From the IMG/VR virus record IMGVR_UViG_3300038393_002515: a DNA stretch of 64,000 nucleotides, one strand, 5' to 3'. Below are positions 1-64,000 of the stretch, in pieces. Source of the DNA: a virus. The position numbers and the translations under genes are program-made. Within the stretch, counting starts at the first letter, position 1. Every line of letters begins with the position of its first letter. Below the pieces are notes generated by a model. The model saw nothing but the letters and a program-made list of their open reading frames with translations. It was not told where the DNA came from and did no database searches.

Positions 1-129
1 CGCACGGGCCCCTACGTCGCCCGCACCTGGGGCCTGCCCGACCTGCTCGCCACCCTCGCCCAGCGTGAGGGGATCACCGGCCCCCTCGACGTCCGCGAGA
101 CCGGCCGCGAGCGCCTCACCCGCCGCTGA
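1..129 (+). CDS. C-terminal fragment of a window-truncated hypothetical protein
   Basis: Frame 1 is open from the window edge to TGA 127-129. Third positions are mostly G/C. Followed by hairpin 138-166. Confidence 0.35.
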   Translation, partial: RTGPYVARTWGLPDLLATLAQREGITGPLDVRETGRERLTRR

Positions 130-137
130 CACACCCC

Positions 138-166
138 GGGGCGCTCCCGCCACCCGGGAGCGCCCC
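138..166 (+). terminator. Perfect 12-bp hairpin GGGGCGCTCCCG / CGGGAGCGCCCC with a 5-nt loop
   Basis: Inverted repeat read directly. The 3' arm is a variant of the CCCCAGGAGCGCCC box. There is no U-tract, so terminator function is uncertain. Confidence 0.4.
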
Positions 167-199
167 ACCCCCGCCGACCACCCGCCAGCACGCCAGACA

Positions 200-213
200 C
201 CCCAGGAGCGCCC
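200..213 (+). promoter_or_regulatory. Start-associated box CCCCAGGAGCGCCC (exact)
   Basis: The 14-mer contains GGAG and ends 3 nt before ATG 217. A CCCGCCAGC partner lies at 181-189. Confidence 0.6.
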
Positions 214-216
214 ACC

Positions 217-534
217 ATGACCACCACCGCCCCCGCCGTCCTCACCGCCGGACTCGCCATCACCGACGAGCACACCATCACCCGCATCACCGTCAAGCAC
301 GGGCACCGCGTCGTCGGCATCGTGGAGGGCAGCGACGAGCGCGGCTACGTGGCTGAGTACTGGTGGCCCGCCGTGAACGCGGACGGCAACTGGTACGGCC
401 CGTACGAAACCGAGCACTTCCCGCAGACGTTCGACGGCCCCCAGGGCCGCGCCAACGCCCTCGGCTGGCTCTCCGACGTGTTCAACGTCCGCCCCACCGG
501 CCGCGCCCTGGGAGCGCCCACCCTGACCCGCTGA
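217..534 (+). CDS. hypothetical protein (105 aa)
   Basis: The ATG follows the conserved box. Amino-acid composition is balanced, unlike the Arg/Pro/Gly-rich overlapping shadow ORFs. Confidence 0.65.
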   Translation: MTTTAPAVLTAGLAITDEHTITRITVKHGHRVVGIVEGSDERGYVAEYWWPAVNADGNWYGPYETEHFPQTFDGPQGRANALGWLSDVFNVRPTGRALGAPTLTR

Positions 535-605
535 ACGCCCCGCCACGGCCCGGCCGGACCACAACCCCGGCCGGGCCCCCACCGCCCGCCAGCCGCCCGC
601 ACAGA

Positions 606-619
606 CCCCAGGAGCGCCC
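606..619 (+). promoter_or_regulatory. Start-associated box CCCCAGGAGCGCCC (exact)
   Basis: Ends 3 nt before ATG 623. A CCCGCCAGC partner lies at 585-593. Confidence 0.6.
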
Positions 620-622
620 GCC

Positions 623-982
623 ATGCCGGTCACCTTCGGAGCCCCCACCGCCCCCACCGCCGACGACGACCAGCCGCGCCCCGTCCCTGTGGAGATCGTC
701 TGGATGCGCGCCGACGGCAACCGGCTCGGCGGCATGATCCAGCTCGGCCCCCTCCACCCCGCCGACATCGCCGCCGTGGAAGCCACCGGCAAGACCGACC
801 AGGCCCACATCACCGGCGGACGCCGCCGCACCACCCTGGACGCCTTCAGCGACTACGACCCCGCCGACACCTGGACCCTCACCCGCGCCACCCCCGAGCA
901 GGCCGCCCGCCACCTCGCCGACTGGCTCGGCCTCACCGGCCGCCCCGTCGCCCTCACCGTCATCGACGAGACCCGCATGTGA
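623..982 (+). CDS. hypothetical protein (119 aa)
   Basis: ATG after the conserved box, with coding-like composition. Confidence 0.65.
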   Translation: MPVTFGAPTAPTADDDQPRPVPVEIVWMRADGNRLGGMIQLGPLHPADIAAVEATGKTDQAHITGGRRRTTLDAFSDYDPADTWTLTRATPEQAARHLADWLGLTGRPVALTVIDETRM

Positions 983-994
983 GGCCCTGACAGC

Positions 995-1008
995 CCCCAG
1001 GAGCGCCC
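995..1008 (+). promoter_or_regulatory. Orphan copy of CCCCAGGAGCGCCC
   Basis: Exact 14-mer with no start codon within about 70 nt. A second copy in the same spacer lies at 1063-1076. Confidence 0.45.
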
Positions 1009-1062
1009 GGGGCCGCCCCCACGGCCCCGGCGCCCACCGACCACCCGCCAGCCCCGCACACA

Positions 1063-1076
1063 CCCCAGGAGCGCCC
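1063..1076 (+). promoter_or_regulatory. Start-associated box CCCCAGGAGCGCCC (exact)
   Basis: Ends 4 nt before ATG 1081. A CCCGCCAGC partner lies at 1044-1052. Confidence 0.6.
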
Positions 1077-1080
1077 CGCC

Positions 1081-1515
1081 ATGACCGACACCACCGCCAC
1101 CGCCACCCCCACCGCCGACGACGCCCCCGCCACCGGCCACCGCGTCACCTGGATGGACACCACCACCGGCCGCGTGTACTCCCGCGTCGTCCTCACCGAC
1201 CTGGAGGCGCTCCACATGATCGAGGCCGCCACCCTGTACGCCAACCTGGAGCCCCTCGGCTGCACCCCCGCCCCCGACTGGACCCGCTACGGCACCGGGC
1301 GCGCCCTGGCCGACGCCATCGCCGCCGGACGCGCCCGCCAGACCGCCGACCTGATCGCCGAATGGGAGCGCACCGCCCGCCCCTGGAGGCGCGCCAACAG
1401 CAACCTCACCGAGCGCCTCCAGGGCCACGCCCGCATCACCGGCGCCGCCATGCCCGACCCCGGCGACTGGGAGGCCGTCGCCGCCTACGTCACCGCCGCC
1501 CGCACCACCGCCTAG
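1081..1515 (+). CDS. hypothetical protein (144 aa)
   Basis: ATG after the conserved box, with coding-like composition. Confidence 0.65.
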   Translation: MTDTTATATPTADDAPATGHRVTWMDTTTGRVYSRVVLTDLEALHMIEAATLYANLEPLGCTPAPDWTRYGTGRALADAIAAGRARQTADLIAEWERTARPWRRANSNLTERLQGHARITGAAMPDPGDWEAVAAYVTAARTTA

Positions 1516-1529
1516 CCGCCCGCCAGCGC

Positions 1530-1543
1530 CCCCAGGAGCGCCC
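1530..1543 (+). promoter_or_regulatory. Orphan copy of CCCCAGGAGCGCCC
   Basis: Exact 14-mer at the start of the 240-nt spacer 1516-1756. A CCCGCCAGC partner lies at 1519-1527. Confidence 0.45.
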
Positions 1544-1607
1544 CGCACGCCCACACCGGGCCCGGGGCGCCCCCGACCCCCCGACGGCCCGCCAGCGCCC
1601 CGCCAGA

Positions 1608-1653
1608 CAGCGCGGAGCGCTGGCCCCCGGGACACCGTGGCGCGGAGCGCCAC
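1608..1653 (+). repeat. Two mini-hairpins with GGA loops (CAGCGC-GGA-GCGCTG at 1608-1622; GTGGCGC-GGA-GCGCCAC at 1637-1653)
   Basis: Read directly. Both embed GGAGCGC, the core of the start-associated box. Confidence 0.5.
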
Positions 1654-1756
1654 AGCCACCCGCCGCCGCGTAGCGGAGGAGCGCCGAGCCTGCGGAGCAG
1701 GCCGCGCGCCCAGGAGACACCCGACCACCCGCCCCGCCACACCAGGAGCGCGCGCC

Positions 1757-2269
1757 ATGGACTACACCCTGACCGTCACCCGGCCCGGCCAGCCCACCGA
1801 CCCCGACCCCCGCCACCACACCGACGCCACCGCCGCCCTGCTGATCACCACGGCGCTGCGCCAGGGGCTCACCCTCACCGCCGACGCCGACACCGGCCGG
1901 ATCACCCTCACCGACGACGGCCGCCGCGTCACCCTCACCCCCGCCGCGCCCCTGCCCGCCTGGACGACCGCGCAGCGCCGCGAGACGCTCGCCCTGGCCG
2001 CCAGCGACGAGCCCCTCGTGTGGCGCTACGGCCGCAGCAACGTCGCCCGCCTCGCCGACGGCCCCCGCTGGCTCACCCACTCCACCACCATGGCGCTCCT
2101 GCGCGGCGGCTACCTCACCGACCCCGCCCAGGGCGCGCCCCGCCTCACCCTGCTCGCGTACCTCACCCTCGGCACCCGCCCCAGCACCCGCCCCAAGGCC
2201 GTCCGCGACGAGGCCCTCGCCGCCATGCTCCGCAACGTCTACCGCCAGCCCACCCCCGCACCGGCCTGA
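1757..2269 (+). CDS. hypothetical protein (170 aa)
   Basis: ATG 1757 is preceded by CACCAGGAGCGCGCGCC. The upstream extension of track ORF 1637-2269 is Arg/Pro/Ala-rich and does not look coding. Confidence 0.6.
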   Translation: MDYTLTVTRPGQPTDPDPRHHTDATAALLITTALRQGLTLTADADTGRITLTDDGRRVTLTPAAPLPAWTTAQRRETLALAASDEPLVWRYGRSNVARLADGPRWLTHSTTMALLRGGYLTDPAQGAPRLTLLAYLTLGTRPSTRPKAVRDEALAAMLRNVYRQPTPAPA

Positions 2270-2358
2270 GCGCCCCGCCGCGCCCCGCCCACGACCCGGA
2301 CGGGGCGCAGCACCCCCGAACCCCCGACAGCCCGCCACACAGCCCCAGGAGCCCGCCC

Positions 2359-2685
2359 GTGCCCACCGCCCGAATCCTCATCCCCGCCGAGTACCTCGAC
2401 GCCCACCGCGCCGACCCGCACCCCGACATGCCCGCCGCCCTGCTGGCCCTCCTCGCCGACGCCGACACCATCGGCCCGGCCAGCAACCGCCGCGCCGTCG
2501 TCCACGTCCCCGCCGAACACCTGCCCGCCCTCGACGCCATCGCCCTCGCCCAGTTCACCGAGTGGGGCGACACCTACACCCGCCACCGCCGCAACATGCC
2601 CGCCGACGAGGCCGAGGCCCTGCGCCGCCTCTCCCGCGCCGCCTACCAGGTCCACCACCAGGCCCGCTACGCCGCCAACCGCTGA
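2359..2685 (+). CDS. hypothetical protein (108 aa)
   Basis: GTG 2359 is preceded by CCCCAGGAGCCCGCCC. Only the C-terminal part of track ORF 2020-2685 looks coding. Confidence 0.55.
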   Translation: MPTARILIPAEYLDAHRADPHPDMPAALLALLADADTIGPASNRRAVVHVPAEHLPALDAIALAQFTEWGDTYTRHRRNMPADEAEALRRLSRAAYQVHHQARYAANR

Positions 2686-2698
2686 CACCCGCCACACA

Positions 2699-2712
2699 CC
2701 CGAGGAGCGCCC
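2699..2712 (+). promoter_or_regulatory. Start-associated box variant CCCGAGGAGCGCCC (13/14)
   Basis: Ends 3 nt before ATG 2716. Confidence 0.5.
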
Positions 2713-2715
2713 CCG

Positions 2716-3135
2716 ATGACCCGCCCCGCCCGCCGCCCCGGCATCCACGCCAAGTGCGGCGCCACCGAACCCCGCCTCGGCTACACCCTCATGTGCGCCC
2801 GCTCCCCACAGCACATCCACAGCGCCGACCCCGAGCGCCGCAAGCACTACGACCCCGGCCACGAGGAGACGTGGACCGAGGAACGCCCCGCGCCGACCGG
2901 CATCCTGCCGCCGCCCGGCAAGACCTACGCCACCCGCCGCGTCACCGGCCGCCCCGGCTGGCACTGGGTGTACGACAGCGCCGGGAAGCTGCGCGCCATG
3001 GCCGAGCGCCGCCCCTCCTGGTGGCACCTGTACTGGGCCAGCGACGAGGAGCCCGGCGCGCACGGCGCGCCCCAGCGGTACGAGACCCTTGCCGACGGCG
3101 CCGACGCCTACACCTGCACGCCCGCCGACCAGTGA
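2716..3135 (+). CDS. hypothetical protein (139 aa)
   Basis: ATG after the box. Composition is Trp/His-rich and coding-like. Confidence 0.6.
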   Translation: MTRPARRPGIHAKCGATEPRLGYTLMCARSPQHIHSADPERRKHYDPGHEETWTEERPAPTGILPPPGKTYATRRVTGRPGWHWVYDSAGKLRAMAERRPSWWHLYWASDEEPGAHGAPQRYETLADGADAYTCTPADQ

Positions 3136-3204
3136 CCCGGAGCGCCCCGCCGACCGCCACGGCCGGGCGTAGCCTCACCCCGGGCCCGCCAGCCCGCCAA
3201 TACG

Positions 3205-3218
3205 CCCCAGGAGCAACC
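3205..3218 (+). promoter_or_regulatory. Start-associated box variant CCCCAGGAGCAACC (12/14)
   Basis: Ends 4 nt before ATG 3223. A CCCGCCAGC partner lies at 3185-3193. Confidence 0.45.
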
Positions 3219-3222
3219 CGCC

Positions 3223-3462
3223 ATGCCCCACCCCGACGACGAGACCGACGAGGAGCAGGCCCGCACCGCGCGGCTCCTGCGCATCCCGGCCGATCGGATC
3301 GCCTACTACAGCGCCGAGACCGTGTGCGCCTGGCTCCTCGCCCGCAACGAGCAGCACCGCACCCGACTGCGCGCCGCCTGCCAGGAGTTGCGGGCAGCGG
3401 CCGCCCAGGAGCGTTGCGCCCTTGCTGCGCTCTACCGCGCCACCGCCCAGGAGCGCCCCTGA
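3223..3462 (+). CDS. hypothetical protein (79 aa)
   Basis: ATG after the box. The stop overlaps the next start (TGATG). Confidence 0.6.
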   Translation: MPHPDDETDEEQARTARLLRIPADRIAYYSAETVCAWLLARNEQHRTRLRAACQELRAAAAQERCALAALYRATAQERP

Positions 3463-3773
3463 TGGCCGTCATCGACGGCCGCCAGAGCTGGCAGCGCCTG
3501 CGCCCCGCCACCCTCGCCCAGCTCGCCGCGACCATGACCGCCCCGGAGATCGCCGACATGTTCGGCGTCCCCCTGGGCACCGTCCGCTCGCGCCTCGCCG
3601 CCCACCGCATCACCGCCCGCTCCGCCCGCCCGGCAGCCAGCCCTCGGCCCGCCATCCCCCGATGCTCCGCCCCGCTCGCCCTCACCGGCGCACCCTGCGC
3701 CGCCCCGCTCGACCCCGACGGCTCGTGCCGCTGGGCTCACCAGCACACCGACCACACCGCCCAGGAGGCGTGA
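3462..3773 (+). CDS. small HTH DNA-binding protein (103 aa), sigma region-4 / LuxR-like helix-turn-helix
   Basis: The segment TAPEIADMFGVPLGTVRSRLAAHRI has the classic HTH pattern. ATG 3462 follows GCCCAGGAGCGCCC. The rest of the 403-aa track ORF 2562-3773 is compositional junk. Confidence 0.55.
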   Translation: MAVIDGRQSWQRLRPATLAQLAATMTAPEIADMFGVPLGTVRSRLAAHRITARSARPAASPRPAIPRCSAPLALTGAPCAAPLDPDGSCRWAHQHTDHTAQEA

Positions 3774-3777
3774 CCCC

Positions 3778-4167
3778 GTGAAGATCCGGATCACCCGTGC
3801 CGCCGCCGAGTTCACCGTGCGCGGCACGATCGGGCGCGGCCCGCACCTCGCCTACGGTCGCAACCTCGAACACACCATGACCGCCGAGGAGTTCACCGCC
3901 ACGGTGCGCCCCTGGGCCGACGGCGACGGCCCGGCCCGCTGGTCGGTGGCCACGCTCACCATCGAGGGCCGCGCGGTCGACGGCCGCCGCATCACCCCCG
4001 CATGGCAGGCCCGGGGGTTCTACTCCCCACTCGAAGTCCCCGACGCCGACACGCCCGCATGGTTGCTCGACCTCGCCCGCGCCTGCCTGCCCGCCCAGGA
4101 CGCGCCCGCCGTCCCCGTGCGCCCGTTCACCATCCACGCCACGACCGCCCAGGAGCAGCCCCGATGA
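3778..4167 (+). CDS. hypothetical protein (129 aa)
   Basis: GTG start 9 nt after AGGAGG. Stop and next start overlap as ATGA. Confidence 0.6.
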   Translation: MKIRITRAAAEFTVRGTIGRGPHLAYGRNLEHTMTAEEFTATVRPWADGDGPARWSVATLTIEGRAVDGRRITPAWQARGFYSPLEVPDADTPAWLLDLARACLPAQDAPAVPVRPFTIHATTAQEQPR

Positions 4168-4568
4168 ACCGCGACGACATGGCCGCCGTGCGCGCCACCG
4201 CCGACCGCCGCGAGGCCGAGTACCGCGCCCACTTCGACGGCTGCCCCGACTGCCCCGGCAGCCCGGACGGCGAGTGCGCCCGCGCCCAGGAGCTGTACCG
4301 CGCCTGGACCGCCGCCCGGGAACTCTCCACCCTCCGCTGCCAGCCCGGCCAGGACCAGCCGCAGGAGCACCCGCGCCCGCCGCACGACCTCATGGCCACC
4401 ATCGCTGCCGCCGAGACCGAACACGCCCGGCTGGTCGCCCTCCTCATCGCCGGAGGCCAGACCAAGGAGGCTGCCTGGCAAGCCGTCGACCGCCTGATCA
4501 TCGCTCTGCGCGACGCCGATGACGCTCGCGCGCTGATCGCCGCCAAGGCTCCCCGGGAGCAGCCGTGA
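4164..4568 (+). CDS. hypothetical protein (134 aa) with a CPDCPGSPDGEC motif
   Basis: ATG 4164 follows CCCAGGAGCAGCCCC. Only this part of track ORF 4002-4568 looks coding. Confidence 0.6.
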   Translation: MNRDDMAAVRATADRREAEYRAHFDGCPDCPGSPDGECARAQELYRAWTAARELSTLRCQPGQDQPQEHPRPPHDLMATIAAAETEHARLVALLIAGGQTKEAAWQAVDRLIIALRDADDARALIAAKAPREQP

Positions 4569-5005
4569 CCGTCCAGCCGCCCGCGCCGCGCCCCTGCGCC
4601 TCCTGCCCGTACCGCACCGACGTCCCGGCGGGCGTCTGGGCCGCCAGCGAGTACGCCAAGCTCGGCGCCTACGACGAGCCGACCCACCTGCAGCCCGCCG
4701 GTCTCTTCCTGTGCCACCAGACCGACCACGACGACGAGCGCGCCCGGGTGTGCTCGGGCTGGGCCGGATGCCACGACATGGACGAGAGCATGGCGCTGCG
4801 CGTCGCCGCCGTCTCCGGTGAGATCAGCGCCGAGGCCGTCCAGACGGTCCGCGACTACGTCTCGCCGGTGCCGCTGTTCGCCTCCGGCACCCAGGCCGCC
4901 GCCCACGGCATGAGCGGCATCGAGGAGCCCGGCGAGGACGCCCGGCGGGTGATTCGGAAGATCGAACGCACCCGAACCGACCTCACTACTGGCAAGGAGG
5001 GCTGA
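4565..5005 (+). CDS. Cys-rich hypothetical protein (146 aa)
   Basis: Starts at a GTGA overlap with the upstream stop. Contains CASCPYR ... LFLCHQ ... CSGWAGCH, a putative metal-binding pattern. Confidence 0.6.
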   Translation: MTVQPPAPRPCASCPYRTDVPAGVWAASEYAKLGAYDEPTHLQPAGLFLCHQTDHDDERARVCSGWAGCHDMDESMALRVAAVSGEISAEAVQTVRDYVSPVPLFASGTQAAAHGMSGIEEPGEDARRVIRKIERTRTDLTTGKEG

Positions 5006-5006
5006 G

Positions 5007-5204
5007 ATGGGACGCGGGAAGCCGCGCGTGAGCAACGCCGCCGTGCAGACGCGCAAGGCCGTCCTGGACGCGCTGCAGGCGGGCAAGCCGCTGACCGAAC
5101 CGGAGGCGCGCGCCCTGGTGGAGGAGCTGGAGCGCGAGTACCGGCACTCCGGATGGAGCGAGGGCTACGACGAGGGCCACCACGACGGGACCTGGCAGGA
5201 CTGA
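5007..5204 (+). CDS. hypothetical protein (65 aa)
   Basis: ATG 8 nt after AAGGAGGG. Charged, helical composition. Confidence 0.55.
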   Translation: MGRGKPRVSNAAVQTRKAVLDALQAGKPLTEPEARALVEELEREYRHSGWSEGYDEGHHDGTWQD

Positions 5205-5227
5205 CCTGCGAAAACACAGGAATTCAC

Positions 5228-5276
5228 CGAACCCCACCCTAACGCAGCTATAGATGCGCTAGGGTGGGGTTCGTTG
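5228..5276. promoter_or_regulatory. P1: 19-bp inverted repeat (18/19) whose right arm is the conserved promoter-like element, with -10-like TAGGGT at 5260-5265
   Basis: CGAACCCCACCCTAACGCA (5228-5246) pairs with TGCGCTAGGGTGGGGTTCG (5255-5273). The left arm read on the minus strand is identical to the P2 core TGCGTTAGGGTGGGGTTCG. Confidence 0.55.
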
Positions 5277-5346
5277 GCAGCGAGACCGGGTGTCCGACCC
5301 GTCCTCTACGCTGCCCTCCACCACCCCGCCTAGGAGAACAAGACAC

Positions 5347-6225
5347 ATGGGACTCCCGAAGGTCGACGAGGCCACCACCATCGCCCTGGAAGCCATCCGC
5401 GACGCCGCCCCCGCCCTGCTCACCGTGACCGAGGTCTCCAAGAAGGTCGCCTCGGCCGCCGACGTCTCCGTCGGCACCGCCCGCAGCCGGGTGCGCGCCG
5501 CCTTCGAGGCGGGCGGGCTCCTCGAACTCAAGCCCTGGTCGCGGAAGTTCTTCATCGAGCTGCCCGGCGCGGAGGCCGCCGGTCTCGGCCCGTTCTACAT
5601 CGCCCGCGAGTGGACGGGGACCGGCCGCGAACACCGCCACGTGATCACCACCGACGACAGCGCGATGCGCCCCAGCTCCTACGGCCCCGGCAACACCACG
5701 TACGTGGCCGACCCCGAGCAGATCCGCGAGTACGTCCAGCGGCTCACCGACGAGAAGAAGGCCAAGGAGGACGCCGAGGCCGAGGCTTGGAGGAACGACA
5801 GGAAGGCGCAGGTCAAGGAGATCGCCCGTCGCTTCCCCGGACTGCGCAAGGCGCTGCGCATGCTCGAACTTCTCGGCACCTTCGCCAACCCGACCGACGC
5901 GCACGGCTCCATGCTGACCGCCAGGGTGTACCTGGACACCTCCCGCCACCAGGCTCAGGACGCGCCGGTCTCCGAGCGGAACTCGAACATGGTGATCCAG
6001 GTGGAGGGTGACGAGAACGTGGGCATCCTGCAGACGATCCTGAGCGCCGGGCTCTCCTCCCTCCTCGCGGAACAGCCCGTCACCCACTGCAAGCACTGCT
6101 CGGGCCGCATCCTGTACGCCCAGGCCAGGTTCGGCACCGGCTGGTGGCACGTCGACACCACCAACGGCTCCTGCGGCGAGGACACCGACACCAAGGCCGA
6201 GCCCGCCGAGACCGAGGAGAACTGA
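5347..6225 (+). CDS. hypothetical protein (292 aa) with a C-terminal CxxC...WWH...C zinc-ribbon-like motif
   Basis: ATG 5347 lies 8 nt after AGGAGA. The C-terminus reads HCKHCSGRILYAQARFGTGWWHVDTTNGSC. GTG 5290 is an alternative start. Confidence 0.65.
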   Translation: MGLPKVDEATTIALEAIRDAAPALLTVTEVSKKVASAADVSVGTARSRVRAAFEAGGLLELKPWSRKFFIELPGAEAAGLGPFYIAREWTGTGREHRHVITTDDSAMRPSSYGPGNTTYVADPEQIREYVQRLTDEKKAKEDAEAEAWRNDRKAQVKEIARRFPGLRKALRMLELLGTFANPTDAHGSMLTARVYLDTSRHQAQDAPVSERNSNMVIQVEGDENVGILQTILSAGLSSLLAEQPVTHCKHCSGRILYAQARFGTGWWHVDTTNGSCGEDTDTKAEPAETEEN

Positions 6226-6228
6226 CCC

Positions 6229-6660
6229 ATGCGCACGTCCGCCACCTGCCCCGGCTGCAGGCAGTACCCCGTCACCGTCACGCCGACCGGCGCGCTGCGC
6301 GCCCACGACTCCGGCAACGGCATCCCGTGCCCCGGCAAGGGCTTCCGCCTCGACCAGCCCATCTACCCGCAGCTCATCAAGCTGTGGGGCTGGGAGACCG
6401 GCCAGAAGCTCATGAAGCAGGAGTTCCCCGAGTGGGTGTCGCCGATGGACAGCGGCCCGCACCCTATCGGCACCCTGCAGAAGCTGGTCCTCAAGGCGTA
6501 CCCCAGCGCTGACGCCTTCGGGTACACCAGCGGCCGGGGCATCACCTTCTGCGTCAGCAAGCGCTGGTACTTCGCCACGCCGGACGGCCACGTCGGCGAG
6601 AAGTACCCCACCCGCGTCGCCGCCGCCGACGCCGCCGACGAGTACCTCAAGGAGAAGTGA
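6229..6660 (+). CDS. hypothetical protein (143 aa) with an N-terminal CPxC...RAH...CP zinc-ribbon-like motif
   Basis: The motif TCPGCRQYPVTVTPTGALRAHDSGNGIPCPGKG is shared with the 13637-14227 product. Confidence 0.65.
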   Translation: MRTSATCPGCRQYPVTVTPTGALRAHDSGNGIPCPGKGFRLDQPIYPQLIKLWGWETGQKLMKQEFPEWVSPMDSGPHPIGTLQKLVLKAYPSADAFGYTSGRGITFCVSKRWYFATPDGHVGEKYPTRVAAADAADEYLKEK

Positions 6661-6662
6661 TC

Positions 6663-7019
6663 ATGGACGACAACCGCCTGCACTCCGACGAGGACCGCGA
6701 GGACCGCGAGGACGCCCTGCCCAAGTGGGCGCAGCTCAAGCTCGACCTGTACCGGCGGCGCCTCACCGACGAGCGGAAGATCAACGCCGAGCTCAGCGGT
6801 GACGTCGAGGAGAGCGACACCCTCATCCGGTGGCACGGCATCCGCGCCGACCACCTGCTGCCCCGCCGCGCCGAGATCACCTTCCTCCCCGACCTCACCC
6901 GCCCGGACCACGCGATCGACTGCACCATGCGCGACGGCGTGCTGCGCGTCCACGGCAGCAGGACCCTGGTCATCAAGCCGAGCGTGACCAACGCCCTCAC
7001 CATCGAGCTGGAGAAGTGA
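6663..7019 (+). CDS. hypothetical protein (118 aa)
   Basis: ATG lies in the conserved junction GGAGAAGTGATCATG. Confidence 0.6.
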   Translation: MDDNRLHSDEDREDREDALPKWAQLKLDLYRRRLTDERKINAELSGDVEESDTLIRWHGIRADHLLPRRAEITFLPDLTRPDHAIDCTMRDGVLRVHGSRTLVIKPSVTNALTIELEK

Positions 7020-7021
7020 TC

Positions 7022-7261
7022 ATGGCCGACGACTTCGCCCCGCGCGCCGCTGCCGATGTCACCGACGAACTCGTCCAACAGGCCCTCGGCATCGTGGAGG
7101 GCTGGTACGACGAGGGCCCGATCGACTGGGAGGACGTCTGGGACCGGCTGGAGCGCCGCGTCCTCGACGACGGCCGGGGCATCGACCTTGGCGAGGACCT
7201 CGGCTCGCCCGCCCTCAAGGCCCTCCAGCGCCGCGTGCGCGCCGCCCGCAAGGAGAACTGA
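7022..7261 (+). CDS. hypothetical acidic protein (79 aa)
   Basis: ATG lies in the identical junction GGAGAAGTGATCATG. Only the 3' part of track ORF 6830-7261 looks coding. Confidence 0.6.
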   Translation: MADDFAPRAAADVTDELVQQALGIVEGWYDEGPIDWEDVWDRLERRVLDDGRGIDLGEDLGSPALKALQRRVRAARKEN

Positions 7262-7263
7262 TC

Positions 7264-7551
7264 ATGTCGTTCAGCATGAGCACCCGCCGGGACGGGCGGC
7301 TGGGAGCCAAGACCGGTGCGCAGCCGGTCACGGTGTGGGGGTCCGACGCGGACGGCGGGGAGGACGGTCTGCCGGTCGTCGTCGCCCGTGGCTCGGTCCG
7401 CGTTCACCGCGACGGCCCCGAACTGTGCACCGTCACGACCCCTGAGGGCGTGATGTTCGAGGCCGCCGAGACGTCCTGGGCGCCGCTGCGCGGCGAGTGG
7501 ACGATCGAGGCCCGCAGGATCGATCCGGCCCCGGGGAGTCCCGGTGAGTGA
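7264..7551 (+). CDS. hypothetical protein (95 aa)
   Basis: ATG lies in the junction GGAGAACTGATCATG. Confidence 0.55.
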   Translation: MSFSMSTRRDGRLGAKTGAQPVTVWGSDADGGEDGLPVVVARGSVRVHRDGPELCTVTTPEGVMFEAAETSWAPLRGEWTIEARRIDPAPGSPGE

Positions 7552-7771
7552 GCCCAGGATCATCCAGCCGGTCAGGCCGACCCGGCCGAGCTACAGTCTG
7601 CGGGAGGCCGAGTTGCTGATGCGGATTCTCCTGAGCAGCGGGCATCCGCAGGCCGAGCATCTGGTCACCAAGCTGGTCACCGCCGCTGAACAGCCCGGGG
7701 CGTACATAGAGTTGATGGAGCGTGTGCGGGCCTCGGTCATCTTGAATCACGAAGGGCCTCGCACCCCGTAG
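7544..7771 (+). CDS. hypothetical protein (75 aa)
   Basis: GTG start overlaps the upstream gene end. Coding-like composition. Confidence 0.5.
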   Translation: MSEPRIIQPVRPTRPSYSLREAELLMRILLSSGHPQAEHLVTKLVTAAEQPGAYIELMERVRASVILNHEGPRTP

Positions 7772-7808
7772 ACACGCATCTATGTGTGCGTTAGGGTGGG
7801 GTTCGTTC
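7769..7808 (+). promoter_or_regulatory. P2: sigma-70/HrdB-like promoter, -35 TAGACA (7769-7774), 17-nt spacer, -10 TAGGGT (7792-7797)
   Basis: Geometry read directly. The 33-nt GCATCTATGTGTGCGTTAGGGTGGGGTTCGTTC is conserved with P1, P3 and P4. Confidence 0.6.
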
Positions 7809-7885
7809 TCAGGTGCTCAGGCCCGCCAGCCGGGCACCTGGTGACACCACCACCAGCCTCGACCCGCCACGAGGAGAACCTCACC

Positions 7886-8089
7886 ATGCCCATGCGTGAC
7901 TTCCTGGGCTTCCTGCCCATACTCCCGTCCGCGCTGACGCCCGCCGTCTGGCTGTGGCTGCACCACCACTACGCCGACACGCCCCAGGGCCGCGCCCTGT
8001 GCAGCAACCTGACCGTCCTGTACCTGGTCCTCACCGTCATCCTGGCCCTCGTCGGCCGCGCCTGGTCGGCCCCGAGGAGCGAGCGGTGA
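7886..8089 (+). CDS. small membrane protein (67 aa, 2 predicted TM)
   Basis: ATG follows GAGGAGAA. Hydrophobic segments are FLGFLPILPSALTPAVWLWL and LTVLYLVLTVILALVG. Confidence 0.6.
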   Translation: MPMRDFLGFLPILPSALTPAVWLWLHHHYADTPQGRALCSNLTVLYLVLTVILALVGRAWSAPRSER

Positions 8090-8424
8090 GCGACGACGGC
8101 CGCAGAGAGTGGGTCGAAGCCAACCGCGCCCGCTTCGCCGAACTCCTCATCCCCCGCGCGTTCCTGGCCGCCAGCGCCGTCGCGGACGAGCCCGACGCCC
8201 CCGAGGAGCTGAACGCCCGGCTCGGCGTCGCCTCCGGGTGCCGCCCGGCCGCCGGGGACTGCGTGCGCATCGACTGGCCCGTCGACCTTCTGACGCCACT
8301 CGCCGACTACGCCGAGGACTGCGCCCGTGCCTGGAGCACCGGCCGCACCTGGCGCACCGCGCACATCGCCGCCGGTGCCCTCGCCACCCACACCCGCCAC
8401 ATGATCGCCAGGGAGTCCCAGTGA
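8086..8424 (+). CDS. hypothetical protein (112 aa)
   Basis: GTG overlaps the upstream stop (GTGA). Coding-like composition. Confidence 0.55.
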   Translation: MSDDGRREWVEANRARFAELLIPRAFLAASAVADEPDAPEELNARLGVASGCRPAAGDCVRIDWPVDLLTPLADYAEDCARAWSTGRTWRTAHIAAGALATHTRHMIARESQ

Positions 8425-8744
8425 TGCAGCCCATCACCATGGAGGAGGCCGCCGACCTCGGCGTGCCGGAGTGCTTCTCCGCCGAGTTCGCCTTCCACGA
8501 GCGCAACGGGACGCTGCCGCCGTACGCGGGGCCGGTCGAACGGGACTGGGGCAGCGACGCCTACGACCTCTACCCCGAGCCGCCGGTGTACGAACCGCAT
8601 CCCGACGAGGCCCCGGAGCGCAAGCCGTGCCAGGGCCCGGCGCGCACCTTCGAGTTCCTCGGGATGCCGGAGCGCTGGCGCGCTCACGAAGGGGGCTGCT
8701 GGGACCTGCACGTCCCCAGCGAGTCCTGCCCGCCGCCGTTCTGA
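8424..8744 (+). CDS. hypothetical protein (106 aa)
   Basis: ATG overlaps the upstream TGA. Only the 3' part of track ORF 8109-8744 looks coding. Confidence 0.55.
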   Translation: MQPITMEEAADLGVPECFSAEFAFHERNGTLPPYAGPVERDWGSDAYDLYPEPPVYEPHPDEAPERKPCQGPARTFEFLGMPERWRAHEGGCWDLHVPSESCPPPF

Positions 8745-8753
8745 GAGGACGCC

Positions 8754-9217
<464 letters not shown>

Positions 9218-9335
9218 CGCCCGGTCCGCCCCGCCTGTACCACGGGGCCTCGGGATTCACCATCCGGGGCGGACACCATGCGCGCCGCCGCTACGGTGCG
9301 CAGCAGCAACACCCGTATCCCAAGGGGGGATTCAC

Positions 9336-9818
9336 ATGAAGGCCACCAAGCTGAACCGGTACTTCTTCCCGGTCATCACGCTCGCCGCCACGGTGCTGCT
9401 CACCGCGTGCGAGGCGGGCACCGGCAGCGACGGCTCCAGCCCGGCGCCGACGAAGACGGTCACCATGTCCCCGTCGCCGACGTCGGCCGACGACGCCCTC
9501 AAGAAGATCCAGGAGCACAACAAGAAGGGCCAGGACGACCTGAAGAAGGCGATCGAGGAGGCCTCGAAGTCGGCCGCCGCCGCCGCTCCCGAGACCGGCA
9601 CGCTGCCGGACTTCGTCGGCATGGACCTGCAGGACGCCCAGGACTCCGCGCAGGCCGCCGGGTTCTACAACCTGCGCGACAAGGACGCCTCCGGCCAGGG
9701 CCGGTTCCAGATCCTCGACCACGACTGGAAGGTCTGCTCCCAGGAGCCCGCCCCCGGCAGCCACGGCCTGGAGATCACCGTGACCATGTACGCGGTCAAG
9801 AAGTACGAGTCCTGCTGA
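9336..9818 (+). CDS. secreted lipoprotein (160 aa)
   Basis: Signal peptide with lipobox LLTAC (Cys25). The N-terminus MKATKLNRYFFP is paralogous to the next gene. Confidence 0.75.
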   Translation: MKATKLNRYFFPVITLAATVLLTACEAGTGSDGSSPAPTKTVTMSPSPTSADDALKKIQEHNKKGQDDLKKAIEEASKSAAAAAPETGTLPDFVGMDLQDAQDSAQAAGFYNLRDKDASGQGRFQILDHDWKVCSQEPAPGSHGLEITVTMYAVKKYESC

Positions 9819-9856
9819 ACCGCCACCAACCACCACATCCCTAGGGGGGATCGACC

Positions 9857-10219
9857 GTGAAGGTCACCAAGCTCAACCGCTACCTCCTTCCGCCCGCCGC
9901 TGTCGCGGCCGCCGCGCTGCTCCTCAGCGCCTGCAGCGGCATGGAGGCCAAGCCGGACCGGATCGCCGCCGACGTGATGTGCCACGACTTCGTCAAGGAC
10001 AAGCTCAAGAGCCCCGGCACCGCGAAGTTCGCCGGGGTCACCGAGTACAAGTACAAGACCCTGCACGCCACCAAGCCGTACAAGTTCCGCATCACCTCCT
10101 GGGTCGACAGCCAGAACAGCTTCGGCGGCGTCGTGCGCAACCCCTACGTGTGCACCGTGTCCACCAAGGACGGCAAGAACTGGCACCTGGACGACCTGCA
10201 GTTCACCCACCCGAACTGA
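9857..10219 (+). CDS. secreted lipoprotein (120 aa), paralogous leader
   Basis: Begins MKVTKLNRYLLP with lipobox LLSAC (Cys26). The upstream CCCTAGGGGGGAT mirrors CCCAAGGGGGGAT of the previous gene. Confidence 0.75.
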   Translation: MKVTKLNRYLLPPAAVAAAALLLSACSGMEAKPDRIAADVMCHDFVKDKLKSPGTAKFAGVTEYKYKTLHATKPYKFRITSWVDSQNSFGGVVRNPYVCTVSTKDGKNWHLDDLQFTHPN

Positions 10220-10234
10220 CCAAGGAGACCTCTC

Positions 10235-10585
10235 ATGGGACTGAACTCCCGCAAGGCCCAGATCGTCATGGGCGCGCTGCCCATCGTGACCCTGAGCCTG
10301 TTCATCTTCTTCCCGTTCGTGTGGCGGGCGCTGAAGACCAGGAGGGCCAGCGACATCCGTCTGGCCGTCCTGTTCAGCGCGGCCGAGCTGGCGGGCCTGG
10401 TGGGCCTCTCGCTCTCGCCGACGACTCACAAGGACGGCCCGGACAACCTGATCGCCATGCTGATGTGGGTCGTGATCCTCGCCGCGACCGTCACGGCCGC
10501 CTACCTGTACCGTCCGCTCAGCAAGGACGAGCGGATGGACCAGGCCGCCCGTGACGCCCGGCCCGGCTCCTCCTACCTGAACTGA
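10235..10585 (+). CDS. membrane protein (116 aa, ~3 TM)
   Basis: Hydrophobic segments are IVMGALPIVTLSLFIFFPFVW, LAVLFSAAELAGLVGLSL and LIAMLMWVVILAATVTAAYL. Confidence 0.65.
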   Translation: MGLNSRKAQIVMGALPIVTLSLFIFFPFVWRALKTRRASDIRLAVLFSAAELAGLVGLSLSPTTHKDGPDNLIAMLMWVVILAATVTAAYLYRPLSKDERMDQAARDARPGSSYLN

Positions 10586-10595
10586 CCCGCCCCGG

Positions 10596-10625
10596 CGGCC
10601 GCGCCCGACACAATGGGCGCGGCCG
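10596..10625 (+). terminator. Hairpin CGGCCGCGCCC / GGGCGCGGCCG followed by TCCTCTTCC
   Basis: 11-bp perfect stem with an 8-nt loop, directly after the stop at 10585. Confidence 0.55.
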
Positions 10626-10650
10626 TCCTCTTCCCGCCTAGGAGAACCTC

Positions 10651-11268
10651 ATGCACAACCTGCTCAACATGTCCGTCATGGAGCGCCGGGGTGACTACTC
10701 GGAGCAGTTCGCGCTGACGGAGGAGGCCCCACGAGTCCTGGACCCCAAGGGGGGCGGGAAGTCCTTCCAGCCGGACATGATCAAGATCGTGTTCTTCTGC
10801 TGGGACGACACCGGGTGGAAGGTCAGCTTCGTCTTCCTGAGCGGCAAGCTGATCCTGACCGACGGCACGGTCGGCAAGAAGCGGCAGCAGCTCGACTACA
10901 ACGACCCGCTCGACCCGGATCACGTCGAGGAGGACCGGGCGCCGGAGTGGGTGCGCGAGATCGCCTCCGAGCGGCTGGCGCTCCTGCGCGGCGAGAGTGC
11001 ACCCGCCGCCGAGCGCGCCACCATGAGCGGGCCCGAGGCGTACTCGAAGGCGCTGGAGTGCTTCGCCGAGTCTGACAAGGTGACGCGGACGTACGAGGAG
11101 GAGGCGCCCGAGGCCGACCGGCTCATCCGGTTGGGCGCCGGGTACGCCGCCCTCGCCTCGGCCGCCGCGCAGGCCCTGGGTGCCACGGGGAAGCTCACGC
11201 CGGAGCAGTGCGAGGAGTGGCAGCACGTGGCCGGGGCGATCGGTGACCGGGAGACGGTCCATGACTGA
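10651..11268 (+). CDS. hypothetical protein (205 aa)
   Basis: ATG lies 7 nt after TAGGAGAA. Coding-like composition. Confidence 0.65.
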   Translation: MHNLLNMSVMERRGDYSEQFALTEEAPRVLDPKGGGKSFQPDMIKIVFFCWDDTGWKVSFVFLSGKLILTDGTVGKKRQQLDYNDPLDPDHVEEDRAPEWVREIASERLALLRGESAPAAERATMSGPEAYSKALECFAESDKVTRTYEEEAPEADRLIRLGAGYAALASAAAQALGATGKLTPEQCEEWQHVAGAIGDRETVHD

Positions 11269-11833
11269 CAAGCCCACCTGCGGAGCCATGGGCTTCCTGC
11301 GGGCGCAGGAGGTCTGGTGCACCCGGCGGCCGCACAAGCACCGCGACCACCAGAACGAGGCTGGCGACAGCTGGCCCAGCTACGAAGGGGAGAACGACGA
11401 GATGCTGGTCATCACCACCGACGACCTGCGCAGGCTGCTGGACGGGCCCAGCGAGAGGCCGGTGCTCTACGTGGCTCGTGACAGCACCACCGGCGAGCCG
11501 GTTCAGCTGGCCGTCTGGGACGACGCCTACGTCTCCGACGCCGACATCATCGTCCGTCAGCACGAGCTGGTCGACGCCCTCGGCGGCCCGAACCACCCCG
11601 ACGGCGTGACCCAGGACGCCCTGGAGCACCTGCTGGAGGGCTACCAGGCCACCGTCGACGAGATCGAGGAGGCCAGCGAGGTCCCCGACGACGCCTGTGT
11701 CGACGCCGACGACAACGTCCACCCCGAGCACGACTACCCGCCGGAGGGTCAGGGCAGCGAGTGCCGCCGGTGCGGCGCCGAGGCCGACGATTCCATGGAG
11801 CCGGACGGCGTCTACGACGGAGAAATCCGCTGA
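11261..11833 (+). CDS. hypothetical acidic protein (190 aa)
   Basis: ATG 11261 overlaps the upstream end. The sequence before it in track ORF 11180-11833 does not look coding. Confidence 0.6.
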   Translation: MTDKPTCGAMGFLRAQEVWCTRRPHKHRDHQNEAGDSWPSYEGENDEMLVITTDDLRRLLDGPSERPVLYVARDSTTGEPVQLAVWDDAYVSDADIIVRQHELVDALGGPNHPDGVTQDALEHLLEGYQATVDEIEEASEVPDDACVDADDNVHPEHDYPPEGQGSECRRCGAEADDSMEPDGVYDGEIR

Positions 11834-11847
11834 TCGGATAGCACAAG

Positions 11848-11880
11848 GCCCGCCCCTTCGCTGGGGCGGGCTTTCGCGCT
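11848..11880 (+). terminator. Rho-independent-type terminator: GCCCGCCCC-TTCGCT-GGGGCGGGC followed by TTTCGCGCTTT
   Basis: 9-bp perfect GC stem with a 6-nt loop and a T-rich tail. Confidence 0.7.
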
Positions 11881-11892
11881 TTCCGGGATCCG

Positions 11893-11932
11893 TAGACATG
11901 CATCTATGGATACGTTAGGGTGAGATTCACCG
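11893..11932 (+). promoter_or_regulatory. P3: -35 TAGACA (11893-11898), 17-nt spacer, -10 TAGGGT (11916-11921)
   Basis: Same architecture and sequence family as P2 (CGTAGACAyGCATCTATG...CGTTAGGGTG). Confidence 0.6.
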
Positions 11933-11952
11933 CCCAGGAGAAGGAGAGGCAC

Positions 11953-12381
11953 ATGCCCGCCGACGCACTGACCATGGACACTCCCCACTGGAGCCGAGAC
12001 GACGTCACCACGGTCCTCGTCGAAAAGCTCGGCTTCACGCCCGACCCCAACGCCCCCGGCGTCAACTTCCTCCGGGGCAAGAACCTCCGGCTGAGCATCG
12101 TGGACGGCTACGGCAAGGTCCAGCTGGCGCACGACAACCCGCTGTGGGCCGCGACCTTCACCTCGTCCGTGCCCGCGAGCATCATCCTCAAGGCGGTCCG
12201 CCAGGCCGCCACCGAGGACGACTACGTCTACTGCCGACACTGCGCCCTGCGGATCGCGAAGGTCCCGCAAGACAGGGTGAAGAGTGGGTCGAGCGAGGTC
12301 CACTGGTGGCACCCCGACACCGGCAAGGGTGCCTGCTCCGTCGGCGGCACCGTGGCCGAGCCCGCACCCGCAGAGGACTGA
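11953..12381 (+). CDS. hypothetical protein (142 aa) with a C-terminal CxxC...WWH...C motif
   Basis: ATG follows GGAGAAGGAGAGG. YCRHCALRIAKVPQDRVKSGSSEVHWWHPDTGKGAC parallels the C-terminus of the 5347-6225 product. Confidence 0.65.
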   Translation: MPADALTMDTPHWSRDDVTTVLVEKLGFTPDPNAPGVNFLRGKNLRLSIVDGYGKVQLAHDNPLWAATFTSSVPASIILKAVRQAATEDDYVYCRHCALRIAKVPQDRVKSGSSEVHWWHPDTGKGACSVGGTVAEPAPAED

Positions 12382-12406
12382 GTGACCAACTGGAGGCGAA
12401 GCGCTG

Positions 12407-12712
12407 ATGTTCATGGTGCCCATTCCCGAGGACTGGGATCCCGCCGAGCACGGCTGGCGCCCCGCCGACAGGAGGGTTGATCTGTCGGGCACCACGGAGT
12501 GGTTGCACCGATGGGCGCCGCCGGTACGGTTCCCCGCCTCGCTGACCATCTTCCGCAACCCGTTCACGGGCCAGCGGGTCGCCTGGTACGGACCGCTGGC
12601 CACCGAAGACGCGGAACAGATACGCCAGGGCGCGCTGCTTGCCGAGATCGGCATCACCTCGGCCGATTGGGGTCCGGAGGACCGCCAGCCGGAGATGGGC
12701 CGACAAAGATAG
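12407..12712 (+). CDS. hypothetical protein (101 aa)
   Basis: Trp-rich, coding-like composition. Last gene before the terminator cluster. Confidence 0.55.
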   Translation: MFMVPIPEDWDPAEHGWRPADRRVDLSGTTEWLHRWAPPVRFPASLTIFRNPFTGQRVAWYGPLATEDAEQIRQGALLAEIGITSADWGPEDRQPEMGRQR

Positions 12713-12725
12713 TAACGAGTAAGCA

Positions 12726-12742
12726 AAAAACCGCATTTCCGT
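12726..12742 (+). repeat. 17-nt AAAAACCGCATTTCCGT, copy 1 of 2
   Basis: Exact second copy at 35642-35658. Both are followed by a TTTCCGTTGA...TGAAG(C/G)GG hairpin-like segment. Confidence 0.7.
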
Positions 12743-12775
12743 TGATCCGCTGAAGCGGACTTCGGCAAGATAAGT

Positions 12776-12814
12776 GACGGCCGCCACCACTGACCGCCAT
12801 CAGCGGCGGCCGTC
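12776..12814 (+). terminator. Hairpin GACGGCCGCC / GGCGGCCGTC (10-bp perfect, 19-nt loop) followed by CCCGTTT
   Basis: Read directly. Closes the P3 cassette. Confidence 0.55.
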
Positions 12815-12850
12815 CCCGTTTACCTCTTGACCCGCCACAGGAGGCCCCCA

Positions 12851-13129
12851 ATGTCACAGATGACCGCCACCGTCGGACCGTTGGTCCGCCTCGGCGGAAC
12901 GATCCGCCTGACCGCCCGGCGCAGCGACGGCTGCACCATCGAGATGGAGCTGACCCGGGGCAGGGAGCGCGGGCATGTCACCCACGCCGTGACCAGCGAG
13001 GACGGCCGCCTGGTGTCCGTGGCGGCTCGGTCGTGGCCGCTGACCGGCGCCGAGCCGAAGCTGGCCGCCGACGTCCGTGACGCCATCCAGATCGCCGAGA
13101 AAGGCCTCGCCGAGGCCTGCGCGCGCTAG
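12851..13129 (+). CDS. hypothetical protein (92 aa)
   Basis: ATG 12851 lies 6 nt after AGGAGG. The track ORF starts at TTG 12827. Confidence 0.55.
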   Translation: MSQMTATVGPLVRLGGTIRLTARRSDGCTIEMELTRGRERGHVTHAVTSEDGRLVSVAARSWPLTGAEPKLAADVRDAIQIAEKGLAEACAR

Positions 13130-13185
13130 CCTCGAACTGCCCGCCAGGCACCCCTTCCGTTCCGACTCACCGCCAGGAGTCCCCC

Positions 13186-13557
13186 ATGGCCGCCAAGTCA
13201 TCGACCCGCAGGCTGACCGCCGCCGAGCGTCAGGCCCTGCTCCACGCCGACCCGGCCACCGGTCGGATCAACGCATCCGGCTTCAACTTCCGCGAGGAGT
13301 TGCGCCGCAAGGGCTACGCCGAGTCCTCGCATGGAACCCTGTATCTGACCGAGTACGGCTGGCGGCTGCACGCCCGGCTGAAGGAGGAGCACCGGGAGTT
13401 CGCCGTCGAGGGTGTGCCCTGGGTGAAGATCCAGGAGATCACCGACCTGTACCTGTTGACCGGGCTCGGCATCGGCGAGATCTCACGGCGCACCCGTGTG
13501 ACCGGAGAAGGGGTCAGGGCCGCGCTCGCCTTTCGCAAGGTCCTTCCCGCCGCCTGA
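13186..13557 (+). CDS. putative DNA-binding protein (123 aa) with a C-terminal HTH
   Basis: The segment ITDLYLLTGLGIGEISRRTRVTGEGVRAAL has an HTH pattern. Confidence 0.5.
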   Translation: MAAKSSTRRLTAAERQALLHADPATGRINASGFNFREELRRKGYAESSHGTLYLTEYGWRLHARLKEEHREFAVEGVPWVKIQEITDLYLLTGLGIGEISRRTRVTGEGVRAALAFRKVLPAA

Positions 13558-13578
13558 AAGGTGCCCTCGCCACCCCTC

Positions 13579-13611
13579 GCATCCATAGATGCGTTAGGGT
13601 GAGAGTTGTTG
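13579..13611 (+). promoter_or_regulatory. P4: conserved element GCATCCATAGATGCGTTAGGGTGAGAGTTGTTG, -10-like TAGGGT at 13595-13600
   Basis: Contains the near-palindrome GCATCCATAGATGC. The -35 position (ACCCCT) is poor. Confidence 0.5.
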
Positions 13612-13636
13612 TCTGAAGCCGCCCTGGGAGCCCGCC

Positions 13637-14227
13637 ATGAGGATGTCCGACCTGAAGCCGCTGGAGCTGTACGCCACCAAGGCCCCCTCCCGCGCTGTGA
13701 GCCGCCGCTCCACCGGTCCGGTGCTGCTGCTGTCCACCCGCCTGTGGGATCTCGTTCCCGGGCCTCAGGGAAGTTCCATCGCTCCTGCGCCCGAGGACGC
13801 CCCGAGGTCGGAGGTCCTGAGCAGTATGGGAGCCCGTCGTGGGCTGCTCGTCGTTCAGGCGGCCCCTCTCGGTCTCTACACCGGCGCCCTCGACGAGCAG
13901 GAGATCGCCTCCCAGTTGTCCGCCATCCCCAAGAAGGGTGCCCGGAAGCTGTCCCGTCTCGTGCGCCGGGACGCTCTCGACCGCGCCCTGGAAGAGTTCC
14001 GCCAGAGCCTGCCCGAGACGCTCATGATCAACGTGGTGCTCCTGCAGTCCGTCGTGGAGCCCTTGAGCAAGCCCGAGAAGTACCCGTGCCCCGCCTGCCC
14101 GAACGACGTCAGCCTCGACGCCGTCGGCCGTATCCGGGCCCACGAGGCAGCAGACGGCACGCGATGCCCCGCCACCCGCACGTACATGCCCAGCAAGGAG
14201 CGCAAGACCAACCTCCTCGCGCCCTGA
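13637..14227 (+). CDS. hypothetical protein (196 aa) with a CPxCP...RAH...CP motif
   Basis: YPCPACPNDVSLDAVGRIRAHEAADGTRCPATR parallels the 6229-6660 product. Confidence 0.65.
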   Translation: MRMSDLKPLELYATKAPSRAVSRRSTGPVLLLSTRLWDLVPGPQGSSIAPAPEDAPRSEVLSSMGARRGLLVVQAAPLGLYTGALDEQEIASQLSAIPKKGARKLSRLVRRDALDRALEEFRQSLPETLMINVVLLQSVVEPLSKPEKYPCPACPNDVSLDAVGRIRAHEAADGTRCPATRTYMPSKERKTNLLAP

Positions 14228-14243
14228 CACCACCAGGAGAGCC

Positions 14244-14552
14244 ATGCTCAGAACCGCCCTTGACCGGATCACCGCCTCGTCGGTCACCATCGCCCTCAAG
14301 CGGGCCGGGCTGACCAAGGCCGAGAAGAACCCGGTCGCCCACAACGGCCAGCGCGCCACCATGACGTTCGGCTTCCGCACCATGCAGTACGCACCCACTG
14401 AGGTCCACGTGGTGCATTACGAGAACGACGTCGTCAAGCAGGCCCACGAACTGGGCCGCTGCGAGCAGGCCCTGATCCTCGCGGGCTACGCCGTCGAGAT
14501 GGCCGCCCCGCGCGACCGGCGCATGTACCTGAAGGTGACCCGATCCTCATGA
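14244..14552 (+). CDS. hypothetical protein (102 aa)
   Basis: ATG follows CAGGAGAG. Coding-like composition. Confidence 0.6.
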   Translation: MLRTALDRITASSVTIALKRAGLTKAEKNPVAHNGQRATMTFGFRTMQYAPTEVHVVHYENDVVKQAHELGRCEQALILAGYAVEMAAPRDRRMYLKVTRSS

Positions 14553-14890
14553 CCGAGAAGCCCTACGCCCTGGTCCTGGCCTCGGAGCACAAGCAGGGCC
14601 TGCACGAGGACACCCCGCACAAGATGTGCAGGCAGTGCCACCCCGCAGAAGCCGAGCTTCTGGACGGACTGGAGGAGCGCCTGCCGAACGTTCACATCGA
14701 GGTGGACGCCCACGCCGTCAACGTCCGCTGGACCGACAAGGAACCCGACGGGGAGCACGTCTTCGCCACCCTGGAAGAGGCCAAGGCCCGTGCGATACGC
14801 ACGGCCATCACTGAACGGAACGCCTGGATGCAGTGCGTCCGCGACGCCCAGGCGCTGACCATGGACGACATCGCACCGTCCTGGGACTGA
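14549..14890 (+). CDS. hypothetical protein (113 aa)
   Basis: ATGA overlap with the upstream stop. Confidence 0.6.
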   Translation: MTEKPYALVLASEHKQGLHEDTPHKMCRQCHPAEAELLDGLEERLPNVHIEVDAHAVNVRWTDKEPDGEHVFATLEEAKARAIRTAITERNAWMQCVRDAQALTMDDIAPSWD

Positions 14891-14976
14891 CCGGCCGGGC
14901 AGCCCGCCAGCTGTCCGGTCCCGTCACTTCTTTACAACTCCATCAGCAGTTCCTCGACCCGCCACGAAGGAACACC

Positions 14977-15429
14977 ATGACCGCCATCATGAACGGGCGG
15001 CGCGCTCTCGCAGGCGCCGACGCCTACCTGCGTCTGAACCACCGCACCCGTCACGCCGAGGTCGTCCACGGCTCCCAGGTCAACTTCGTCCTCACCCAGA
15101 TCCACCCGGACCGCGACGTGAAGCCGCAGAGGGGTGGAGGGTTCGTCGTCACCGCCGACGACTGGACCGTCATCCAGTACATCCCGCTCCACTACAGCCA
15201 GGACCTGCGCAAGCTGGCCGACCAGTACGAGCACCGGGCGGCGCCCGACGGCGGCAAGCCGCTCACGCAGAACGAGCCCATGAGCAGCAAGGGTCTGCAG
15301 ATGCTCATCCGGCGCGCGCCGGGCCGGTTCTACCTGACCCGGGTCGGCGAGATTGTCCACCTGGACGGCGGCCGGATTCGCAACCAGTTCAGGCCGTTGA
15401 CGGCCGCCGACATGGCCCCGGCCGCCTGA
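14977..15429 (+). CDS. hypothetical protein (150 aa)
   Basis: ATG 14977 follows GAAGGAAC. The upstream part of track ORF 14833-15429 does not look coding. Confidence 0.6.
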   Translation: MTAIMNGRRALAGADAYLRLNHRTRHAEVVHGSQVNFVLTQIHPDRDVKPQRGGGFVVTADDWTVIQYIPLHYSQDLRKLADQYEHRAAPDGGKPLTQNEPMSSKGLQMLIRRAPGRFYLTRVGEIVHLDGGRIRNQFRPLTAADMAPAA

Positions 15430-15433
15430 GAGG

Positions 15434-15847
15434 ATGACCGGCATGACGAAGGGTGTGCCTCCCCATGAGGAGACGACAGGGAAGCTGACGGCGACGTACT
15501 TCGTGTACGTGTCTGTCGACGAAGAAGAGCAGATCCCGGAGGCCGCAAGGGGGCTGGAGGCACCACTGCGGCGCGCCGTCGAAGAGTCGTACCCCGGCCA
15601 GGGCGGGTGTGCGACGGTGCAGAAGGTGACCAGCATGACGCCTCCCCCGAAGTCTGGGTACACGGGGTGGACGGTCATGGTGACGGTGCTCATCGACCTG
15701 ACAGTGTGGCGTCGGGACCTGAGTCTGGTGGACGGCAGGTACGCGGCCATGACGGTGCGCGATCTCCTCGCCGACGCCGACCTGACGGCCAGCGTCGCCC
15801 GGCTCGACAAGGTGGAGACCAAGATGCTCGCGCACGCTCCGGCGTAG
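15434..15847 (+). CDS. hypothetical protein (137 aa; alternative start ATG 15443)
   Basis: Coding-like composition. The GAGAGG SD fits ATG 15443 better. Confidence 0.55.
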   Translation: MTGMTKGVPPHEETTGKLTATYFVYVSVDEEEQIPEAARGLEAPLRRAVEESYPGQGGCATVQKVTSMTPPPKSGYTGWTVMVTVLIDLTVWRRDLSLVDGRYAAMTVRDLLADADLTASVARLDKVETKMLAHAPA

Positions 15848-15858
15848 TGTGAGATCGC

Positions 15859-15893
15859 GGAGCCCCGTCACCTTCCTGGAGTGGCGGGGCTTC
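15859..15893 (+). terminator. Hairpin GCCCCGTCAC / GTGGCGGGGC (10 bp with one G-U pair)
   Basis: Directly after the stop at 15847. Confidence 0.5.
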
Positions 15894-15941
15894 CGTCATG
15901 TCCCGCTCTGGCCTGCGAAAGTCACTGAGTGTCAGTTTTCT

Positions 15942-15978
15942 GCATATGCCTGGCCAAGGTGTTATGTGCGTGTAGAGT
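15942..15978 (+). promoter_or_regulatory. P5 (weak variant): palindrome GCATATGC plus TGTGCGTGTAGAGTG, with -10-like TAGAGT at 15973-15978
   Basis: Partial similarity to P2 (TGTGTGCGTTAGGGTG). The -35 is poor. Confidence 0.35.
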
Positions 15979-16048
15979 GAAGGCCACGCGGACCCGCCAG
16001 TCTGCAAGATCAAGTTTCTTCAATCTCCATCCCGCCAGGAGATCCTTC

Positions 16049-16321
16049 ATGCCTGCATCCACGTGCGCCATGCCCTCGAAGCCGCGCATCTCCGCCGAGA
16101 ACCTCAAGAAGCACGAGGTCGGCGACTACACGTTCACCCCGGAACTCGCGCGCGAGTGGCTCGGGCTGAGCCAGGCGGAACTGGACGAACTGGTGGAACG
16201 GTCGCAGCTGAACGCCTCGCGTGGACTGTTCGGCCCGCTGGTCCTGGTCAACGGGGGACAGAGCTTCACGATGGCCTCCGTGTTCTTCTGCCGCCGCCTG
16301 CTGGCAGCAACCCCTCACTGA
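16049..16321 (+). CDS. small putative HTH protein (90 aa)
   Basis: ATG follows CAGGAGA. FTPELAREWLGLSQAELDELV is HTH-like. Confidence 0.5.
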   Translation: MPASTCAMPSKPRISAENLKKHEVGDYTFTPELAREWLGLSQAELDELVERSQLNASRGLFGPLVLVNGGQSFTMASVFFCRRLLAATPH

Positions 16322-16347
16322 ACCTTCAGAAAGTAGGGCAACCCGCC

Positions 16348-16887
16348 ATGCCCCACCCTCACCTGTTCGCGGTCCGCGACAACCTGGGTCTCGCCGACAA
16401 GCAGGTCCACCGCATGGTCGCCATGGCCGCGATCGACGACATCACCACCCGGTCCCGGCCCCAGTGGCAGTGGACCCATCGCGACATGGCCCAGATGATG
16501 GGCGTGCCGCAGCCGTTCGTGTCCCTGGTCGGCAGTTACCTCGACTACCGGCGCAACCAGCGGAAAATCGGCACCGAGGTCGGCATTCGCCCCTTCAGGT
16601 CCACCTGCGCCCAGACGTTCCTCTACGAGGAGAAGGACCACCCGCTGGACATCCTGAACCTGGGCACCAGCGGGGACCAGACGGAGCAGATGGCTCAGCT
16701 GCTGATGGAGGCCACCTGCCGCAAGATCCGCGTCGAGCCGGACACCATGCACAAAATCGAGCGGATGCTGGGCCGCTTCTGCGGGATGTCCTGGGAAGTC
16801 ATCATCAACGCGGTCCAGCGCCAGCAGGCCGCCCGCAACAACGTCACCACCCTCACCACCACCGCCATGGGGGTCAAGGCAGCATGA
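16348..16887 (+). CDS. putative DNA-binding protein (179 aa)
   Basis: WTHRDMAQMMGVPQPFVSLV is HTH-like. Only the 3' part of track ORF 16063-16887 looks coding. Confidence 0.55.
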   Translation: MPHPHLFAVRDNLGLADKQVHRMVAMAAIDDITTRSRPQWQWTHRDMAQMMGVPQPFVSLVGSYLDYRRNQRKIGTEVGIRPFRSTCAQTFLYEEKDHPLDILNLGTSGDQTEQMAQLLMEATCRKIRVEPDTMHKIERMLGRFCGMSWEVIINAVQRQQAARNNVTTLTTTAMGVKAA

Positions 16888-17456
16888 ACGACATCACCGC
16901 CGAGCGCACCGGCACCACCGTCACCCTCGTCTACTGGCCCGGGTGGAGCGAGGAGCTCGCCAAGCGCTCCTTCCACGGGCTGACCGACGACGACGTCGTC
17001 TTCATCGTCAGCGGCCTCGCCGGACGCCGGTACGAGACTCCCGCGCTCCACGCCGCCGACATGCGGCAGCTCAAGGCCTCGCGGGAGGCGCAGATGCGCT
17101 GGTACGCCGACCGGATGCTGGAGGCCCTGTACGACGGGATGGGGCGCTGGTTCAAGTGGGTGCCGCTTCGCGTGCGCCGGAACACCGTCCAGCTGCTCAT
17201 GGACTACCTGCGGGACATCACCGCCGTCTGGACCAACGAGTTGGTCGCCGTGCACGCCGAGGTCGCCCGCACGCATGAGCAGGCCCGCGTGCTGCGCCCG
17301 GCTCCGGCTCCCGAGCCCCTTGTTTCCTGCCGCTGCTGCTCGGCCACCTTCGAGCGCGCCGACTTCCTGCCCGAGGGCTGGACGGCGGACGACGACGCTT
17401 TCCCGCGCTGCCCCAAGCACCGGGTCGTCACGCTGGTGAAGGACCGGGTGGGATGA
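16884..17456 (+). CDS. hypothetical protein (190 aa) with a C-terminal CRCC...CPKH motif
   Basis: ATGA overlap at 16884. Only the 3' part of track ORF 16221-17456 looks coding. Confidence 0.6.
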   Translation: MNDITAERTGTTVTLVYWPGWSEELAKRSFHGLTDDDVVFIVSGLAGRRYETPALHAADMRQLKASREAQMRWYADRMLEALYDGMGRWFKWVPLRVRRNTVQLLMDYLRDITAVWTNELVAVHAEVARTHEQARVLRPAPAPEPLVSCRCCSATFERADFLPEGWTADDDAFPRCPKHRVVTLVKDRVG

Positions 17457-17629
17457 GGTTCTTCGTCGGAGTGATTGTCGGCGCCATCGGCGCCGCCGTT
17501 GCCCACCACACTGACCAGACCGCGACGGTCGTCTACCTCGTCGGCTTCGGGTTGTGCATCGCCGTGTGGTGCCGTCTGTTCGACCTCGGGTGGGACCTGC
17601 TCTGCGCGGCGCTGGGGTGGGACGACTGA
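17453..17629 (+). CDS. tiny membrane protein (58 aa), below the track cutoff
   Basis: My own translation is MRFFVGVIVGAIGAAVAHH...LVGFGLCIAVWCRLF...GWDD*. ATGA overlaps at both ends. Confidence 0.5.
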   Translation: MRFFVGVIVGAIGAAVAHHTDQTATVVYLVGFGLCIAVWCRLFDLGWDLLCAALGWDD

Positions 17630-17784
17630 TGCGCGCTGTCATCGGCGCGGCCGCCGGTATCGCCACTGGCGCCACCGTCTGGTTCGTCAAGGACTCCGGT
17701 GCGGGCATCTGCGCCGGGGCCCTTGTCGGTATCACCATATGGTTCTGGGCCTGGGGGCCGGTTCTGGGCGGCCGTCGTGGCTAA
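17629..17784 (+). CDS. tiny membrane protein (51 aa)
   Basis: Reads MRAVIGAAAGIATGATVWFV...ICAGALVGITIWFWAWGP. In frame within track ORF 17554-17784. Confidence 0.5.
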   Translation: MRAVIGAAAGIATGATVWFVKDSGAGICAGALVGITIWFWAWGPVLGGRRG

Positions 17785-17971
17785 GGCGATCGACAAGGTG
17801 TGCTCGCGCTGCGGTGTCGTCCACTTCAGCGTGGAGACCGAGGCCGATGGCGACCTGGTGCACTTCCAGCTCGTGGTGACGAAGTGGCCCTGCACGGCCC
17901 CTGCTGTTCCCGAGCGCCCCCGGCTGGCCGACATGGTGGCCACGGCGCTCGTGAGTGAAACGGCGGCGTAG
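17777..17971 (+). CDS. small hypothetical protein (64 aa; start uncertain)
   Basis: GTG 17777 overlaps the upstream stop. Contains a CSRC motif. The N-terminal part of track ORF 17699-17971 overlaps the previous gene. Confidence 0.4.
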   Translation: MAKAIDKVCSRCGVVHFSVETEADGDLVHFQLVVTKWPCTAPAVPERPRLADMVATALVSETAA

Positions 17972-18026
17972 TAGCTGTCGCGTCGCCGGTCGGCGGCCCC
18001 ATGGGGTGGAGAAAGGGGACCACCAC

Positions 18027-18575
18027 ATGCTCGCCGACTGGCAGATCAAGAACGCCCTCTACACCGAGGGCCACCTGGACATCTCTCCGTTCGACCCGGA
18101 GCGGGTACAGCCCGCCTCCGTGGACCTGCTGCTCGACCAGTACGTGCGCACGCTGAACGACCCGGAGACGGGAGAGATCGACGTCGCGGACGTGAAGGAA
18201 GGGCACACCACGCTCGCCGAGATCAGTGAAGGAGGCTGGCTGATGCAGCCCGGCGACTTCCTTCTCGGCAGCACGGTCGAGCGGGTGACTCTCCCGAACG
18301 GGCTCGCGGCGAGAGTCGAAGGCAAGAGTTCCCTGGGCCGGTTGGGCCTGACCGTGCACGTGACGGCGGGCTTCATCGACCCGGGGTTCAGCGGGCAGAT
18401 CACGCTGGAGATCGCCAACCTGTCCGGCAAGCCGATCCGGCTCCGGCGGCTGATGCCGATCGCCCAGCTGTGTCTCATCCCGATGCAGGCCGTCCCCACG
18501 AGGCCGTACGGGATCGCGGGCAACCACTACCAGAACCAGTTCGGCCCCACCGAATCTCGCTACGAAATGCGCTGA
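18027..18575 (+). CDS. dcd: dCTP deaminase (dUTPase-fold)
   Basis: 182 aa. Motifs MLADWQIKNAL, ASVDLLLD, GKSSLGRLGLTVHVTAGFIDPGFSGQITLEIAN are typical of the Dcd family. ATG 18027 follows GAAAGGGGA. Confidence 0.85.
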   Translation: MLADWQIKNALYTEGHLDISPFDPERVQPASVDLLLDQYVRTLNDPETGEIDVADVKEGHTTLAEISEGGWLMQPGDFLLGSTVERVTLPNGLAARVEGKSSLGRLGLTVHVTAGFIDPGFSGQITLEIANLSGKPIRLRRLMPIAQLCLIPMQAVPTRPYGIAGNHYQNQFGPTESRYEMR

Positions 18576-18669
18576 TCTTTGCGTTTCGTCGCCGGATTTC
18601 TCCGGTCTGGCAGTGGTTGTCAGTGGCCGCCACCACAATGCAAACACCCGCCAACTGAAGGAGAACACC

Positions 18670-20418
18670 ATGGCCAAGCGGAAGTCGCTTCAGCCCTGGC
18701 CGGAGACGGTATGGCACAGCTCTGGCCGAGTCCGCGAGAGCACCTCGTTGCAGGTGATCCGCCAGCATCTGCAGAACTCGGTCGGCTTCGACACGATCGA
18801 GCGGTGGCGCGAGTTCACCCCGGAAGACGAGTCGCCGTGGTGGTGGGGATTCGATTCCGCCTGGAGGACTCCCGACGGTGACCGCGTCAAGGCCCGCCTG
18901 CTGCTGGCGCCGGACACCACCTTCGTCAAGCGCATGAAGCTCTCCAGGCAGGACCTGGAGGCCAAGAACATAGACGTCGAGCTCGCATGGGTTCTGACCG
19001 CCGAGGCCGACACCCCCTGGGACAACAACTGGAGGTCCCCGCTGGGGATGTTCGGCGACCGCCGGACGTACGACTGGGCCAGCGGGCGCATGCCGCTCAT
19101 GACCTACACCGGCTTCACCGAGATGGACACCGACCACATGCGGGAGGGGTTCGAGGAGCTCGCGGAATGCCCCTGGTACATCACGGTCATCACCCACGAC
19201 ACGCGGCCCTTGCACGAGGCCTCGGAGGGTGATGGGTGCGTCGCATCGTTCGTGCCGCCGTCCCTGCAGGGCCGGGTTCTGGAGTTCCGCGTCTTCGGAG
19301 ACCAGGACGCCATCATCAACGCCGACGGAGTCCTGCCGGACAGCAAGCTGAGACTGAAGATGGGCGGGGCACTGATCCTGCCGACCGTTCCTCGGCAGGA
19401 CGGATGGTCCTTCGCCGACTACGCCATCCGGCGGCCGCTCGGCGGAGACCTGGAGCAGCTGCTGAAGGAGGCGGCCGAGACCGTCGCCCGCTACGGCGCG
19501 CTGCAGCCGCACTACTGCGAAAACGCTCGCTGGGCTGTGGAGGACCTGCGCCGGTCGTGGGTGCTCCCGGAGATCGAGGAGGCGCCCCGGCGGGTCCTGT
19601 TGGAGAAGCAGCGCTCCGAGGAGCAGGTCGTAGAGCTGCAGGGTGCGCTGCAGAAGCTGCGGGGTGAGGCCGAGCAGGAGCGGCGGGAGCACAGGGCGAC
19701 CCGGCAGGAGAAGGACGAGGCCGTGAGGCGGCTGACGGAGCTCACGAAGAGCCCGCTGGTGCAGGGGGCTCACGAGGCCCGTCGCGAGGCTGAGATGGCG
19801 TGGTCGGCGCAGGAGGCGACCGACGAGCTGGCCGAGCGGCTCGCGTCCGAGATCGGCTGGCTGCGGCGGCAGCTGGCCGAGAGGCCCGGCCGCTCGTACG
19901 ACGAGAAGGCGCCGGAACTTCCCAAGGGCCCCGAGTCCTGGGAGGAGCTGCTGGTGCTCGCTCCGGAGCTGCTGCCGAAGATCCGCGTCCTCGACGACGT
20001 CCTCGACTCGGTGTCCAAGATCGACCGCCACCCCAAGACGAAGCTGTGGCTGCGCCGGACGTGGACCGCGCTGGAGGCCTACCAGGCCTACGCCGAGGCC
20101 AAGGAGTCCCAGGGGCCGGTGGTGCTGCCGACCATGCAGGCGTACCTGCAGTGGGAGCTGGCCGACACCATCTTCCCCCAGTCCTGGCACGCCGGTAAGG
20201 AGGCAAGCATGACGCGGAGGGATCCGAAGTACGCGGCCCTGCGGACCTTCACTGTGCCGGAGCACGGGCCGGTGCTCATGGGCGAGCACGTCCGGATCGG
20301 CGACAACCGGCCCCCGGCGCCGCGCATGTACCTCTTCGACGACACCTCCGGGCCGACCGGCCTGATCTGGGTCGGCTACATCGGCCCGCACCTGCCCAAC
20401 GGTGTGAAGGTGTCCTGA
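18670..20418 (+). CDS. large hypothetical protein (582 aa) with a central coiled-coil
   Basis: ATG 18670 follows GAAGGAGA. The central region is Glu/Arg/Leu heptad-like. No Walker A motif was seen. Confidence 0.7.
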   Translation: MAKRKSLQPWPETVWHSSGRVRESTSLQVIRQHLQNSVGFDTIERWREFTPEDESPWWWGFDSAWRTPDGDRVKARLLLAPDTTFVKRMKLSRQDLEAKNIDVELAWVLTAEADTPWDNNWRSPLGMFGDRRTYDWASGRMPLMTYTGFTEMDTDHMREGFEELAECPWYITVITHDTRPLHEASEGDGCVASFVPPSLQGRVLEFRVFGDQDAIINADGVLPDSKLRLKMGGALILPTVPRQDGWSFADYAIRRPLGGDLEQLLKEAAETVARYGALQPHYCENARWAVEDLRRSWVLPEIEEAPRRVLLEKQRSEEQVVELQGALQKLRGEAEQERREHRATRQEKDEAVRRLTELTKSPLVQGAHEARREAEMAWSAQEATDELAERLASEIGWLRRQLAERPGRSYDEKAPELPKGPESWEELLVLAPELLPKIRVLDDVLDSVSKIDRHPKTKLWLRRTWTALEAYQAYAEAKESQGPVVLPTMQAYLQWELADTIFPQSWHAGKEASMTRRDPKYAALRTFTVPEHGPVLMGEHVRIGDNRPPAPRMYLFDDTSGPTGLIWVGYIGPHLPNGVKVS

Positions 20419-20437
20419 CCCTCCTCTCTTCCTGTCT

Positions 20438-20477
20438 CACCCCTCCCTCGGCCCCTCAAGGGGCGGAAGGAGGGGTG
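20438..20477 (+). promoter_or_regulatory. Late motif copy: 9-bp hairpin CACCCCTCC/GGAGGGGTG enclosing CAAGGGGCGGA (20457-20467)
   Basis: Read directly. The 3' arm contains the SD for ATG 20484. Confidence 0.6.
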
Positions 20478-20483
20478 TTTCGC

Positions 20484-22661
20484 ATGTACGACGCCGTTGA
20501 GCCGAGCCCGTACGACTCGCTGAACATCAACGACCCGTGGGCCGACGAGGACCGCGAGCGCACGAGCGAGCCGATGCGCCCTCATGAGCGCGGCCCGCGC
20601 CGCAACCCCTCCCGTGAAGACCGTTCCGTACGTCGCCGGATGCGCCGCGCGGGCGCGCAGGAGGAGAACAGCATGCCCAGCCCTGACCGCTCCGAGCTGC
20701 TGAAGCGGATCGAGAGTGCCAAGACCTTCGACGAACAGGTCCAGCTCGTCGCCCAGCTTCACGAGCTCGACCGGCGGGCCCAGCGCACCGCCGCGCTGGA
20801 GCGCGAGGCCGACCTGGCCAACACCTCCATCCGCGAGGCGTTCACGCCGGTCATCTCCGCCACCGCGCGCGGCACCACGGCCTCCGACTGGCTGGACACC
20901 GAGGTCGCCGACGCACCGTTCGACCACGGCCAGCTGATCGCGCAGGCCGCGCTGTGGTTCAAGGACGTGCCGGACTTCGTCCGCGCCGACCGGGACGAGT
21001 TCACCGAGCAGGCCGTCGGCAAGGCCCGTCAGGTCACCTCCAGCCTCGGCGCGCAGGCAGGGACGGCCGAGGACATCTTCGTCGGCTACGCCCACTTTCT
21101 GCGTGGCCAGTCGGTCGTCGTCGAGGCCGCCTCGGGCCTGGACCAGATCCAGCAGACGACCGCGCCGGACGGCGTCACCAGCAAGCCCACGCCGCTCCCG
21201 CCCGACGCGTTCGACAACTTCGCGCCGCCGGTCGCCGACATCAACACCGCCGTCTCCGGCACGGAGACCTCCAGCGCGGCTCCGGCGATCCAGATGGCCG
21301 TCGGCGGCGGCGGGAACTCCAGCCCCGAGGTGCCCGGCGGCCACGACAGCAGCGGCCAGCTGACCGGTCCCGGCGCCGAGCCGTCCCTGTCCGGCGGTGG
21401 CGGCAACTCCTCGCCGGAGCGCGCGGGCGGCCACTCCATCTCCGGGGACGTCCCGGCGCAGGGCGGCCCTACCAACGCCGCGCCGCAGGCCGAACCGGCG
21501 CAGGAGGAGACCGAGCAGACCCAGGAGGCCGGGGACGTCTCCCAGCGGCCCAAGACGGCCGCGTCCGGCCTGCAGCAGGTCCAGCAGTCGGTCGACGTCC
21601 ACGACCAGAACCACACCACGCCGCTGCCGACCACCGTGGCCTTCCCCTGGACCATGGACGAGGGCGAGTCGGCCGACGGCATGACCGGCGAGGCCCACTA
21701 CGACCAGGGCGGCCAGGTCTCCTCCGGCCACCAGGCGCACGCCAGCCTGCAGCGGCAGGCCGACTCCTGGACCCAGCCGAACCAGATCATCGAGCCGAAC
21801 ATCGCCAACTCGCCCCGCTCCACGCCGCCTCGGAACGTGGGGCAGGCCGGTGACGGCGCGGCCGACGCCCGCGCGGCCGAGACGCAGCCTTCGTTCGGTG
21901 ACGCGCACGCCGCGCCCCAGTACACACAGGGCTACACCAGCGCTGCCCCGGCCGCGCCCGCGCAGGACGTGCCGGTGTCGATGGGCGGCGACAACGGACA
22001 GTCCCTGAAGCACCCGGCGTTCGCCTCGCGGCGCGTCGCCAGCAAGCAGGACATGCAGCACCCGGACTTCCAGAAGGGCTACAAGTACGCGGCCCGCTGG
22101 CAGGAGGGCACCCCCGTCGTGCGTCCCGGCTCTCCGGAGCTGGAAGCCGGTATCTACGCCGCCTTCACCGACCGGCCGCAGCACCGGGCGGCGTGGCTGT
22201 CCGCGCACGCGGCGCTGGCCAGTGTCGAACCGGGCCTGGGCCGCCGGATCGCCAAGCACAGGGAGCTGACCCACAAGGTGGCGGCCGCGCAGGCGCTGCC
22301 GACTGACGGCACCTACCTGCAGGTCCAGGCCGCCACCGGGATCGACCTGGACACCACCAACCCGTCCACGTCGCCGTCGCCGACCGGCGACACCCCGATC
22401 AACGGCCCCGGCAAGCCCGGCCCGCTCGCCGGACAGATGGACGCGGCCGCCCCGGCCGGTGCCGCCCCCTACAACGGCGCCGAACCGTTCGGGCAGCCGG
22501 TCGTGCCGTCCGCTCCGGCCGTTCCGCAGGGCCAGCCGGTGACCATCCCCGACAGCGGCATGGCGTCCGCCTACAACAGCGGCTCCGGCCTGTCCCCGAC
22601 GGCGGCTGCGTTCCGCCGCCAGGTTCAGGCGGGCCTCCTCGCCGAGAGGACCGGCCGATGA
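20484..22661 (+). CDS. large low-complexity protein (725 aa), possible internal virion or scaffold-type protein
   Basis: ATG 20484 follows GGAAGGAGGGG. Has an internal tandem repeat GGGGNSSPE(V/R)(P/A)GGH and shares the VAFPWTM heptapeptide with the 42844-43713 product. Confidence 0.65.
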   Translation: MYDAVEPSPYDSLNINDPWADEDRERTSEPMRPHERGPRRNPSREDRSVRRRMRRAGAQEENSMPSPDRSELLKRIESAKTFDEQVQLVAQLHELDRRAQRTAALEREADLANTSIREAFTPVISATARGTTASDWLDTEVADAPFDHGQLIAQAALWFKDVPDFVRADRDEFTEQAVGKARQVTSSLGAQAGTAEDIFVGYAHFLRGQSVVVEAASGLDQIQQTTAPDGVTSKPTPLPPDAFDNFAPPVADINTAVSGTETSSAAPAIQMAVGGGGNSSPEVPGGHDSSGQLTGPGAEPSLSGGGGNSSPERAGGHSISGDVPAQGGPTNAAPQAEPAQEETEQTQEAGDVSQRPKTAASGLQQVQQSVDVHDQNHTTPLPTTVAFPWTMDEGESADGMTGEAHYDQGGQVSSGHQAHASLQRQADSWTQPNQIIEPNIANSPRSTPPRNVGQAGDGAADARAAETQPSFGDAHAAPQYTQGYTSAAPAAPAQDVPVSMGGDNGQSLKHPAFASRRVASKQDMQHPDFQKGYKYAARWQEGTPVVRPGSPELEAGIYAAFTDRPQHRAAWLSAHAALASVEPGLGRRIAKHRELTHKVAAAQALPTDGTYLQVQAATGIDLDTTNPSTSPSPTGDTPINGPGKPGPLAGQMDAAAPAGAAPYNGAEPFGQPVVPSAPAVPQGQPVTIPDSGMASAYNSGSGLSPTAAAFRRQVQAGLLAERTGR

Positions 22662-23047
22662 GCGCTGAACTGACCGAACTTGCCGAGCTGTGGAGCCGGT
22701 TCGCCGAACAGGCCGCTGGCGCGGAGCCCGACCGGGCCAGGGGGATCTTCCTCATCAAGGCCGACGGGAGCGGCGAAATGCTGGCCGTCGACCACGAGGG
22801 CGGACTGCGGACCGCCGACTTCTCGGCCGAGAACCTGGCTTATCAGTCGGCAACCCCGCTCAAGCAGTGCATCTCGATGCTGCGGCTCATGTGCAAGGAC
22901 GCCGACCGGCCCCCCGGCCAGCGCACATACCCGCTGCCCCAGTCCATCGACCGCGTCCGGGCCCTCCTGGGCGAGGCGGGCCTGGACGCCCCCGAAGTCC
23001 ACATCTGGGAGGTCTACACGACCTCCGCCGCCGAGAAGGGCGCCTGA
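22658..23047 (+). CDS. hypothetical protein (129 aa)
   Basis: ATGA overlap with the upstream stop. Coding-like composition. Confidence 0.6.
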   Translation: MSAELTELAELWSRFAEQAAGAEPDRARGIFLIKADGSGEMLAVDHEGGLRTADFSAENLAYQSATPLKQCISMLRLMCKDADRPPGQRTYPLPQSIDRVRALLGEAGLDAPEVHIWEVYTTSAAEKGA

Positions 23048-23050
23048 GCC

Positions 23051-24313
23051 ATGGACATCGCATCCCTGATGTGGGACGAGACCGGCCGCGACATCGACCA
23101 CGAGCAGCGTGAGCTGGCCCGTACGGCCGCCCTGAACGACGCGGAGCGCCTGGTCGGCCAGTTCCTCTACCAGGCGGCCAGCGACGCCGACCTGACCAAC
23201 CGTCTCGCGCTGGCCGACGAGCGGCTGCAGGCCGTCGCATCCGTGCGCGGCTACCCGATGCAGGACCTGACCGGCGATCTGAAGGAGCGCTGGCGGCTGC
23301 TGTCCCAGGCCCGGACGGCGACCGCGCAGAAGACGGCCGCCGTCCGGCAGGTGACGGCCGCCCAGGAACGCGCCATGGACGCGGTGGCGGCCCGCCTGGC
23401 GGCCGTGGCGGCGCGGCAGAACCCGTCCGTGCCGATGTCCGAGTGCCTGAAGCTGGCCGTCGAGGCCGTCCGCAAGCACGCCGACGCCTACCCGCTGGCG
23501 TACGAGTCGTGGGGAGGCACGGCCGACGGTCCCATCACCAACCGGGTCAAGAACTTCACGCCGGGCAACCTGCCGAAGTCCTATGACCCCAGCGGCGCGC
23601 CGGACGCGGACCCGGGCATGTTCGACTCGGTCCACAAGCGCCTGGACGACATGGAGACGAAGCTGGCCGGGCCCTCCAGCCCCTCTGGCCCGGCCTCCGG
23701 GCCGCCGTCGGGACCCGCCGGACCCGGCAGTCCGACCACCGCGTCTCTGGAGCCCACCGTCGCCGGGTTTTTCGAGCGGCTGAAGGACTGGTGGCACGGA
23801 CCGAGCCAGGAGCCGACCACAGCCCCGGCCCCGGCGGCCGAGGAGCGGGCCCCTTACATGATCCCGAGCAACAACGCGGCCTCCGACCACGTCGATGACG
23901 CCGTCGCGCGCCACCACGACGAGCAGGGGCGCCGGGAGTTCGACGAGATCATGCGGCGTCTGGACAGCGACCAGGCCGAGATGAACCACAAGTGGGACAC
24001 CGCCCGCGAGGACCGCTTCGAGAGCCCTGCGGAGACCAACCAGCGCACGCGGTACCTGCAGGACGCTCACGACCGGCGGACGACCGACATGGAGCGGCGT
24101 CTGGACGAGATGGGGCGCACTCCTTCCCGGCTTCCGTTCTCGCACGCCGAGCCCGAACAGAGCGGGTCGTCGGCGCCGCTGGACCACCCGGCCCCGGCCA
24201 GCTTCTCCCACGCCGACACCGGCGCCAGCGGCGGCCAGCAGGTGCTGCCGACCGACCCGGCCGAGCACGCCTTCTCCCACCGAGCCAGCCTCCAGCACAG
24301 CCTGTTCGAGTAG
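23051..24313 (+). CDS. hypothetical protein (420 aa)
   Basis: Helical N-terminal half with a Pro/Ser-rich linker. No recognisable domain. Confidence 0.65.
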   Translation: MDIASLMWDETGRDIDHEQRELARTAALNDAERLVGQFLYQAASDADLTNRLALADERLQAVASVRGYPMQDLTGDLKERWRLLSQARTATAQKTAAVRQVTAAQERAMDAVAARLAAVAARQNPSVPMSECLKLAVEAVRKHADAYPLAYESWGGTADGPITNRVKNFTPGNLPKSYDPSGAPDADPGMFDSVHKRLDDMETKLAGPSSPSGPASGPPSGPAGPGSPTTASLEPTVAGFFERLKDWWHGPSQEPTTAPAPAAEERAPYMIPSNNAASDHVDDAVARHHDEQGRREFDEIMRRLDSDQAEMNHKWDTAREDRFESPAETNQRTRYLQDAHDRRTTDMERRLDEMGRTPSRLPFSHAEPEQSGSSAPLDHPAPASFSHADTGASGGQQVLPTDPAEHAFSHRASLQHSLFE

Positions 24314-24322
24314 GAGCCGACC

Positions 24323-24541
24323 GTGGACCTGGACCCGAACATCGCCTGGGGCACGATCCTCGGTGCCGCGTTCGCCTACGAGATGTACGGCGTCTTCAAC
24401 GGCCGCGAGGGCGACACGCTCTCCGAGCGGATCCGGACCTGGTTCCACACCAGTAGCAGGCCCGGCAAGGCGGTCTTTGTCGTCGCCTGGCTGGGCCTGA
24501 CGGCCTGGTTCATCCCGCACATCATCTTCGGAGGCAAGTAG
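24323..24541 (+). CDS. small membrane protein (72 aa, 2 TM)
   Basis: GTG start. Hydrophobic segments are IAWGTILGAAFAYEMYGVF and AVFVVAWLGLTAWFIPHIIF. Confidence 0.55.
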   Translation: MDLDPNIAWGTILGAAFAYEMYGVFNGREGDTLSERIRTWFHTSSRPGKAVFVVAWLGLTAWFIPHIIFGGK

Positions 24542-24901
24542 GTGTTCATCTACCAGGCCACCGTGGACAAGGTGGTCGACGGGGACACCCTGGACCTGCA
24601 GGTCGACCTGGGGTTCGGGGTGTTCACCCGGCAACGGGTACGCCTCCTGGGGATCAACGCGCCCGAGCACAACACCGACGACGGCAAGAAGGCCATCGCC
24701 TTCGTCCAGGCGTGGGTGAAGGAGCACGGACCCACCTTCACTGTGCGCACCCTGAAGGACAAGAAGGAGAAGTACGGCCGGTACTTGGCCACGCTCCTCT
24801 CCGACACCGAGGAGCTGGGTCAGGCCCTGGTCGATGCCGGGCTCGCCGTGCCCTGGGACGGCGAGGGCGCCCGGCCGGTTCCTGCCACGGCGGCCAGTTG
24901 A
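24542..24901 (+). CDS. staphylococcal-nuclease-like (thermonuclease/SNase) protein
   Basis: 119 aa. Carries VVDGDTLDL, RVRLLGINAPE and KYGRYLA, which are characteristic SNase motifs. Confidence 0.75.
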   Translation: MFIYQATVDKVVDGDTLDLQVDLGFGVFTRQRVRLLGINAPEHNTDDGKKAIAFVQAWVKEHGPTFTVRTLKDKKEKYGRYLATLLSDTEELGQALVDAGLAVPWDGEGARPVPATAAS

Positions 24902-24948
24902 TACGGTGATACGGCAGCTACAAGCCGATGTGTAGCGCCCAACACAAC

Positions 24949-24978
24949 GCCCCCTCCGGATACCAGCCGAGAGGGGGC
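24949..24978 (+). terminator. Hairpin GCCCCCTC / GAGGGGGC (8 bp, 14-nt loop)
   Basis: Lies after the stop at 24901 and is followed by ATTGTGCTGT. Confidence 0.45.
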
Positions 24979-25008
24979 ATTGTGCTGTCCGGGGACGCTC
25001 CCGTCACC

Positions 25009-25020
25009 GTAGGGGGTGGA
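25009..25020 (+). promoter_or_regulatory. Late motif copy GTAGGGGGTGGA
   Basis: Resembles the 56683 copy. Lies 10 nt upstream of ATG 25031 and overlaps its SD. Confidence 0.45.
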
Positions 25021-25030
25021 GGTGAGCGGT

Positions 25031-25552
25031 ATGACGCTGCGCGCGGTGGTGGCGCATCAGTCCGGCGATGGGGTGACCATCTGCCACTGCCCGTTCTGCG
25101 GCTCGGGGCAGGTCATCGGCCGCTCGGACGGCAACACGGAGTGCTCGTTCTGCAATCAGTCGTTCCTGGTCAGGGTGCAGCCGATGTTCTCGGCGTTCCC
25201 ACAGTCGATCGACGGGATGCCGGTGCAGATCCCCGGGATGCCGCCTCCGACCATGCCCGGGATGCCGCCGGGCGGCGACCCCAACGACCCGAACGCGATG
25301 CCGCCCGGCGCCGAGGGGCCGGAGGGTGGTCCCGAGGGCGGCGATGACGGCGGCGCGCCTCCGTTCGGCGGTGGCAGCGACTCAAGCGACTCGGGCTCCG
25401 ACTCGGGCGGGTCGGACGACTCCGGCTCCGACGACTCCGGCGGCGGGCCGCCGTTCGGGAAGAAGGAGTCCTCCTTCCGTGCGGGAGGCCGCACGCTCGG
25501 GCGGGCCGCTTACGTCGACTACCTCGCCGGACTCCTGGGAGGCCAGCAGTGA
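25031..25552 (+). CDS. Zn-ribbon protein with Pro-rich and Asp/Ser-rich tails (173 aa)
   Basis: Carries CHCPFCGSG...CSFCNQ, followed by PGMPPPTMPGMPPGG and GGSDSSDSGSDSGGSDDSGSDDSGGG. Confidence 0.6.
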   Translation: MTLRAVVAHQSGDGVTICHCPFCGSGQVIGRSDGNTECSFCNQSFLVRVQPMFSAFPQSIDGMPVQIPGMPPPTMPGMPPGGDPNDPNAMPPGAEGPEGGPEGGDDGGAPPFGGGSDSSDSGSDSGGSDDSGSDDSGGGPPFGKKESSFRAGGRTLGRAAYVDYLAGLLGGQQ

Positions 25553-25776
25553 GCATCGCCCTGCAGGCGCTCGTACAGCTGGAGATCGACGGCGCCGTCT
25601 ACCAGCCCGGCGAGTGGATCACCCTGCCTGACGGCCAGGAGGCCCGCGCGGCCGAGCTGCAGTCGTACGGCTACGCCGACGAGCTGGTCACCGGCTCCGA
25701 AGAGGCGCCGGTGGCTGTGCAGGAGGCGGCCGCGCCGGTGAGGACGCGGCGGAAGCGGACTGCCTCCACCTCCTGA
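25549..25776 (+). CDS. hypothetical protein (75 aa)
   Basis: GTGA overlap with the upstream stop. Basic C-terminal tail. Confidence 0.5.
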   Translation: MSIALQALVQLEIDGAVYQPGEWITLPDGQEARAAELQSYGYADELVTGSEEAPVAVQEAAAPVRTRRKRTASTS

Positions 25777-25790
25777 CCAGCACGCCCTGT

Positions 25791-25831
25791 CTGTGGCGGC
25801 TCGTCCACCCCCAAGGGGTGAGCCACCACAG
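25791..25831 (+). promoter_or_regulatory. Late motif copy: 12-bp hairpin (11/12) CTGTGGCGGCTC/GAGCCACCACAG enclosing CCAAGGGGTGA (25811-25821)
   Basis: Read directly. The 3' arm abuts the SD GGAGGA of ATG 25840. Confidence 0.6.
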
Positions 25832-25839
25832 GAGGATTC

Positions 25840-28005
25840 ATGGCACAGCGGGGCGCCAGCGGGCCGAACTACGAGGGCGAGCAGTCGCGGATCGACCGCC
25901 TGTTCCGTCGCTTCTCGTCGCGGCCGGGCGAGTCGGGTGAAGAGGCCGAGATGCGCGCCAACCGGCGCGTGGCCCGGCGCAAGACCGCTGCGGCCGGATT
26001 CACCGGCGGCGGCCATGCCGGTCCAGCGGTGGACTTCGCCACGGTCCGGCCCCGCGACCCGCTGTTCTACTGGCGGCAGAACAACCTGCCGTTCCAGTTC
26101 GACGACCCCGCGCAGATGCAGAAGATGCGGGCGTACTGCCGACTTCTTTACATCTCGCACCCGCTGGTCGGCTCCTGCGTCGACATCTACTCGAAGTACC
26201 CGCTGCTCGGGCTGAAGATGACCTGCAAGGACGAGCGGCTCACCGAGTTCTACACCGACCACTTCCTCTCCGAGGACGGCCTGGACTACCAGAAGTTCCT
26301 GCCCAAGCTGGGCCGGGAGTACTGGACGGTCGGCGAGGCGTGGCCGCTGGGCACCTTCAACGAGGACCTCGGCGTGTGGGACACCGAGGAGCTGCTCAAC
26401 CCCGACGACGTCGAGGTGCAGCCCTCCCCGTTCCTGCGCGAGCCGAGGTTCCTGATCCGGCTGCCGCAGAACATGAAGGAACTCATCCGCACCCGGCAGC
26501 CCGCCTGGGAGTACGAGAAGCTGATCACGGCGTACCCGGAGCTGACGTACTACGCCGATGACAACGCCCTCATGCCGGTGTCGAACATCCTGCTGCGGCA
26601 GATGAAGTTCGAGGCCGACAACTTCAACCCCCGGGGCATCCCCCTGCTGTACCGCGCGATGCGGTCGCTGATGCAGGAGGAGATGCTCAACGCGGCCGTC
26701 GACTCCATCGCCGACCGGCTCTACACGCCGCTCATCCACGCCAAGCTCGGCGCCTCTGCCTCGGACCTGGGCACGAACGTGCCGTGGATTCCGACCCTGG
26801 ACGACCTCGCCGACTTCGAGGAGGCCGTGGACGCTGCCCTGGCGGGCGACTTCCGCATCATCATGACCCACTTCGCGGTCCAGATGGAGTCGGTGCTGGG
26901 CAAGGAGGACATCCCCGACCTCACGGGCGACTTCGACCGGATCGAGGGCCGGGTCCTGCAGACCTTCGGTCTGTCCAAGACGATGCTGGCCGGTGCGTCC
27001 TCCGGTGAGACGTACGCGGCCGACGCCCTCAACCGCGACCTGGTCACGCAGATGCTGACCAGTTACCAGAACCTGATCTCCTCCCACTACCGCCAGCGCG
27101 CCCTCGTCGTTGCCGAGGCCCAGGAGCACTTCGACTACGAAGAGCGCAACGGCAAGCGGTACGTGAAGATGGAGGAGATCTACGAGGTCGACGAGGAGAC
27201 CGGCGAGGGCCGGATCGTCGAGCAGCCCAAGCTCCTCATCCCCGACCTGCAGTTCAAGACGATGAGCCTCCAGGACGAGGCCGCGCAGAACGAGTTCTTC
27301 GAGGCCCTGCGCGAGGCCGGTGTCCCGATCTCGGTCAAGACCCGCCTGCACAACGTCAACATCGACTTCGACGAGGAGATCGAGAAGTCGCGCGACGAGG
27401 CCGTCGAGATGGCGGTCGCCGAACAGGAGACCCGCAAGGCCATCTACATCGCGCTCAAGGACAAGGGCCTGCCGATCCCGCAGGACCTGCGCTCTGACTT
27501 CGAGCCGCGCGCCCTGCCCGAGGATCAGGACCCGAACCAGATGCCGACGGCTCCGTCGCGCATCCCGATCCTCGGCATGGACCCGGTCACCTCGCAGCCC
27601 ACGCTCGCGCCGACCATGCAGGACCTGACCTCGATCCCGCCGGACGGCGGCGTGGCCATGCCTGGCGGCGTGCCGGAGCCGGTCGACGCCGACCAGGGCG
27701 AGGGCGAGCAGCGGCCGGACGAGTCCGACGAGGCGCGAGGCGACATGCCCAAGGAGTCCTCGCTGATCCCGTACCCCCGGCCGCGCCTGGACGACGCCAC
27801 AGGCCTGTTCCAGAACCACGAGCGGATGAAGGCGCTGGCCGACGAGCACCGGCCCAAGGTCCTGGTGCCCGTCGCCCAGGAGGGCGCGGAAAAGCCCGAG
27901 GCGATCCAGCGCAAGCAGGCCGTCGGCCTCTACCAGGGCCCGCGCCACCTCGGCATGCGCCGCCACATCCAGGAGGACGAGATCAACAAGGAGTTGCAGG
28001 CATGA
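25840..28005 (+). CDS. portal protein (721 aa)
   Basis: Size, position next to morphogenesis genes, acidic C-terminus and overall sequence resemble tailed-phage portal families. Called by recognition only, with no search run. Confidence 0.6.
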   Translation: MAQRGASGPNYEGEQSRIDRLFRRFSSRPGESGEEAEMRANRRVARRKTAAAGFTGGGHAGPAVDFATVRPRDPLFYWRQNNLPFQFDDPAQMQKMRAYCRLLYISHPLVGSCVDIYSKYPLLGLKMTCKDERLTEFYTDHFLSEDGLDYQKFLPKLGREYWTVGEAWPLGTFNEDLGVWDTEELLNPDDVEVQPSPFLREPRFLIRLPQNMKELIRTRQPAWEYEKLITAYPELTYYADDNALMPVSNILLRQMKFEADNFNPRGIPLLYRAMRSLMQEEMLNAAVDSIADRLYTPLIHAKLGASASDLGTNVPWIPTLDDLADFEEAVDAALAGDFRIIMTHFAVQMESVLGKEDIPDLTGDFDRIEGRVLQTFGLSKTMLAGASSGETYAADALNRDLVTQMLTSYQNLISSHYRQRALVVAEAQEHFDYEERNGKRYVKMEEIYEVDEETGEGRIVEQPKLLIPDLQFKTMSLQDEAAQNEFFEALREAGVPISVKTRLHNVNIDFDEEIEKSRDEAVEMAVAEQETRKAIYIALKDKGLPIPQDLRSDFEPRALPEDQDPNQMPTAPSRIPILGMDPVTSQPTLAPTMQDLTSIPPDGGVAMPGGVPEPVDADQGEGEQRPDESDEARGDMPKESSLIPYPRPRLDDATGLFQNHERMKALADEHRPKVLVPVAQEGAEKPEAIQRKQAVGLYQGPRHLGMRRHIQEDEINKELQA

Positions 28006-30902
28006 CGTTCACCCTGGTCCCGATCACGCGGACCTACCTCGACGGCTCGGGGAACCCGCGTACCGGAACGGTTCGGCTGCAACTCGTCGGCGTGCTCACC
28101 AACAACGGGGAGATCGCCGACCGGCGGCCGTACAGCGCCACGCTGGACGCGCAGGGGAAGATATCCCTGAGCGTCCCGGCCACCAACGACCCGGACACGC
28201 TCCCGGTTGGGGGCGGCACCTACGAGGTGACCGAGACCCTGTCCGGGCTGGCCACGGCCACATACTTCATCGCCGTGCCGTACGACGGAGGCCCGATCGA
28301 CCTGGCGACGGCGCCCCGGCTCGCGCAGGCCCTCGCGCCGGGCATCTTCTTCCAGCCCATCAACCAGCGCGGTCTGCCCAACGGGTACGCGATCCTGGAC
28401 GGCTCCGGCCGCGTCCCCTACAGCCAGCTGCCCACCGACATCGGCTCCGGCGGCGGGGGCGGCGGGGGCGCCACCCCGATCAGCGGCGACGACACCGACA
28501 TCCAGTCCCTGGGCGTGCGGGCCGCTGGAGCCAGCGGCAAGGCCGCCGACGCCCGGCACGTCCACCAGATGCCGCTCCTGCACCAGGTGGGCAAGCCGAC
28601 CTCGGACGTCGATCTGAACGGCAGGCGGATCACGAACGCCGCCGACGGCATCAACCCGCAGGACTACGCCACCGTAGCCCAGCTCGGCCAGTCTGTCCTC
28701 GGCTGGTTCAACGTCAAGGACAAGCAGTACGGCGCCAAGGGCGACGGCACCACGGACGACACGGCGGCCATCCAGGCCGCGATCGACGCGTGCCCGGCCG
28801 GTGGCGTCGTCTACCTGCCGCAGGGCATCTACCGCACCTCCTCGACGCTGTACCCGAAGCCGGGCATCGTCATCCAGGGAGCGCACGCGTCCCTGATGTC
28901 CGGGGTCAACCTCACCGACCCGCCCTGCTACATCCAGCCGCTGACCTCGTTCACCGGCAACGCGCTGATCACCTTCAAGGACCAGGCCTCCGGGGGCTAC
29001 GCGAACCTGCCCGCCGAGCACCGGCTGAACGACATCATGCTCGACGGCTCGACACTGGACGGCACCAAGCCGGTCGACGGCATCTACGCGGCCGGGAACA
29101 TCCAGAACGTCGTCATGCGCAACGTGACGATCCGGAAGATGTCGAACAACGGCATCGTCACCGCCGGGATCGACAACGTCTTCCCCTACAGCTGGCGCCT
29201 GCACTCGGTGATGATCGACAACTGCCGTGGCAACGGCATGCTCATCACCCGCATGACCGACCTCACCATGATCGACTGTCAGGCGATCGGCTGCTGGGCC
29301 ACCGGCTTCAAGTTCACGAACATCGCCAACTCCACCCTGTCGGTCTGCCGGGCCGAGTGGAACGGCAACCACGGCTTCTGGCTCACCGGCTCCTGGGGTA
29401 ACGCCGCCGGATCCGGCGGCGCCATCCTGTCCGCCTGCAGCACCGACCGCAACGGCTGGGACGGCGTACACGTGGACGCCACCGGCAACGGCCCGCTCAC
29501 CATCAGCGCGCTCACCACGCGGCGCGACGGACGCAACGGCGGCTCCGGCGGCGGCGGGTATGCGGGCCTGGCCATCAAGAACGCCACGCTGCCCGTCGTC
29601 GTCGATGGCGTCACCTGCTACACCAGCACCGACGACGACGGTACCGGCGCCCCCTCCCCCGACTACGGCGCCAGCATCACCGGCAACACCAGCGTGCAGC
29701 TGTCCGTCGGCTACCTGCACGGCTTTCTCGGCGGTCTGCACGACGACAACACCAATGCCAGCCTCGTCCTCACCCCGGGCGTCACCCTGGTCAGCGGCCC
29801 GACCACCAACCCGGCGCGTACGGTGAAGCCCTCACCGACGGACTGGATCAACGCCAAAGACCCCAAGTACGGCGCCAGGGGCGACGGCGTCACCGACGAC
29901 ACGGCCGCGCTGCAGGCCGCAGTAAGCGCCGCCGCCGCCCTGAAGACCACCCTCTACATACCCAACGGCACCTACATCGTGTCCACGCCCGTCGTCCTCC
30001 CGGCCGGAGAGGGCTACTCCATCGTCGGCTCCGGCTGGGGCACGTCCCTGAAGCTGAAGGCAGCCTCCAACTGCTTCATCCTAAAGATGACCGGCGCCGA
30101 CACCCGGGTCACCATCCGCGACCTGACCCTCGACGGCAACTGCCTGGAGCAGGGCGCCACCGGCACCTCCGGCGGCATCGACGGCTCCGGCGCCGTCGCC
30201 TGCCGCATCGACAACGTGCACTTCACCGCCTGCCGCGACGACGGGCTCTACCTCGCCGGACAGACGGGCGGAGCGTTCGGGCACAACAACCGCATCATCG
30301 GCTGCTTGTTCGACCAGTCCATGACGTCGACCGGCCCCGGCCGGGGCATCCAGATGAACAGCAACGACGAGAACCAGATCATCGGCTGTGACTTCGAGTT
30401 CCTCGGCGGCTCCGGCGGCACGGGTGCCGATACCGCCGTGTGCATCCTCGACAAGGCGGGCACGCAGTTCATCTCCGACTGCAATTTCGTCGGCGGAGCC
30501 ACGAACAACACCAAGGGCGTCCGCCTGCAGGACTGCAGCGCAACCAAGATCGAGGGATGCAACTTCGACGGCACCGCCGGTGACTCGATCTTCGTCGCCG
30601 CCACCGGCAACGTCATCGTCGGCAACACCATCTTCAGCCCCGGCGAAGTCGGCACCCTCAGCGGCCAGGTCTCCGGCATCCACCTGGAATACGCCACCAA
30701 GAACAACCTGATCAGCGCCAACTCCATCGCCTCCTCGCCCACCAACGGCAAGACCCGCAGCCTCATCCGCGAGGAAGCAACAGGCAGCGCCGGACCCAAC
30801 CTCATCACCAACAACGTCCTGATCACCAAGGGGACGCTCGCGGTGGCGGCCACCGAGTTCGCGGGCGCCGGATCCATCACGACCCCCAACCTCGGCGTCT
30901 GA
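28002..30902 (+). CDS. tailspike / depolymerase with two tandem right-handed beta-helix (pectate-lyase-3-like) domains (966 aa)
   Basis: Two copies of the N-cap motif: KQYGAKGDGTTDDTAAIQAAIDA and PKYGARGDGVTDDTAALQAAVSA. Each is followed by Gly/Asn/Thr-rich repeats (NNGI, CxxNG). Confidence 0.75.
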   Translation: MTFTLVPITRTYLDGSGNPRTGTVRLQLVGVLTNNGEIADRRPYSATLDAQGKISLSVPATNDPDTLPVGGGTYEVTETLSGLATATYFIAVPYDGGPIDLATAPRLAQALAPGIFFQPINQRGLPNGYAILDGSGRVPYSQLPTDIGSGGGGGGGATPISGDDTDIQSLGVRAAGASGKAADARHVHQMPLLHQVGKPTSDVDLNGRRITNAADGINPQDYATVAQLGQSVLGWFNVKDKQYGAKGDGTTDDTAAIQAAIDACPAGGVVYLPQGIYRTSSTLYPKPGIVIQGAHASLMSGVNLTDPPCYIQPLTSFTGNALITFKDQASGGYANLPAEHRLNDIMLDGSTLDGTKPVDGIYAAGNIQNVVMRNVTIRKMSNNGIVTAGIDNVFPYSWRLHSVMIDNCRGNGMLITRMTDLTMIDCQAIGCWATGFKFTNIANSTLSVCRAEWNGNHGFWLTGSWGNAAGSGGAILSACSTDRNGWDGVHVDATGNGPLTISALTTRRDGRNGGSGGGGYAGLAIKNATLPVVVDGVTCYTSTDDDGTGAPSPDYGASITGNTSVQLSVGYLHGFLGGLHDDNTNASLVLTPGVTLVSGPTTNPARTVKPSPTDWINAKDPKYGARGDGVTDDTAALQAAVSAAAALKTTLYIPNGTYIVSTPVVLPAGEGYSIVGSGWGTSLKLKAASNCFILKMTGADTRVTIRDLTLDGNCLEQGATGTSGGIDGSGAVACRIDNVHFTACRDDGLYLAGQTGGAFGHNNRIIGCLFDQSMTSTGPGRGIQMNSNDENQIIGCDFEFLGGSGGTGADTAVCILDKAGTQFISDCNFVGGATNNTKGVRLQDCSATKIEGCNFDGTAGDSIFVAATGNVIVGNTIFSPGEVGTLSGQVSGIHLEYATKNNLISANSIASSPTNGKTRSLIREEATGSAGPNLITNNVLITKGTLAVAATEFAGAGSITTPNLGV

Positions 30903-30929
30903 CTGCTGTCCCGGCCCGGCGGCTCCTCC

Positions 30930-30948
30930 CCAAGGGGTGAGATCTCAC
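30930..30948 (+). promoter_or_regulatory. Late motif copy CCAAGGGGTGA overlapping the 12-nt palindrome GTGAGATCTCAC
   Basis: Read directly, 33 nt upstream of ATG 30973. Confidence 0.5.
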
Positions 30949-30972
30949 ACCACCCCTTCGGGAGGGCACCCC

Positions 30973-31842
30973 ATGACCACGACCCCCGACTGGCGCCGCC
31001 TGGTCGACCACGTCCAGTCCATACCCGAGAAGATCTACGAGACCTGGAACAGCCGCGACGGCTGGGACAACCACACCATCTTCGGCAAGGAGTACGGCTG
31101 GGACGGTGTGGCCTGGTGCTGCATCTTCGACTGGGACATGTACCACGACTGCGGCCTCGACGCGATCGTCCCCAAGACCGCGTCCGTCGCGGGCATGACC
31201 GCCTGGGCCAAGCAGAAGGGCCAGTGGAGCGAGTACCCGAGCATCGGCGCCTGGGTCAACTTCTCCAACGGCGGCCACACCGAGATCGTCGTCGGCTTCG
31301 ACGAGACGTGGGTGTACACCAAGGGCGGCAACAGCATCCAGACCGGGTCCGAGGACAACGGCCAGGGCAACGGCGTCTGGTCCCACACCACCGCCCGCCG
31401 CGCCACCAAGGTCGTCGGCTACTTCGCCCCGCACTTCCCCGACGGCGTCTGCCCTCCCACCGCCGACCCCAACGACCCGCGCGGCGGCAAGGCGGTCGCC
31501 TCCTGGCGCTGGTCGCCGCAGGTCACCCCCGCGCCGACCAAGCCGACCCCGTCCACCCCGGCGCCGACCAAGCCGAAGTGCCCGGCCTTCCCCGGCCGCC
31601 AGTACTTCAAGCTCGGCGCGAAGAACAAGTACGCCAAGCAGCTGCAGACCTGGCTCGACAAGGGCAACTGGGGCCCCAAGTACGTCATCGGCCCGTCCGA
31701 CACCATGACCCAGAAGGACCTCGACAAGGTCAAGGCGCTGCAGGCGCACTACCTCTCCGCGCTCGGCCCGGCCGACGGCCTGTGCGGCCCGAAGACCTGG
31801 CAGTACGCCTTCGAGGTCGCCAACGGTCTGCGCAAGAAGTAG
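30973..31842 (+). CDS. endolysin: CHAP-like peptidase/amidase plus C-terminal peptidoglycan-binding domain (289 aa)
   Basis: Cys-His pair in context (GVAWCCIFDW ... NGGHTEIVVG). Pro/Thr linker. The C-terminal LQAHYLSALGPADGLCGPKTWQYAF is PG_binding_1-like. Confidence 0.8.
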   Translation: MTTTPDWRRLVDHVQSIPEKIYETWNSRDGWDNHTIFGKEYGWDGVAWCCIFDWDMYHDCGLDAIVPKTASVAGMTAWAKQKGQWSEYPSIGAWVNFSNGGHTEIVVGFDETWVYTKGGNSIQTGSEDNGQGNGVWSHTTARRATKVVGYFAPHFPDGVCPPTADPNDPRGGKAVASWRWSPQVTPAPTKPTPSTPAPTKPKCPAFPGRQYFKLGAKNKYAKQLQTWLDKGNWGPKYVIGPSDTMTQKDLDKVKALQAHYLSALGPADGLCGPKTWQYAFEVANGLRKK

Positions 31843-31852
31843 CACGCACGGT

Positions 31853-31890
31853 GAAGGCCCGGATTGTGATCATCCGCAATCCGGGCCTTC
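31853..31890 (+). terminator. Perfect 14-bp hairpin GAAGGCCCGGATTG / CAATCCGGGCCTTC
   Basis: Lies 11 nt after the endolysin stop, with a 10-nt loop. Confidence 0.7.
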
Positions 31891-31918
31891 GCCCTGTCTG
31901 GCATGCACGCGGCTGCCG

Positions 31919-31929
31919 CCAAGGGGTGA
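31919..31929 (+). promoter_or_regulatory. Late motif copy CCAAGGGGTGA(AGACG)
   Basis: Between the terminator and ATG 31971. Shares GGGGTGAAGACG with the 43813 copy. Confidence 0.5.
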
Positions 31930-31970
31930 AGACGCCCCCACACCACCACCCTGAAGCAGGAGTTGCGCCC

Positions 31971-32321
31971 ATGGCCCAGCAGACCGACCCCACCACCCTG
32001 GGGGACCTGTGGCGGATGATCGAGCGTGACTCGAACCTCACCCGCGAACAGGTCAGGCGTGAGATCGACGACGTCAAGGGTCGTCTGCAGAGCTTCGTGA
32101 CACGCGACCACTTCGAGGCCGAGAAGCGGCTGCTGGAGGCCCGCATCGACCACCTGGAGCAGGTCGTCGAGCGCTGGGAGCAAGAGGCCGAGGAGCAGGC
32201 CAGGTCGACCGCCGCCCAGGCCGACTCCCGCAGGCAGAGCCGCCGCGAGTTCGTCTACAAGGGGATCATCCCGGTCCTCGCCCTCGTTATCGCGGTCGTC
32301 TCCATCGTCGCCTCCCGCTGA
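31971..32321 (+). CDS. coiled-coil protein with a C-terminal TM anchor (116 aa), possible lysis accessory or holin-like
   Basis: ATG 31971. The C-terminus is FVYKGIIPVLALVIAVVSIVASR. Adjacent to the endolysin. Confidence 0.5.
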   Translation: MAQQTDPTTLGDLWRMIERDSNLTREQVRREIDDVKGRLQSFVTRDHFEAEKRLLEARIDHLEQVVERWEQEAEEQARSTAAQADSRRQSRREFVYKGIIPVLALVIAVVSIVASR

Positions 32322-32352
32322 GCCCTTGCTGTCGCTCCACCGGCGGCAGACC

Positions 32353-32363
32353 CCAAGGGCTGA
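32353..32363 (+). promoter_or_regulatory. Late motif variant CCAAGGGCTGA
   Basis: 10/11 match, 28 nt upstream of GTG 32392. Confidence 0.4.
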
Positions 32364-32391
32364 AGGAAACAGGCCGTTGAGGGAGGCGCCG

Positions 32392-35220
32392 GTGGGCGGC
32401 AAGTTCGAGCGCGGCGAGCGCCTGGAGCACCAGACGCTGGGCGTGCAGCGGCTCGCGGTGCGCTCCGAGGACTACTGGGAGTACAAGCCCGAGCAGCGCG
32501 TCCGGACGATCGACGGCGTCACCGGCGTTGTCAAGCACGTCGAGGACGGACCCTTCCCCGGTGCTGAGGAGTATCACGTCGTCCTGGACCGGGGCATGGG
32601 TGGCGGCCAGTACACCGCCTCGCAGCTCAGCCCGGCCCCCATCACCACCGAGGCCATGGAGCAGACGGCGGCCGCCGACTACCCCGAGCTCTCCCAGATC
32701 CTCGTCGAGCGCCCGGACCCGGCCCGCCAGTTCGTCACGGCGGGCAAGAACCCCTTCGCCGATGACGACAACGACGATGACTCCTCTGACGAGGGCGACG
32801 ACTCTCATGACGACTCGCAAGACGACCCACATGACGAGGACGACGACTCCGACGAGGACGACTCGGACGACGACTCCGACGACAAGGACGCTGACGGCGA
32901 CGACGCGCCTCCGTGGGCCAAGAAGGCGTCCTCCCTCTTCTCCGACCTGGTTGTGACGGCTGCCACCGATGTCGACTTCCGCTTCCACATCACGGCCGCC
33001 TGGCGCGACGTGGTGGCCAAGGCCAAGCGGATCCGTTCCGAGGGCCGCCTGCGCGTCACTCTCGCCTCCGACGGCTACGTGTTCGGCGAGGTCAAGGGTG
33101 ACCACCACGTGTACGAGACCGGCCTGCAGCGCCTGCCTGGCCGGGTGGCCGCGCACTCCTGGTCCTGCGGCTGCAAGTGGGGCGCCTACCACTGGGGCGC
33201 CGACGACGACTTCTCCCGGTTCGCCGGGCGCATGTGCTCCCACGCCCTGGCCCTGCAGTACGAGGCCCAGTCGAGGGGGATGTTCGGCCGCGACATTCAC
33301 GTGGACGAGCACAAGCCCACCTGGGTGCCCCGCAAGGTCGTCGTCCGCTACGACATCGACGCCGACACCAACCGGCTCGCGCCGTCGACCGCCCGCAAGC
33401 TCGCCTCGTGGGACGCCCCTGAACCCTCCATGTGGGACATGCATTACGGCGACGACCACGACCACGAAGCCGAGCGCCAGGCCAAGTCGGACGAGTGGGA
33501 CAGCATTCACGAGGGACTGGGGGACATCCATCGAGGCGTGAACGTCCACCTGCGCCCCGAGGATCACGCGATCGTCCACGACGAGTCCCGGCCGCTACAC
33601 GAGCGCGCCCAGCACCTGCTCAAGTCGCTCCCGCACAGCGACCTGGGCCGTGGCCGCGAGGGCCTGGGACGACACTGGACCGACAACGAGGGCGTGGCTG
33701 AGTCCTTCGGTGACATGGACGACCGCCCGAACCGGCACGGCACGCACCCGACCTCGGTCATCTTCCACGCCGAGAAGCCCGACCGGCACGCGATCGACGA
33801 GGACCCGGACCAGTCGGACGGGATGATCTACGGCTACCACGACCACGGCGAGAGCGAGATCCCGCTCCACCCTGGGGCCGGGGTGAACCTCAAGGGCATC
33901 TCCTGGAAGAACATGGACACGCCCGACGAGGACTTTCGGACCTTCAAGGGCGACGGCCTCTTCGATCACTACTGGGAGCACCAGCGTCACGACTTCCCGG
34001 GCGGCCAGCACGCCTACGCGTCGCTGAGCAAGGCCCCGTTGTCCACCGTCGCGCGCGCTGCCGTGGCGGCCGGTGAGGACAGTGCCGAGGTCGAGTTGGC
34101 CATGCGCACGGTGGGTATTCGACGGACGGCCAGCAGCTGGGACGAGTACCACGAGGACGAAAACGGCCGCCGGTACACCCTCGACGAGGACGGCGAGCCG
34201 AACTACACCTGCCACAACAAGTACTGCGACGAGGGCGGCGAGCACGGCGGCGACGGCGAGACCGCACAGCGGCACGACGACGTCTACACCGACTGGGACA
34301 CCGTTCACCCGCACCTCGGTCCGCACCTCCACCGGGGCATGGCCGTCAGCCTGCCGGACGACGTGCACGGCGTCGTCCATGACGACGGCAGGCCGGTAGA
34401 AGAGCGCGCGAGCGCGCTGGCCGACCACCTTCGCGAAGAGGGGCTCGGTACGCACTGGACCCCGAACCACGACCAGGCCAGGCACTACTCGGGCATCACC
34501 GACGGCCGGGACCGCGACACACACGTCATCCTGCACGCCCACACCCCGGCCAAGGAGCACATCGAGACCGACCCCGACGAGCTGGCCCGCCAGGACGTCA
34601 TCGCCATGGGCGACCACGACGACGCCGAGGTGCCTCTGCAGTCCGGCGCCCCGGTGAAACTGAAGGGCATTTCCTGGAGGCACCGTACCGACAAAAAGTG
34701 GACCCGGCACGACTTCCCTGGCGGCCTGCAGCACGAGGCCAACGCCAACGCGCCGTTCGGAGAGCCGTCGGGGACGTCGTACGTGCTGCCCAAGGCGCCG
34801 GGTGCGACGGCGCCGAAGAAGCCGTGGGAGAACCCGGCCTCCGCCGGGCCGCTGGCGGGCGCGGACCCGGCGGGCTGGAACCGGCAGCTGCCGCTGCAGT
34901 CGTACGCGGGCATGGACACCGCGCTGTTCGAGCCCGGCGGTACGGAGGCGACGCTGCACGACGAGCCGGAGGGGGCGCTGCCGTCCACGGACGGTGCGGT
35001 GCCGACGGACGAGGCGTCGGATCTGACGCCGTCGATGACGGCGGGTCTGAAGCGGCAGGCGCTGAAGGACTTCACCTTGGCTGAGCAGCAGGCGCTGATC
35101 AACGAGGGCGAGAACGTGCGGGCGGCGAACCTCGACCGCCTGGACATCAAGGGGACCCACTACGCCGACCTGGAGAGCGTCCTGGCGGCACAGGAGGAGG
35201 ACACCACATGGCTGGCCTGA
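32392..35220 (+). CDS. 942-aa multidomain protein: poly-acidic tract, SWIM zinc finger, two tandem ~135-aa repeat modules
   Basis: GTG 32392 follows GAGGGAGG. Has the tract DDDNDDDSSDEGDDSHDDSQDDPHDEDDDSDEDDSDDDSDDKDADGDD and a SWIM-like CGCKWGAYHW...CSHALAL. Modules carry HRG...LG.HWT.N...E(I/V)PL..GA.V.LKGISW twice. Confidence 0.7.
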   Translation: MGGKFERGERLEHQTLGVQRLAVRSEDYWEYKPEQRVRTIDGVTGVVKHVEDGPFPGAEEYHVVLDRGMGGGQYTASQLSPAPITTEAMEQTAAADYPELSQILVERPDPARQFVTAGKNPFADDDNDDDSSDEGDDSHDDSQDDPHDEDDDSDEDDSDDDSDDKDADGDDAPPWAKKASSLFSDLVVTAATDVDFRFHITAAWRDVVAKAKRIRSEGRLRVTLASDGYVFGEVKGDHHVYETGLQRLPGRVAAHSWSCGCKWGAYHWGADDDFSRFAGRMCSHALALQYEAQSRGMFGRDIHVDEHKPTWVPRKVVVRYDIDADTNRLAPSTARKLASWDAPEPSMWDMHYGDDHDHEAERQAKSDEWDSIHEGLGDIHRGVNVHLRPEDHAIVHDESRPLHERAQHLLKSLPHSDLGRGREGLGRHWTDNEGVAESFGDMDDRPNRHGTHPTSVIFHAEKPDRHAIDEDPDQSDGMIYGYHDHGESEIPLHPGAGVNLKGISWKNMDTPDEDFRTFKGDGLFDHYWEHQRHDFPGGQHAYASLSKAPLSTVARAAVAAGEDSAEVELAMRTVGIRRTASSWDEYHEDENGRRYTLDEDGEPNYTCHNKYCDEGGEHGGDGETAQRHDDVYTDWDTVHPHLGPHLHRGMAVSLPDDVHGVVHDDGRPVEERASALADHLREEGLGTHWTPNHDQARHYSGITDGRDRDTHVILHAHTPAKEHIETDPDELARQDVIAMGDHDDAEVPLQSGAPVKLKGISWRHRTDKKWTRHDFPGGLQHEANANAPFGEPSGTSYVLPKAPGATAPKKPWENPASAGPLAGADPAGWNRQLPLQSYAGMDTALFEPGGTEATLHDEPEGALPSTDGAVPTDEASDLTPSMTAGLKRQALKDFTLAEQQALINEGENVRAANLDRLDIKGTHYADLESVLAAQEEDTTWLA

Positions 35221-35642
35221 CGACCGACGACACCGAGTCGATGCCCGCCGAGGCGGCGGTCGACGGTACCGATCCGAAGTGCCCGTTCCTGGGTGACAGT
35301 CAGCGCTTCACCTGGTCCCGTGAGCTGGAGATGGGCCAGCTGCAGGACGAGGTCACCGAGGCCATGGGCTCGGCCGTCCGGCTGGCGGCGTTCTTCCCGC
35401 TCGATGACGAGGGGAACCGGCTCGGGGTGGACGCGCAAAATCCGGTCACCGTGTACGTCACGCCGTCCTCGGCGGACCTGGCGGCGGTGAAGCAGGTGCT
35501 GGCCGCGCACAGGCCGGATCCGTACTACGGCATGACGGACGAGGAGAAGGCGCAGGTGCAGCTGCGGGAGAAGATAGCGGCGGGCCAGGCGCTGTCTCCG
35601 GAGGAGATGACGCTGGCCCTGCAGATGCTGATCTCCGGCTGA
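35208..35642 (+). CDS. hypothetical protein (144 aa)
   Basis: Overlaps the upstream gene end. Last + strand gene before the island. Confidence 0.6.
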   Translation: MAGLTTDDTESMPAEAAVDGTDPKCPFLGDSQRFTWSRELEMGQLQDEVTEAMGSAVRLAAFFPLDDEGNRLGVDAQNPVTVYVTPSSADLAAVKQVLAAHRPDPYYGMTDEEKAQVQLREKIAAGQALSPEEMTLALQMLISG

Positions 35643-35658
35643 AAAACCGCATTTCCGT
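35642..35658 (+). repeat. 17-nt AAAAACCGCATTTCCGT, copy 2 of 2
   Basis: Exact match to 12726-12742. Confidence 0.7.
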
Positions 35659-35692
35659 CGAGCCGCCTTTCCGTTGAAGGGCGGCTCGACGG
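35655..35692. terminator. Bidirectional terminator: perfect 13-bp hairpin CCGTCGAGCCGCC / GGCGGCTCGACGG
   Basis: Sits between convergent genes (35642 + end, 35695 - end), with a 12-nt loop. Confidence 0.75.
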
Positions 35693-35694
35693 CG

Positions 35695-36267
35695 TTACAG
35701 GCCCAGCATGAAAACGGGTCCGGCAACGACGGCGCCGAGGATGGCACCGGCGATCGTCTGGGGGACGGTGTGGTCCTTGAGGTGCTGCCGAGACCAGGCC
35801 ACGAGCGGGATGAGCGCGGCGGAGAGAATCCACCAGGGGCCGTAGAGCAGGCCGAGCATGGCGAGTGCGCCCGACAGGACGGACGTGTGGAAGCTGATCT
35901 TGGTGTACTTCGTGATGGGCCACAGAAGGGCGACGGTGGCCAGCATGGCGCCGACCATGGACAGGACCGGCTTCGGGGCCCCGCCGACGACCATGAGCGT
36001 CAGGCAGGTCAGGACGGACAGGACGATGACCGGGATGACGACCATCCGGCGGGACCGCTCGGGGACGTGCCGGTCGGCGAAGGTCTTCTTCTCGCCGGTG
36101 AGGACGATGAACATGATCGGTATGACGGCGCAGAAGACTATGGCCACCGCACCCCAGCCGAGGCCGGACCAGCCGTAGTTCACGCCGACGAGCATGCACA
36201 GGACGAAGATGACGTTCTTGGGGTCGACGAAGTCGGTCAGGGCTCGTGCGGCCTGGGTGCGGGTCAC
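35695..36267 (-). CDS. PAP2-like (divergent) integral membrane protein (190 aa, ~6 TM)
   Basis: ISFHTS and WSRQHLKDHTVPQTIAGAILG resemble the PAP2 motifs PSGH and SRxxxxxHxxxD, with D replaced by Q. Overlaps the upstream gene by 4 nt. Confidence 0.55.
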   Translation of the reverse strand: MTRTQAARALTDFVDPKNVIFVLCMLVGVNYGWSGLGWGAVAIVFCAVIPIMFIVLTGEKKTFADRHVPERSRRMVVIPVIVLSVLTCLTLMVVGGAPKPVLSMVGAMLATVALLWPITKYTKISFHTSVLSGALAMLGLLYGPWWILSAALIPLVAWSRQHLKDHTVPQTIAGAILGAVVAGPVFMLGL

Positions 36268-37532
36268 GCGTGCACTCCGGTGGAAAGTCTGCGGTACATG
36301 AGCCCCAGCTGAGTCGTGTCGCGGATGGACCGGCCGACGGGGAGGAGCGTGTTCGTGGCGATGAAGGGGTCGGTGGTGCCGGTGAGAGTCGCCAGCGGCT
36401 GGATGGCCACCGGTTCGCCGTCGAACGGCTTCTCTCCGTTCCGCTTAAGCCGCATCGCTTCGCGGAGCAGGTAGGCGGCCACCGCGTGCTCCGGGAGCTT
36501 CAGCGCCCGGCCCGCAGCCCCGGCGCGGCTGTGGAGGTCCGGCGGCACGTAGTAGGCGAGGTTGAGGGCGGCATCGAGAATCTCGTTGACCCTCCTGCGA
36601 AGCCGGGTGTCCAGGTCTCGCCAGTCCCAGTACTCGCGCAGGTGGCTGGTCCGCTTGGGCCGCCGGTGTGCCGGGCAGTCGTAGATGGCGGTGGGTACCG
36701 CGTCGGTGAGGACGGCCCACAGCGGGCGCAGGTCGTTGATGGCTCCGTGGGCCTTCACTATCTCGTTCAGACGCTCCCACTTCGGGGCCGCGCCTCCGAC
36801 GACGACGAGGAGGATGCAGGTGACGAGGCAGAAGTTCGAGGTGAAGTCGACGAAGTGGTCGCCGCCGAGGAACGGTTTGTCGCACAGGCGGGTGATCAGG
36901 TACCCGGAGCGGAGGATCCCGTACGCCGAGCCGATCGAGCAGCCGAGGGCGACGACCTGCATGCCGTACTTGAAGGGGCCCGGGGCGGCGGCGCGGGCGG
37001 CGTCGAGGCACATCAGGGTCGCGCAGATCAGGCCGAAGACGAGGTAGGCGTAGAAGAGCAGGAGGTGGAGGCTGCCCCAGAGGTGGCCTGCCTGGACGAA
37101 GATGAAGTCGGCGTCGTCCTGGTTTCCCGTCCGTCGCTGGGCGAGGGGGAAGATGGCGGTGATGACGGCGATGGCGGCCCAGGTGATGATGCGTCGGGGG
37201 TTGCTGCTGATGAGCTGCCGGTAGGTGGGCTCCCGGCGGCCGTCCAACCGGCCGGGGACGACATCGGTCACCCAGTGCAGAAGGAGGGCAACGGCGGCGA
37301 TCCCCGTGAGGTGCTTGGCGAGGGTGGCGATGTCGTCCACGCCGGTGAGGTGGTAGAGGAAGTCCCCGACCGCCTGGATCTTGGTGACCATCGAGATGTC
37401 GAGGGCCAGGAAGACCATAAAGAGGGTCCGGGAGCGGGGGTTGCGGTAGGCGGCGGGTCCCCTGCGGATGACTTCCTCAGTGAGGAGGACGACGACGATC
37501 CAGGCGGGAAGATCGGAAGGTGTGGCGGGCAC
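36264..37532 (-). CDS. 422-aa polytopic membrane protein with a soluble C-terminal domain; resembles the actinobacterial MAB_1171c-type family as far as I recall
   Basis: About 8 hydrophobic segments in the N-terminal 250 aa. The C-terminal region reads LRPLWAVLTDAVP...LDTRLRRRVNEILDAALNL. The family assignment is from memory and unverified. Confidence 0.6.
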   Translation of the reverse strand: MPATPSDLPAWIVVVLLTEEVIRRGPAAYRNPRSRTLFMVFLALDISMVTKIQAVGDFLYHLTGVDDIATLAKHLTGIAAVALLLHWVTDVVPGRLDGRREPTYRQLISSNPRRIITWAAIAVITAIFPLAQRRTGNQDDADFIFVQAGHLWGSLHLLLFYAYLVFGLICATLMCLDAARAAAPGPFKYGMQVVALGCSIGSAYGILRSGYLITRLCDKPFLGGDHFVDFTSNFCLVTCILLVVVGGAAPKWERLNEIVKAHGAINDLRPLWAVLTDAVPTAIYDCPAHRRPKRTSHLREYWDWRDLDTRLRRRVNEILDAALNLAYYVPPDLHSRAGAAGRALKLPEHAVAAYLLREAMRLKRNGEKPFDGEPVAIQPLATLTGTTDPFIATNTLLPVGRSIRDTTQLGLMYRRLSTGVHA

Positions 37533-37545
37533 CGGTTCTCATCTC

Positions 37546-38157
37546 TCAGGTGTCGAGACTTGCTCTCATGTTGTTTTCGAGGAGGGTTGCCCCACGGGGG
37601 GCGTGCTTGGCCATCCAGGTCTCGGCGTAGTACCCGAAGTCCTCGGCTTTGCGTTCGCGGTCCTCGTTGCTGGTGCCGTCGGCGCGGCACTGGACGCCAG
37701 CGGCCGCGAGGGAGTCTGACAGGAGGGCCGCCGATCCGCTGCACACCCCCCTCAGGAGGCGGAGGACGGCGGCGAGGTCGAGCCGGTTGGGCTCGTCTCC
37801 GTTGACCATGTGACCAAGCTCGTGACCGAGGACGTGGTGGTACTGCACAGGCGGGATCGTGGGGTGGGCCCACACCAGGTCGGCGTCCGGGGTGGGGTAC
37901 CACATGCCGCTCGGCCCGTTCGGTGAGGTCATCCGGGAGTCGCGGCTCAGGATGAGCTTGCGGCCGCGTACCTGCTCTACATAAGCGCGCAGCAGGTCCT
38001 CAACGGTCCAGGGAGACGTGGGAAGCGCCAGTCCCGTCAGCGCCTGCCCCCAGGTCCCCTTCAGGCCGCTCCGGTTCCGCATCAGTCCCATCCAAGCCCC
38101 CAGTTGATCACTAAGGCCGCCATTTACGCCACTCAGCGTAAGGCAAGGGGCTGACAA
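37546..38157 (-). CDS. ImmA/IrrE-family zinc metallopeptidase (203 aa; alternative ATG start at 38091)
   Basis: HExxH in the typical context YHHVLGHELGHMVNGDEP. Immediately downstream of an XRE HTH gene. Confidence 0.8.
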   Translation of the reverse strand: MSAPCLTLSGVNGGLSDQLGAWMGLMRNRSGLKGTWGQALTGLALPTSPWTVEDLLRAYVEQVRGRKLILSRDSRMTSPNGPSGMWYPTPDADLVWAHPTIPPVQYHHVLGHELGHMVNGDEPNRLDLAAVLRLLRGVCSGSAALLSDSLAAAGVQCRADGTSNEDRERKAEDFGYYAETWMAKHAPRGATLLENNMRASLDT

Positions 38158-38162
38158 TGGCC

Positions 38163-38738
38163 CTACCCGGTCTGGTCCTCCTGGGCCCCCTGTAGGCCGA
38201 GCAGCGCGAGACGCAGGATGGCTCTTGCCTGCCCGGAGTCCGCCCCGTCGAGCCCTCGGAAGAGGGCGCCCATCAACGCCGTGCCCTGGGTACTCTCATC
38301 GCTACCCTCCGTAGTGCTGTCGAGCTTCTGGATGGCCTTGGCCGCTTGCACGCCGAGCTCGATGAGTTCCACTTCGCGCTCGATCTGTCTGGTTCTCTCC
38401 GTGGCGTCGGTGCCGACGCGCCAGTAGTCCGTCTCGACCCCGAAGAACAGACTGAGCGCCTCGATGATGCTGAACGGCGGGTTCGTCCGCTTGCCGTCCT
38501 TCAGGTCGCTCAGGTACTGGCGGTTGACGGCGTCGGACTCTGCTCGAATCATCTCGCACGCCTGTGCGATTTCCTCCATACTGGCACCGGCGTCCTGGAG
38601 CTCCTGGGTCACCCGCGAAATCTTCTTGTCGCGGTACAACCCTGAGGCCCTCGCGGCGATCTCACTCAACGGGTACGTCTGCCCGTCCGGTCCGCGCTTG
38701 AGGTCACGCAACTTGCGGAACTTCTCACCGAGCGGCAT
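38163..38738 (-). CDS. XRE-family helix-turn-helix transcriptional regulator (191 aa)
   Basis: The N-terminus is LGEKFRKLRDL...YPLSEIAARASG...LSDLKDGKRTNPPFSIIEALSLFFGVETDYW, a Cro/C1-type HTH. The C-terminal domain is extended. Confidence 0.8.
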   Translation of the reverse strand: MPLGEKFRKLRDLKRGPDGQTYPLSEIAARASGLYRDKKISRVTQELQDAGASMEEIAQACEMIRAESDAVNRQYLSDLKDGKRTNPPFSIIEALSLFFGVETDYWRVGTDATERTRQIEREVELIELGVQAAKAIQKLDSTTEGSDESTQGTALMGALFRGLDGADSGQARAILRLALLGLQGAQEDQTG

Positions 38739-38788
38739 GGCCTCCCCCCTCCGTGTGTCTAGTTGAAAAAAGTCGGCCCATGGAGGCG

Positions 38789-38794
38789 ATCCTA
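38789..38794 (-). promoter_or_regulatory. -10-like TAGGAT on the minus strand upstream of the XRE gene
   Basis: The reverse complement of ATCCTA at 38789-38794 lies about 50 nt upstream of the start at 38738. No good -35 was seen. Confidence 0.3.
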
Positions 38795-38854
38795 GCGCCG
38801 CCGTAAGGATTCATGACACCGGGAACCCGGAAACGAGCTGAAGCGTCAGAAAAG

Positions 38855-38885
38855 TTGACACCAGCACCACTTGGCGTCATACGAT
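38855..38885 (+). promoter_or_regulatory. sigma-70-like promoter TTGACA (38855-38860) - 19 nt - TACGAT (38880-38885)
   Basis: Perfect -35 hexamer and a TAnnnT -10. The spacer is slightly long. Points toward 39037-39342. Confidence 0.4.
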
Positions 38886-39000
38886 CAGCTCAACAAACTG
38901 ACAGACCGCGAACTGACGGGGGTGACGGGGCATGGGCGCAGCGCCGACAACCGCACCGATCCCCTTCTCGTGGATCCTGTCCGGGCGCACCTGTACGTCG

Positions 39001-39013
39001 GCAAGGGGCGAAG
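39001..39013 (+). promoter_or_regulatory. Late motif variant GCAAGGGGCGAAG
   Basis: Resembles the 47690 copy (CCAAGGGGCGAAGG). Lies 23 nt upstream of GTG 39037. Confidence 0.35.
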
Positions 39014-39036
39014 AGTCCCCGGCCCGAGGAGACAAG

Positions 39037-39342
39037 GTGCTCACGCCCCCAGCCATCATCCGGACGATCGTCCCCTCGATCGTCGGCTTCATCCTGGCGT
39101 TCCTCGCCTCGCACAACATCCATGTCAGTGCCGAGGTCGAGACGTACCTGACCGGCCTGCTGACCGTGGGTCTCGGCGGCGTCTACTACGTCGTCGCCTC
39201 TGCTCTGCAGTCGCGCTGGCCGCTCGCGGGCCTGCTCCTCGGCTCCACCGCTCGGCCGACCTACACGGGACGGCACCGCCTGACCAGCGCCACCGATCCG
39301 ACGACCGCCACGTCGGATCCCACTCCGGAAGACCGGCCGTAG
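39037..39342 (+). CDS. small membrane protein (101 aa, 2 TM), holin-like topology
   Basis: GTG 39037 follows GAGGAGA. Hydrophobic segments are IIRTIVPSIVGFILAFLA and YLTGLLTVGLGGVYYVVASAL. The N-terminal part of the track ORF does not look coding. Confidence 0.55.
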   Translation: MLTPPAIIRTIVPSIVGFILAFLASHNIHVSAEVETYLTGLLTVGLGGVYYVVASALQSRWPLAGLLLGSTARPTYTGRHRLTSATDPTTATSDPTPEDRP

Positions 39343-39374
39343 ACCGCCATCTACCGCTGACGAAGACCGGAGCC

Positions 39375-39421
39375 GAGCCCCGGCCGACCCACTTCCTCGC
39401 CAGGAAGGTCGGCCGGGGCTC
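39375..39421 (+). terminator. Perfect 15-bp hairpin GAGCCCCGGCCGACC / GGTCGGCCGGGGCTC
   Basis: 17-nt loop, followed by TCTGTATTG. Confidence 0.7.
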
Positions 39422-39478
39422 TCTGTATTGCCGGTCTGCGGGCGTCACGTTCTTCAACGACGCTTCGGGTGAACGGTA

Positions 39479-39509
39479 GCGACAAACTCTTAATAAGTCT
39501 ATTTGTCGC
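39479..39509. repeat. 8-bp inverted repeat GCGACAAA / TTTGTCGC around the AT-rich 15-mer CTCTTAATAAGTCTA
   Basis: This is the most AT-rich spot I noticed in the window. It lies in the 320-nt non-coding leader before the head-gene block. Confidence 0.6.
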
Positions 39510-39684
39510 CAAAGCGAGGTTCACGCCTCCGCTTCGGCAACAAACCGGTCGCCCAACCTGAATTGTGCCTCAACCCTTGGCCACAGGTTCCCCCTTCACG
39601 AGGCCTATACAACTCCGTATCGAACCCGTTGCCGCCAACGCCCTCCTGCCCGCCCAGCGCACGAGACCTCCTGTTCGTCACACC

Positions 39685-39708
39685 CCCTCCGCCCCCAAGG
39701 AGCGAGGG
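39685..39708 (+). promoter_or_regulatory. Late motif variant CCAAGGAGCGA (39695-39705) in a 5-bp CCCTC/GAGGG hairpin
   Basis: Degenerate copy, 40 nt upstream of GTG 39746. Confidence 0.3.
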
Positions 39709-39745
39709 CGCACCATGCGCCGCCGCCCGCACAGGAGGACCCGGT

Positions 39746-42700
39746 GTGCTGAAGTTCGCCACGGCCCAGATCATCGCCGCGTCGCTCGGCGACCAACAGC
39801 GCATCACCAGGGCGGCCCACCGCGCGGTCTTCCAGTACGAAGCGCGCCCCGGCTTCTTGTACGTACGCAGCAGGGCCATCAGTTCACGCTGCAACGACAA
39901 CTTCGACGAGTTCCCCGCCGAAGAGATCGAAAAGTCGTACAAGACCTTCGTCGGCAAGCCGGTCTTCGTGAACCACGTCAACGACAACCACCGGCGCGCC
40001 CGGGGCGTCATCATCGACGCCGCCCTCCACCGAGACCGCAACCCCGACGGCACGCCGGACACATGGGCCGAAGTCCTCATGGAAATCGACGCCGTCCGGT
40101 TCCCGAAGCTGGCCAAGGCGATCCTCGCCGGACACATCGACCGGACCTCCATGGGCTGCGACGTCGAGCGCTCCGTGTGCTCCGCCTGCGGCAACGAGGC
40201 CCGCACGCCCACCGAGTACTGCTCCCACATCCCGCACCTGAAGGGCAAGCGCATCTTCCGCGCCACCGCCAGCGGGAAGAAGGTCGGCGAGCTCGTCCGC
40301 GAGACCTGCTTCGGCCTCCGGTTCTTCGAGAACAGCGTGCTCGTCGAGCCCCCGGCGGACCCGACTGCTCATTTCCTCGGCGTGGACTCTTCCGGCCTCG
40401 GCAAGGCCGCCTCGAAGAGCGCCGCGATCGACTACTCCGCCTTCGAGGACAACGACGACCTGGAGGCGGACGACGACGGCGAGGACACCGCGCCTCAGCC
40501 GAAGCCCGCCTACCCGGCCTCGCACGCCAAGTCGCCGGTGCCGCATGTCCCGTTCGAGGGCACCACGCACGACCACCAGCGCCGCCAGGACGCGGTGCAG
40601 CACGCCCGGCCCTTCACGCCGCTCAAGCCGAGCCTCAACGGCCTGCAGGCGACGGCGGCCGCGAAGAAGCCCGCGCCCAAGGCGGCCGAGCCCGAGGTGG
40701 ACGAGTACGGCACCCCGAAGCCGAAGCGAGGCCAGCCGTACGAGCCTGCGGGAGACCACCCCTGGTACAAGCAGGTCCCGCTGCACCACTCCAACATCGT
40801 CGACCACTGGGACAAGGCCACCGACGAGGAGAAGGACTCGGGCATGCGCTGGTACAGCGACGCCCACCACGTCGCCAAGGCCATCGCCCGCCTCGACCCG
40901 CGCATCAAGACCGACGAGGAGGCCGCCCACAAGGGCGCCGGTGTCCTGTCGGCCTACAGCCCGCGCACCAACTGGCCGCAGAACATGTTCAACGCGGCCC
41001 ACTCCTTCCACCGCCAGGCCGCCGTCCGCCCTCTCAAGGACGACCCGGACAAGCCCGCCCACGTCACCACCATGGGTATGCACGCCGACAAGGCGCAGCG
41101 CATCATGGACGGCGAGCACCACCAGCCGGTCCTGAACTCGCCCAAGACGCAGGACTTCGCCCACCTCATCGAGCACGGCGGCTACGAGCCGCAGACCGAG
41201 GAGGAGAAGAAGTCCGGTGCCGAACGGCGGCACAGCGGCCGCGTGGTCATCGACCGCCACGCGCTGTCCGTGGCGGCCGGGCGCCGGATCACCGACGTCG
41301 AGAACGACGCCCACCAGGGCTTCCCCGGCGCCTCCAGCGGCAAGCACGCACGGCACTACTACGAGCACGCCGCCAACACCTACCGCAACGCGGCCGCCGC
41401 CATCTCCGAGAAGGAGGGCAAGCCGGTCGCCGCGCACCAGGTGCAGGCGGTGACCTGGCTGGTGCGCCAACGGCTCAACACCGCCGAGGACCAGGCCAAC
41501 GCGAACGCCAGCGCGAAGAACCTGGGCGCGGGCCGCAACAAGGCCGAGGAGAACATCAAGGGCCACTGGAAGGACTTCGCGGGCGAGCACACGCCGGAGC
41601 TGAAGGAAAAGGGCAACTCCCACGTGGCCAGGCTCATTGACGCCACGTACATCAACGACGACGGCACGATCCGCGCCATCGCGTACGGGGAGATCAAGGC
41701 ACCGGCCGACGTCGACACGCTCCGCGAGGAGAACTGCCCGGTCTGCGGCGACAAGGACACCTTCGACGGTATCCAGTGCCAGATCTGCGGGTTCATCAAC
41801 CCGCCCGAGCAGTTCCGTGACCCCGACCTCGACAAGGCCAAGACCCTCGACCTGCGCAAGCAGATCGTCGACCCCAGCCTCGTCGACGACAACGGCGAGC
41901 TGCAGCGTGTCAACGACGACGGCACCGGCATGCCGCAGGAAGACGGCATGCCTGGCGACGAGGAACAGCAGCTGGGCCCCGACGGTCAGCCGCTCGACGA
42001 GGACGGCCCGCAGATGGTCGACCCCGAGCAGCTCGACGAGAACGGCCTGCCGCCCTCCCCGTGGGGCGACCAGACCCTCGACGGCACGATGCAGGGTGCC
42101 CCGACCTTCTCCGACCGCAACGGCGACGGCATGATCCAGCCGGACGAGATCGACCCCGACGGCAACGTCAACGTCCAGCAGAACATGATGGTCGACCCCG
42201 AGCAGGGCGGCCAGGCAGGCCCGCGCGAGCTGCCCGGCCGCGCCAGGGACCGCACGGGCGACCCGTTCACCCCCGGCCCCGACATGCCCCGCCTCCAGGG
42301 CCCCGAAGGACCGGAAGACGGACTGGACGACGAAGACACCTTCCAGGCCGGTCCCGGCATGGGAGCTCCGCAGGAGCCGATCCTGGCGCACCCCGGCGAC
42401 TACACCGGCGACGAGAGCGAGACGCCGCACTGGTCCTGGAACAGGGACGTGGACGAGGAACCCCAGGCGCCCAACGAGGACGAGGACCCGCAAGACCCGC
42501 GTCGCCGACGCCTTGGGATGTCGGCGGCCCCGCGCACCCCGAAGGACGGACAGCCGAACGACGGCGCGCCCGACCTGAGCTGCCCCCACTGCGGATTCGG
42601 AGCGGACGCCACCGCCCCGCAGACCCAGGACATGGGCAACCCGCAAGGCGCGACCGACGGCATCGTCGCCGGAGACGTCTGCCCGAACTGCCGCAAGGCC

Positions 42701-42778
42701 CAGCTGCTCACCCCCGCCGAGCTGCAGGGCGAGTCTTCCGTCCCTCCGCCTGCTGTCCCGCAGCTGTCCCGGAGCTGA
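39746..42778 (+). CDS. 1010-aa fusion protein: N-terminal prohead-protease-like domain, central helical domain of unknown function, Asp/Pro/Gly-rich region and two C-terminal zinc ribbons
   Basis: GTG 39746 follows AGGAGGA. The N-terminal domain reads FVNHVNDNHRRARGVIIDA...IDRTSMGCDVERSVCSACGNEARTPTEYCSHIPH, which recalls T4 gp21-type prohead proteases. Also carries CPVCGDKDTFDGIQCQICG and CPHCGF...CPNCRKAQ. Confidence 0.6.
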   Translation: MLKFATAQIIAASLGDQQRITRAAHRAVFQYEARPGFLYVRSRAISSRCNDNFDEFPAEEIEKSYKTFVGKPVFVNHVNDNHRRARGVIIDAALHRDRNPDGTPDTWAEVLMEIDAVRFPKLAKAILAGHIDRTSMGCDVERSVCSACGNEARTPTEYCSHIPHLKGKRIFRATASGKKVGELVRETCFGLRFFENSVLVEPPADPTAHFLGVDSSGLGKAASKSAAIDYSAFEDNDDLEADDDGEDTAPQPKPAYPASHAKSPVPHVPFEGTTHDHQRRQDAVQHARPFTPLKPSLNGLQATAAAKKPAPKAAEPEVDEYGTPKPKRGQPYEPAGDHPWYKQVPLHHSNIVDHWDKATDEEKDSGMRWYSDAHHVAKAIARLDPRIKTDEEAAHKGAGVLSAYSPRTNWPQNMFNAAHSFHRQAAVRPLKDDPDKPAHVTTMGMHADKAQRIMDGEHHQPVLNSPKTQDFAHLIEHGGYEPQTEEEKKSGAERRHSGRVVIDRHALSVAAGRRITDVENDAHQGFPGASSGKHARHYYEHAANTYRNAAAAISEKEGKPVAAHQVQAVTWLVRQRLNTAEDQANANASAKNLGAGRNKAEENIKGHWKDFAGEHTPELKEKGNSHVARLIDATYINDDGTIRAIAYGEIKAPADVDTLREENCPVCGDKDTFDGIQCQICGFINPPEQFRDPDLDKAKTLDLRKQIVDPSLVDDNGELQRVNDDGTGMPQEDGMPGDEEQQLGPDGQPLDEDGPQMVDPEQLDENGLPPSPWGDQTLDGTMQGAPTFSDRNGDGMIQPDEIDPDGNVNVQQNMMVDPEQGGQAGPRELPGRARDRTGDPFTPGPDMPRLQGPEGPEDGLDDEDTFQAGPGMGAPQEPILAHPGDYTGDESETPHWSWNRDVDEEPQAPNEDEDPQDPRRRRLGMSAAPRTPKDGQPNDGAPDLSCPHCGFGADATAPQTQDMGNPQGATDGIVAGDVCPNCRKAQLLTPAELQGESSVPPPAVPQLSRS

Positions 42779-42843
42779 AGCGGTGAAAACCCGCCCACGG
42801 CAAGTCGTCGTGAGCTGAAACAGGCTTTGAAGGAGTAACCAGT

Positions 42844-43713
42844 ATGAGCCGACCGCTCATGACCGCCGTGGCCGCCCAGCAGGCCGTCATCGACGAGCAG
42901 CGCCAGCAGCTGGCCGCCGCCCACCGGCGACTGGCCGTCCAGGGGCAGCAGATCGCGCTGATCGCCCGGCTGGCCGGTGTCACCGACGAGGTCGAAGCCC
43001 TCGCCAAGACCGCCGACATCGCCAACCCCGCCCAGCCCATCCCGGACGGACCGGAGCAGGCGCCCTCGGAGACCACCGAGCAGGCCGCCACCCCCGAGAC
43101 CAACGACGACGTCCGCTCCCCGGGCCAGACCGGCAACTCCACCCAGGGCGTCCCGGCCGCCGCGACCGACACCGCCCTCACCCCCGGCGGCACCATCCCG
43201 GCCGAGCCCTACGGCAACCTGCAGGACGTCACCTCCCCGGTCTCCGGCGTCAACACCGGCGAGATCCCGCTGGACGAAACCCGCATCGAATCCGACGTCC
43301 GCGTCGGCAACCCGGCCAACTGGGACGTCGCCTTCCCCTGGACCATGGGCGACAACAAGTCCAACAGCAACCCGGTGACCACCGGCGAGATGGCCGGGGC
43401 ATCGCCGTCGCGTACCCACGCCTGCCTCCGCCTGGCACGCCTGCAGATCCAGGCCGGACTCACCCCCGGCGCCGACGACCTGCAGCTGGCCGCGAGCCTG
43501 GAAGCCGACACCAACCGCACCGACACGATGATCAACCACGAGATCGGCGTCCTCACCGGAGTCGTCAAGGCCGCGACCGCCCGGACCGCGCCGTCGGGCG
43601 CCCGCGTCGCAACCCGCAGCGCGGAGCGCGTCGCCCCCTCCCTGGCGTCCCAGGCGACCGCCTCGGCGGCCCCGCTCGCGGGCGACGACGGACTCTCCGA
43701 CCTGTTCGAGTGA
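42844..43713 (+). CDS. scaffolding-like protein (289 aa)
   Basis: Lies between the protease and capsid genes. Has an N-terminal coiled coil (QQAVIDEQRQQLAAAHRRLAVQGQQIALIARL) and is Ala/Thr/Pro-rich. Shares VAFPWTM with the 20484 product. Confidence 0.55.
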   Translation: MSRPLMTAVAAQQAVIDEQRQQLAAAHRRLAVQGQQIALIARLAGVTDEVEALAKTADIANPAQPIPDGPEQAPSETTEQAATPETNDDVRSPGQTGNSTQGVPAAATDTALTPGGTIPAEPYGNLQDVTSPVSGVNTGEIPLDETRIESDVRVGNPANWDVAFPWTMGDNKSNSNPVTTGEMAGASPSRTHACLRLARLQIQAGLTPGADDLQLAASLEADTNRTDTMINHEIGVLTGVVKAATARTAPSGARVATRSAERVAPSLASQATASAAPLAGDDGLSDLFE

Positions 43714-43812
43714 GCCACTGAGCGCAGAGGGCCTGGCACTTACGCCAGGCCCTCTCGCATGTCCCCAGAAATTCCTTGCGGTTCGGCACTGTCTCCCACC
43801 CCATTGCCAGCG

Positions 43813-43824
43813 CCTAGGGGGTGA
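43813..43824 (+). promoter_or_regulatory. Late motif copy CCTAGGGGGTGA(AGACG)
   Basis: Intergenic, 55 nt upstream of ATG 43880. Confidence 0.45.
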
Positions 43825-43879
43825 AGACGGCCTGCCGGTCCCTCGGCGGCCAGCCGAGACCCACTGGAGGGCGGAACAC

Positions 43880-44392
43880 ATGATCCGCGTGCGGGCAAAC
43901 CTGGCCCACATCAAGCGCACCCTGCGCCCGCTGTACGCCTGGACCCAGGCAACTCCCGCGTCCGTGTTCCTTGACCCGGCGTGGGACCGCAGCATCCCGA
44001 TCTACCCCGGCATGGTCCTGGCCCAGACCGCAGGCGAGACGGTCAGCCTCATCGGCGCCTCCGGCGTCCCCTACGGCCTCGCCGGTGACTACGTCGGCGG
44101 CGACGGCTTCGACCCGCTGCTCGACGTCGGCGTCAACGCCACCTCCGTGTGGATGCTCGGCTCGGACGCTCAGTTCGAGGTCCTCTCGCCCGCGTTCGAC
44201 GACACCCAGACCTGGACCGAGCCGACCGGCACCACCGAGAAGCTCGTCTACGCGATCACCGCCGGTACCGGCCGAGGCAAGCTCGCGCTCGCCACCAACG
44301 GCGCCGTCGCCACCGCGATCTCCACGCTGCCGGTCGCCCGACTGGTCCGGGTCAACTCCCCGTCCAAGATCACCATCGGCGGCCTGCGCTGA
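43880..44392 (+). CDS. head-associated protein (170 aa), possibly decoration or capsid accessory
   Basis: Lies immediately upstream of the major capsid gene. Beta-rich composition. Function inferred from position only. Confidence 0.4.
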   Translation: MIRVRANLAHIKRTLRPLYAWTQATPASVFLDPAWDRSIPIYPGMVLAQTAGETVSLIGASGVPYGLAGDYVGGDGFDPLLDVGVNATSVWMLGSDAQFEVLSPAFDDTQTWTEPTGTTEKLVYAITAGTGRGKLALATNGAVATAISTLPVARLVRVNSPSKITIGGLR

Positions 44393-44426
44393 CGCGCCTG
44401 AGCCGAGCGAGAGGACTCAACTCACC

Positions 44427-45413
44427 ATGACCGCAGCGCCCGCCGCCACCGGCCACGTCCGCACCGCCAGGAAGTCGGACGACTACGTCGCCGAGATCCT
44501 CGCCCGACGCGAGCAGCGCGGCAACCAGCCGCTCTCCTTCGAGGCCAAGCGCCAGCGCCTCCAGGCCGTCGCCAGCGACTCCGTCAACGGCATCAAGCGC
44601 CTCGGCGTCGGCATGATCGGCCCCATCCAGCTCAAGCTCCGCTACCAGGGCATCACCCGAAACGTCCTGGTCGAGGACCCCTGCACCCCCGGCACCCCGG
44701 TCGAGTACGACGTCTGGGATGACCTCGGACAGGCCTACATCATGTCCGGCACGGACGGCGAAGTCCGCATCACGCCGTTCGAAGGCAAGCGCATCCAGGT
44801 GCGGTTCTTCCGCATCGCCAGCCGCCCGGCCATCCGCAAGGAAGACCTGCTCTACCTGCGCATCAACGCCGTCGAGCAGGCCCAGGACGAGACCAAGCAG
44901 GCCATCCTCAAGCAGGAAGACTCGCGCCTCGTTACCATCCTGCAGGCCGCGATCTCCGACTACGCGACCCGCTCCGACCACACGGTCACCCCGAACCACA
45001 CGATCACCGAAGCGTCGGGCTACCTGACCCCGGGCTCGCTGTACTCGGCCGTCTCCATGACGGACATGCACGAGCTGCAGTCCAGCCGGATCCTCATCAA
45101 CCCGATGGACTACCGGGACATGTACCGGTGGGACATCAACCAGACCGGCTGGGCGTTCAAGGACCGAGTCGTCGCAGGTGAGACCATCACCAGCTTCGGC
45201 GAGTTCCAGATCCAGCGCTCCATCGTCATCCCGCAGAACAAGATCTTCCTGACGCCGGACCCGCAGTTCCTGGGCGTCTTCCCGGTCCTGTACTCGCTGG
45301 ACGTCGAGGAAAACCACCGTGTCGAGTCCTTCTGGAAGGGCTGGGTGTTCGACGAGATGGTGAGCATGCTGATCCTCAATCCGCGCGGTTTGGCGGTCAT
45401 TCAGAAGAGTTGA
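44427..45413 (+). CDS. major capsid protein (328 aa)
   Basis: ATG 44427. Size and order (protease, scaffold, capsid) fit, and a very strong terminator follows. The sequence style matches phage major capsid families. No search was run. Confidence 0.7.
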   Translation: MTAAPAATGHVRTARKSDDYVAEILARREQRGNQPLSFEAKRQRLQAVASDSVNGIKRLGVGMIGPIQLKLRYQGITRNVLVEDPCTPGTPVEYDVWDDLGQAYIMSGTDGEVRITPFEGKRIQVRFFRIASRPAIRKEDLLYLRINAVEQAQDETKQAILKQEDSRLVTILQAAISDYATRSDHTVTPNHTITEASGYLTPGSLYSAVSMTDMHELQSSRILINPMDYRDMYRWDINQTGWAFKDRVVAGETITSFGEFQIQRSIVIPQNKIFLTPDPQFLGVFPVLYSLDVEENHRVESFWKGWVFDEMVSMLILNPRGLAVIQKS

Positions 45414-45460
45414 TCATGAACCCCTAACGGGGGATCGACTCCTGGATCTGGCATGATCAA

Positions 45461-45495
45461 CGAAGGCCCCCTCGGTCGCTGCGAGGGGGCCTTCG
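45461..45495 (+). terminator. Perfect 14-bp hairpin CGAAGGCCCCCTCG / CGAGGGGGCCTTCG with a 7-nt loop
   Basis: Lies 48 nt after the capsid stop. Confidence 0.75.
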
Positions 45496-45751
45496 TCATG
45501 CCCACTGGCTTCGGGGGCGCCGCCATAGGCTCTGGCCTTCCAGCTCGTGGGCGGTGGCTGGTGGCCATCGTGAGCCCTGGCCCCCGAAGGGGGACCAGGG
45601 TCACCGCCGGGCGTTGCGCTCGGTGTGTCGTCTGGCGGGTGACATATTCTCACCTTGGCACAGTCGGGGCGTAGTTGGAACCCCACCTTCAGTAATTCTG
45701 GCCGCTGGAGAGAATTTTGGCCATGGTCGCTGTCTCCTGGCCCGCTGAGAT

Positions 45752-45766
45752 CCTTAGGGGGTGAGG
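45752..45766 (+). promoter_or_regulatory. Late motif copy CCTTAGGGGGTGAGG (no annotated gene directly downstream)
   Basis: Followed by GAGGAGGG plus GTG 45774, which opens a 37-codon ORF. That ORF ends at the TGA of the next motif copy. Confidence 0.4.
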
Positions 45767-45877
45767 AGGGTTTGTGGTGGGCCCTCTGTGCGGCTCCGTT
45801 CTCCGGCCGCTGGGCCTCGACCCCCGGGTTCCCCCTTCCCGGGGGTCGAGTGCTGTCTGGGGTGGGGTTGGGCTGCT

Positions 45878-45887
45878 CAAGGGGTGA
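45878..45887 (+). promoter_or_regulatory. Late motif copy CAAGGGGTGA
   Basis: 33 nt upstream of ATG 45921. Confidence 0.5.
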
Positions 45888-45920
45888 CGGAGGATCCGTC
45901 CCTTTGATCTAGGAGGCGTC

Positions 45921-46304
45921 ATGCCTGTCCAGCAGCTCCAGGTGTCCAACCCGTCGGATGGTGTCACGGTCGTGACTCCAGACCCTGACAAGCCGAAGTC
46001 GTACCTGCGTTTCGAGGGCAAGGGCGATGAAGCGGGTGGCGATGTCCTGTTCGTGTCCCGTGACACGGCGCTGCTGGCGCCTTTCGTGCGTGCGGTGCGC
46101 AACGGGACGCTGGTCATCGACGACGACATCTCGGCCGACCCGGAGCTGCTGCGTGTCCTCGGCACGGTCAAGGAGCGTCAGCCGGAGGCTCAGGCGCCGT
46201 TGACCGCGATCCGTGTGGTCAGCGAGTGGGACGAGGCTGACGAGTCTTACAAGTCTGTCGACAAGCCCCTCCGTGTCGTCATCGAACCCCTCTTCAAGGC
46301 GTGA
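45921..46304 (+). CDS. hypothetical virion-module protein (127 aa)
   Basis: ATG follows TAGGAGG. Confidence 0.65.
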   Translation: MPVQQLQVSNPSDGVTVVTPDPDKPKSYLRFEGKGDEAGGDVLFVSRDTALLAPFVRAVRNGTLVIDDDISADPELLRVLGTVKERQPEAQAPLTAIRVVSEWDEADESYKSVDKPLRVVIEPLFKA

Positions 46305-46594
46305 GTCACATGAGCATGAGCGATCACGAGCGGGCGTTGCTGGTCACCGGCACGCTCGACACTTCCGGCGTCGGCGGCAGCCCGTACGCGCGCCTCGACA
46401 TGGTCGCCGTGGCGTTCGGCGCCGAGACGGCCGAGGCTTCGGTGGCCGAGGAGGTCGCGGAGCCGGAGGAGAAGGCGGCCGAAAACAGCCCCTCGGTGCC
46501 GGAGCCCAAGGTCGAGGAAAGGGCTCAGGCGCGTACCACGACCAAGCGTTCCCCGGCGAAGAAGGCGCAGGCGTCCGCGCCTGCTGAGAAGTAA
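46301..46594 (+). CDS. hypothetical protein (97 aa; alternative starts ATG 46310 and 46316)
   Basis: GTGA overlap. Ala/Glu/Lys-rich C-terminus. Confidence 0.5.
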   Translation: MSHMSMSDHERALLVTGTLDTSGVGGSPYARLDMVAVAFGAETAEASVAEEVAEPEEKAAENSPSVPEPKVEERAQARTTTKRSPAKKAQASAPAEK

Positions 46595-46606
46595 AGGAGT
46601 GGGCTG

Positions 46607-47614
46607 ATGGCCGCATCTGACCAGACAGGCACCTACCAGACCGACGGGTCGATCGGCACCAAGGGTCTGCCGGGTGCGGCCCCCAGCCCGGTCACGGCGC
46701 CCGACACCAGTGGCGTGGCCCTTGGTACCTCCGCAGGCTGGGCGCCGACGTCGACCAATCTGTCGGGTACCAAGGACACGCTGTACGGGCCGGTGGTCGA
46801 CAAGTACCCGGCGCCGCATGCGCAGCCGGTGCCTTCGGCGGCGTCGAACGCGGACACCACGAAGACGGACTCGCCCGTGGGTAACGGCATCACTCAGCCG
46901 ATCAACCCGATCGTCTGGATGTCCGGTACGACGGACACTGCAGCGTTCGGCGCTGTTCCGGCGGGCACCACGACCGTACCGGCCGCACCCGCCGCGCCCA
47001 CGGCTGTCGCTGGGGACCGCTACATTCAGGTGTCCTGGACGCCGGTTTCCAACCCGGGCGCGGACGCCAAGGTCACCCAGTACGTCATCGAGTCGGACAC
47101 CGGCGGCCACGTCTTCGCGGCCGCCAATGCGACCTCTGTCCGGTTCGACAACGTCAAGGGCGGCCAGGCGTACAAGTTCCGTGTCTGCGCGGTCAACAAG
47201 AACGGCGACGGCCCGTTCAGCCCGTTCTCGGCGGCCGCCGTCGCGCCTGGCAACGAGGACGAGGTCCGTCCCGTGTCGCTGGCTGCCGACAACGCCGTGA
47301 ACCCGATCTACAACCAGGACGGCTCGATCAAGCCGGGTTCGTACGGGGCACCGACCGCGCCCGGCAAGCCGACCGTGGCGGCCGGTGCAACGACCACCGC
47401 CAACGTCACTTGGACGGCGCCGTCCACTGGTCAGCCGTCTGGCGGCTACGACGTGAAGGCCTCCTCGGGCCAGACCGTCCACGTCGGTCCGGCCGTCCTG
47501 ACGGTCAACGTGCCCGGTCTGACGGTGTCGCAGGTGATCACGTTCACCGTCACCGCGATCGGCCAGCTGCAGAACGCCACGTCGACTCCGTCGAACAACT
47601 ACACCGTGGTCTGA
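46607..47614 (+). CDS. structural protein with two fibronectin type III-like domains (335 aa)
   Basis: PAAPTAVAGDRYIQVSWTPVSNPGADAKVTQYVIES...YKFRVCAVNKNGDGPFS is a typical FN3. A second copy reads PGKPTVAAGATTTANVTWTAPS...FTVTAIG. Confidence 0.7.
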   Translation: MAASDQTGTYQTDGSIGTKGLPGAAPSPVTAPDTSGVALGTSAGWAPTSTNLSGTKDTLYGPVVDKYPAPHAQPVPSAASNADTTKTDSPVGNGITQPINPIVWMSGTTDTAAFGAVPAGTTTVPAAPAAPTAVAGDRYIQVSWTPVSNPGADAKVTQYVIESDTGGHVFAAANATSVRFDNVKGGQAYKFRVCAVNKNGDGPFSPFSAAAVAPGNEDEVRPVSLAADNAVNPIYNQDGSIKPGSYGAPTAPGKPTVAAGATTTANVTWTAPSTGQPSGGYDVKASSGQTVHVGPAVLTVNVPGLTVSQVITFTVTAIGQLQNATSTPSNNYTVV

Positions 47615-47631
47615 GTTCAGCTGGTCTGGCG

Positions 47632-47659
47632 GCCCCGTCCCACGACTCCGGGACGGGGC
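47632..47659 (+). terminator. Perfect 10-bp hairpin GCCCCGTCCC / GGGACGGGGC followed by TGCTTGCTGTT
   Basis: 18 nt after the stop at 47614. Confidence 0.65.
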
Positions 47660-47674
47660 TGCTTGCTGTTCGTG

Positions 47675-47720
47675 GCCCTCTCGCGGCCGCCAAGGGGCGA
47701 AGGCGACATGAGGAGAGGGC
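47675..47720 (+). promoter_or_regulatory. Late motif copy: 8-bp hairpin GCCCTCTC/GAGAGGGC enclosing CCAAGGGGCGA (47690-47700)
   Basis: The 3' arm overlaps the SD AGGAGAGGG of ATG 47725. Confidence 0.55.
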
Positions 47721-47724
47721 GGCG

Positions 47725-48384
47725 ATGTCCGGTACGACACCACGGCTGGGGCTGAAGACGTGGGATCAGTCCGATCCCTTCCTCCGCCAGGACTTCAACG
47801 ACAACAACGGGCGCCTGGACGCCTATCCCGGTACCTACATCTGCACGTCTGGTTCCCGGCCCGCCTGGGGTGGCGCGCAGTCGGGCATGCGTATCTTCGA
47901 GACGGACACGCGGCGTGAGCTGATGTGGAACGGCACGGCGTGGCGGGAGCCTTTGGTCACGCCGCCGGTGTGGACGGGGTATATCCAGCCCCAGGCCACG
48001 ATGGGCAAGGACACGCACGTCTACTACAAGCTGGCGACGTTTCAGGTCAACCGGCCGGGTGCGCTTCTGGTGCACCTGGAGGTCGAGGTCACGGTCCAGT
48101 CTCTGTATACGGCGAACATGTCGGCGCGGCCGCAGGTGGATGGTGGTGACTGTCAGATCGGCAGTACGGCGTCGTACATGCGGGTGGCGCAGACGAACAC
48201 TTCTGGCAGTGGTTGGCAGAGGCACTGGATGATGGGTGCGGTCGGCCTGCGTTCGGTTGGTGTGGGCTCGCACAACTTCGGTCTCCACTTCTACACGACG
48301 CCGACGTCGACCACGTCTTCGGTGTCGGTGATGCTGTCGTCGGTGCGTGGCTACGCAATGCTCGTCAACTCGCAGGACACCTGA
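47725..48384 (+). CDS. fibre / minor-tail-like protein (219 aa)
   Basis: The N-terminus TPRLGLKTWDQSDPFLRQDFNDNNGRLD resembles N-termini of actinophage minor tail or fibre proteins. The remainder is beta-rich. Confidence 0.5.
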   Translation: MSGTTPRLGLKTWDQSDPFLRQDFNDNNGRLDAYPGTYICTSGSRPAWGGAQSGMRIFETDTRRELMWNGTAWREPLVTPPVWTGYIQPQATMGKDTHVYYKLATFQVNRPGALLVHLEVEVTVQSLYTANMSARPQVDGGDCQIGSTASYMRVAQTNTSGSGWQRHWMMGAVGLRSVGVGSHNFGLHFYTTPTSTTSSVSVMLSSVRGYAMLVNSQDT

Positions 48385-49259
48385 TGGCGATCGACGAGTA
48401 CACGGACCGGGCCTACGTCTCTCGTTATGCGGCGGCGGACTTCGGGCTGCAGGTCATGCGGGATGGCGTGCCGGGCGAGGCTGACGGTGACGTCACGGTG
48501 GCGCTGCTGCACGACACCGATGCGCAGACGCAGGTGTTCTCCCGGGCGGCCGACCATCCTGGTGTCGGTCAGTACACGGTGCGCTTGTCGTCGAAGGAGA
48601 CGGCTGCTCCGGGTCCGTACGTGCTGGTGTGGACGTACGCCGTGGCCGGGTCCGCCGAGGAGTGGCGGTACTGGCTGGAGGTCGGCAAGGCGGCTCCGGA
48701 GTACGACCGGCTGGCCGACTCGATGAAGGCGGTGATCGAGACCACGTGGAACCGGTTCAGCGACCTGTTCGACTACGCCACCGAAGGCCCGCACCTGCAG
48801 TCGTACGTCCAGTCGAACTTCGGCCGGAACCGTCTCGCTCAGCTGCTCAGGATCGCCGTCGGCCGCCTGAACACGGTGGCGCAGCCGTACCAGACGTACA
48901 CCCTCGACGGTGACGGCGGCGCAACGTTCCCGGTGCAGCAGTGGGGCTCTCTGCTGGAGTCCGCGCTGTATGTGGAGTGTCTGAAGCACTTGATGCGCTC
49001 CTACGTCGAGCAGCCTGAGGTGCAGTCCGGTTCGGGGGTCTCGCGGCTGGACCGGCGGGACTACATGGATCGTTGGGGCACCGTGCTGCAGGGCGAGGAC
49101 CAGGTCCTGAAGTCCCAGCTGGACACCTTCAAGATCGCCCACATGGGGCTCGGTACCGCCCGGGTCCTGGTCTCCGGCGGTGCCTATGGCAGGTGGGGTC
49201 CGACCCGGCTGCCGCTGTCTGAGGCCGCACGGCCTCGTTGGCTCACTCGGTTCTACTGA
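48384..49259 (+). CDS. virion protein (291 aa), possibly a head-tail adaptor or connector
   Basis: ATG overlaps the upstream TGA. Function inferred from position only. Confidence 0.4.
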   Translation: MAIDEYTDRAYVSRYAAADFGLQVMRDGVPGEADGDVTVALLHDTDAQTQVFSRAADHPGVGQYTVRLSSKETAAPGPYVLVWTYAVAGSAEEWRYWLEVGKAAPEYDRLADSMKAVIETTWNRFSDLFDYATEGPHLQSYVQSNFGRNRLAQLLRIAVGRLNTVAQPYQTYTLDGDGGATFPVQQWGSLLESALYVECLKHLMRSYVEQPEVQSGSGVSRLDRRDYMDRWGTVLQGEDQVLKSQLDTFKIAHMGLGTARVLVSGGAYGRWGPTRLPLSEAARPRWLTRFY

Positions 49260-49278
49260 TCGGTAACAAGGAGGGGCC

Positions 49279-49455
49279 ATGTCCGGTGGCGCCCAAGAAG
49301 GTCCTGCACCGTCCGTCGAATTCGACCTGGGTGTTCTCGCCCCGGGCCAGGTGGTGGTCTCGCACCGCACCTGCACCTACGGCGAGATCGTCGAGTCCCT
49401 CTACGACGCCGAGAAGTTCCGCATCCTGCACATCTGCCCCGGCCCGCAAGCCTGA
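49279..49455 (+). CDS. small hypothetical protein (58 aa), below the track cutoff
   Basis: My own translation is MSGGAQEGPAPSVEFDLGVLAPGQVVVSHRTCTYGEIVESLYDAEKFRILHICPGPQA*. A strong SD AAGGAGGGG lies 3 nt upstream. Confidence 0.5.
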   Translation: MSGGAQEGPAPSVEFDLGVLAPGQVVVSHRTCTYGEIVESLYDAEKFRILHICPGPQA

Positions 49456-49466
49456 CGGGAGAACCC

Positions 49467-50024
49467 ATGTACAGCGTCACCCTCAAGGCCGGTCTGGTCG
49501 ACGTCGTCCTGCCCAACGGCAACCGCTACCAGGGCGGCGACACCGTCGCCCTGTCCGACACGCACTACGGCCAGATGTCGGCGGCCACACGTGCGGCCGT
49601 ATTCGCCACCGCGCCTTCGCCCGCCTCCTCGGCCACGCAGGAGCTGTTCCGGGCAACCGGGCTGACCCTGAACGCCAGTTCAGACATCGTGACAGCGAAT
49701 ACCGTCAACCAGGCCACGGGCAAGACCGGCGTGATCGATGTGTCGGCCGTCCAGAACGGCCTCCTCGTCGTCAGCGTGGCCTCCGTATCCGGCACCACCC
49801 CTGGTCTGGCAGTCTTCTTCGACTGCCAGGACGCCGCCGGGAACTGGGTGCAGACCTCCGCGCCAACGTCGATCGGCGGAGTCGTCCTGAACGCCTCCGG
49901 CTACACCTACGGCGTCATCAACAACGGCTACCGCCTCACGCACAAGGGCCGTATCCGCTGGACCGTCACCGGCACCGGCAGCCCCACGTTCAACGGCGTC
50001 ACCTTCAGCCTGTTCGGCAGCTGA
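49467..50024 (+). CDS. hypothetical virion-module protein (185 aa)
   Basis: Beta-rich, Gly/Thr/Val-rich composition. Confidence 0.6.
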   Translation: MYSVTLKAGLVDVVLPNGNRYQGGDTVALSDTHYGQMSAATRAAVFATAPSPASSATQELFRATGLTLNASSDIVTANTVNQATGKTGVIDVSAVQNGLLVVSVASVSGTTPGLAVFFDCQDAAGNWVQTSAPTSIGGVVLNASGYTYGVINNGYRLTHKGRIRWTVTGTGSPTFNGVTFSLFGS

Positions 50025-50026
50025 CG

Positions 50027-50692
50027 ATGAGAACGACCCGAGGCACGTACGTACGGGCCCAGCAGAACTGGGCCGTCGACCAGGAACGCCAGCGGCACGA
50101 TCAAGCCCTGTGGGCTCTTGGAGAGAGCACTCTGTTCTGCCTGCTCTGGACGGCCCGGGACTACGACAACGGGCTCGTCGGCCTGTGCACGGTGTGCGCG
50201 TCCGACCGCATCTCCAAGGCGTACGGGCAGCCGACCCGGAACAAGTGCCCGAACTGCTTCGGCACCCGCTTCGAGGGTGGCTACCGGGCGCTCATCGTCC
50301 GCCCGGCCATCTTCACGGACGCCGACGACGGCCAGTCCTTCACCGCCCGGGGTGTCGTCTCGCCGCAGGAGGTCCATCTGGAGACCACCAGCGACTTCCG
50401 CGTCCACGGCGGCGACTACGCTATGCGCGCCACCGGTGAGCGCCTGCAGCTGCGCACCCCGCAGCGCACCACGCTGCGCACCGGCTTCGGGACCCCGCAC
50501 CAGCGCGACGTCGGCACGGCGTACAACCTGACCCGGGCGGCCGTCGAGGACGAGGACTCCGTGGCCTACACGATCCCGCCGAACACCACCGACCTCATCA
50601 CCATCCTGTCCCGTTCTGGGTCAACTCCTCCCAGTTGGTCCGACGTGGAAGTAATTCGGGCTCCGCTGATTCCGCTGTACGAGCGAGACTGA
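50027..50692 (+). CDS. virion-module protein with a Zn-ribbon (221 aa)
   Basis: ATG 50027. Carries CTVCASD...KCPNCFGTRFEGGY. The 5' 790 nt of track ORF 49238-50692 do not look coding. Confidence 0.6.
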   Translation: MRTTRGTYVRAQQNWAVDQERQRHDQALWALGESTLFCLLWTARDYDNGLVGLCTVCASDRISKAYGQPTRNKCPNCFGTRFEGGYRALIVRPAIFTDADDGQSFTARGVVSPQEVHLETTSDFRVHGGDYAMRATGERLQLRTPQRTTLRTGFGTPHQRDVGTAYNLTRAAVEDEDSVAYTIPPNTTDLITILSRSGSTPPSWSDVEVIRAPLIPLYERD

Positions 50693-50710
50693 GCCCGCCA
50701 CACCACCACA

Positions 50711-50720
50711 CCAAGGGGTA
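50711..50720 (+). promoter_or_regulatory. Late motif copy CCAAGGGGTA, here at SD distance
   Basis: 5 nt upstream of ATG 50726. Confidence 0.45.
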
Positions 50721-50725
50721 CCGCC

Positions 50726-51445
50726 ATGCCCGAGCCCACCTTCCGCGACGACGTCACCGTCGAGCTGGTCAAGCACACCGCGTCCGACGCCGATGTTCTC
50801 TTCGCCGCCCGGGTATCCACCGGTACACCCACTGCTCTCGAAGAGATCGGCGCTCTCACAGACCGCGACACCGGCCTCATCAACTACCTGATGAGAGACC
50901 GTCATGGCAGCCCCTTCGAGCACAACTCGATGACGTTCTTCGTCAGCGCGCCGATCTTCGTGTTCCGCGAGTTCATGCGCCACAGGGTCGGGTTCTCCTA
51001 CAACGAGGAGAGCGGGAGGTACCGCGAACTGCAGCCGGTCTTCTACGTGCCCGGGGAGGACCGCAAGCTCGTTCAGACCGGCAAGCCGGGTGCGTACACC
51101 TTCCTCCCCGGCCCGAAGAGCCTGCACGAGCAGGTGTACCGCGAGATGGCCGAGGCCTACGACCGGTCGTACGCGCACTACGTGAGCCTGCTGGGCAAGG
51201 GCGTCGCCCGCGAGGTCGCCCGCGCCGTCCTGCCGGTGGGTCTGTTCTCGTCGATGTACGTCACCTGCAACGCGCGCTCGCTGATGCACTTCCTCGGCCT
51301 GCGCACGACCCACCCGGACGCCAAGGTGCCCTCGTTCCCGCAGCGTGAGATCGAGATGGTGGCCGAGCAGATGGAGGCCGCCTGGGCCGAGCTGATGCCG
51401 GTCACCTACGCCGCCTTCAACGCCAACGGCCGCGTCGCACCGTAG
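50726..51445 (+). CDS. thyX: FAD-dependent thymidylate synthase ThyX
   Basis: 239 aa with the ThyX signature RHRVGFSYNEESGRY (RHRxxSxxxxSxR). Also carries ARSLMHFLGLRT. Confidence 0.9.
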   Translation: MPEPTFRDDVTVELVKHTASDADVLFAARVSTGTPTALEEIGALTDRDTGLINYLMRDRHGSPFEHNSMTFFVSAPIFVFREFMRHRVGFSYNEESGRYRELQPVFYVPGEDRKLVQTGKPGAYTFLPGPKSLHEQVYREMAEAYDRSYAHYVSLLGKGVAREVARAVLPVGLFSSMYVTCNARSLMHFLGLRTTHPDAKVPSFPQREIEMVAEQMEAAWAELMPVTYAAFNANGRVAP

Positions 51446-51479
51446 CGCTCTGGATAAAAATTGGGTACGATCTGGATTC

Positions 51480-51812
51480 ATGACGGATATCAAGCGTGTT
51501 CGTACGTCCAGTGGGGATGTAGTCGACGTCAAGGAACGCATCCGCGAGGGCGTGCCTGAAGGCGATGTTGGTGACGCGGTGGCCGAGGTGGCCGAGCTGC
51601 GTGGCAGGAGTGGCGACGTACAGCTGCACACCAAGCTCGTCCCGGATGCCAACCAGGCCCTCGTCGAGGCGATCGTCCGAAGCGGTCTCGGCAAGTCGGA
51701 AGCGGTCAACCGACTCATCATGATCGGTGGCTTCTTCGACAAGATGAAGAGGCAGGGCTACGACCTGCTGCTCAGCAAGGACGGCGCGACCGAGAAGGTC
51801 CACATCGTCTGA
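51480..51812 (+). CDS. small protein with a ribbon-helix-helix-like segment (110 aa)
   Basis: VQLHTKLVPDANQALVEAIVRSGLGKSEAVNRLI fits a beta-alpha-alpha RHH pattern. The upstream region is locally AT-richer (GGATAAAAATTGGGTACGATCTGGATTC). Confidence 0.45.
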   Translation: MTDIKRVRTSSGDVVDVKERIREGVPEGDVGDAVAEVAELRGRSGDVQLHTKLVPDANQALVEAIVRSGLGKSEAVNRLIMIGGFFDKMKRQGYDLLLSKDGATEKVHIV

Positions 51813-51834
51813 TCATCTGAGCCCTGCACTGTCC

Positions 51835-51876
51835 GCGCCTCCTCCGCCGCCCTCAAGGGGTGAGCAGAGGAGGCGC
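51835..51876 (+). promoter_or_regulatory. Late motif copy: perfect 10-bp hairpin GCGCCTCCTC/GAGGAGGCGC enclosing CAAGGGGTGA (51854-51863)
   Basis: The 3' arm is the SD GAGGAGG of GTG 51878. Confidence 0.65.
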
Positions 51877-51877
51877 C

Positions 51878-52549
51878 GTGCTTGTTTCGTTGGCCGCGTG
51901 GTGGACGACAGATCCCGATGAGTACCGCGAGTACGAGAACATGCACGACCCGGACTACCGGCTGCGCGACCCCAAGGAGACGCCGGTAGCCCGGCGCAAC
52001 CGGTTCATCAAGCACGTCTCCGACGCCCATGGCGTGGATGAGAAGGCGGCCACCAACGCCCTCAAGCACGTCGTCACGCGCGGCCTCGGCGGCTTCGACG
52101 ACCCGGAGAGCTACGGCTTCGCCAGCTCGGCGAACCAGATGACGCACTACTCCCACAGCACTCGCCAGAAGCTGATGGACCCGAAGACCTGGGCGGGCAA
52201 GAAGGAGGAGAGCATCCCCCTTCACCAGGAGATTCACGCCAGCCAGAACTTCATCCGGCCGGACTCCGTGGCGCACAACCTCTTCCACCCTGGCAAGCGC
52301 CAGGCATATGACCACGAGGCCGTTGGCGACCCGGACTACGACCCGAGCTGGGACGAGGACTCACACCGCGAAGAGGACGAAGGGTCGGAGTCCACGCCCG
52401 AGGAGCGCGCTCTGCATGGCACCGCGCGGTTCATGCGGCGCAACAGCGGTCGCCTGGAGGTCGTGGACGGGCATCACCGGGTCGCTGCCGACATGCTGCT
52501 CGGCAAGCCCCACACCAAGGGTGTGATCATCCACGAGCGGGACCTGTAA
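51878..52549 (+). CDS. ParB/Srx-fold (ParB-like nuclease domain) protein (223 aa)
   Basis: The C-terminal LEVVDGHHRVAADMLLG is the characteristic DGxHR motif of ParB N-terminal/Srx domains. The start is uncertain. Confidence 0.55.
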   Translation: MLVSLAAWWTTDPDEYREYENMHDPDYRLRDPKETPVARRNRFIKHVSDAHGVDEKAATNALKHVVTRGLGGFDDPESYGFASSANQMTHYSHSTRQKLMDPKTWAGKKEESIPLHQEIHASQNFIRPDSVAHNLFHPGKRQAYDHEAVGDPDYDPSWDEDSHREEDEGSESTPEERALHGTARFMRRNSGRLEVVDGHHRVAADMLLGKPHTKGVIIHERDL

Positions 52550-53274
52550 TGCTGGTCGAGGTCCCGGAGGTCCACCTGGTCACCCATCCCGACCGCATGA
52601 TCATGGTCGAGAAGGGGCTGTCGCCGAAGCGCGCCCGTGCCGCCGCGCTGGAGGCCGTACGACAGGCCCGGCGCCGGATGCCGAAGCTCACCGGCGCCGC
52701 CGCGCGCGGGCTGCAGCCGCTGTACGGCAAGGGGTACTTCGGGCTCTCCTGGGCCACCGAGGTCGTCTGGTACCAGGACCACGGCACCAAGCCGTTCACC
52801 ATGCGCTCGCTGGCCGGGCGGGTCATCCCGATGTGGATCGACGACCCGACCGGCCAGGAGCGGCGCGACAACCCCAAGGCCAAGACGCGCACCACGGAGT
52901 CCGGGAAGGTGCAGGTGCTGATCTTCCGGCGCGCGGCCCGCATCGGGGAGCGGAAGAAGGTCTACCGCAAGGACCCGAAGACGGGTCTGAAGGTGCTGGT
53001 CTCCGACACCCCGGCCCACTACCCGGGCGCGCCGGGCCGCATCGGCTGGCGTGAGGCCAAGCAGCCCTGGACCAGGCCGGGAAAGCGGCCGGGCGCCATC
53101 CACCCGGGCAACATCGGCGTCTGGTGGCGCCACCCGGGCCTGAAGCCCCGGAGTTTTTTGAACACGTCCATGACCCTCGCGGCGCAGAAGAACGGCCTGG
53201 TGGCCGAGCGGGTCTACGTCGCCGACCGGTCCTGGAGAAACAGCGTCCGCCTGCACGGCGAGGAGTTCCGGTAG
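52549..53274 (+). CDS. virion protein (241 aa), HK97 gp10-like tail-completion candidate
   Basis: GLSWATEVVWYQDHGTKPFTM resembles the gp10-family motif (y..y.E.GT...P). Weak call. Confidence 0.35.
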   Translation: MLVEVPEVHLVTHPDRMIMVEKGLSPKRARAAALEAVRQARRRMPKLTGAAARGLQPLYGKGYFGLSWATEVVWYQDHGTKPFTMRSLAGRVIPMWIDDPTGQERRDNPKAKTRTTESGKVQVLIFRRAARIGERKKVYRKDPKTGLKVLVSDTPAHYPGAPGRIGWREAKQPWTRPGKRPGAIHPGNIGVWWRHPGLKPRSFLNTSMTLAAQKNGLVAERVYVADRSWRNSVRLHGEEFR

Positions 53275-53285
53275 GGAGCTGTCCG

Positions 53286-53323
53286 GCCCGCCTCTCGCAC
53301 CCCAAGGGGTGACGGAGGAGGGC
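53286..53323 (+). promoter_or_regulatory. Late motif copy: 9-bp hairpin (8/9) GCCCGCCTC/GAGGAGGGC enclosing CCAAGGGGTGA (53302-53312)
   Basis: The 3' arm overlaps the SD GGAGGAGGG of ATG 53328. Confidence 0.55.
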
Positions 53324-53327
53324 TGCC

Positions 53328-54083
53328 ATGACCTTGGTGTGGTCGCAGATCATTCGGCTGAGCCAGTGGGGCGACGACTGGGCGCCGAAGGACAGCGACG
53401 AGGACGTCCACCCGGGCGAGATCGAGAGTCACCGGGGCAGCTGGGAGCTGAACCAGCATCATGTCAACCGGCTGGCCGACTCCATCCGGCAGCACGGCTA
53501 CAGCCCGGAGCGGCACGGCGTGCTGGGGTGGAACTTCCACCAGGGCGGCGAGAACGTCTACAACCACGCCTCGGGCACCGAGACCGACCCCAACGACCAC
53601 CTGCACCACGAGCATCTGCTGCAGGCGCTCAAGGACGTCGGGCACGGCCCGGTACGGGTGCACATCCACGATCAAGACTCGGACGAGCGCGGCAACTCGC
53701 CTCGGTACTACCACGGCACCACGGTCGAGGATCTCAAAGAGGTCAAGCCCAACCACAGCACGCGGGGCTCCTTCGGGAACAACGGAGCGATCCACGAGCC
53801 GGGCTACGCCTACGCCACCAGCCGCGAGAACGCTGAGAGCTACGCCGAGAGCAAGGCCGAAATCCATGGCGGTCGCCCTCTCGTCTACCGCGTCTCGCCG
53901 CTGGGTCCGGTCGAGAAGGACCCTTCGCACGACGCGCAGGGGCGCAGCAGGGCTAACTACGAATCGGACGTCCGGTCCAAGCACGGCTTCCAGGTCCTGG
54001 ACCACGTCTGGTCCGGCGAGCACCCGGACGGCGACGAGGCATGGCACGACGATGAGGATGATTACGACGGCGGGTGGCACTGA
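53328..54083 (+). CDS. two-domain protein (251 aa): N-terminal ParB-like segment plus C-terminal Arr-like (rifampin ADP-ribosyltransferase family) domain
   Basis: PRYYHGTTVEDL...PGYAYATSRENAESYAE...GGRPLVYRVSPLGPVEKDPS aligns by eye to the Arr pattern FYHGT...IYF(S/T)...A.WGAELA...GRGYIYIVEPTGPFEDDPN, covering the H, Y and D catalytic positions. Confidence 0.6.
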   Translation: MTLVWSQIIRLSQWGDDWAPKDSDEDVHPGEIESHRGSWELNQHHVNRLADSIRQHGYSPERHGVLGWNFHQGGENVYNHASGTETDPNDHLHHEHLLQALKDVGHGPVRVHIHDQDSDERGNSPRYYHGTTVEDLKEVKPNHSTRGSFGNNGAIHEPGYAYATSRENAESYAESKAEIHGGRPLVYRVSPLGPVEKDPSHDAQGRSRANYESDVRSKHGFQVLDHVWSGEHPDGDEAWHDDEDDYDGGWH

Positions 54084-54718
54084 TGTACATCACCCGGGTC
54101 AAGGCCCTCGCCATCGAGGCGCTGCAGGCGGTCTTCGACAGCCAGTATCCCGTGACGGAGTTCCGGGGTCTGCACTGCTCGCTGGAGTACCCGGTCGAGA
54201 AGTCGTCGTTCCCCGAGGTCTGGGTGCGCTACAACGACACCGGCCCGCTGCGGCGGGCGGGCGTCTCACACGTCGAGGACACCGATCCGGGTGACGGTGG
54301 CCGGGTGCCGCCGTACACGCGTTTCCGGTTCGAGGGCTCCTGGGAGTTCGTTGTCGTCGCGCTGTCGAGCGTGGAGCGGGACCGGGTCTACGACGAGCTG
54401 GTCGCGACGATCGCCTTCTCCGGCTTCGATCCGTTGCGCAGCCGGTTCCGGTCGTACCTGGAGAACAACGACCTGATCGACCTGACAATCCGGACGGACG
54501 AGATCGAGTCGACCGGCGAGTCGGCTGAGCCGGGCACGCCGTGGGGGACGGACGAGGTCGTCTACGAGCGGACGTTGGCCATCGACCTGATCGGGGACTT
54601 CACGCCGGACCCGATGCAGGCCGGAGTGATCGTGCCTCTGTCGAAGATCGTGGTCACGCCGACCGCCGACCCCACCCTCGACGACCTCAGCGACAGCGGC
54701 TTCGACTCCTGGCACTGA
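54083..54718 (+). CDS. virion or tail-proximal protein (211 aa)
   Basis: ATGA overlap at 54083. Lies just upstream of the sheath gene. Function inferred from position only. Confidence 0.55.
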   Translation: MYITRVKALAIEALQAVFDSQYPVTEFRGLHCSLEYPVEKSSFPEVWVRYNDTGPLRRAGVSHVEDTDPGDGGRVPPYTRFRFEGSWEFVVVALSSVERDRVYDELVATIAFSGFDPLRSRFRSYLENNDLIDLTIRTDEIESTGESAEPGTPWGTDEVVYERTLAIDLIGDFTPDPMQAGVIVPLSKIVVTPTADPTLDDLSDSGFDSWH

Positions 54719-54720
54719 GA

Positions 54721-54966
54721 TCAGGACCCTAGCGATCCGCCTTCGTTCTCCCAGACCTCCACCATCGTCCTCCAGGAGGCTTCCTTGCGCCTTCGCTTCG
54801 AGCGGTTCAGAGTGTGCCACCAGCCACATACGCACTGGTAGGGCTTGTGGACGTCGCCGTCCCTCTCGTGTAGCTCCTGGCACTTCAGGAGAGCCAAGTC
54901 CTTGCTGAACTTCCGCTTCTTCGTCGGGCATGGAACGTACCGCCTGCGCCCACCTCTCCTCGCCAT
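54721..54966 (-). CDS. small basic protein (81 aa) with a CxCGWWH motif and a WENEGG tail, on the opposite strand inside the tail module
   Basis: Reads MARRGGRRRYVPCPTKKRKF...KPYQCVCGWWHTLNRSKRRRKE...WENEGGSLGS. Codon third positions are mostly G/C. Flanked by a 19-nt direct repeat. Confidence 0.55.
   Translation of the reverse strand: MARRGGRRRYVPCPTKKRKFSKDLALLKCQELHERDGDVHKPYQCVCGWWHTLNRSKRRRKEASWRTMVEVWENEGGSLGS
54722..54740. repeat. Direct repeat copy 1: CAGGACCCTAGCGATCCGC
   Basis: 18/19 identical to 54969-54987. Overlaps the stop codon and last codons of the minus-strand ORF. Confidence 0.75.
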
Positions 54967-54968
54967 GC

Positions 54969-54987
54969 CAGGACTCTAGCGATCCGC
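54969..54987. repeat. Direct repeat copy 2: CAGGACTCTAGCGATCCGC
   Basis: Lies immediately upstream (minus sense) of the start at 54966. On the minus strand it reads GCGGATCGCTAGAGTCCTG, with TAGAGT ending 6 nt before the ATG. This is a leaderless-type promoter geometry. Confidence 0.75.
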
Positions 54988-55006
54988 TCCTGTCCACCGC
55001 CGCCCC

Positions 55007-55031
55007 GTCAGCCCAAGGGGTGACAGCTGAC
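55007..55031 (+). promoter_or_regulatory. Late motif copy: 6-bp hairpin GTCAGC/GCTGAC enclosing CCAAGGGGTGA (55013-55023)
   Basis: Read directly, 28 nt upstream of ATG 55052. Confidence 0.55.
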
Positions 55032-55051
55032 CGACGCGACTGGTGGGTGGC

Positions 55052-56578
55052 ATGCCCGACATCTCTTCTGCGACGTACACGCCGCCCGGCGTGTACGTCA
55101 GCGACGAATCGACTCCCACGGTCACCCCGCGCGGTGTGTCGACCACGACCGTCACGGTGATCGGCCCGGCCCTGGGCTACCAGACGACCAGCGAGGTCGT
55201 CACCGTCAACTCCGCCTCGGCGACCGCGCTGTCGCAGCGCGGCGTGTACACCACGGCCGTCGTGGGCCCGCCTGCCATCGCGGCGCCCGTGGTCACGACC
55301 CTGTCGGGCACGGCCATGGTCTACAACACCGACTACACCTTCGTGGTGACCGCCGGTTCCGGCGGTGCGGCGACGGCGGTCACCTCGATCAAGCGGCTGT
55401 CGGCCAGCCAGAGTGACCTGACCCAGCCGTCGCCGAACGGTCTGAAGGACGGCGACCAGGTCCGGGTGACGTACGCGTTCACCAACGCGACGTACTACGA
55501 GCCGACCGAGTTCGAGGACTACGACCAGATCGTGGCCACGTACGGGCAGGCGATGGTGACGACCGCGCCGACGAGCCCGACCGCGTCGCAGGTCGCCTCG
55601 GCGCTGACGCTGGCGGCGAAGATCGCCCTGGAGAACGGCGCGGCCAGCGTCCTGTGCGTCGCCACCAACCCGTCGGCCGGGGACTACAGGGCGCAGCTGC
55701 AGGCGGCGTACAGCAAGCTGGAGGCGGACTACCGGGCGCAGATCCTGGTGCCGCTGTTCGTGGACGGTGCGTACAACGCGCACACGCCGACGAACGTGGC
55801 GAACCTGCTGGCCGACGTCAAGAATCACTGCGAGACGGCGGCGGCCGACGGCTACGGGCGCCTGGCGTTCACCGGCCTGGCCACGAACTACGACAACACG
55901 GTCGGTCACGACCAGCTGGCGCTGGCGCAGGCCAGCAAGCGGCTGGTGCTGTGTTACCCGAACCGGCTGTTGGCCTTCAACTCGGCTGTGAACGCCTCTA
56001 CGGAGGTCGACGGCTTCTACCTGGCCGCCGCGATGGCCGGGCGTCTGGCGCGGAACGCGGTCGCGCGTGGGCTGACGAACCAGTCGCTGACGTCGTTCAC
56101 CGGTCTGCCCGCGACGATCGCGCAGGCCATGACCCGGACCTTCCGTAACAACCTGTCGAAGTCCGGTGTGAACGTCGCGGAGATCAACCAGAACGGCCAG
56201 CTGGTCGCCCGGCACGGCGTCTCGACGAACATGTCGTCGATCCTGACGCAGGAGATCTCGCTGACCCGGATCGGCGACGTCCTGCTGCAGATGATCCAGG
56301 TCGGCATGTCCAACGCCGGGCTGATCGGTGAGCCGATCACGGCCGAGACAACGATCAACGTGAAGTCGGCGCTGATCGGCCTGCTGGAGCAGGCGGTCTC
56401 CGACTCGATCATCGTCTCCTACGCGAACGCGCAGGTGCGGCAGCAGTCGGCGGACCCCTCGGTGATCGAGGGGACCTTCAGCTACAAGCCCCCGATCCCG
56501 ATGAACTACGTCGTCGTGAAGTTCGCCGTCGACCTGACAACCGGCGACACGACCACGGAGACGGACCAGAACGCCTGA
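55052..56578 (+). CDS. contractile tail sheath protein (508 aa)
   Basis: The N-terminus ATYTPPGVYVSDES is the typical sheath PGVY motif. Size fits and it is followed by tube and chaperone genes. GTG 55043 is an alternative start. Confidence 0.8.
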   Translation: MPDISSATYTPPGVYVSDESTPTVTPRGVSTTTVTVIGPALGYQTTSEVVTVNSASATALSQRGVYTTAVVGPPAIAAPVVTTLSGTAMVYNTDYTFVVTAGSGGAATAVTSIKRLSASQSDLTQPSPNGLKDGDQVRVTYAFTNATYYEPTEFEDYDQIVATYGQAMVTTAPTSPTASQVASALTLAAKIALENGAASVLCVATNPSAGDYRAQLQAAYSKLEADYRAQILVPLFVDGAYNAHTPTNVANLLADVKNHCETAAADGYGRLAFTGLATNYDNTVGHDQLALAQASKRLVLCYPNRLLAFNSAVNASTEVDGFYLAAAMAGRLARNAVARGLTNQSLTSFTGLPATIAQAMTRTFRNNLSKSGVNVAEINQNGQLVARHGVSTNMSSILTQEISLTRIGDVLLQMIQVGMSNAGLIGEPITAETTINVKSALIGLLEQAVSDSIIVSYANAQVRQQSADPSVIEGTFSYKPPIPMNYVVVKFAVDLTTGDTTTETDQNA

Positions 56579-56622
56579 GCCCGCGCGACAGGCGCTGTGA
56601 CGGGCCGCCTGCCGCGCTCTTG

Positions 56623-56656
56623 GAGGACCCCCGGTGTGAGGGCGCCGGGGGTCCTC
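56623..56656 (+). terminator. Perfect 12-bp hairpin GAGGACCCCCGG / CCGGGGGTCCTC
   Basis: 45 nt after the sheath stop, with a 10-nt loop. Followed by TGCTGT. Confidence 0.65.
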
Positions 56657-56680
56657 TGCTGTCCGTGGTCGCCCTCCCCG

Positions 56681-56702
56681 CCGTAGGGGGTGAGACCTAC
56701 GG
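56681..56702 (+). promoter_or_regulatory. Late motif copy: 7-bp hairpin CCGTAGG/CCTACGG overlapping GTAGGGGGTGA (56683-56693)
   Basis: 24 nt upstream of ATG 56718. Confidence 0.5.
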
Positions 56703-56717
56703 ATGGGGTGGTGAGCA

Positions 56718-57221
56718 ATGCCTGCAGGCAAGGTCCGCGTCACCGGCTCCGGCTACAGCACGTTCGTGTACGCCGGTAAGCCGATCGCGTTCCTCAACTC
56801 GGTGGAGGACTCCGGCCAGCGGGCGTGGAGCGACAAGGGGCAGGCGTACAGCTTCATCCAGCCCCTCGGCTCGCGCACGCCGGTGGAGATCGCGACCTCC
56901 CGCGTTCTGGGCGGCGGCACGCTGCAGCTGACGATCCAGGAGCTGTGGAACCAGGCGATCTGGGAGCAGCTGGCCGGTCTGGCCGGAACGAACAACATCG
57001 TCGAGATCTTCGACCGCCTGGCGCGGACGCCGAACTACGTCACCGCGCAGACGATCATCAAGCCGCCGGGCACCGAGGCAACCCCCTCGAAGTGGCGCGG
57101 CAAGATCTATCACAACGTCACCGTGGTCGACATCGCCGACGGCGACACCTTGACGGTCGGCGGCCTGGACGTCGCCAAGCCCGTGGTCTGCGCCTACACC
57201 CACACATCCCGACTGCGCTGA
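56718..57221 (+). CDS. tail tube protein (167 aa)
   Basis: Position between the sheath and the G/GT chaperones, plus size. Confidence 0.6.
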   Translation: MPAGKVRVTGSGYSTFVYAGKPIAFLNSVEDSGQRAWSDKGQAYSFIQPLGSRTPVEIATSRVLGGGTLQLTIQELWNQAIWEQLAGLAGTNNIVEIFDRLARTPNYVTAQTIIKPPGTEATPSKWRGKIYHNVTVVDIADGDTLTVGGLDVAKPVVCAYTHTSRLR

Positions 57222-57235
57222 CCAGGAGCGACGCG

Positions 57236-57751
57236 ATGACGGACACCTACGGCACCTTCGACCCCGCCGACCGGCCGGGCCGTAAGGCCGCCATGCCGGA
57301 GGCCAAGCCGAGCCTGAAGGCCGAGGACGGCACGGAGCTGCCCGGCTTCGACCCGCGCTACACCGAGGCGTTCGAGGGGCTCGCTTTCCTGGGCTCGCTG
57401 ACCGAGAGCTTCTCCTGGCTCGGGCACGAGTTCGTGATCCGCACCCTCGGCGTGGACGAGCAGCTCGCCGTCGCCCAGGTCACCGCCCGGTACAAAGACG
57501 GCGGCGAGCAACTCGCCTACGTCGCGGCCGTGGTGGCCATGTCGATCGTGACGGTCGACGGCGAGGAGCTGCCTACGCCGATCGGTGAGGACCAGCAGCT
57601 GGCGGAATGGGCGCACCGGCGGTTCGCCTACGTCAAGGCCAACTGGTTCCAGCCGACGATCAACGAGGTGTTCCAGCGCTACCTGAAGCTGGAGGACACG
57701 GTCGCCCAGGTCGTCGAGGCCATGGGAAAAGCGTTCGCCCCGGCCGCATAG
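57236..57751 (+). CDS. tail assembly chaperone (G-like, 171 aa)
   Basis: Lies immediately upstream of the tape measure. Carries a slippery heptamer near its 3' end. Confidence 0.75.
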   Translation: MTDTYGTFDPADRPGRKAAMPEAKPSLKAEDGTELPGFDPRYTEAFEGLAFLGSLTESFSWLGHEFVIRTLGVDEQLAVAQVTARYKDGGEQLAYVAAVVAMSIVTVDGEELPTPIGEDQQLAEWAHRRFAYVKANWFQPTINEVFQRYLKLEDTVAQVVEAMGKAFAPAA

Positions 57752-58164
57752 ATCCGTGGCTGGAGCGCCGTCTGCGGATCGCTGAGCGGCGGGGGCTGCT
57801 GTCGGGGCGGCACCTGTCTCGGGTGCAGGAGTTCGGCCTGGAGCTGCTCATCCTCGCCGACGGCTGGAAGGCGGCCGAGCAGGACGAGAAGGCGTTCGAG
57901 GACCAGCTGAAGTTCGCCCTGGTGGCTGCGGGCGTGGACGCGCCCGATCTGTGGCCGAGGGACGCCGCCGACGTCCCGGACGACGAGGACGTCGACTACG
58001 ACTACTCCGCCGTCGACTGGCAGCAGGGGTCGACGGACGACTGGGAGCGCATGCAGCAGGCTCTCTCGGCCTCGCGGGTGCAGGTGTCCGGGGACCGGCA
58101 GGAGCCGGAGGACGAGCCGCCGGTGCCGGACATGGACGACGGATTCGATCGGGAGTGGCAGTAG
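57236..58164 (+). CDS. tail assembly chaperone frameshift product (GT-like, ~309 aa; join 57236..57730,57730..58164)
   Basis: The downstream ORF is in the -1 frame, lacks its own plausible start and SD, and ends exactly at the tape-measure ATG 58165. Confidence 0.7.
57724..57730 (+). promoter_or_regulatory. -1 programmed ribosomal frameshift site G_GGA_AAA
   Basis: X_XXY_YYZ heptamer in the zero frame of 57236-57751 (codons GGA 57725, AAA 57728). The -1 frame continues GKSVRPGRIDPWLERR... to TAG 58164. Confidence 0.75.
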
Positions 58165-60297
58165 ATGGCGACCCCTCCGCCGCCCCCTCCGGGTGGCAGC
58201 ACTCCGCCGGGCGGCCTGACGGGCGCCCTGCAGTCGTTGGCCATGCAGCTGCAGGCGCTGCTGCACCAGAACCAGACGTTGCAGAACCTGCCGTCCAGCA
58301 CGGCCAACGCGCTGCGACAGGCGCGACAGAACATCCTGAACCCGCAGGCGCTGATGGGCGGCCAGGTGCCTGCTCCCGTCGCGCCGAACGCGCAGTGGCT
58401 GCAGCAGACGGCCGCGCAGTTCCTGAGCCAGGTGGTGCTCAACCAGCCTCAGCGTTCGACGGGATCGGGGCCGACGCCGCCTGGGCCGACGCCTCCGACC
58501 ACACCGCCTCCGCCCGCGCCCTTGGGTATGCCGTACCCGTACCCCTTCCCGTACGTGAGCCCGTATGGGCACCCGCACATGCCGTACACCGGCCCCATGC
58601 CGGGCTACGGCGGCCCTCTCGTTGCGCCGTCGCACCCGGGCAGCAGCGGCGGCCACTCCTCGGGCATCGGCTCGTGGACGAAGTCGATGCTGCCCCGTGT
58701 CGGCGCGGCCATCGGCGGCCCCTGGGGCGCCGTCGCGGGTGCCGCTGTCGCTGCGGCCACGGACATCCCGGCAGAGATCCGCAGCCAGCGCGACAAGAAC
58801 GCCTACTACCAGTCGATCGAGGGCGGCTCGAACTTCGACGGCTTCGGCGAGCGCCTCCACGAGGAGGCGTACCGGTGGACGACGTTCGGTGTGCTCTCCT
58901 CCGACGAGGCCCGCCAGGCATTCAAGGGCGTCACGAAGTTGGGCTACAACTCCAAGGTGGAGGGCGGCATCGGCCGCCAGGACGCGCTGAACTTCATCTA
59001 TCACGGCAAGACCCGGCGCGGTGAGACCGTCGGCGAGTCCCTGCAGCAGCTGCAGGTGAACTCGAAGAACGCCCTGGGGTCGCTCAACGATCTCAACGAT
59101 GCCCTGAACGCGGTCTCCGACAGCGCGGGCAAGGCCGGGGTCAACGCGCAGCAGGCGCGCGCCGAGTTCACCCAGCTGATGGACCAGGCGATCAAGAGCG
59201 GCTACGGCTCGTCATCGACGGACGTGGCACGCCAGGAACAGGACCTGAAGAACAGCTACGGCCGGTCGTTCCAGGACATCGACGCCTCGGGCCGTCTGTC
59301 GCAGTCGCACGCCTACATGGCGGCTTCCCTCAGCGGGATCTCCGTCTCTCAGTACCTCACTGGAGGGGTGGAGACGAAGGCGCACGCCGATCAGGTCCTG
59401 GACCGGGCCACGGTGAAGGCCGCACTGAAGCCGGGCGTCGAGGACTGGATCAAGGCGCACGTCAAGGCTGCCGGAGGGAAGCTCGACGAGCAGGCGGCGA
59501 CCCAGCTCGGCCAGGAGATGCTCCAGCAGTTCTACCCCAACGACCCTTACGCTCTCTCGGCTGTCGTGGCGTCGCTGTCCGGGTACTCGAACCTGGGAAG
59601 CGACCCGGTCAAGGCCGCTACGTGGCTCGTTCAGCAGTACAACGGCAAGGGTGCGCTGGCCACGGCCAAGGCGGACGAGAAGAAGACCAGCAAGTCGAAC
59701 GCGGTCAAGACCGGGCTGACCAGCATCAGCTACCCGGACCAGGAGAAGCACGGCGGCTTCCTGGGCTTCGGCGCCAGCAACTCCAAGGCGTGGGACGCCT
59801 ACTCGAAGTGGGTGCACGAGAAGGGCCACGGCAAGCTGCAGGACGACCCTGTCATCGACAGCCTGCTCAACAAGATCAAGGGCGACGACAAGACGAAGGT
59901 CGCCGTCACCACGAAGTCCGGCAAGCGGGTGGTGTCGCTGGCCGACGCGATCAAGAACCACCGCAACGAGCTGGCGTCCGGCAAGGCCGTCATCGTCGAG
60001 GGAGACCAGGCGGGCAAGTCCGTCGCCGACATCCTCGGCAAGGGCGGTGTCGACCCGCTGCGCGACTTCTCCAAGGAGGCCAAGGCCACCGACAAGTCCG
60101 GCGAGTCGTACGCCAAGTGGGAGCAGGGCAGCAACGCCAAGGAGAGGAAGGCGCGGCAGAACCTGCAGCTCACTCTGACGCCGGAGGCGCGGCGCCTGCT
60201 GACCGTCCTGGACTCCACCGGTGTGGCCGGGTCCTCCGCGACCGCCACGCCGCCGCTGAGCCCGTACGCCTCGAACCCCAGCTACGGCGGGGAGTAG
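58165..60297 (+). CDS. tape measure protein (710 aa)
   Basis: Position after the G/GT pair. Has a Pro/Gly-rich N-terminus, a hydrophobic Gly/Ala segment (AAIGGPWGAVAGAAVAAA) and a long helical remainder. Confidence 0.75.
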   Translation: MATPPPPPPGGSTPPGGLTGALQSLAMQLQALLHQNQTLQNLPSSTANALRQARQNILNPQALMGGQVPAPVAPNAQWLQQTAAQFLSQVVLNQPQRSTGSGPTPPGPTPPTTPPPPAPLGMPYPYPFPYVSPYGHPHMPYTGPMPGYGGPLVAPSHPGSSGGHSSGIGSWTKSMLPRVGAAIGGPWGAVAGAAVAAATDIPAEIRSQRDKNAYYQSIEGGSNFDGFGERLHEEAYRWTTFGVLSSDEARQAFKGVTKLGYNSKVEGGIGRQDALNFIYHGKTRRGETVGESLQQLQVNSKNALGSLNDLNDALNAVSDSAGKAGVNAQQARAEFTQLMDQAIKSGYGSSSTDVARQEQDLKNSYGRSFQDIDASGRLSQSHAYMAASLSGISVSQYLTGGVETKAHADQVLDRATVKAALKPGVEDWIKAHVKAAGGKLDEQAATQLGQEMLQQFYPNDPYALSAVVASLSGYSNLGSDPVKAATWLVQQYNGKGALATAKADEKKTSKSNAVKTGLTSISYPDQEKHGGFLGFGASNSKAWDAYSKWVHEKGHGKLQDDPVIDSLLNKIKGDDKTKVAVTTKSGKRVVSLADAIKNHRNELASGKAVIVEGDQAGKSVADILGKGGVDPLRDFSKEAKATDKSGESYAKWEQGSNAKERKARQNLQLTLTPEARRLLTVLDSTGVAGSSATATPPLSPYASNPSYGGE

Positions 60298-60300
60298 GCC

Positions 60301-60960
60301 ATGGCTCTCGCGTCCCTGGGCTTCGCGGGCGGCCCGCAGATCACGTTCCGGATCAACCCCACGTCGATCGACTGGGGGTTCGACATCCACACCTCGGTCA
60401 CCCCGACCGTAGGCGGCAGGGTCGTGCAGATCACCGGCGCGACCCTGCGGGACGTGACGGTCGTCGGCTACCTCGGCGAAAACCGGAAGGCAGGAGCGGC
60501 CCCACGCGGCCAGGACCACCACGGGGCCAGCTGGCGCCTGCACGAGGCCTTCATCGCCAAGTGCCGAGCCATCATGGAGCACCAGTCCCGGGACTCCCGT
60601 ACGCCCGGCAAGATGCACGCCCCGGCGGTCTTCAACTACCCGCCGCACGGCTGGCGCTGGCAGGTCTACCTCACCGAGGTCTCCGACATCGACGGCCAGG
60701 CCTCGATCGAGCACCGCACCGGGAAGTACTCCCACGGCTACCAGCTGAGGCTGTTCATCGTGCAGGTCGGCTCCGACTCGCTGGTCAAGGCGGGCACCTC
60801 GAAGAACGCGGTCGACGCCGCCCAGGAGAAGGCCATCGCCTCCTACATCGCCCGCATCAGTGAGGGCATCGGCTGGCGCCAGACCGAGTACAACGGCGGC
60901 CTCATCGACGACGGCCAGACCAGCAAGGAAAGCGACAAAGGCCAGAAGGAGGACAAGTAG
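60301..60960 (+). CDS. baseplate or tail assembly protein (219 aa)
   Basis: First gene after the tape measure. Function inferred from position only. Confidence 0.5.
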   Translation: MALASLGFAGGPQITFRINPTSIDWGFDIHTSVTPTVGGRVVQITGATLRDVTVVGYLGENRKAGAAPRGQDHHGASWRLHEAFIAKCRAIMEHQSRDSRTPGKMHAPAVFNYPPHGWRWQVYLTEVSDIDGQASIEHRTGKYSHGYQLRLFIVQVGSDSLVKAGTSKNAVDAAQEKAIASYIARISEGIGWRQTEYNGGLIDDGQTSKESDKGQKEDK

Positions 60961-61181
60961 TGGCCAACCAGTGGGGCGCCGACGTGCCCGTCTCCATGCC
61001 GCAGCCGCTGCGCGCCGACCAGAAGGCCATCGTGCCCATGGGCGGCTTCGTGATGACCCTCGACGGCCTCTTCCCGGACATGTCCGCCGCCGACCACGAG
61101 CGGCTCGCCACGCCCTCCTACGCCCCCTACAACCCGCACCGGCCGGTCCAGGAGACGATCCCCGACCCCGAGGAGGAGTGA
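60960..61181 (+). CDS. small tail-module protein (73 aa)
   Basis: GTG overlaps the TAG by 1 nt, with SD AAGGAGGA upstream. Confidence 0.5.
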   Translation: MANQWGADVPVSMPQPLRADQKAIVPMGGFVMTLDGLFPDMSAADHERLATPSYAPYNPHRPVQETIPDPEEE

Positions 61182-61184
61182 GCC

Positions 61185-61838
61185 GTGGCCGACACCCGCA
61201 AGGGCCTGAACTGCACGCTCACCTACCCCAAGGACGGAACGAACCACACCTTCCGGGTGCGCGCCGACGTCCTCGGCCACGGCATGACGATGGTCGCCGA
61301 CTCCTCCAGCGCACGGAACGCGCGCGCGTACTACCCGCACCGGCCGACCCCGTCCCGCTTCTACCTGCGGGTGCTGCTCAAGGGGTACAGCGAACGGAAG
61401 GCGTTCGCCGACTGGATGCAGGGCTACGCGAACTTCGTCATGAACCCCGGCCTGCCCGCCGGAGACAAGTTCCCCGACATGCGAGTACTCCTCCCCGCCC
61501 GGGGCTTCGACCGGGAAGGTGTGCCGCTGTCGGGCTTCGAGTGGGGCAACACGGTGGGAGCCATGGTGTGGACGCCGGTCATCACGTTCGAGTGCACCCG
61601 GGAGCCGCAGGACACCGAGTCCTGGGCGCCGAGCAAGTTCGTGGACGCCAAGGACCCGGACATGAAGTACTTCTGGCCCATGGGCACACAGCTCGGCGGC
61701 AACGCGGTCCCGTCCGGCAACTACCAGACCATCGACCCCAGCAGCGACGGCGGCTCCGACCCCGGCCAGACCGAGCCCAGCACCCCAATGCCCAACGAGG
61801 GCACCCCGCCGAACGAGCGGTACGACTACGGGAACTAG
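61185..61838 (+). CDS. tail or baseplate protein (217 aa)
   Basis: GTG follows GAGGAGGAG. Function inferred from position only. Confidence 0.55.
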   Translation: MADTRKGLNCTLTYPKDGTNHTFRVRADVLGHGMTMVADSSSARNARAYYPHRPTPSRFYLRVLLKGYSERKAFADWMQGYANFVMNPGLPAGDKFPDMRVLLPARGFDREGVPLSGFEWGNTVGAMVWTPVITFECTREPQDTESWAPSKFVDAKDPDMKYFWPMGTQLGGNAVPSGNYQTIDPSSDGGSDPGQTEPSTPMPNEGTPPNERYDYGN

Positions 61839-61894
61839 GCCTTGACGGGAATAGGCCGACACACTGGTCATCCTTCCAGAAGCCTCACTGTGAA

Positions 61895-61932
61895 GAGACC
61901 TCTTTCGCCCACCAAGGGGCGGAGGTGGTCTC
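61895..61932 (+). promoter_or_regulatory. Late motif copy: hairpin GAGACC/GGTCTC enclosing CCAAGGGGCGGA (61912-61923)
   Basis: The 3' arm abuts GTG 61933. The SD GGAGGTGG lies inside the structure. Confidence 0.5.
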
Positions 61933-64000
61933 GTGCCGAATTTCGTCCTGGCCCCGGGCGTGAAGGCATACATCGCGACGGAGAAGCACGGAATCATCGA
62001 CGTCTCGGACGACCTTGTCGAGGGCTCGATGACGCGCCGGTCGGACGGCGTCAGCTCATTCAATTTCAGCCTGCAGAACACCCGGCGGAAGTACGACGGC
62101 GTGCTCACCCCGAACGACCGCATCTCGGTGCAGATGAAGCGGCTGAAGTGGGTGCAGGTCTTCACCGGCTACCTGAACAAGGTGCCGCTCGTGACGGCCT
62201 GGCCGCGTGTCGTCCACCTGACCGCTTCGTGCTCGCTGAAGCGGCTGCAGTACTGGTACTGGGACTCCCACGCCGAGGCGTCGCAGGCCATGGTGCGCCA
62301 GGCCCTGGAGGACGCGGGGAAGGACACCGGTGTCTCCGACGGCGGCATGACGAATGTCGCGCTCACCGTGCTGAAGAAGGTCGTCGGCTGGCCCGAGTCG
62401 AAGGTCCACATCGCCCGTATCCCGGGCACCTGGTTCTCCGTCGTCGAGACCCTGGCCAAGCAGATCAACGCCCAGCTCGACGACGCCGACGAGATCGCGC
62501 GTGCCCTGTTCGAGCAGCTTGGCACCGCGTCCGTCGGCGGTACGGGCGGTGCCGACGCCAGCTCGCTGAACGGCACCTACGGCGGGTTCAACAACCCGGA
62601 CCAGAAGGCCAACGCCGCGATCATCTACAACGTCGGCAAGGAGAAGGGCGGCTCCGGCCGCGACTGCATCATCGCGATCATGGTGGCGATGCAGGAGTCA
62701 GGCCTGCGCAACCTCAAGGGGGGCGACCGGGACAGCGCAGGCCTGTTCCAGCAGCGGCCCTCACAGGGCTGGGGTACGTACGAGCAGGTGACGGACCCTC
62801 GGTACGCGTCGGGGAAGTTCTTCGACGCCCTCTTCGAGGTCAAGAACCGCAACAGCATGGAGCTGTGGCAGGCATGCCAGGCCGTGCAGCGCTCCGGGGT
62901 CCCGAGGGCGTACGCGAAGCGCGAGAAGCCTGCGACCGCCATGGTGCGCGACCTGGAAAAGGGCGGCGGGAAGTACGGGGACCTCAAGTCGAAGCCCCAG
63001 GGCACCATCTCCGGCGTCGACCTGGCCCAGCTCGCGGTGAACTTCTGCCAGAAGTACCCGAACATCCCGTACACCCAGAAGTACGGCGGCACCCAGCTCG
63101 ACGTACTCTCGCAGAACCCCCCGCCCGGCCTGGACTGCTCCAGCTTCGTGCAGGCCATGTACCTGCGCGCGTTGGGCTCGCTGTACGGCCTGCCGCGCGT
63201 GGCGTCCGCGCAGTACGACGCCTGCAAGAAGGTGTCGGTGGAGAAGGCGCTGAAGACGCCCGGGGCGCTCGTCTTCAAGGGGTCCTCGCCGGACGGCATC
63301 TACCACGTCGAGATGAGCCTGGGTGACGGCAAGAGCACGATCGGCGCGCACCGCGCCGGGGCCAAGCCGCACGACGTCGGCATCAACCCGCCGTCGGCGC
63401 CGTCGTACTGGGACTACGGCGGCTTCCTGCCTCGCGTCGCGTACACCACCGGCGCGGGCACGGTCATCTTCGAGGGGTCGGACGGCACCAGCGGCGGCGT
63501 CAACGACATGAGCGGCGATCCCGGGGTCGAGCTGTCCACCGGCGCCGACGCGCCTGGGTACAACCCCAAGGACCCGTTCGACAAGATGTTCGGCGACAAC
63601 GCCTGGGCGCCGATCTCGACGGCGGAGAACGACCCGAACTACTTCCTGGCCCAGGCTCTGGCCGGACCGCGTGCGCTGCTGAACGACCAGCCGCTGCTGC
63701 CTTACCTGAAGAACCTGTTCAACTCGACGATGCGGAGCTTCTGCAGCGCACCGAATGGTGACCTGATCGCCTGGTACCCGGACTACTACGGGATGTGGGG
63801 CACGGCCGCCAAGATGGTCATCCAGCCCATCGAGGTGCAGGACTTCGAGGTGTCCTGGTCGGACGACTACATGGTCACCCACCAGTTCGTCGTCACCTCG
63901 CCGCAGACGCGAAACCTCTTCGACCCGGCGACTGGAACCGTGCAGCAGTCCGTCGCTGACTCCGTCCTGGCGAACATGGCCGTCTTCACCACGGGCGTCG
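61933..64000 (+). CDS. baseplate hub / tail-associated lysin, window-truncated (>689 aa): N-terminal hub-like region, muramidase/transglycosylase-like domain and NlpC/P60 peptidase domain
   Basis: The frame is open from GTG 61933 to the window end, so it is absent from the ORF track. IAIMVAMQESGLRNL..DSAGLFQQRPSQGWG is a lytic-domain motif seen in actinophage tail lysins. GLDCSSFVQAMY...IYHVEMSLG is the NlpC/P60 Cys/His pattern. Confidence 0.7.
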   Translation, partial: MPNFVLAPGVKAYIATEKHGIIDVSDDLVEGSMTRRSDGVSSFNFSLQNTRRKYDGVLTPNDRISVQMKRLKWVQVFTGYLNKVPLVTAWPRVVHLTASCSLKRLQYWYWDSHAEASQAMVRQALEDAGKDTGVSDGGMTNVALTVLKKVVGWPESKVHIARIPGTWFSVVETLAKQINAQLDDADEIARALFEQLGTASVGGTGGADASSLNGTYGGFNNPDQKANAAIIYNVGKEKGGSGRDCIIAIMVAMQESGLRNLKGGDRDSAGLFQQRPSQGWGTYEQVTDPRYASGKFFDALFEVKNRNSMELWQACQAVQRSGVPRAYAKREKPATAMVRDLEKGGGKYGDLKSKPQGTISGVDLAQLAVNFCQKYPNIPYTQKYGGTQLDVLSQNPPPGLDCSSFVQAMYLRALGSLYGLPRVASAQYDACKKVSVEKALKTPGALVFKGSSPDGIYHVEMSLGDGKSTIGAHRAGAKPHDVGINPPSAPSYWDYGGFLPRVAYTTGAGTVIFEGSDGTSGGVNDMSGDPGVELSTGADAPGYNPKDPFDKMFGDNAWAPISTAENDPNYFLAQALAGPRALLNDQPLLPYLKNLFNSTMRSFCSAPNGDLIAWYPDYYGMWGTAAKMVIQPIEVQDFEVSWSDDYMVTHQFVVTSPQTRNLFDPATGTVQQSVADSVLANMAVFTTGV

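What the first reader, a model, noticed from the sequence alone, without database searches (positions are those of the whole stretch)
51878..54083. Arr-like ADP-ribosyltransferase domain fused to a ParB-like segment, next to a second ParB/Srx protein, inside the virion gene block
SEEN:
- The C-terminal half of the 53328-54083 product reads SPRYYHGTTVEDLKEV...HEPGYAYATSRENAESYAESKAEIHGGRPLVYRVSPLGPVEKDPSHD.
- By eye this aligns with the rifampin ADP-ribosyltransferase (Arr) pattern GPFYHGTKANL...HIYF(S/T)...EPAVWGAELA...GRGYIYIVEPTGPFEDDPN. The alignment includes the His (HGT), Tyr and Asp positions.
- Its N-terminal half (LNQHHVNRLADSIRQHGYSPE) and the neighbouring 51878-52549 product (LEVVDGHHRVAADML) carry ParB N-terminal/Srx-type motifs.
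- Each of the three genes 51878, 52549 and 53328 either has its own late-motif hairpin or is translationally coupled.

ESTABLISHED: Arr enzymes ADP-ribosylate rifamycins. Arr-fold ARTs belong to the wider H-Y-[EDQ] clade, which also modifies nucleic acids or proteins in conflict systems. ParB/Srx domains recur in nucleotide-centred conflict systems.

INFERENCE: This is a late-expressed, possibly virion-associated ART. It could modify a host target, phage or host DNA/RNA, or a small molecule, with a counter-defence or takeover role. A rifamycin-resistance moron is the alternative, and would be relevant because many actinomycetes make rifamycin-like compounds.
Basis: partly seen in the sequence, partly recalled or inferred. 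Interest (0 to 1): 0.8.

Follow-up and report, generated by a model that had tools for sequence, protein, structure and literature searches.

The report
Leader-tagged phage ADP-ribosyltransferase, virion block
A large Streptomyces-type phage carries, among its head and tail genes, a two-part enzyme (nucleotide-binding fold plus ADP-ribosyltransferase) that resembles phage proteins thought to be injected into the host more than a rifampicin-resistance enzyme, and it shares a short N-terminal tag with neighbouring enzymes.

Summary
Gene C (53328-54083) encodes an N-terminal sulfiredoxin/ParB-fold domain and a C-terminal Arr-like ADP-ribosyltransferase (ART). His129, Tyr162 and Asp198 align with Arr catalytic H19/Y49/D84 and are invariant in 43 homologues. 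Gene A (51878-52549) is a divergent ParB/Srx-like protein with an invariant DGHHR motif. Both lie between the major capsid and tail sheath genes, behind a repeated motif/hairpin.

It is very unlikely to be a rifampicin-resistance enzyme. It scores 18.6 bits against a 130-bit equivalog cutoff. It lacks the Arr helix that forms the main rifampicin pocket. Its closest ART relatives are domains inside giant multidomain "polyvalent" phage proteins.

The order B-C-D-sheath is conserved across a lineage of ~150-kb actinobacterial myoviruses, one filed as a Streptomyces "plasmid".

New finding: C, A, stand-alone ARTs, a GNAT and unknown proteins in this slot all start with the same leader, MSLLWxxA. 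This parallels T4 internal proteins, which share only a capsid-targeting sequence.

Best reading (inferred, ~0.5): late-made, leader-tagged effector enzymes packaged into the virion and delivered to the host, where C ADP-ribosylates a macromolecule. The target, packaging and activity are untested.

The parts
51829..51863 (+). Bipartite motif CTGTCC-N19-CAAGGGGTGA upstream of gene A. It lies within a hairpin (-35 kcal/mol) whose 3' arm contains the GGAGG Shine-Dalgarno sequence.
51878..52549 (+). Gene A, 223 aa: divergent ParB/Srx-like protein. The invariant DGHHR motif is at 52466-52480. The N-terminus MLVSLAAWW is a degenerate form of the family leader MSLLWxxxMAWW. This gene is accessory: it is present in the window, L007 and L012 and absent in L001 and L013-L016.
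52549..53274 (+). Gene B, 241 aa, very basic (pI 11.1), PHROG 2819 (function unknown). It is a conserved core gene of the lineage (82-88% identity in the Streptomyces elements) and is coupled to A through a TAATG overlap.
53279..53312 (+). Bipartite motif CTGTCC-N18-CAAGGGGTGA upstream of gene C, within a hairpin (-32.3 kcal/mol) that includes the Shine-Dalgarno sequence.
53328..53351 (+). Leader of gene C, MTLVWSQI (family consensus MSLLWxxA). It lies in a low-confidence N-terminal extension of the structural model.
53385..53678 (+). Gene C residues ~20-117: sulfiredoxin/ParB-fold domain. It carries the motif L..SI..HGYSPE. An HHEH motif (from residue 93) sits where the ParB/Srx GxxR arginine would be.
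53697..54017 (+). Gene C residues ~124-230: Arr-like H-Y-D ADP-ribosyltransferase core. Catalytic codons: H129 at 53712-53714, Y162 at 53811-53813, D198 at 53919-53921.
54018..54083 (+). Gene C acidic, His-rich tail ending in W-H, plus the stop codon. It takes the place of Arr helix alpha2, which forms the rifampicin pocket. The stop overlaps the start of D as TGATG.
54083..54718 (+). Gene D, 211 aa, PHROG 2748 (function unknown). It is a conserved core gene directly upstream of the sheath gene and is translationally coupled to C.
54990..55023 (+). The same bipartite motif upstream of the tail sheath gene.
55043..56578 (+). Tail sheath gene (context: downstream boundary of the cassette slot).
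44400..45413 (+). Major head protein gene (context: upstream virion genes).

Best explanation
Gene C encodes a small effector enzyme of the polyvalent-protein type. It has four parts: an 8-residue leader (MTLVWSQI, consensus MSLLWxxA), a divergent sulfiredoxin/ParB-fold domain, an Arr-like H-Y-D ADP-ribosyltransferase with an intact catalytic triad, and an acidic tail in place of the Arr rifampicin-binding helix. It is transcribed with the virion genes from a repeated motif and is translationally coupled to a conserved gene next to the sheath gene. Gene A is a second enzyme of the same kind: ParB/Srx-like, with a DGHHR motif and the leader.

Proposed mechanism (inferred). The shared leader directs these unrelated enzymes into the assembling virion, as the capsid-targeting sequence does for T4 internal proteins, and T4 Alt is likewise a head-packaged ART. 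The enzymes enter the host with the DNA. C then uses NAD+ to ADP-ribosylate a conserved host macromolecule, protein or nucleic acid, to aid takeover or counter-defence. The Srx/ParB domain would supply nucleotide or nucleic-acid binding, or target recognition.

Shown here: domain folds, catalytic residues, gene context, synteny, the shared leader and the relationship to polyvalent-protein ARTs.
Inferred: late timing, packaging, delivery, enzyme activity and target.
For: ART identity and intact triad.

Not a canonical Arr:
- NCBIfam rifampin_ARR scores 18.6 bits against a cutoff of 130 and matches only profile positions 4-105 of 131.
- Helix alpha2 with the M[RK][DE]xL motif forms the main rifampicin pocket (PMC6092378). 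It is absent in all 43 family members and replaced by a 14-38 aa acidic tail.

Nearest ART relatives:
- They score E=1e-30 to 1e-15, whereas canonical Arr reaches only 21.7 bits.
- They are domains in 600-3200 aa multidomain, sometimes multi-copy, proteins that also carry GNAT, NUDIX, 2H or ART-PolyVal domains on phage contigs.
- This matches the polyvalent proteins of Iyer et al. 2017, which combine ART and ParB domains and are predicted to be packaged and injected (PMC5512222).
- Foldseek against viral models also finds PcfJ-like, ParB/Sulfiredoxin (1022 aa) and vRNAP proteins.

Context and conservation:
- The genes lie between the major head protein and the sheath.
- B-C-D-sheath is conserved in 7 related ~150-kb elements, including L012 where the sheath is only 50% identical.
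- More distant relatives (L017, L018) have stand-alone leader-ARTs beside B, upstream of D and the sheath gene.

Leader:
- 42 of 43 C-family and 26 of 43 A-family sequences start with it.
- So do five stand-alone ARTs, a second ART in L012, and four consecutive genes in L018: an ART, a 112-aa unknown, a GNAT and a 156-aa unknown.
- Synonymous codon variation shows that selection acts on the peptide, not the DNA.
- Precedent: T4 internal proteins are diverse and share only a capsid-targeting sequence (PMC3012670).

Iyer et al. 2022 note that phage ARTs cluster with head and packaging genes and are probably packaged (PMC9503650).
Against: - There are no proteomic, transcriptomic or biochemical data.
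- The window protein itself is below the Pfam gathering score (21.6 against 25).
- C's N-domain lacks the ParB/Srx arginine, so its activity is unclear.
- No protease cleavage motif could be defined after the leader.
- The leader could have another role, such as assembly-line docking, regulated degradation, or homology for cassette exchange.
- The repeated motif could be an RNA-processing or structural element rather than a late promoter.
- No phage in INPHARED carries a BLAST-detectable homologue, so there is no experimental relative.
- Iyer et al. 2022 interpret actinophage Arr-family ARTs as small-molecule modifiers.
Confidence: 0.5

Rival explanations
1. Small-molecule ART. C ADP-ribosylates rifamycins or another diffusible compound, for example an antiphage metabolite made by actinomycetes. 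This would protect the host or phage replication, so C would be a resistance or anti-chemical-defence gene rather than an injected effector.
For: - Arr is the top hit in both Pfam and the PDB.
- NCBI names the homologues NAD(+)--rifampin ADP-ribosyltransferase.
- Iyer et al. 2022 propose this role for Arr-family ARTs of Microbacterium and Gordonia phages (PMC9503650).
- The hosts appear to be Streptomyces/Kitasatospora, which produce antibiotics.
Against: - The equivalog score is 18.6 against a cutoff of 130.
- The alpha2 helix and the M126/L130/L133/A139/I141 pocket residues have no counterpart.
- The DPN[VL] motif is not kept.
- The closest relatives are ART domains in giant polyvalent proteins, not stand-alone Arr enzymes.
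- The fixed position in the virion module and coupling to core genes is atypical for a moron.
- Apparent late expression would protect the host too late to matter.
Confidence: 0.13
2. Intracellular late function, not delivered. C and A act in the infected cell late in infection on phage DNA, virion proteins or host factors (for example DNA modification for anti-restriction, or control of assembly). The leader would be an assembly or processing tag unrelated to ejection.
For: - C and A sit behind the putative late motif and are coupled to conserved virion-module genes B and D.
- ParB/Srx domains bind nucleotides and DNA (PMC5512222).
- A thymidylate synthase gene (ThyX or ThyA) lies just upstream in all relatives checked.
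Against: - The ART clade is shared with polyvalent proteins from unrelated phages, which are predicted to be injected.
- Variable leader-tagged cassettes (ART, GNAT, unknowns) look like exchangeable conflict effectors rather than fixed assembly factors.
- ThyX sits in the structural region in Myrna too, without A or C, so that linkage is probably incidental.
Confidence: 0.22
3. Catalytically inactive structural protein. The ART and Srx folds have been co-opted as a neck or tail accessory component with no enzymatic role.
For: - The gene lies between neck/tail-type genes and is coupled to D.
- C's N-domain has lost the ParB/Srx arginine.
Against: - H129, Y162 and D198, the NAD-loop residues (N142, G147, F149, G150) and the R208/D214/R216/S217/H219 loop are invariant or nearly invariant across 43 sequences that otherwise share about 58% mean column identity. 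That pattern is typical of an active enzyme.
Confidence: 0.07

Closest known systems
Polyvalent proteins of phages and conjugative elements (Iyer, Burroughs, Anand, de Souza, Aravind 2017, PMC5512222), with H-Y-D ART and ParB/Srx domains
   Same: - Two unrelated conflict-type domains (ParB/Srx fold and H-Y-D ART) sit in one polypeptide.
- The gene lies among late virion genes.
- C's ART domain has its closest relatives (E down to 1e-30) inside 600-3200 aa multidomain phage proteins with GNAT, NUDIX, 2H and ART-PolyVal domains.
   Different: - C is very small (251 aa).
- Its ART scores with Pfam Arr-ms rather than ART-PolyVal.
- There is no metallopeptidase or MuF module.
- In this lineage the same domain repertoire is mostly split into separate small genes, each with the MSLLW leader. 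That paper does not describe such a leader, judging from the sections and term searches read here.
Rifampin ADP-ribosyltransferase Arr (Arr-ms PDB 2HW2, Arr-2; Pfam PF12120; NCBIfam NF033144)
   Same: The ART core fold, the order of secondary-structure elements, the HGT motif, and the catalytic H19/Y49/D84 equivalents.
   Different: - The match to Arr-ms is only 21.7 bits, and the equivalog score is 18.6 against 130.
- It lacks helix alpha2 and the hydrophobic rifampicin pocket.
- It has an extra N-terminal Srx/ParB domain, a leader and an acidic tail.
- It is encoded in a phage virion module.
T4 Alt and T4 internal proteins IPI-III with their capsid-targeting sequence
   Same: - T4 Alt is an ART made late, encoded with virion genes, packaged in the head and injected (PMC5512222).
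- T4 internal proteins are diverse cargo proteins that share only a short N-terminal targeting sequence (PMC3012670). This parallels the MSLLWxxA leader on unrelated enzymes.
   Different: - Alt belongs to the R-S-E ART clade, not H-Y-D.
- There is no sequence similarity between the leader and the T4 CTS.
- Packaging and cleavage are unproven here.
ParB/Srx superfamily enzymes (sulfiredoxin, ParB CTPase, SbnI/SerK kinases, Osa, DdrB-like ParB)
   Same: - The predicted fold of C's N-domain and of A.
- A keeps the DGxHR-type motif in register with Spo0J GERR and SbnI DGVHR.
   Different: - Neither protein gets a Pfam ParBc hit.
- A has large helical insertions.
- C replaces the active-site arginine motif with HHEH.
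- There is no ParA partner and no HTH DNA-binding domain.

Membership tests
Rifampin ADP-ribosyltransferase (Arr) | ART core with the catalytic H19, Y49 and D84 of Arr-ms | tested here: met
   H129/Y162/D198 align to H19/Y49/D84 and are invariant in 43 sequences. Foldseek's top hits are Arr structures 9iaf/2hw2, E=6e-5.
Rifampin ADP-ribosyltransferase (Arr) | Score above the curated family thresholds (Pfam PF12120 gathering score 25; NCBIfam NF033144 equivalog cutoff 130) | tested here: not met
   Pfam 21.6 bits. NCBIfam 18.6 bits, covering profile positions 4-105 of 131. All 43 family members match PF12120 at E<=0.01, best E=1.6e-9.
Rifampin ADP-ribosyltransferase (Arr) | Rifampicin pocket: helix alpha2 with the M[RK][DE]xL motif (M126, L130, L133) plus A139 and I141 (PMC6092378) | tested here: not met
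   The alignment to Arr-2 stops at residue ~126. The remainder of C is a 14-38 aa acidic, disordered tail in all 43 members, and the motif does not occur at that position.
Rifampin ADP-ribosyltransferase (Arr) | NAD+-dependent ADP-ribosylation of rifamycins, conferring resistance | not testable with these tools
   Needs an MIC assay and an enzyme assay.
Polyvalent proteins (Iyer et al. 2017) | Two or more domains of disparate biochemical activity in one polypeptide, drawn from the polyvalent repertoire (ART, ParB, GNAT and others) | tested here: met
   An Srx/ParB fold and an H-Y-D ART are present in one 251-aa protein. The definition is in PMC5512222.
Polyvalent proteins (Iyer et al. 2017) | Encoded in the late or virion-packaging gene context of a phage | tested here: met
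   The gene lies between the major head protein and the tail sheath. The same position is conserved in 7 related elements.
Polyvalent proteins (Iyer et al. 2017) | The ART domain is homologous to ART domains of bona fide large polyvalent proteins | tested here: met
   Hits at E=1e-30 to 1e-15 lie inside 619-3178 aa proteins, some with 2-4 ART copies and with NUDIX, 2H, GNAT or ART-PolyVal domains.
Polyvalent proteins (Iyer et al. 2017) | Packaged in the virion and injected with the DNA | not testable with these tools
   Needs virion proteomics and infection assays.
ParB/Srx superfamily (C N-domain and gene A) | The alpha+beta ParB/Srx fold | tested here: met
   C: sulfiredoxin 1xw4 E=3.9e-4, probability 1.0; ParB 6sdk rmsd 3.7 over 97 columns. 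A: the top 47 PDB hits are all ParB/Srx proteins, but E is never better than 0.076. The fold is clear for C and weaker for A.
ParB/Srx superfamily (C N-domain and gene A) | A conserved active-site arginine (GxxR, DGxHR or GERR motif) | tested here: inconclusive
   A meets it: DGHHR is invariant and is in register with Spo0J GERR and SbnI DGVHR. C does not: the equivalent helix begins HHEH, with no arginine.
ParB/Srx superfamily (C N-domain and gene A) | Significant sequence match to Pfam ParBc (PF02195) or to a solved ParB/Srx protein | tested here: not met
   No Pfam hit at E<=1. The profile search against the PDB finds only SbnI at E=1.7. hhalign E-values are 0.2-0.3.
CTS-tagged head cargo (T4 internal protein/Alt type) | Unrelated cargo proteins share only a short N-terminal sequence | tested here: met
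   The MSLLWxxA leader is found on the C family, the A family, stand-alone ARTs, a GNAT and two unknown proteins. The A and C profiles are otherwise unrelated.
CTS-tagged head cargo (T4 internal protein/Alt type) | The leader is necessary and sufficient for encapsidation and is removed by the prohead protease | not testable with these tools
   Needs N-terminal proteomics of virions and leader-reporter fusions.

The most novel reading that the evidence does not exclude
The MSLLWxxA leader is a previously undescribed virion- or capsid-targeting signal of a lineage of ~150-kb Streptomyces myoviruses, some of which persist as plasmid-like elements. It would mark an exchangeable cassette slot between conserved genes B and D, next to the sheath gene. 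That slot holds 1-4 small enzymes (Srx-ART, ART, ParB/Srx-like, GNAT, unknowns) that are packaged and injected. In effect this would be an unfused counterpart of polyvalent proteins, with an Arr-fold ART repurposed from antibiotic modification to macromolecule modification.
Probability: 0.33. Interest if true: 0.75.

Novelty: new variant of a known kind. Interest (0 to 1): 0.58.

Why it matters
- Annotation. Homologues in Streptomyces assemblies are automatically named NAD(+)--rifampin ADP-ribosyltransferase. The evidence here says they are phage virion-module effectors without the rifampicin pocket, so they inflate resistome counts.
- Biology. The locus offers a tractable example in actinophages of effector enzymes that are probably virion-delivered, a class predicted computationally but little tested outside T4, P1 and N4. 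It also shows an Arr-fold ART clade that probably acts on macromolecules.
- Tool potential. If the 8-residue leader is a packaging signal, it would directly allow loading foreign proteins into actinophage virions. It would also serve as a search key for finding new cargo and effector families by their N-terminus alone.

Tried and rejected
- Megablast of 51400-54800 and tblastn of C and B against INPHARED phages found no match. tblastn of C against PLSDB found no match.
- PADLOC gave no hits for A-D.
- phmmer of C, B and D as single sequences against the PDB found nothing meaningful.
- hhalign of the C-family profile against the A-family profile showed no relationship beyond the short leader, so the idea that A is a paralogue of C's N-domain is rejected.
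- hhalign of A against B. subtilis Spo0J and of C against human Srx was not significant, although the alignments are in register. Only the Arr-2 sequence was verified against a database record, at 99.3% identity.
- tblastn of Arr-2 against phages found only Acinetobacter integron-type arr genes, not the Microbacterium/Gordonia Arr-like genes mentioned by Iyer et al. 2022.
- The DNA pattern 'late motif + MSLLW codons' found 0 matches in IMG/VR and 0 in GTDB genomes. The pattern was probably too strict.
- A literature search for MSLLW found nothing relevant.
- I first considered the terminal Trp of the acidic tail to be a docking signal. The alignment shows it corresponds to the conserved (E/D)(D/E)W that closes the ART domain in Arr-2 and its relatives, so that idea is dropped.
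- A functional link to the adjacent ThyX gene was considered and judged incidental, because ThyX also sits in the structural region of Myrna, which has no A or C.


Full report
**What is there**

The window is 66-72% G+C over most of its length and ~77% over the first 4 kb. It carries a myovirus virion module: a protein with a head-maturation protease domain (39503-42778), the major head protein (44400-45413), the tail sheath (55043-56578) and a virion structural protein (56718-57221).
- The major head protein is 58-60% identical to those of Mycobacterium cluster C phages (Myrna, Phabba), Rhodococcus E3/Finch and Gordonia phages.
- There is no nucleotide match in INPHARED.

The genes between head and sheath are as follows.

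| Gene | Coordinates | Size | Assignment |
|---|---|---|---|
| ThyX | 50726-51445 | 239 aa | thymidylate synthase |
| unnamed | 51480-51812 | 110 aa | unknown |
| A | 51878-52549 | 223 aa | ParB/Srx-like |
| B | 52549-53274 | 241 aa | pI 11.1, PHROG 2819, unknown |
| C | 53328-54083 | 251 aa | Srx/ParB fold + Arr-like ART |
| D | 54083-54718 | 211 aa | PHROG 2748, unknown |

A/B overlap as TAATG and C/D as TGATG.

**Checking the Arr-like claim**

- C hits Pfam Arr-ms at E=2.5e-4 (21.6 bits, below the gathering score of 25) over profile positions 1-96 of 99. It also gives a weaker ART-PolyVal hit.
- A database search returned 43 homologues at 47-100% identity. All 43 match PF12120, best E=1.6e-9.
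- A profile of the family finds Arr-ms (2HW2) as the top PDB sequence, E=1.4e-3. Arr H19, Y49 and D84 align to H129, Y162 and D198. These three are invariant in the family.
- The AlphaFold2 model (pLDDT 84.2, pTM 0.75) has Arr structures 9iaf/2hw2 as its best Foldseek hits (E=6e-5) for the C-terminal half. Human sulfiredoxin (E=3.9e-4) and ParB (E=0.018) match the N-terminal half.

The two-domain reading by eye was correct.

**Checking the ParB/Srx claim for gene A**

- The A family has 56 homologues and no Pfam domain. It has an invariant DGHHR motif.
- Its model is confident (pLDDT 90.6). The top 47 Foldseek PDB hits are all ParB/Srx-superfamily proteins (Noc, Srx, ParB, PadC, KorB, SbnI, SerK), but E is never better than 0.076.
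- The profile search against the PDB finds only SbnI at E=1.7, aligned through DGHHR/DGVHR.
- hhalign against Spo0J places DGHHRVAAD on AGERRFRAA but is not significant.

A is therefore probably a ParB/Srx-fold protein that keeps the active-site arginine. C's N-domain has the fold and the L..SI..HG..P helix, but it carries HHEH where the GxxR motif would be.

**It is not a canonical rifampicin Arr**

- The NCBIfam equivalog model rifampin_ARR scores 18.6 bits against a cutoff of 130, and matches only positions 4-105 of 131.
- In Arr-ms the main hydrophobic rifampicin pocket is formed by F39 plus helix alpha2 (M126, L130, L133 in an M[RK][DE]xL motif) and A139/I141 (PMC6092378).
- Alignment to a verified Arr-2 sequence ends at about residue 126. 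In all 43 family members the rest is a 14-38 aa tail with 27-62% Asp+Glu and no alpha2 motif at that position. The model shows no helix there.

**What the ART domain is related to**

An exhaustive profile search of 1.84 billion representative proteins gave 218 hits.
- About ten clusters have the full Srx+ART architecture.
- Most of the others match only the ART part, at E=1e-30 to 1e-15, far better than canonical Arr.
- Many of these lie inside proteins of 619-3178 aa, with up to four ART copies.
- Sampled examples carry GNAT, NUDIX, 2H-phosphoesterase or ART-PolyVal domains and sit on phage-like contigs.

This matches the polyvalent proteins of Iyer et al. 2017. [quoted passage not shown] They are predicted to be packaged and injected (PMC5512222). 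Foldseek against viral models agrees: the hits include a PcfJ-like 714-aa protein, a ParB/Sulfiredoxin 1022-aa protein and a vRNAP.

A multiple alignment shows that C shares clade-specific motifs with these domains: AYAT, AxxYAE, PxVYxV and GxSRGN..DxRSxxGF. Arr-2 and Arr-ms lack them.

**Comparative context**

The gene order B-C-D-sheath is conserved in L001, L007 and L013-L016. These are ~150-kb contigs from Streptomyces assemblies, one deposited as 'plasmid pRLB1-9.1' of Streptomyces sp. cg35. The order is also conserved in L012, a 153-kb metagenomic contig.

| Comparison with the window | B | C | D | Sheath |
|---|---|---|---|---|
| L013-L016 (Streptomyces elements) | 82-88% | 58-62% | 71-79% | 77-82% |
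| L012 (distant relative) | 55% | 32% | 44% | 50% |

- C is a long-standing resident of the virion module. It evolves faster than its neighbours.
- A is accessory: present in the window, L007 and L012, absent elsewhere.
- When C lacks its own upstream motif it is translationally coupled to B.

**The leader (new)**

- 42 of 43 C-family and 26 of 43 A-family proteins begin with M-[ST]-L-[LV]-W. The two families are otherwise unrelated.
- The same start occurs on five stand-alone ARTs of 132-187 aa, where the ART core begins 10-25 residues later.
- It also occurs on a second ART in L012, as MSQLW.
- In L018, four consecutive, overlapping genes between B and D carry it: an ART, a 112-aa unknown, a GNAT (Pfam 30.5 bits) and a 156-aa unknown.
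- In L017 a leader-ART sits just before B.
- Codons for the leader vary synonymously, so the peptide is what is conserved.
- In both models the leader lies in a low-confidence N-terminal extension.
- In the window, C has the leader (MTLVWSQI) and A has a degenerate form (MLVSLAAWW). No other ORF in the window has it.
- I found no literature on this leader.

**The repeated upstream element**

- CAAGGGGTGA occurs 7 times exactly, all on the + strand. With one mismatch allowed there are 13 matches against 3.8 expected.
- It is the 3' part of a 34-36 nt element, CTGTYN-N18-19-CAAGGGGYGA. The element is found at nine window sites between 25.8 and 55.0 kb, upstream of genes that include A, C and the sheath gene, and at orthologous sites in related elements.
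- In many copies the CCCAAGGGGTG core caps a hairpin whose arms differ in sequence but stay complementary. For A and C the 3' arm includes the Shine-Dalgarno sequence.
- Whether it is a late promoter, an RNA structure or both cannot be decided here. 'Late' is inferred from the genes it precedes.

**Mechanism and confidence**

I rate the domain architecture and intact ART active site at about 0.9. I rate the statement that C is not a rifampicin Arr at about 0.85. The overall model is rated about 0.5: leader-tagged enzymes made with the virion, packaged, delivered, with C ADP-ribosylating a host macromolecule.

Rivals:
- a small-molecule ART, including the antiphage-metabolite idea of Iyer et al. 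2022 (PMC9503650): 0.13;
- a late intracellular function without delivery: 0.22;
- an inactive structural protein: 0.07.

The strong conservation of the loop equivalent to Arr's substrate loop (R208, D214, R216, S217, H219, G220, F221) argues for a widely conserved target rather than a lineage-specific antibiotic. The loop is conserved both in the C family and in polyvalent-type relatives from other phages. This is inference.

**Novelty**

Already in the literature:
- Arr-family ARTs in actinophages (PMC9503650);
- ART+ParB polyvalent proteins (PMC5512222).

Databases already name the homologues, probably wrongly, as rifampin ARTs.

New here:
- the specific Srx/ParB-Arr-like fusion without the rifampicin helix;
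- its fixed place in a ~150-kb Streptomyces myovirus / plasmid-like lineage;
- the shared leader that defines a variable effector cassette slot.

Noticed in passing
window 25787-25821, 30906-30940, 31894-31929, 38977-39011, 45853-45887, 47666-47700, 51829-51863, 53279-53312, 54990-55023: A bipartite element CTGTYN-N18-19-CAAGGGG(T/C)GA occurs only on the + strand, upstream of genes in the 25.8-55.0 kb region, and is conserved at orthologous sites in related elements. Many copies form hairpins with covarying stems. It could be a phage-specific late promoter, an RNA element, or both.
   Followed up: partly
L018:4543-6222 (metagenomic relative); also L012:5267-8771 and L017:8001-8453: Between core genes B and D, a related phage has four consecutive overlapping genes that each start with (M/V)SLLW: an ART, a 112-aa unknown, a GNAT acetyltransferase and a 156-aa unknown. 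L012 has three such genes (ART2, A, C). This looks like a variable array of leader-tagged cassettes.
   Followed up: partly
window 50726-51445 compared with L007:9143-9946: The thymidylate synthase gene just upstream of the A-B-C-D block is ThyX in the window and in L013-L016, but ThyA (PF00303) at the same place in L007. This is a non-orthologous replacement at a fixed position in the structural region. Myrna also has ThyX among its head genes.
   Followed up: partly
L013 (NZ_CP191269.1), L014-L016, L007; window source contig: Relatives are ~151-157 kb contigs in Streptomyces isolate assemblies. One is a complete 151,251-bp replicon deposited as 'plasmid pRLB1-9.1'. This suggests a phage-plasmid or carrier-state lifestyle. 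An identical copy of the window's protein C lies on a 309,833-bp metagenomic contig (probably the window's source), about twice the ~155 kb unit length, so that contig may be an assembled concatemer.
   Followed up: no
homologues P0002, P0003, P0005, P0013, P0022, P0042 (NCBI): Public annotation names these phage virion-module proteins 'NAD(+)--rifampin ADP-ribosyltransferase'. Given the missing rifampicin pocket and the equivalog score of 18.6 against 130, this is probably an over-annotation that would inflate resistome counts.
   Followed up: yes
window 52549-53274 (B) and 53328-54083 (C): B is strongly basic (pI 11.1, 19% Lys+Arg). It sits between two acidic proteins: A (pI 5.8) and C (pI 5.4, 10% His with about 13 invariant or near-invariant histidines). 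The His-rich pattern in C may indicate metal binding.
   Followed up: no
window 1-4000: The first 4 kb are markedly richer in G+C (77%) than the rest (66-72%) and have strongly negative GC skew (-0.27). The cause was not examined.
   Followed up: no
window 39503-42778: A 1091-aa protein combines a head-maturation protease-like region (PHROG 18299, residues 134-283) with DUF7178 (residues 430-655). It is a candidate processing enzyme or scaffold that could recognise the leader.
   Followed up: no
window 28002-30902: A 966-aa protein has pectate-lyase-like and right-handed beta-helix domains and an endosialidase N-terminal extension. It is probably a tail fibre or spike depolymerase.
   Followed up: no
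L008:10001-10636 (Nannocystis pusilla, JAIRAU010000035.1): A homologue of gene A (about 40% identity) sits alone in a myxobacterial chromosome among apparently cellular genes. The A family is therefore not restricted to this phage lineage.
   Followed up: no
proteins P0119, P0127, P0144 (ART-domain relatives): Several ART relatives from outside this lineage start with a different shared N-terminal motif, W-x-E-x-x-H-P-R-D-x-x-G-x-F. Other phage groups may use a different N-terminal tag on the same ART domain.
   Followed up: no

Follow-up and report, generated by a model that had tools for sequence, protein, structure and literature searches.

A 269-bp insertion with a 19-nt direct repeat at its ends, probably a minimal accessory-gene cassette, upstream of the tail sheath gene of a Streptomyces phage-plasmid

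Why does a tail operon that otherwise runs in one direction contain a single small gene on the opposite strand, framed by two nearly identical 19-mers? This question is raised by positions 54719 to 54987 of the window, i.e., the whole stretch of 64,000 nucleotides analyzed here from the IMG/VR record IMGVR_UViG_3300038393_002515. The preliminary description had recognized ORF81 as the only minus-strand reading frame between the repeats in an otherwise plus-strand operon, which holds for the predicted genes from 39503 to 61838: all of them lie on the plus strand apart from ORF81. A further minus-strand candidate (47835–48014) looks spurious and was rejected because it is located within a plus-strand gene, which apparently starts at 47726 as read from the sequence. 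We favor, with moderate confidence, an interpretation in which horizontal transfer brought a minimal accessory-gene cassette (moron) with terminal redundancy into a hot spot of a ~155-kb Streptomyces phage-plasmid. In kind, it is an ordinary phage accessory-gene insertion with an unusual repeat at both ends. The locus is composed of the following features:

54083–54718, plus strand: gene for a 211-aa protein (GC3 0.93) with a match to phrog_2748 (function unknown; 7e-26), 71–90% identical in 17 relatives
54719–54987, minus strand: insertion of 269 bp (the probable moron cassette), consisting of GAT, a 19-mer, 228 bp, and a second 19-mer; found in none of the related phages and plasmids
54721–54966, minus strand: ORF81, encoding a basic protein of 81 aa with a predicted CCCH zinc site and a C-terminal WENEGG motif
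54722–54740, minus strand: downstream 19-mer, coding for (G)GSLGS plus the TG of the TGA stop codon
54969–54987, minus strand: upstream (promoter-side) 19-mer, ending 2 nt before the ATG of ORF81 and abutting the conserved sheath leader on its other side
54988–55051, plus strand: sheath leader of 64 nt with a CTGTCC box followed by CCAAGGGGTGACAGCTGACCGACGCGACTGGTGGGTGGC, the right edge of the hot spot
55052–56578, plus strand: tail sheath gene (508 aa) with a weak Pfam match to Phage_sheath_1

The 211-aa gene is located directly upstream of the sheath gene, its stop codon forms the left edge of the hot spot, and its product is probably a virion or tail component. The product of 55052–56578 shares 27–32% identity with annotated tail sheaths of Mycobacterium, Gordonia, and Rhodococcus myoviruses (tblastn). 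The locus was compared to 17 related Streptomyces phage and plasmid contigs of ~151–157 kb, whose homologues of the 211-aa protein and of the sheath protein are 71–90% and 76–96% identical, respectively. The sheath leader is near-invariant in 13 aligned relatives, although the flanking proteins are just 71–96% identical. A conserved hairpin suspected by eye within the leader received no covariation support from RNAalifold and was dismissed.

ORF81 was absent from all 17 relatives (tblastn), the 19-mer was not detected in them at up to four mismatches, and none carries the insert at the junction. In three lineages, namely L009 (plasmid pRLB1-9.1), L010, and L015, the site is empty, and the stop codon is followed directly by the leader of 64–65 nt. 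This empty (basal) site reads TGA followed by TGCTGTCC, the flanks of the window align to both sides of it, and the 19-mer is not present. The other relatives carry differing inserts at the same junction point, amounting to at least seven other insert states, among them an insert of 492 nt (L050) and, in L013/L047, a reverse-strand ORF whose translation resembles an HD-domain protein; flanking direct repeats were not found around the junction inserts of the relatives. For contigs with an identical 211-aa protein, the insert was present in both places listed, in one of them base for base, and other contigs were grouped as similar. Sequencing runs containing this phage include SRR35147169, SRR35145553, and SRR35144446. 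The 269-bp unit is an insertion relative to all relatives, and, judged by the aligned junctions, insertions have recurred at a hot spot that separates the 211-aa gene from the sheath gene, where relatives without the unit, empty sites, and varied inserts all occur. Relatives lacking the unit but retaining a single repeat copy had been anticipated at this junction; the unit is indeed absent and the site empty in three lineages, but no single copy of the 19-mer was found. The junction represents a precise, reused landing pad for accessory DNA in ~155-kb Streptomyces phage-plasmids. Its repeated use therefore makes it a natural place to seek lysogeny or host-interaction genes, and its tolerance of varied inserts suggests a candidate cargo-placement site.

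Both 19-mers belong to the insert and, therefore, do not form a target-site duplication. This bears on the reading of the locus as a transposon-like unit with a 19-bp target-site duplication, a reading that would fit a compact unit of one gene lying between direct repeats and missing from relatives. However, the repeat sequence is missing from the empty site, no inverted repeats were found at the ends of the insert, and the repeat overlaps the conserved coding sequence of ORF81. Searches of Pfam, PHROGs, and NCBIfam revealed neither a transposase nor a nuclease domain (HNH, GIY-YIG, LAGLIDADG, or related) in ORF81, and fold matches to nucleases were insignificant (E > 0.9); the lack of a nuclease domain also speaks against a free-standing homing endonuclease gene. 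Further copies were not found in the window, in phages, in plasmids, or in IMG/VR: the insert DNA had no match in phages or plasmids by distant blastn nor in IMG/VR, megablast with the locus as query found nothing among 50,697 phage records, and an exact 19-mer scan of IMG/VR was negative. A scan of JGI metagenomes with the 19-mer returned six matches with unrelated flanks (GC 0.40–0.69), which were rejected as relatives as their number is about that expected by chance, given a collection size that is a rough guess. With an empty site free of the repeat, no inverted repeats, and a single copy, the transposon reading is largely refuted and scarcely probable. The earlier proposal of a mobile or moron cassette with target-site-like repeats thus stands as regards the insertion itself, its foreign composition, the real gene, and the −10-like TAGAGT, but not as regards the nature of the repeats.

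The repeats themselves were reproduced as initially described: CAGGACCCTAGCGATCCGC (54722–54740) and CAGGACTCTAGCGATCCGC (54969–54987) are direct repeats that are identical at 18/19 positions and spaced 247 bp apart. Read on the minus strand, the copies are GCGGATCGCTAGAGTCCTGGCATG (right) and GCGGATCGCTAGGGTCCTGA (left), and the difference between them is TCCTGG in the upstream versus TCCTGA in the downstream 19-mer. The left copy begins 3 nt past the stop codon of the neighboring gene, and the right copy ends exactly at the start of the leader. The cassette leaves only 21 nt on the 5′ side and 2 nt on the 3′ side of ORF81. The downstream copy supplies the final six codons of ORF81 and part of its stop codon, while the final A of the TGA lies outside the 19-mer, at the insertion junction. 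Allowing up to three mismatches, the 64-kb window contains these two copies plus one 3-mismatch match at 12249, compared to an expectation of 0.04 for such matches in shuffled sequence. In 30 second-order Markov simulations of the window, no direct repeat with 18/19 identity arose within 400 nt; six are present in the real window, and those other than the ORF81 pair lie at positions unrelated to this locus.

ORF81 is a real gene that is under purifying selection and compositionally foreign. Its GC content is 0.618 and its GC3 0.82, compared to a GC3 of 0.90–0.96 in four neighboring genes, and 100-nt windows inside the insert (54750–54900) have a GC content of 0.61–0.64, compared to 0.62–0.75 in flanking windows. 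The only close homologue, P0002, is 68% identical and resides in a different, Streptomyces-like context on a contig of 62% GC, with a gene GC of 0.61 and a GC3 of 0.80; the comparison with ORF81 gave a dN/dS of 0.19. Tandem paralogues of ORF81 were found neither in the window nor in the loci of the family. Since spurious long ORFs are abundant in high-GC genomes, we also considered whether ORF81 might be one of them, lying in a long intergenic spacer with a merely fortuitous repeat on either side. This reading is refuted, and its probability negligible, by the simulations without a single such repeat, by homologues with a dN/dS this low, by the retention of every invariant residue of the family, and by the confident core of the AlphaFold model (pLDDT 88–91).

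As stated in the preliminary description, the protein is highly basic (pI 10.2, 20 K/R), carries C..C...C.CGWWH, and ends in WENEGGSLGS. It belongs to a family of ~37 clusters, which so far stem from Streptomyces mobile elements and soil metagenomes, and the family profile matched ORF81 with an E-value of 1e-22. The members share a predicted CCCH zinc site with the core pattern CPT...CxCGWWH, a basic region, and a C-terminal WE[DN][DE]GG. Six residues (C13, Y43, C45, C47, W50, and H51) are invariant in an alignment of 37 sequences, all of which are kept in ORF81. ORF81 deviates in the S that follows WENEGG in place of the otherwise universal A (W-E-[DN]-[DE]-G-G-A), and both ORF81 and P0002 are missing the ~45-aa R/K-rich basic linker before the C-terminal motif. 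Genes around family members are of the early type found in prophages and plasmids, i.e., ERF, Endonuclease VII, resolvase, and integrase.

Searches with ORF81 gave no Pfam match beyond a sub-threshold zf_CCCH_5 and nothing usable from PHROGs and NCBIfam. A PDB profile search with the family found no match, and Foldseek of the model against the PDB gave nothing below E = 1; PDB sequence matches to the RCC1 repeats of UVR8 (CGWRHT) were discarded as chance. Neither ORF81 nor the family member P0016 had a significant tblastn match in phages or PLSDB plasmids, and a literature search for the strings WENEGG, WEDDGG, and CGWWH returned nothing relevant. Judged by its sequence features, this is a previously undescribed small-protein family without an entry in Pfam, PHROGs, NCBIfam, or the PDB, in which a basic region and a WE[DN][DE]GG tail accompany a predicted CCCH zinc core. 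Against BFVD, the helix/beta-hairpin/helix zinc core of the ORF81 model could be aligned by Foldseek over 45–52 residues (RMSD 1.8–3.0 Å, 27–29% identity, E 0.02–0.23) to small zinc-ribbon proteins of Microbacterium phage Cressida (A0A514DI77, ‘HTH DNA binding domain protein’), Pseudomonas phage Persinger (A0A7D7J6W6), and Mycobacterium phage Phabba (A0A249XU21). These proteins are themselves uncharacterized, and none is reported with a WE[DN][DE]GG tail. We propose that the ORF81 product would be a small zinc-binding protein with C13, C45, C47, and H51 as ligands. It is probably nucleic-acid-binding because it is strongly basic, and its acidic–aromatic WENEGG tail probably docks onto a partner protein.

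A GWWH motif had also been noted in the products of the genes then given as 5347 and 11953. The 5290–6225 product carries GTGWWH and the 11920–12381 product HWWH, both in a different layout (CxHC...WWH...C). Comparison of the ORF81 profile with these two products by hhalign aligned 7–8 residues around WWH with probabilities of 10.6% and 1.5%, respectively, so that WWH is common to them but homology is not supported.

How a single minus-strand gene could be expressed within the tail operon is suggested by the first of two hexamers, one in each 19-mer:

54973–54978, minus strand: TAGAGT, which resembles a −10 box and occupies −12 to −7 relative to the ORF81 ATG, ending 6 nt before it
54726–54731, minus strand: TAGGGT, a possible second −10 in the downstream 19-mer, pointing antisense into the 3′ end of 54083–54718

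The leaderless-type geometry claimed earlier for TAGAGT was reproduced. TANNNT has a frequency of 0.0005 per position, and the copy preceding ORF81 is the only one at −12 to −7 among 1256 ATG triplets of the window. An in-frame TAG is located 9 nt before the ATG and a Shine-Dalgarno sequence is absent, in contrast to P0002, which has GGAGG and a TTG start. A leaderless ORF81 transcript is plausible because of this unique spacing and the missing Shine-Dalgarno sequence. A −35 box at standard spacing was not found, TGGACA being just 12 nt upstream, and a sigma-70 consensus scan gave no match. We propose that a −10-only promoter, represented by TAGAGT within the upstream 19-mer, would direct minus-strand transcription of ORF81, yielding a leaderless mRNA that starts at the A of the ATG. 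With a minus-strand promoter of its own, its expression would be independent of the late plus-strand tail operon and could take place, e.g., in the plasmid-prophage state or in early infection.

It could be argued that both copies were kept as promoters or operators, with the upstream one driving ORF81 and TAGGGT in the downstream one driving an RNA that is antisense to the 211-aa tail gene at its 3′ end and dampens late genes in the carrier state. TAGRRT is a rare hexamer, occurring 12 times in 128 kb (both strands), yet it is found in both copies, and the sole mismatch between them preserves TAnnnT in each. Five of the 12 occurrences lie within a conserved 23-nt motif, most copies of which are situated in gaps between predicted early genes and which we read as the early promoters of the phage; the TAGGGT of the downstream 19-mer is the same hexamer as in this motif. 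Silencing in the plasmid state is conceivable, since relatives are maintained as plasmids (pRLB1-9.1). On the other side, the downstream copy is coding sequence and its conservation is therefore explained by ORF81, the insert is carried by one phage lineage only, and predicted RNA structure is unremarkable, with no unusual folding energy on either strand (z = 1.26 and −0.36). An Rfam search gave no match. We consider such a dual role of the repeats unlikely.

In the favored reading of a captured accessory-gene cassette, the 19-mers would be the terminal redundancy of the inserted fragment, which would comprise one 247-bp unit, 19 nt of the next unit, and 3 filler nt. Such a fragment could have had either of two origins: a circular or tandem template may have contributed a little over one unit, or templated copying at the junction may have been initiated through GCGG microhomology where the 3′ end of the gene was truncated. 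The downstream 19-mer opens with at least 4–5 nt that are native to the gene and correspond to the codons of the invariant GG. DNA homology to the 3′ end of P0002 spans GAAGGCGG and continues weakly to CGCTnG, so that identity reaches up to ~12 nt into the downstream 19-mer; beyond GCGG, the agreement with the native gene is weak (5/8 positions, p ~0.04 by our own estimate). The stop codon of ORF81 would have been created at the insertion junction. Terminal redundancy instead of target duplication, together with a junction-made stop, would make this a clean, datable case of gene capture, illustrating how a captured gene is trimmed to a minimum and given a putative leaderless promoter. A donor with a tandem or circular arrangement was not found.

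A related scenario is a mini-circle of promoter and gene that integrated by a single crossover at a 19-mer resident in the immediate ancestor, leaving one copy on each side. The geometry is exactly that of a single crossover, and T4-type phages have been documented to form such circles by recombination between promoter cassettes present in repeat (PMC2839356). The 19-mer also loosely resembles the −10 region of the phage’s own early promoter (CGCTAGGGT), and ERF-type recombinases are encoded near family members elsewhere. As read from the sequences, there is a loose similarity to pieces of the L011 and L005 inserts (GAT, CAGGAC, GCGATCxGC), and for this reason the 19-mer may formerly have been resident at the junction in an ancestor. 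However, at up to four mismatches the 19-mer is absent from all 307 kb of fetched loci (relatives and contigs of family members), the sites of three lineages have no such sequence, there are only two copies in the 64-kb window, and 19 nt are very short for homologous recombination. We therefore assign a low probability to this scenario.

The closest parallel to a mini-circle is provided by the PeSL (promoter-early stem-loop) cassettes and mini-circles of T4-type phages (Arbiol et al. 2010, PMC2839356; Comeau et al. 2014, PMC4122927). PeSLs are composite promoter and terminator motifs that are repeated at many sites in hyperplastic regions (PMC2839356; PMC4122927). Like them, the present cassette contains a small ORF of unknown function between direct repeats of a sequence with a predicted promoter, and its structure is the product expected from recombination via a circular promoter-plus-gene intermediate. 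It differs in having two copies in 64 kb (of a ~155-kb genome), no stem-loop, and one coding copy, and in being located in a structural operon instead of an early hyperplastic region. Extended to its limits, the parallel would imply an actinobacterial counterpart of these mini-circles: a 247-bp mini-cassette of a −10-only promoter and a leaderless gene would pass, in the form of a small circle or concatemer, from one Streptomyces mobile element to another, its duplicated promoter would fire an antisense RNA that dampens the late tail operon in the plasmid state, and its product would be the first of a novel class of zinc-binding regulators docking on a host factor via WE[DN][DE]GG. We regard this combination as a long shot.

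The accessory-gene cassette we favor is best compared to the morons of lambdoid and other tailed phages. Morons, as defined by Hendrix and Juhala, are extra transcription units between conserved genes. The 269-bp cassette likewise adds one gene between genes that are adjacent in relatives (L009, L010, and L015), has an atypical base composition that resembles the 62% GC contig of P0002, carries a promoter-like element, runs opposite to the late structural operon that surrounds it, and occupies a site that is reused by different inserts. In contrast to the classic three-part moron, it is incomplete, as a terminator after ORF81 is lacking (no terminator-like site on either strand, 53800–55400). 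It is also extremely compact, framed by direct repeats of 19 nt, one of which extends over the end of the ORF, and putatively translated without a leader. Current ideas on phage mosaicism are not overturned by the insert. A second comparison concerns the ultra-small mycobacteriophage elements MPME1 and MPME2, which were reportedly described by Sampson and colleagues in 2009 and are said to be ~440 bp long, with 11-bp terminal inverted repeats, a 123-aa ORF, and many copies across phages. Both are sub-kilobase single-ORF insertions that some actinobacteriophages carry and their close relatives lack; however, the insert described here is 269 bp long, has direct instead of inverted repeats, encodes an unrelated 81-aa ORF, and is present in a single copy in the window, with no match in phages or plasmids.

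The two 19-mers are direct repeats with 18/19 identity at a spacing of 247 bp, and they bracket a single ORF on the minus strand, just as the preliminary description had stated. The locus is organized as follows:

54083-54718, plus strand: gene for a 211-aa protein
54722-54740: left 19-mer, CAGGACCCTAGCGATCCGC, at the downstream end of ORF81
54966→54721, minus strand: ORF81, 81 aa
54969-54987: right 19-mer, CAGGACTCTAGCGATCCGC, at the upstream end of ORF81
54988-55051: leader of the sheath gene
55052-56578, plus strand: sheath gene, 508 aa

No further good copy of the 19-mer was found in the 64-kb window, for which shuffling predicts 0.04 hits at ≤3 mismatches, and 30 simulations of it with a second-order Markov model produced no 18/19 direct repeat within 400 nt. 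In a GC3-based gene sketch, all other genes from 39503 to 61838 lie on the plus strand. A minus-strand candidate at 47835-48014 was rejected, as it lies inside a plus-strand gene with an apparent start at 47726.

The 508-aa product was identified as a tail sheath protein by a weak Pfam match and by 27-32% identity to sheath proteins annotated in myoviruses of Mycobacterium, Gordonia, and Rhodococcus. No close match at the DNA level was found among sequenced phages. IMG/VR and the GTDB genome set together yielded 17 relatives of the locus, with 71-90% identity for homologues of the 211-aa protein and 76-96% for the sheaths. Where relatives span a whole replicon, they are contigs of 151-157 kb from Streptomyces isolates, and pRLB1-9.1 of Streptomyces sp. 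RLB1-9 was deposited as a circular plasmid (154,158 bp, 69.0% GC); the window itself has a GC content of 69%. We conclude that the window derives from a myovirus-like Streptomyces phage-plasmid of ~155 kb. The fetched loci of pRLB1-9.1 and other relatives encode the sheath and adjacent tail-module genes, and the relatives, deposited as plasmids or as single contigs of ~151-157 kb in Streptomyces isolates, appear to form a phage-plasmid group that has gone unrecognised. Of the contigs bearing ORF81, the longest (309,833 bp) is ~2x unit length and may thus be an assembled dimer.

In every relative, we compared the DNA from the stop codon of the 211-aa gene to the ATG of the sheath gene. Three lineages, i.e., L009 (pRLB1-9.1), L010, and L015, have 64-65 nt alone at this junction, reading TGCTGTCC...CCCAAGGGGTGACAGCTGACCGACGCGACTGGTGGGTGGC between TGA and ATG. 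The same 64 nt are present in the window at 54988-55051, so that 54719-54987 (269 bp) is extra. The CTGTCC box of this leader and its last ~45 nt are almost invariant in 13 aligned relatives. All other length variants of the junction are inserts at the same point:

Inserts between the 211-aa gene and the sheath gene in related phage and plasmid loci
L005 group: 88-nt non-coding piece
L017, L048, and L049: element of roughly 50-60 nt, ACTACTAG...TAGTAGTTCG
L013/L047: the 50-60-nt element plus a reverse-strand ORF, HD-domain-like by eye
L011, L014, and L016: pieces containing hairpins
L050: 492-nt piece, richer in AT, that holds a small ORF on the plus strand and a terminator-like hairpin

By tblastn, ORF81 is missing from all of the relatives, and the 19-mer is absent at ≤4 mismatches from 307 kb of fetched loci. 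Among the contigs listed with an identical 211-aa protein, every one carries the insert. The preliminary description had named a shared arrangement in relatives with no empty site as evidence against it; the opposite was found, i.e., insertion at a hot spot.

Several of these junctions have further features. The HD-like ORF (L013 4637-5303, equal to L047 of Streptomyces sp. MH60) adjoins the AT-rich element ACTACTAGTTGACCTACTAATTTCTCCCAGATTAGTAGTTCG, found alone in L017, L048, and L049, and is a second reverse-strand moron at this hot spot. In the lower-GC insert of L050 (3637-4128, Streptomyces sp. NPDC021080), the small ORF is Cys-rich and followed by a strong GC hairpin (GAGAAGCCCCCCGG...CCGGGGGGCTTCTC). 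The stretch CGATCGGCATCGCACCGTTG(G/A)GA is common to the inserts of the L005 group (4634-4721) and of L011 (~4685-4710), and the L005 insert resembles a long imperfect hairpin. A small structured RNA could lie behind this, or what is left of an older insert. The sheath leader is near-invariant in the window and in L005-L017 and L048-L050, where flanking proteins are only 71-96% identical; this points to a late promoter or to a signal in translation or processing. For a leader hairpin, RNAalifold found no covariation support.

The right 19-mer ends exactly where the conserved sheath leader begins, and the left one begins 3 nt (GAT) past the stop codon of the 211-aa gene; both copies are thus inside the insert. 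On the minus strand, the insert reads 19-mer, GC, ATG...GAA G, 19-mer, ATC, which formally is one 247-bp unit, the first 19 nt of a next unit, and 3 filler nt. The suggestion of target-site-like repeats is not supported: the 19-mer is absent from the empty site, and the repeats, both within the insert, are not a target duplication.

A word-indexed search with ORF81 returned one homologue cluster, P0002 (68% identity), which heads a small-gene operon; its contig has a GC content of 62% and carries genes typical of Streptomyces (DUF397, HTH_31). Exhaustive HMMER and subsequent profile searches extended the family to ~37 clusters, all "hypothetical", and every source name given was Streptomyces. 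C13, Y43, C45, C47, W50, and H51 are invariant in the family alignment, and we read the C13/C45/C47/H51-type set as a putative CCCH zinc site. The N-terminal segment follows CPTxKxK/RxF(NEAWA), and the C-terminus (L)P(L)RVWE[DN][DE]GGA. An R/K-rich linker of about 45 residues is usual in the family; ORF81 and P0002 are short forms missing this linker, with a dN/dS of 0.19 between them over 77 codons. GC and GC3 are 0.618 and 0.82 for ORF81 and 0.61 and 0.80 for P0002, and GC3 is 0.90-0.96 for the four genes neighbouring ORF81. Elsewhere, the family members examined have many small ORFs as neighbours, together with genes for ERF, DNA methylase, Endonuclease VII, a resolvase or an integrase; these loci are early or accessory prophage or plasmid regions, not structural operons. 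We regard it as shown, with high probability, that a real, foreign, and selected gene was inserted at a recurrent hot spot, with the repeats as part of the insert.

In the ORF81 protein (pI 10.2), the segment formed by the N-terminal 62 residues is basic (pI 10.5), whereas the tail is acidic (pI 4.3). AlphaFold, run with a 37-sequence alignment, predicted helix 22-36, hairpin 40-44/50-54, and helix 55-74 (mean pLDDT 75; residues ~21-50 at 88-91). This model had no match in the PDB; in BFVD it had only weak ones, to small phage proteins that are themselves uncharacterised. One of these carries a fused HTH domain. Curated protein families gave no match, and no paper containing the family motifs was found in the literature. 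ORF81 might bind nucleic acid via its basic zinc domain and a partner via the WENEGG tail, acting early or in a plasmid carrier. A shared GWWH motif had been reported for two other products of the window. That of 5290-6225 indeed contains GWWH, but that of 11920-12381 has HWWH, and both show the layout CxHC...WWH...C, unlike ORF81. Profile comparison aligned 7-8 residues around WWH (probabilities 10.6% and 1.5%, respectively), and the two products are not homologous to ORF81.

At the 3' end of ORF81, the downstream (left) 19-mer supplies the codon for the second G of WENEGG, those for SLGS, and the TG of the stop codon. The copies differ in TCCTGG upstream versus TCCTGA downstream, so the stop codon is completed by the junction nucleotide, and the native C-terminus is cut off; in the family alignment, the C-terminus of relatives extends 2-21 residues beyond GGA. 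DNA homology to P0002 runs from codon ~7 through GAAGGCGG, weakly to CGCTnG, and is then lost. Because GG is invariant in the family, native gene sequence must make up 4-5 nt or more at the start of the downstream copy, and the native part could possibly reach ~12 nt. Three routes would give the form of the insert. Slightly more than unit length could have been captured from a circular or tandem template, or the promoter region could have been briefly copied at the 3' junction in a templated manner, with GCGG microhomology as the seed. A circle could also have been joined to a resident copy by a single crossover; however, relatives lack any resident copy. We tentatively attribute the terminal redundancy to more-than-unit-length or templated-junction capture rather than to a resident site. 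In the contig of P0002, a perfect 15-nt direct repeat, GAGGGGGAGCAGTGA (890-904 and 1129-1143), carries a ribosome-binding site and a stop/start overlap and brackets an 80-aa gene just downstream of P0002, analogous to the bracket of ORF81; junction-sequence repeats around small genes are thus not unique to the window. The 19-mer also bears a loose likeness to insert pieces of L011 and L005 (GAT, CAGGAC, GCGATCxGC), too weak for inference.

ATG 54966 is the sole possible start of ORF81; an in-frame TAG lies 9 nt upstream, and the conserved N-terminus follows directly. No Shine-Dalgarno sequence precedes ORF81, unlike P0002, which has GGAGG and a TTG start. TAGAGT occupies positions -12 to -7 relative to the ATG. 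Actinobacterial -10 elements follow TAnnnT, with TAGRRT as the Streptomyces consensus, and their last base lies about 7 nt ahead of the transcription start. In Streptomyces and Mycobacterium, leaderless mRNAs, whose first base is the A of the start codon, are common. In the window, TAnnnT has a frequency of 0.0005 per position, and only one of 1256 ATG triplets, that of ORF81, has it at -12 to -7. Counted over both strands, there are 12 TAGRRT sites, and a conserved 23-nt motif accounts for five of them:

Copies of the 23-nt motif GCATCTATAGATGCGTTAGGGTG (5 observed vs. 0 expected)
5235-5266, both strands
7776-7798
11900-11922
13579-13601

The motif is a palindrome directly upstream of a -10-like TAGGGT, and in the gene sketch most copies fall in gaps between predicted genes in the early small-gene region on the left of the window. 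The motif probably serves as early promoter and repressor operator of the phage. The position and rarity of TAGAGT, the missing Shine-Dalgarno sequence, and the use of the TAGRRT motif make a well-founded case for a predicted leaderless, -10-only promoter. Independent, leaderless transcription of ORF81 from TAGAGT is likely. Counting against it, no -35 box was found at proper spacing upstream of ORF81, a generic sigma-70 scan gave no match at the gene, and no terminator follows it. TAGGGT of the downstream 19-mer, a candidate -10, faces the 3' end of the gene for the 211-aa protein and may drive the antisense RNA that had been proposed. At the locus, neither strand showed unusual RNA folding, and no Rfam family was matched. 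The earlier proposal of an insertion with its own promoter is supported by the empty sites in L009, L010, and L015 and, as regards the putative promoter, by the placement of TAGAGT.

The insert behaves like a moron: it shares with morons the insertion between genes and the deviating composition. Its putative promoter is indicated at the sequence level only, and no terminator was found. It also resembles the promoter-early stem-loop (PeSL) cassettes of T4-type phages, in which an ORF lies between direct copies of a promoter-bearing sequence (PMC2839356), but lacks their defining genome-wide repeated promoter-plus-stem-loop motif. The insert is not a transposon, a mycobacteriophage mobile element (MPME), a homing endonuclease gene, or an integron cassette; the defining features of these were looked for and not found. 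This moron-type insertion is genuine and well delimited, its terminal direct repeat is unusual, and its gene belongs to an undescribed small-protein family.

Other features of the window and its relatives concern different loci. Genes 5290-6225 and 11920-12381 each lie immediately downstream of a GCATCTATAGATGCGTTAGGGTG copy, and their products, with similar ends (CxHC...(~20 aa)...WWHxD...C), may be paralogous regulators. Families of long imperfect repeats at 127-3214 (D8, D10, D11, and D17) terminate in ...CCGCCAGC...CCCCAGGAGCGCCC shortly before each of several consecutive small genes begins and look like shared upstream or boundary sequences of a small-ORF array. Tandem-like Asp/Ser/Glu-rich codon repeats (GACGACTCCGACGAC...) occur at 32748-32911 within a 964-aa ORF (32326-35220). 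The 251-aa product of 53328-54083 gave matches below threshold to rifampin ADP-ribosyltransferase (Arr-ms, E = 2.5e-4) and to ART-PolyVal; its gene is missing from the closest relatives sampled (L005 group, L009/pRLB1-9.1, L010, L016, and L017), is only 48-62% identical where present, and appears to be another variable accessory gene within the structural operon. Instead of this gene, pRLB1-9.1 has thyX nearby. Finally, the homologue of the 241-aa gene of the window (52549-53274) is in two pieces ~1 kb apart in L017 (1274-3019), which suggests an intron, intein or mobile-element insertion.
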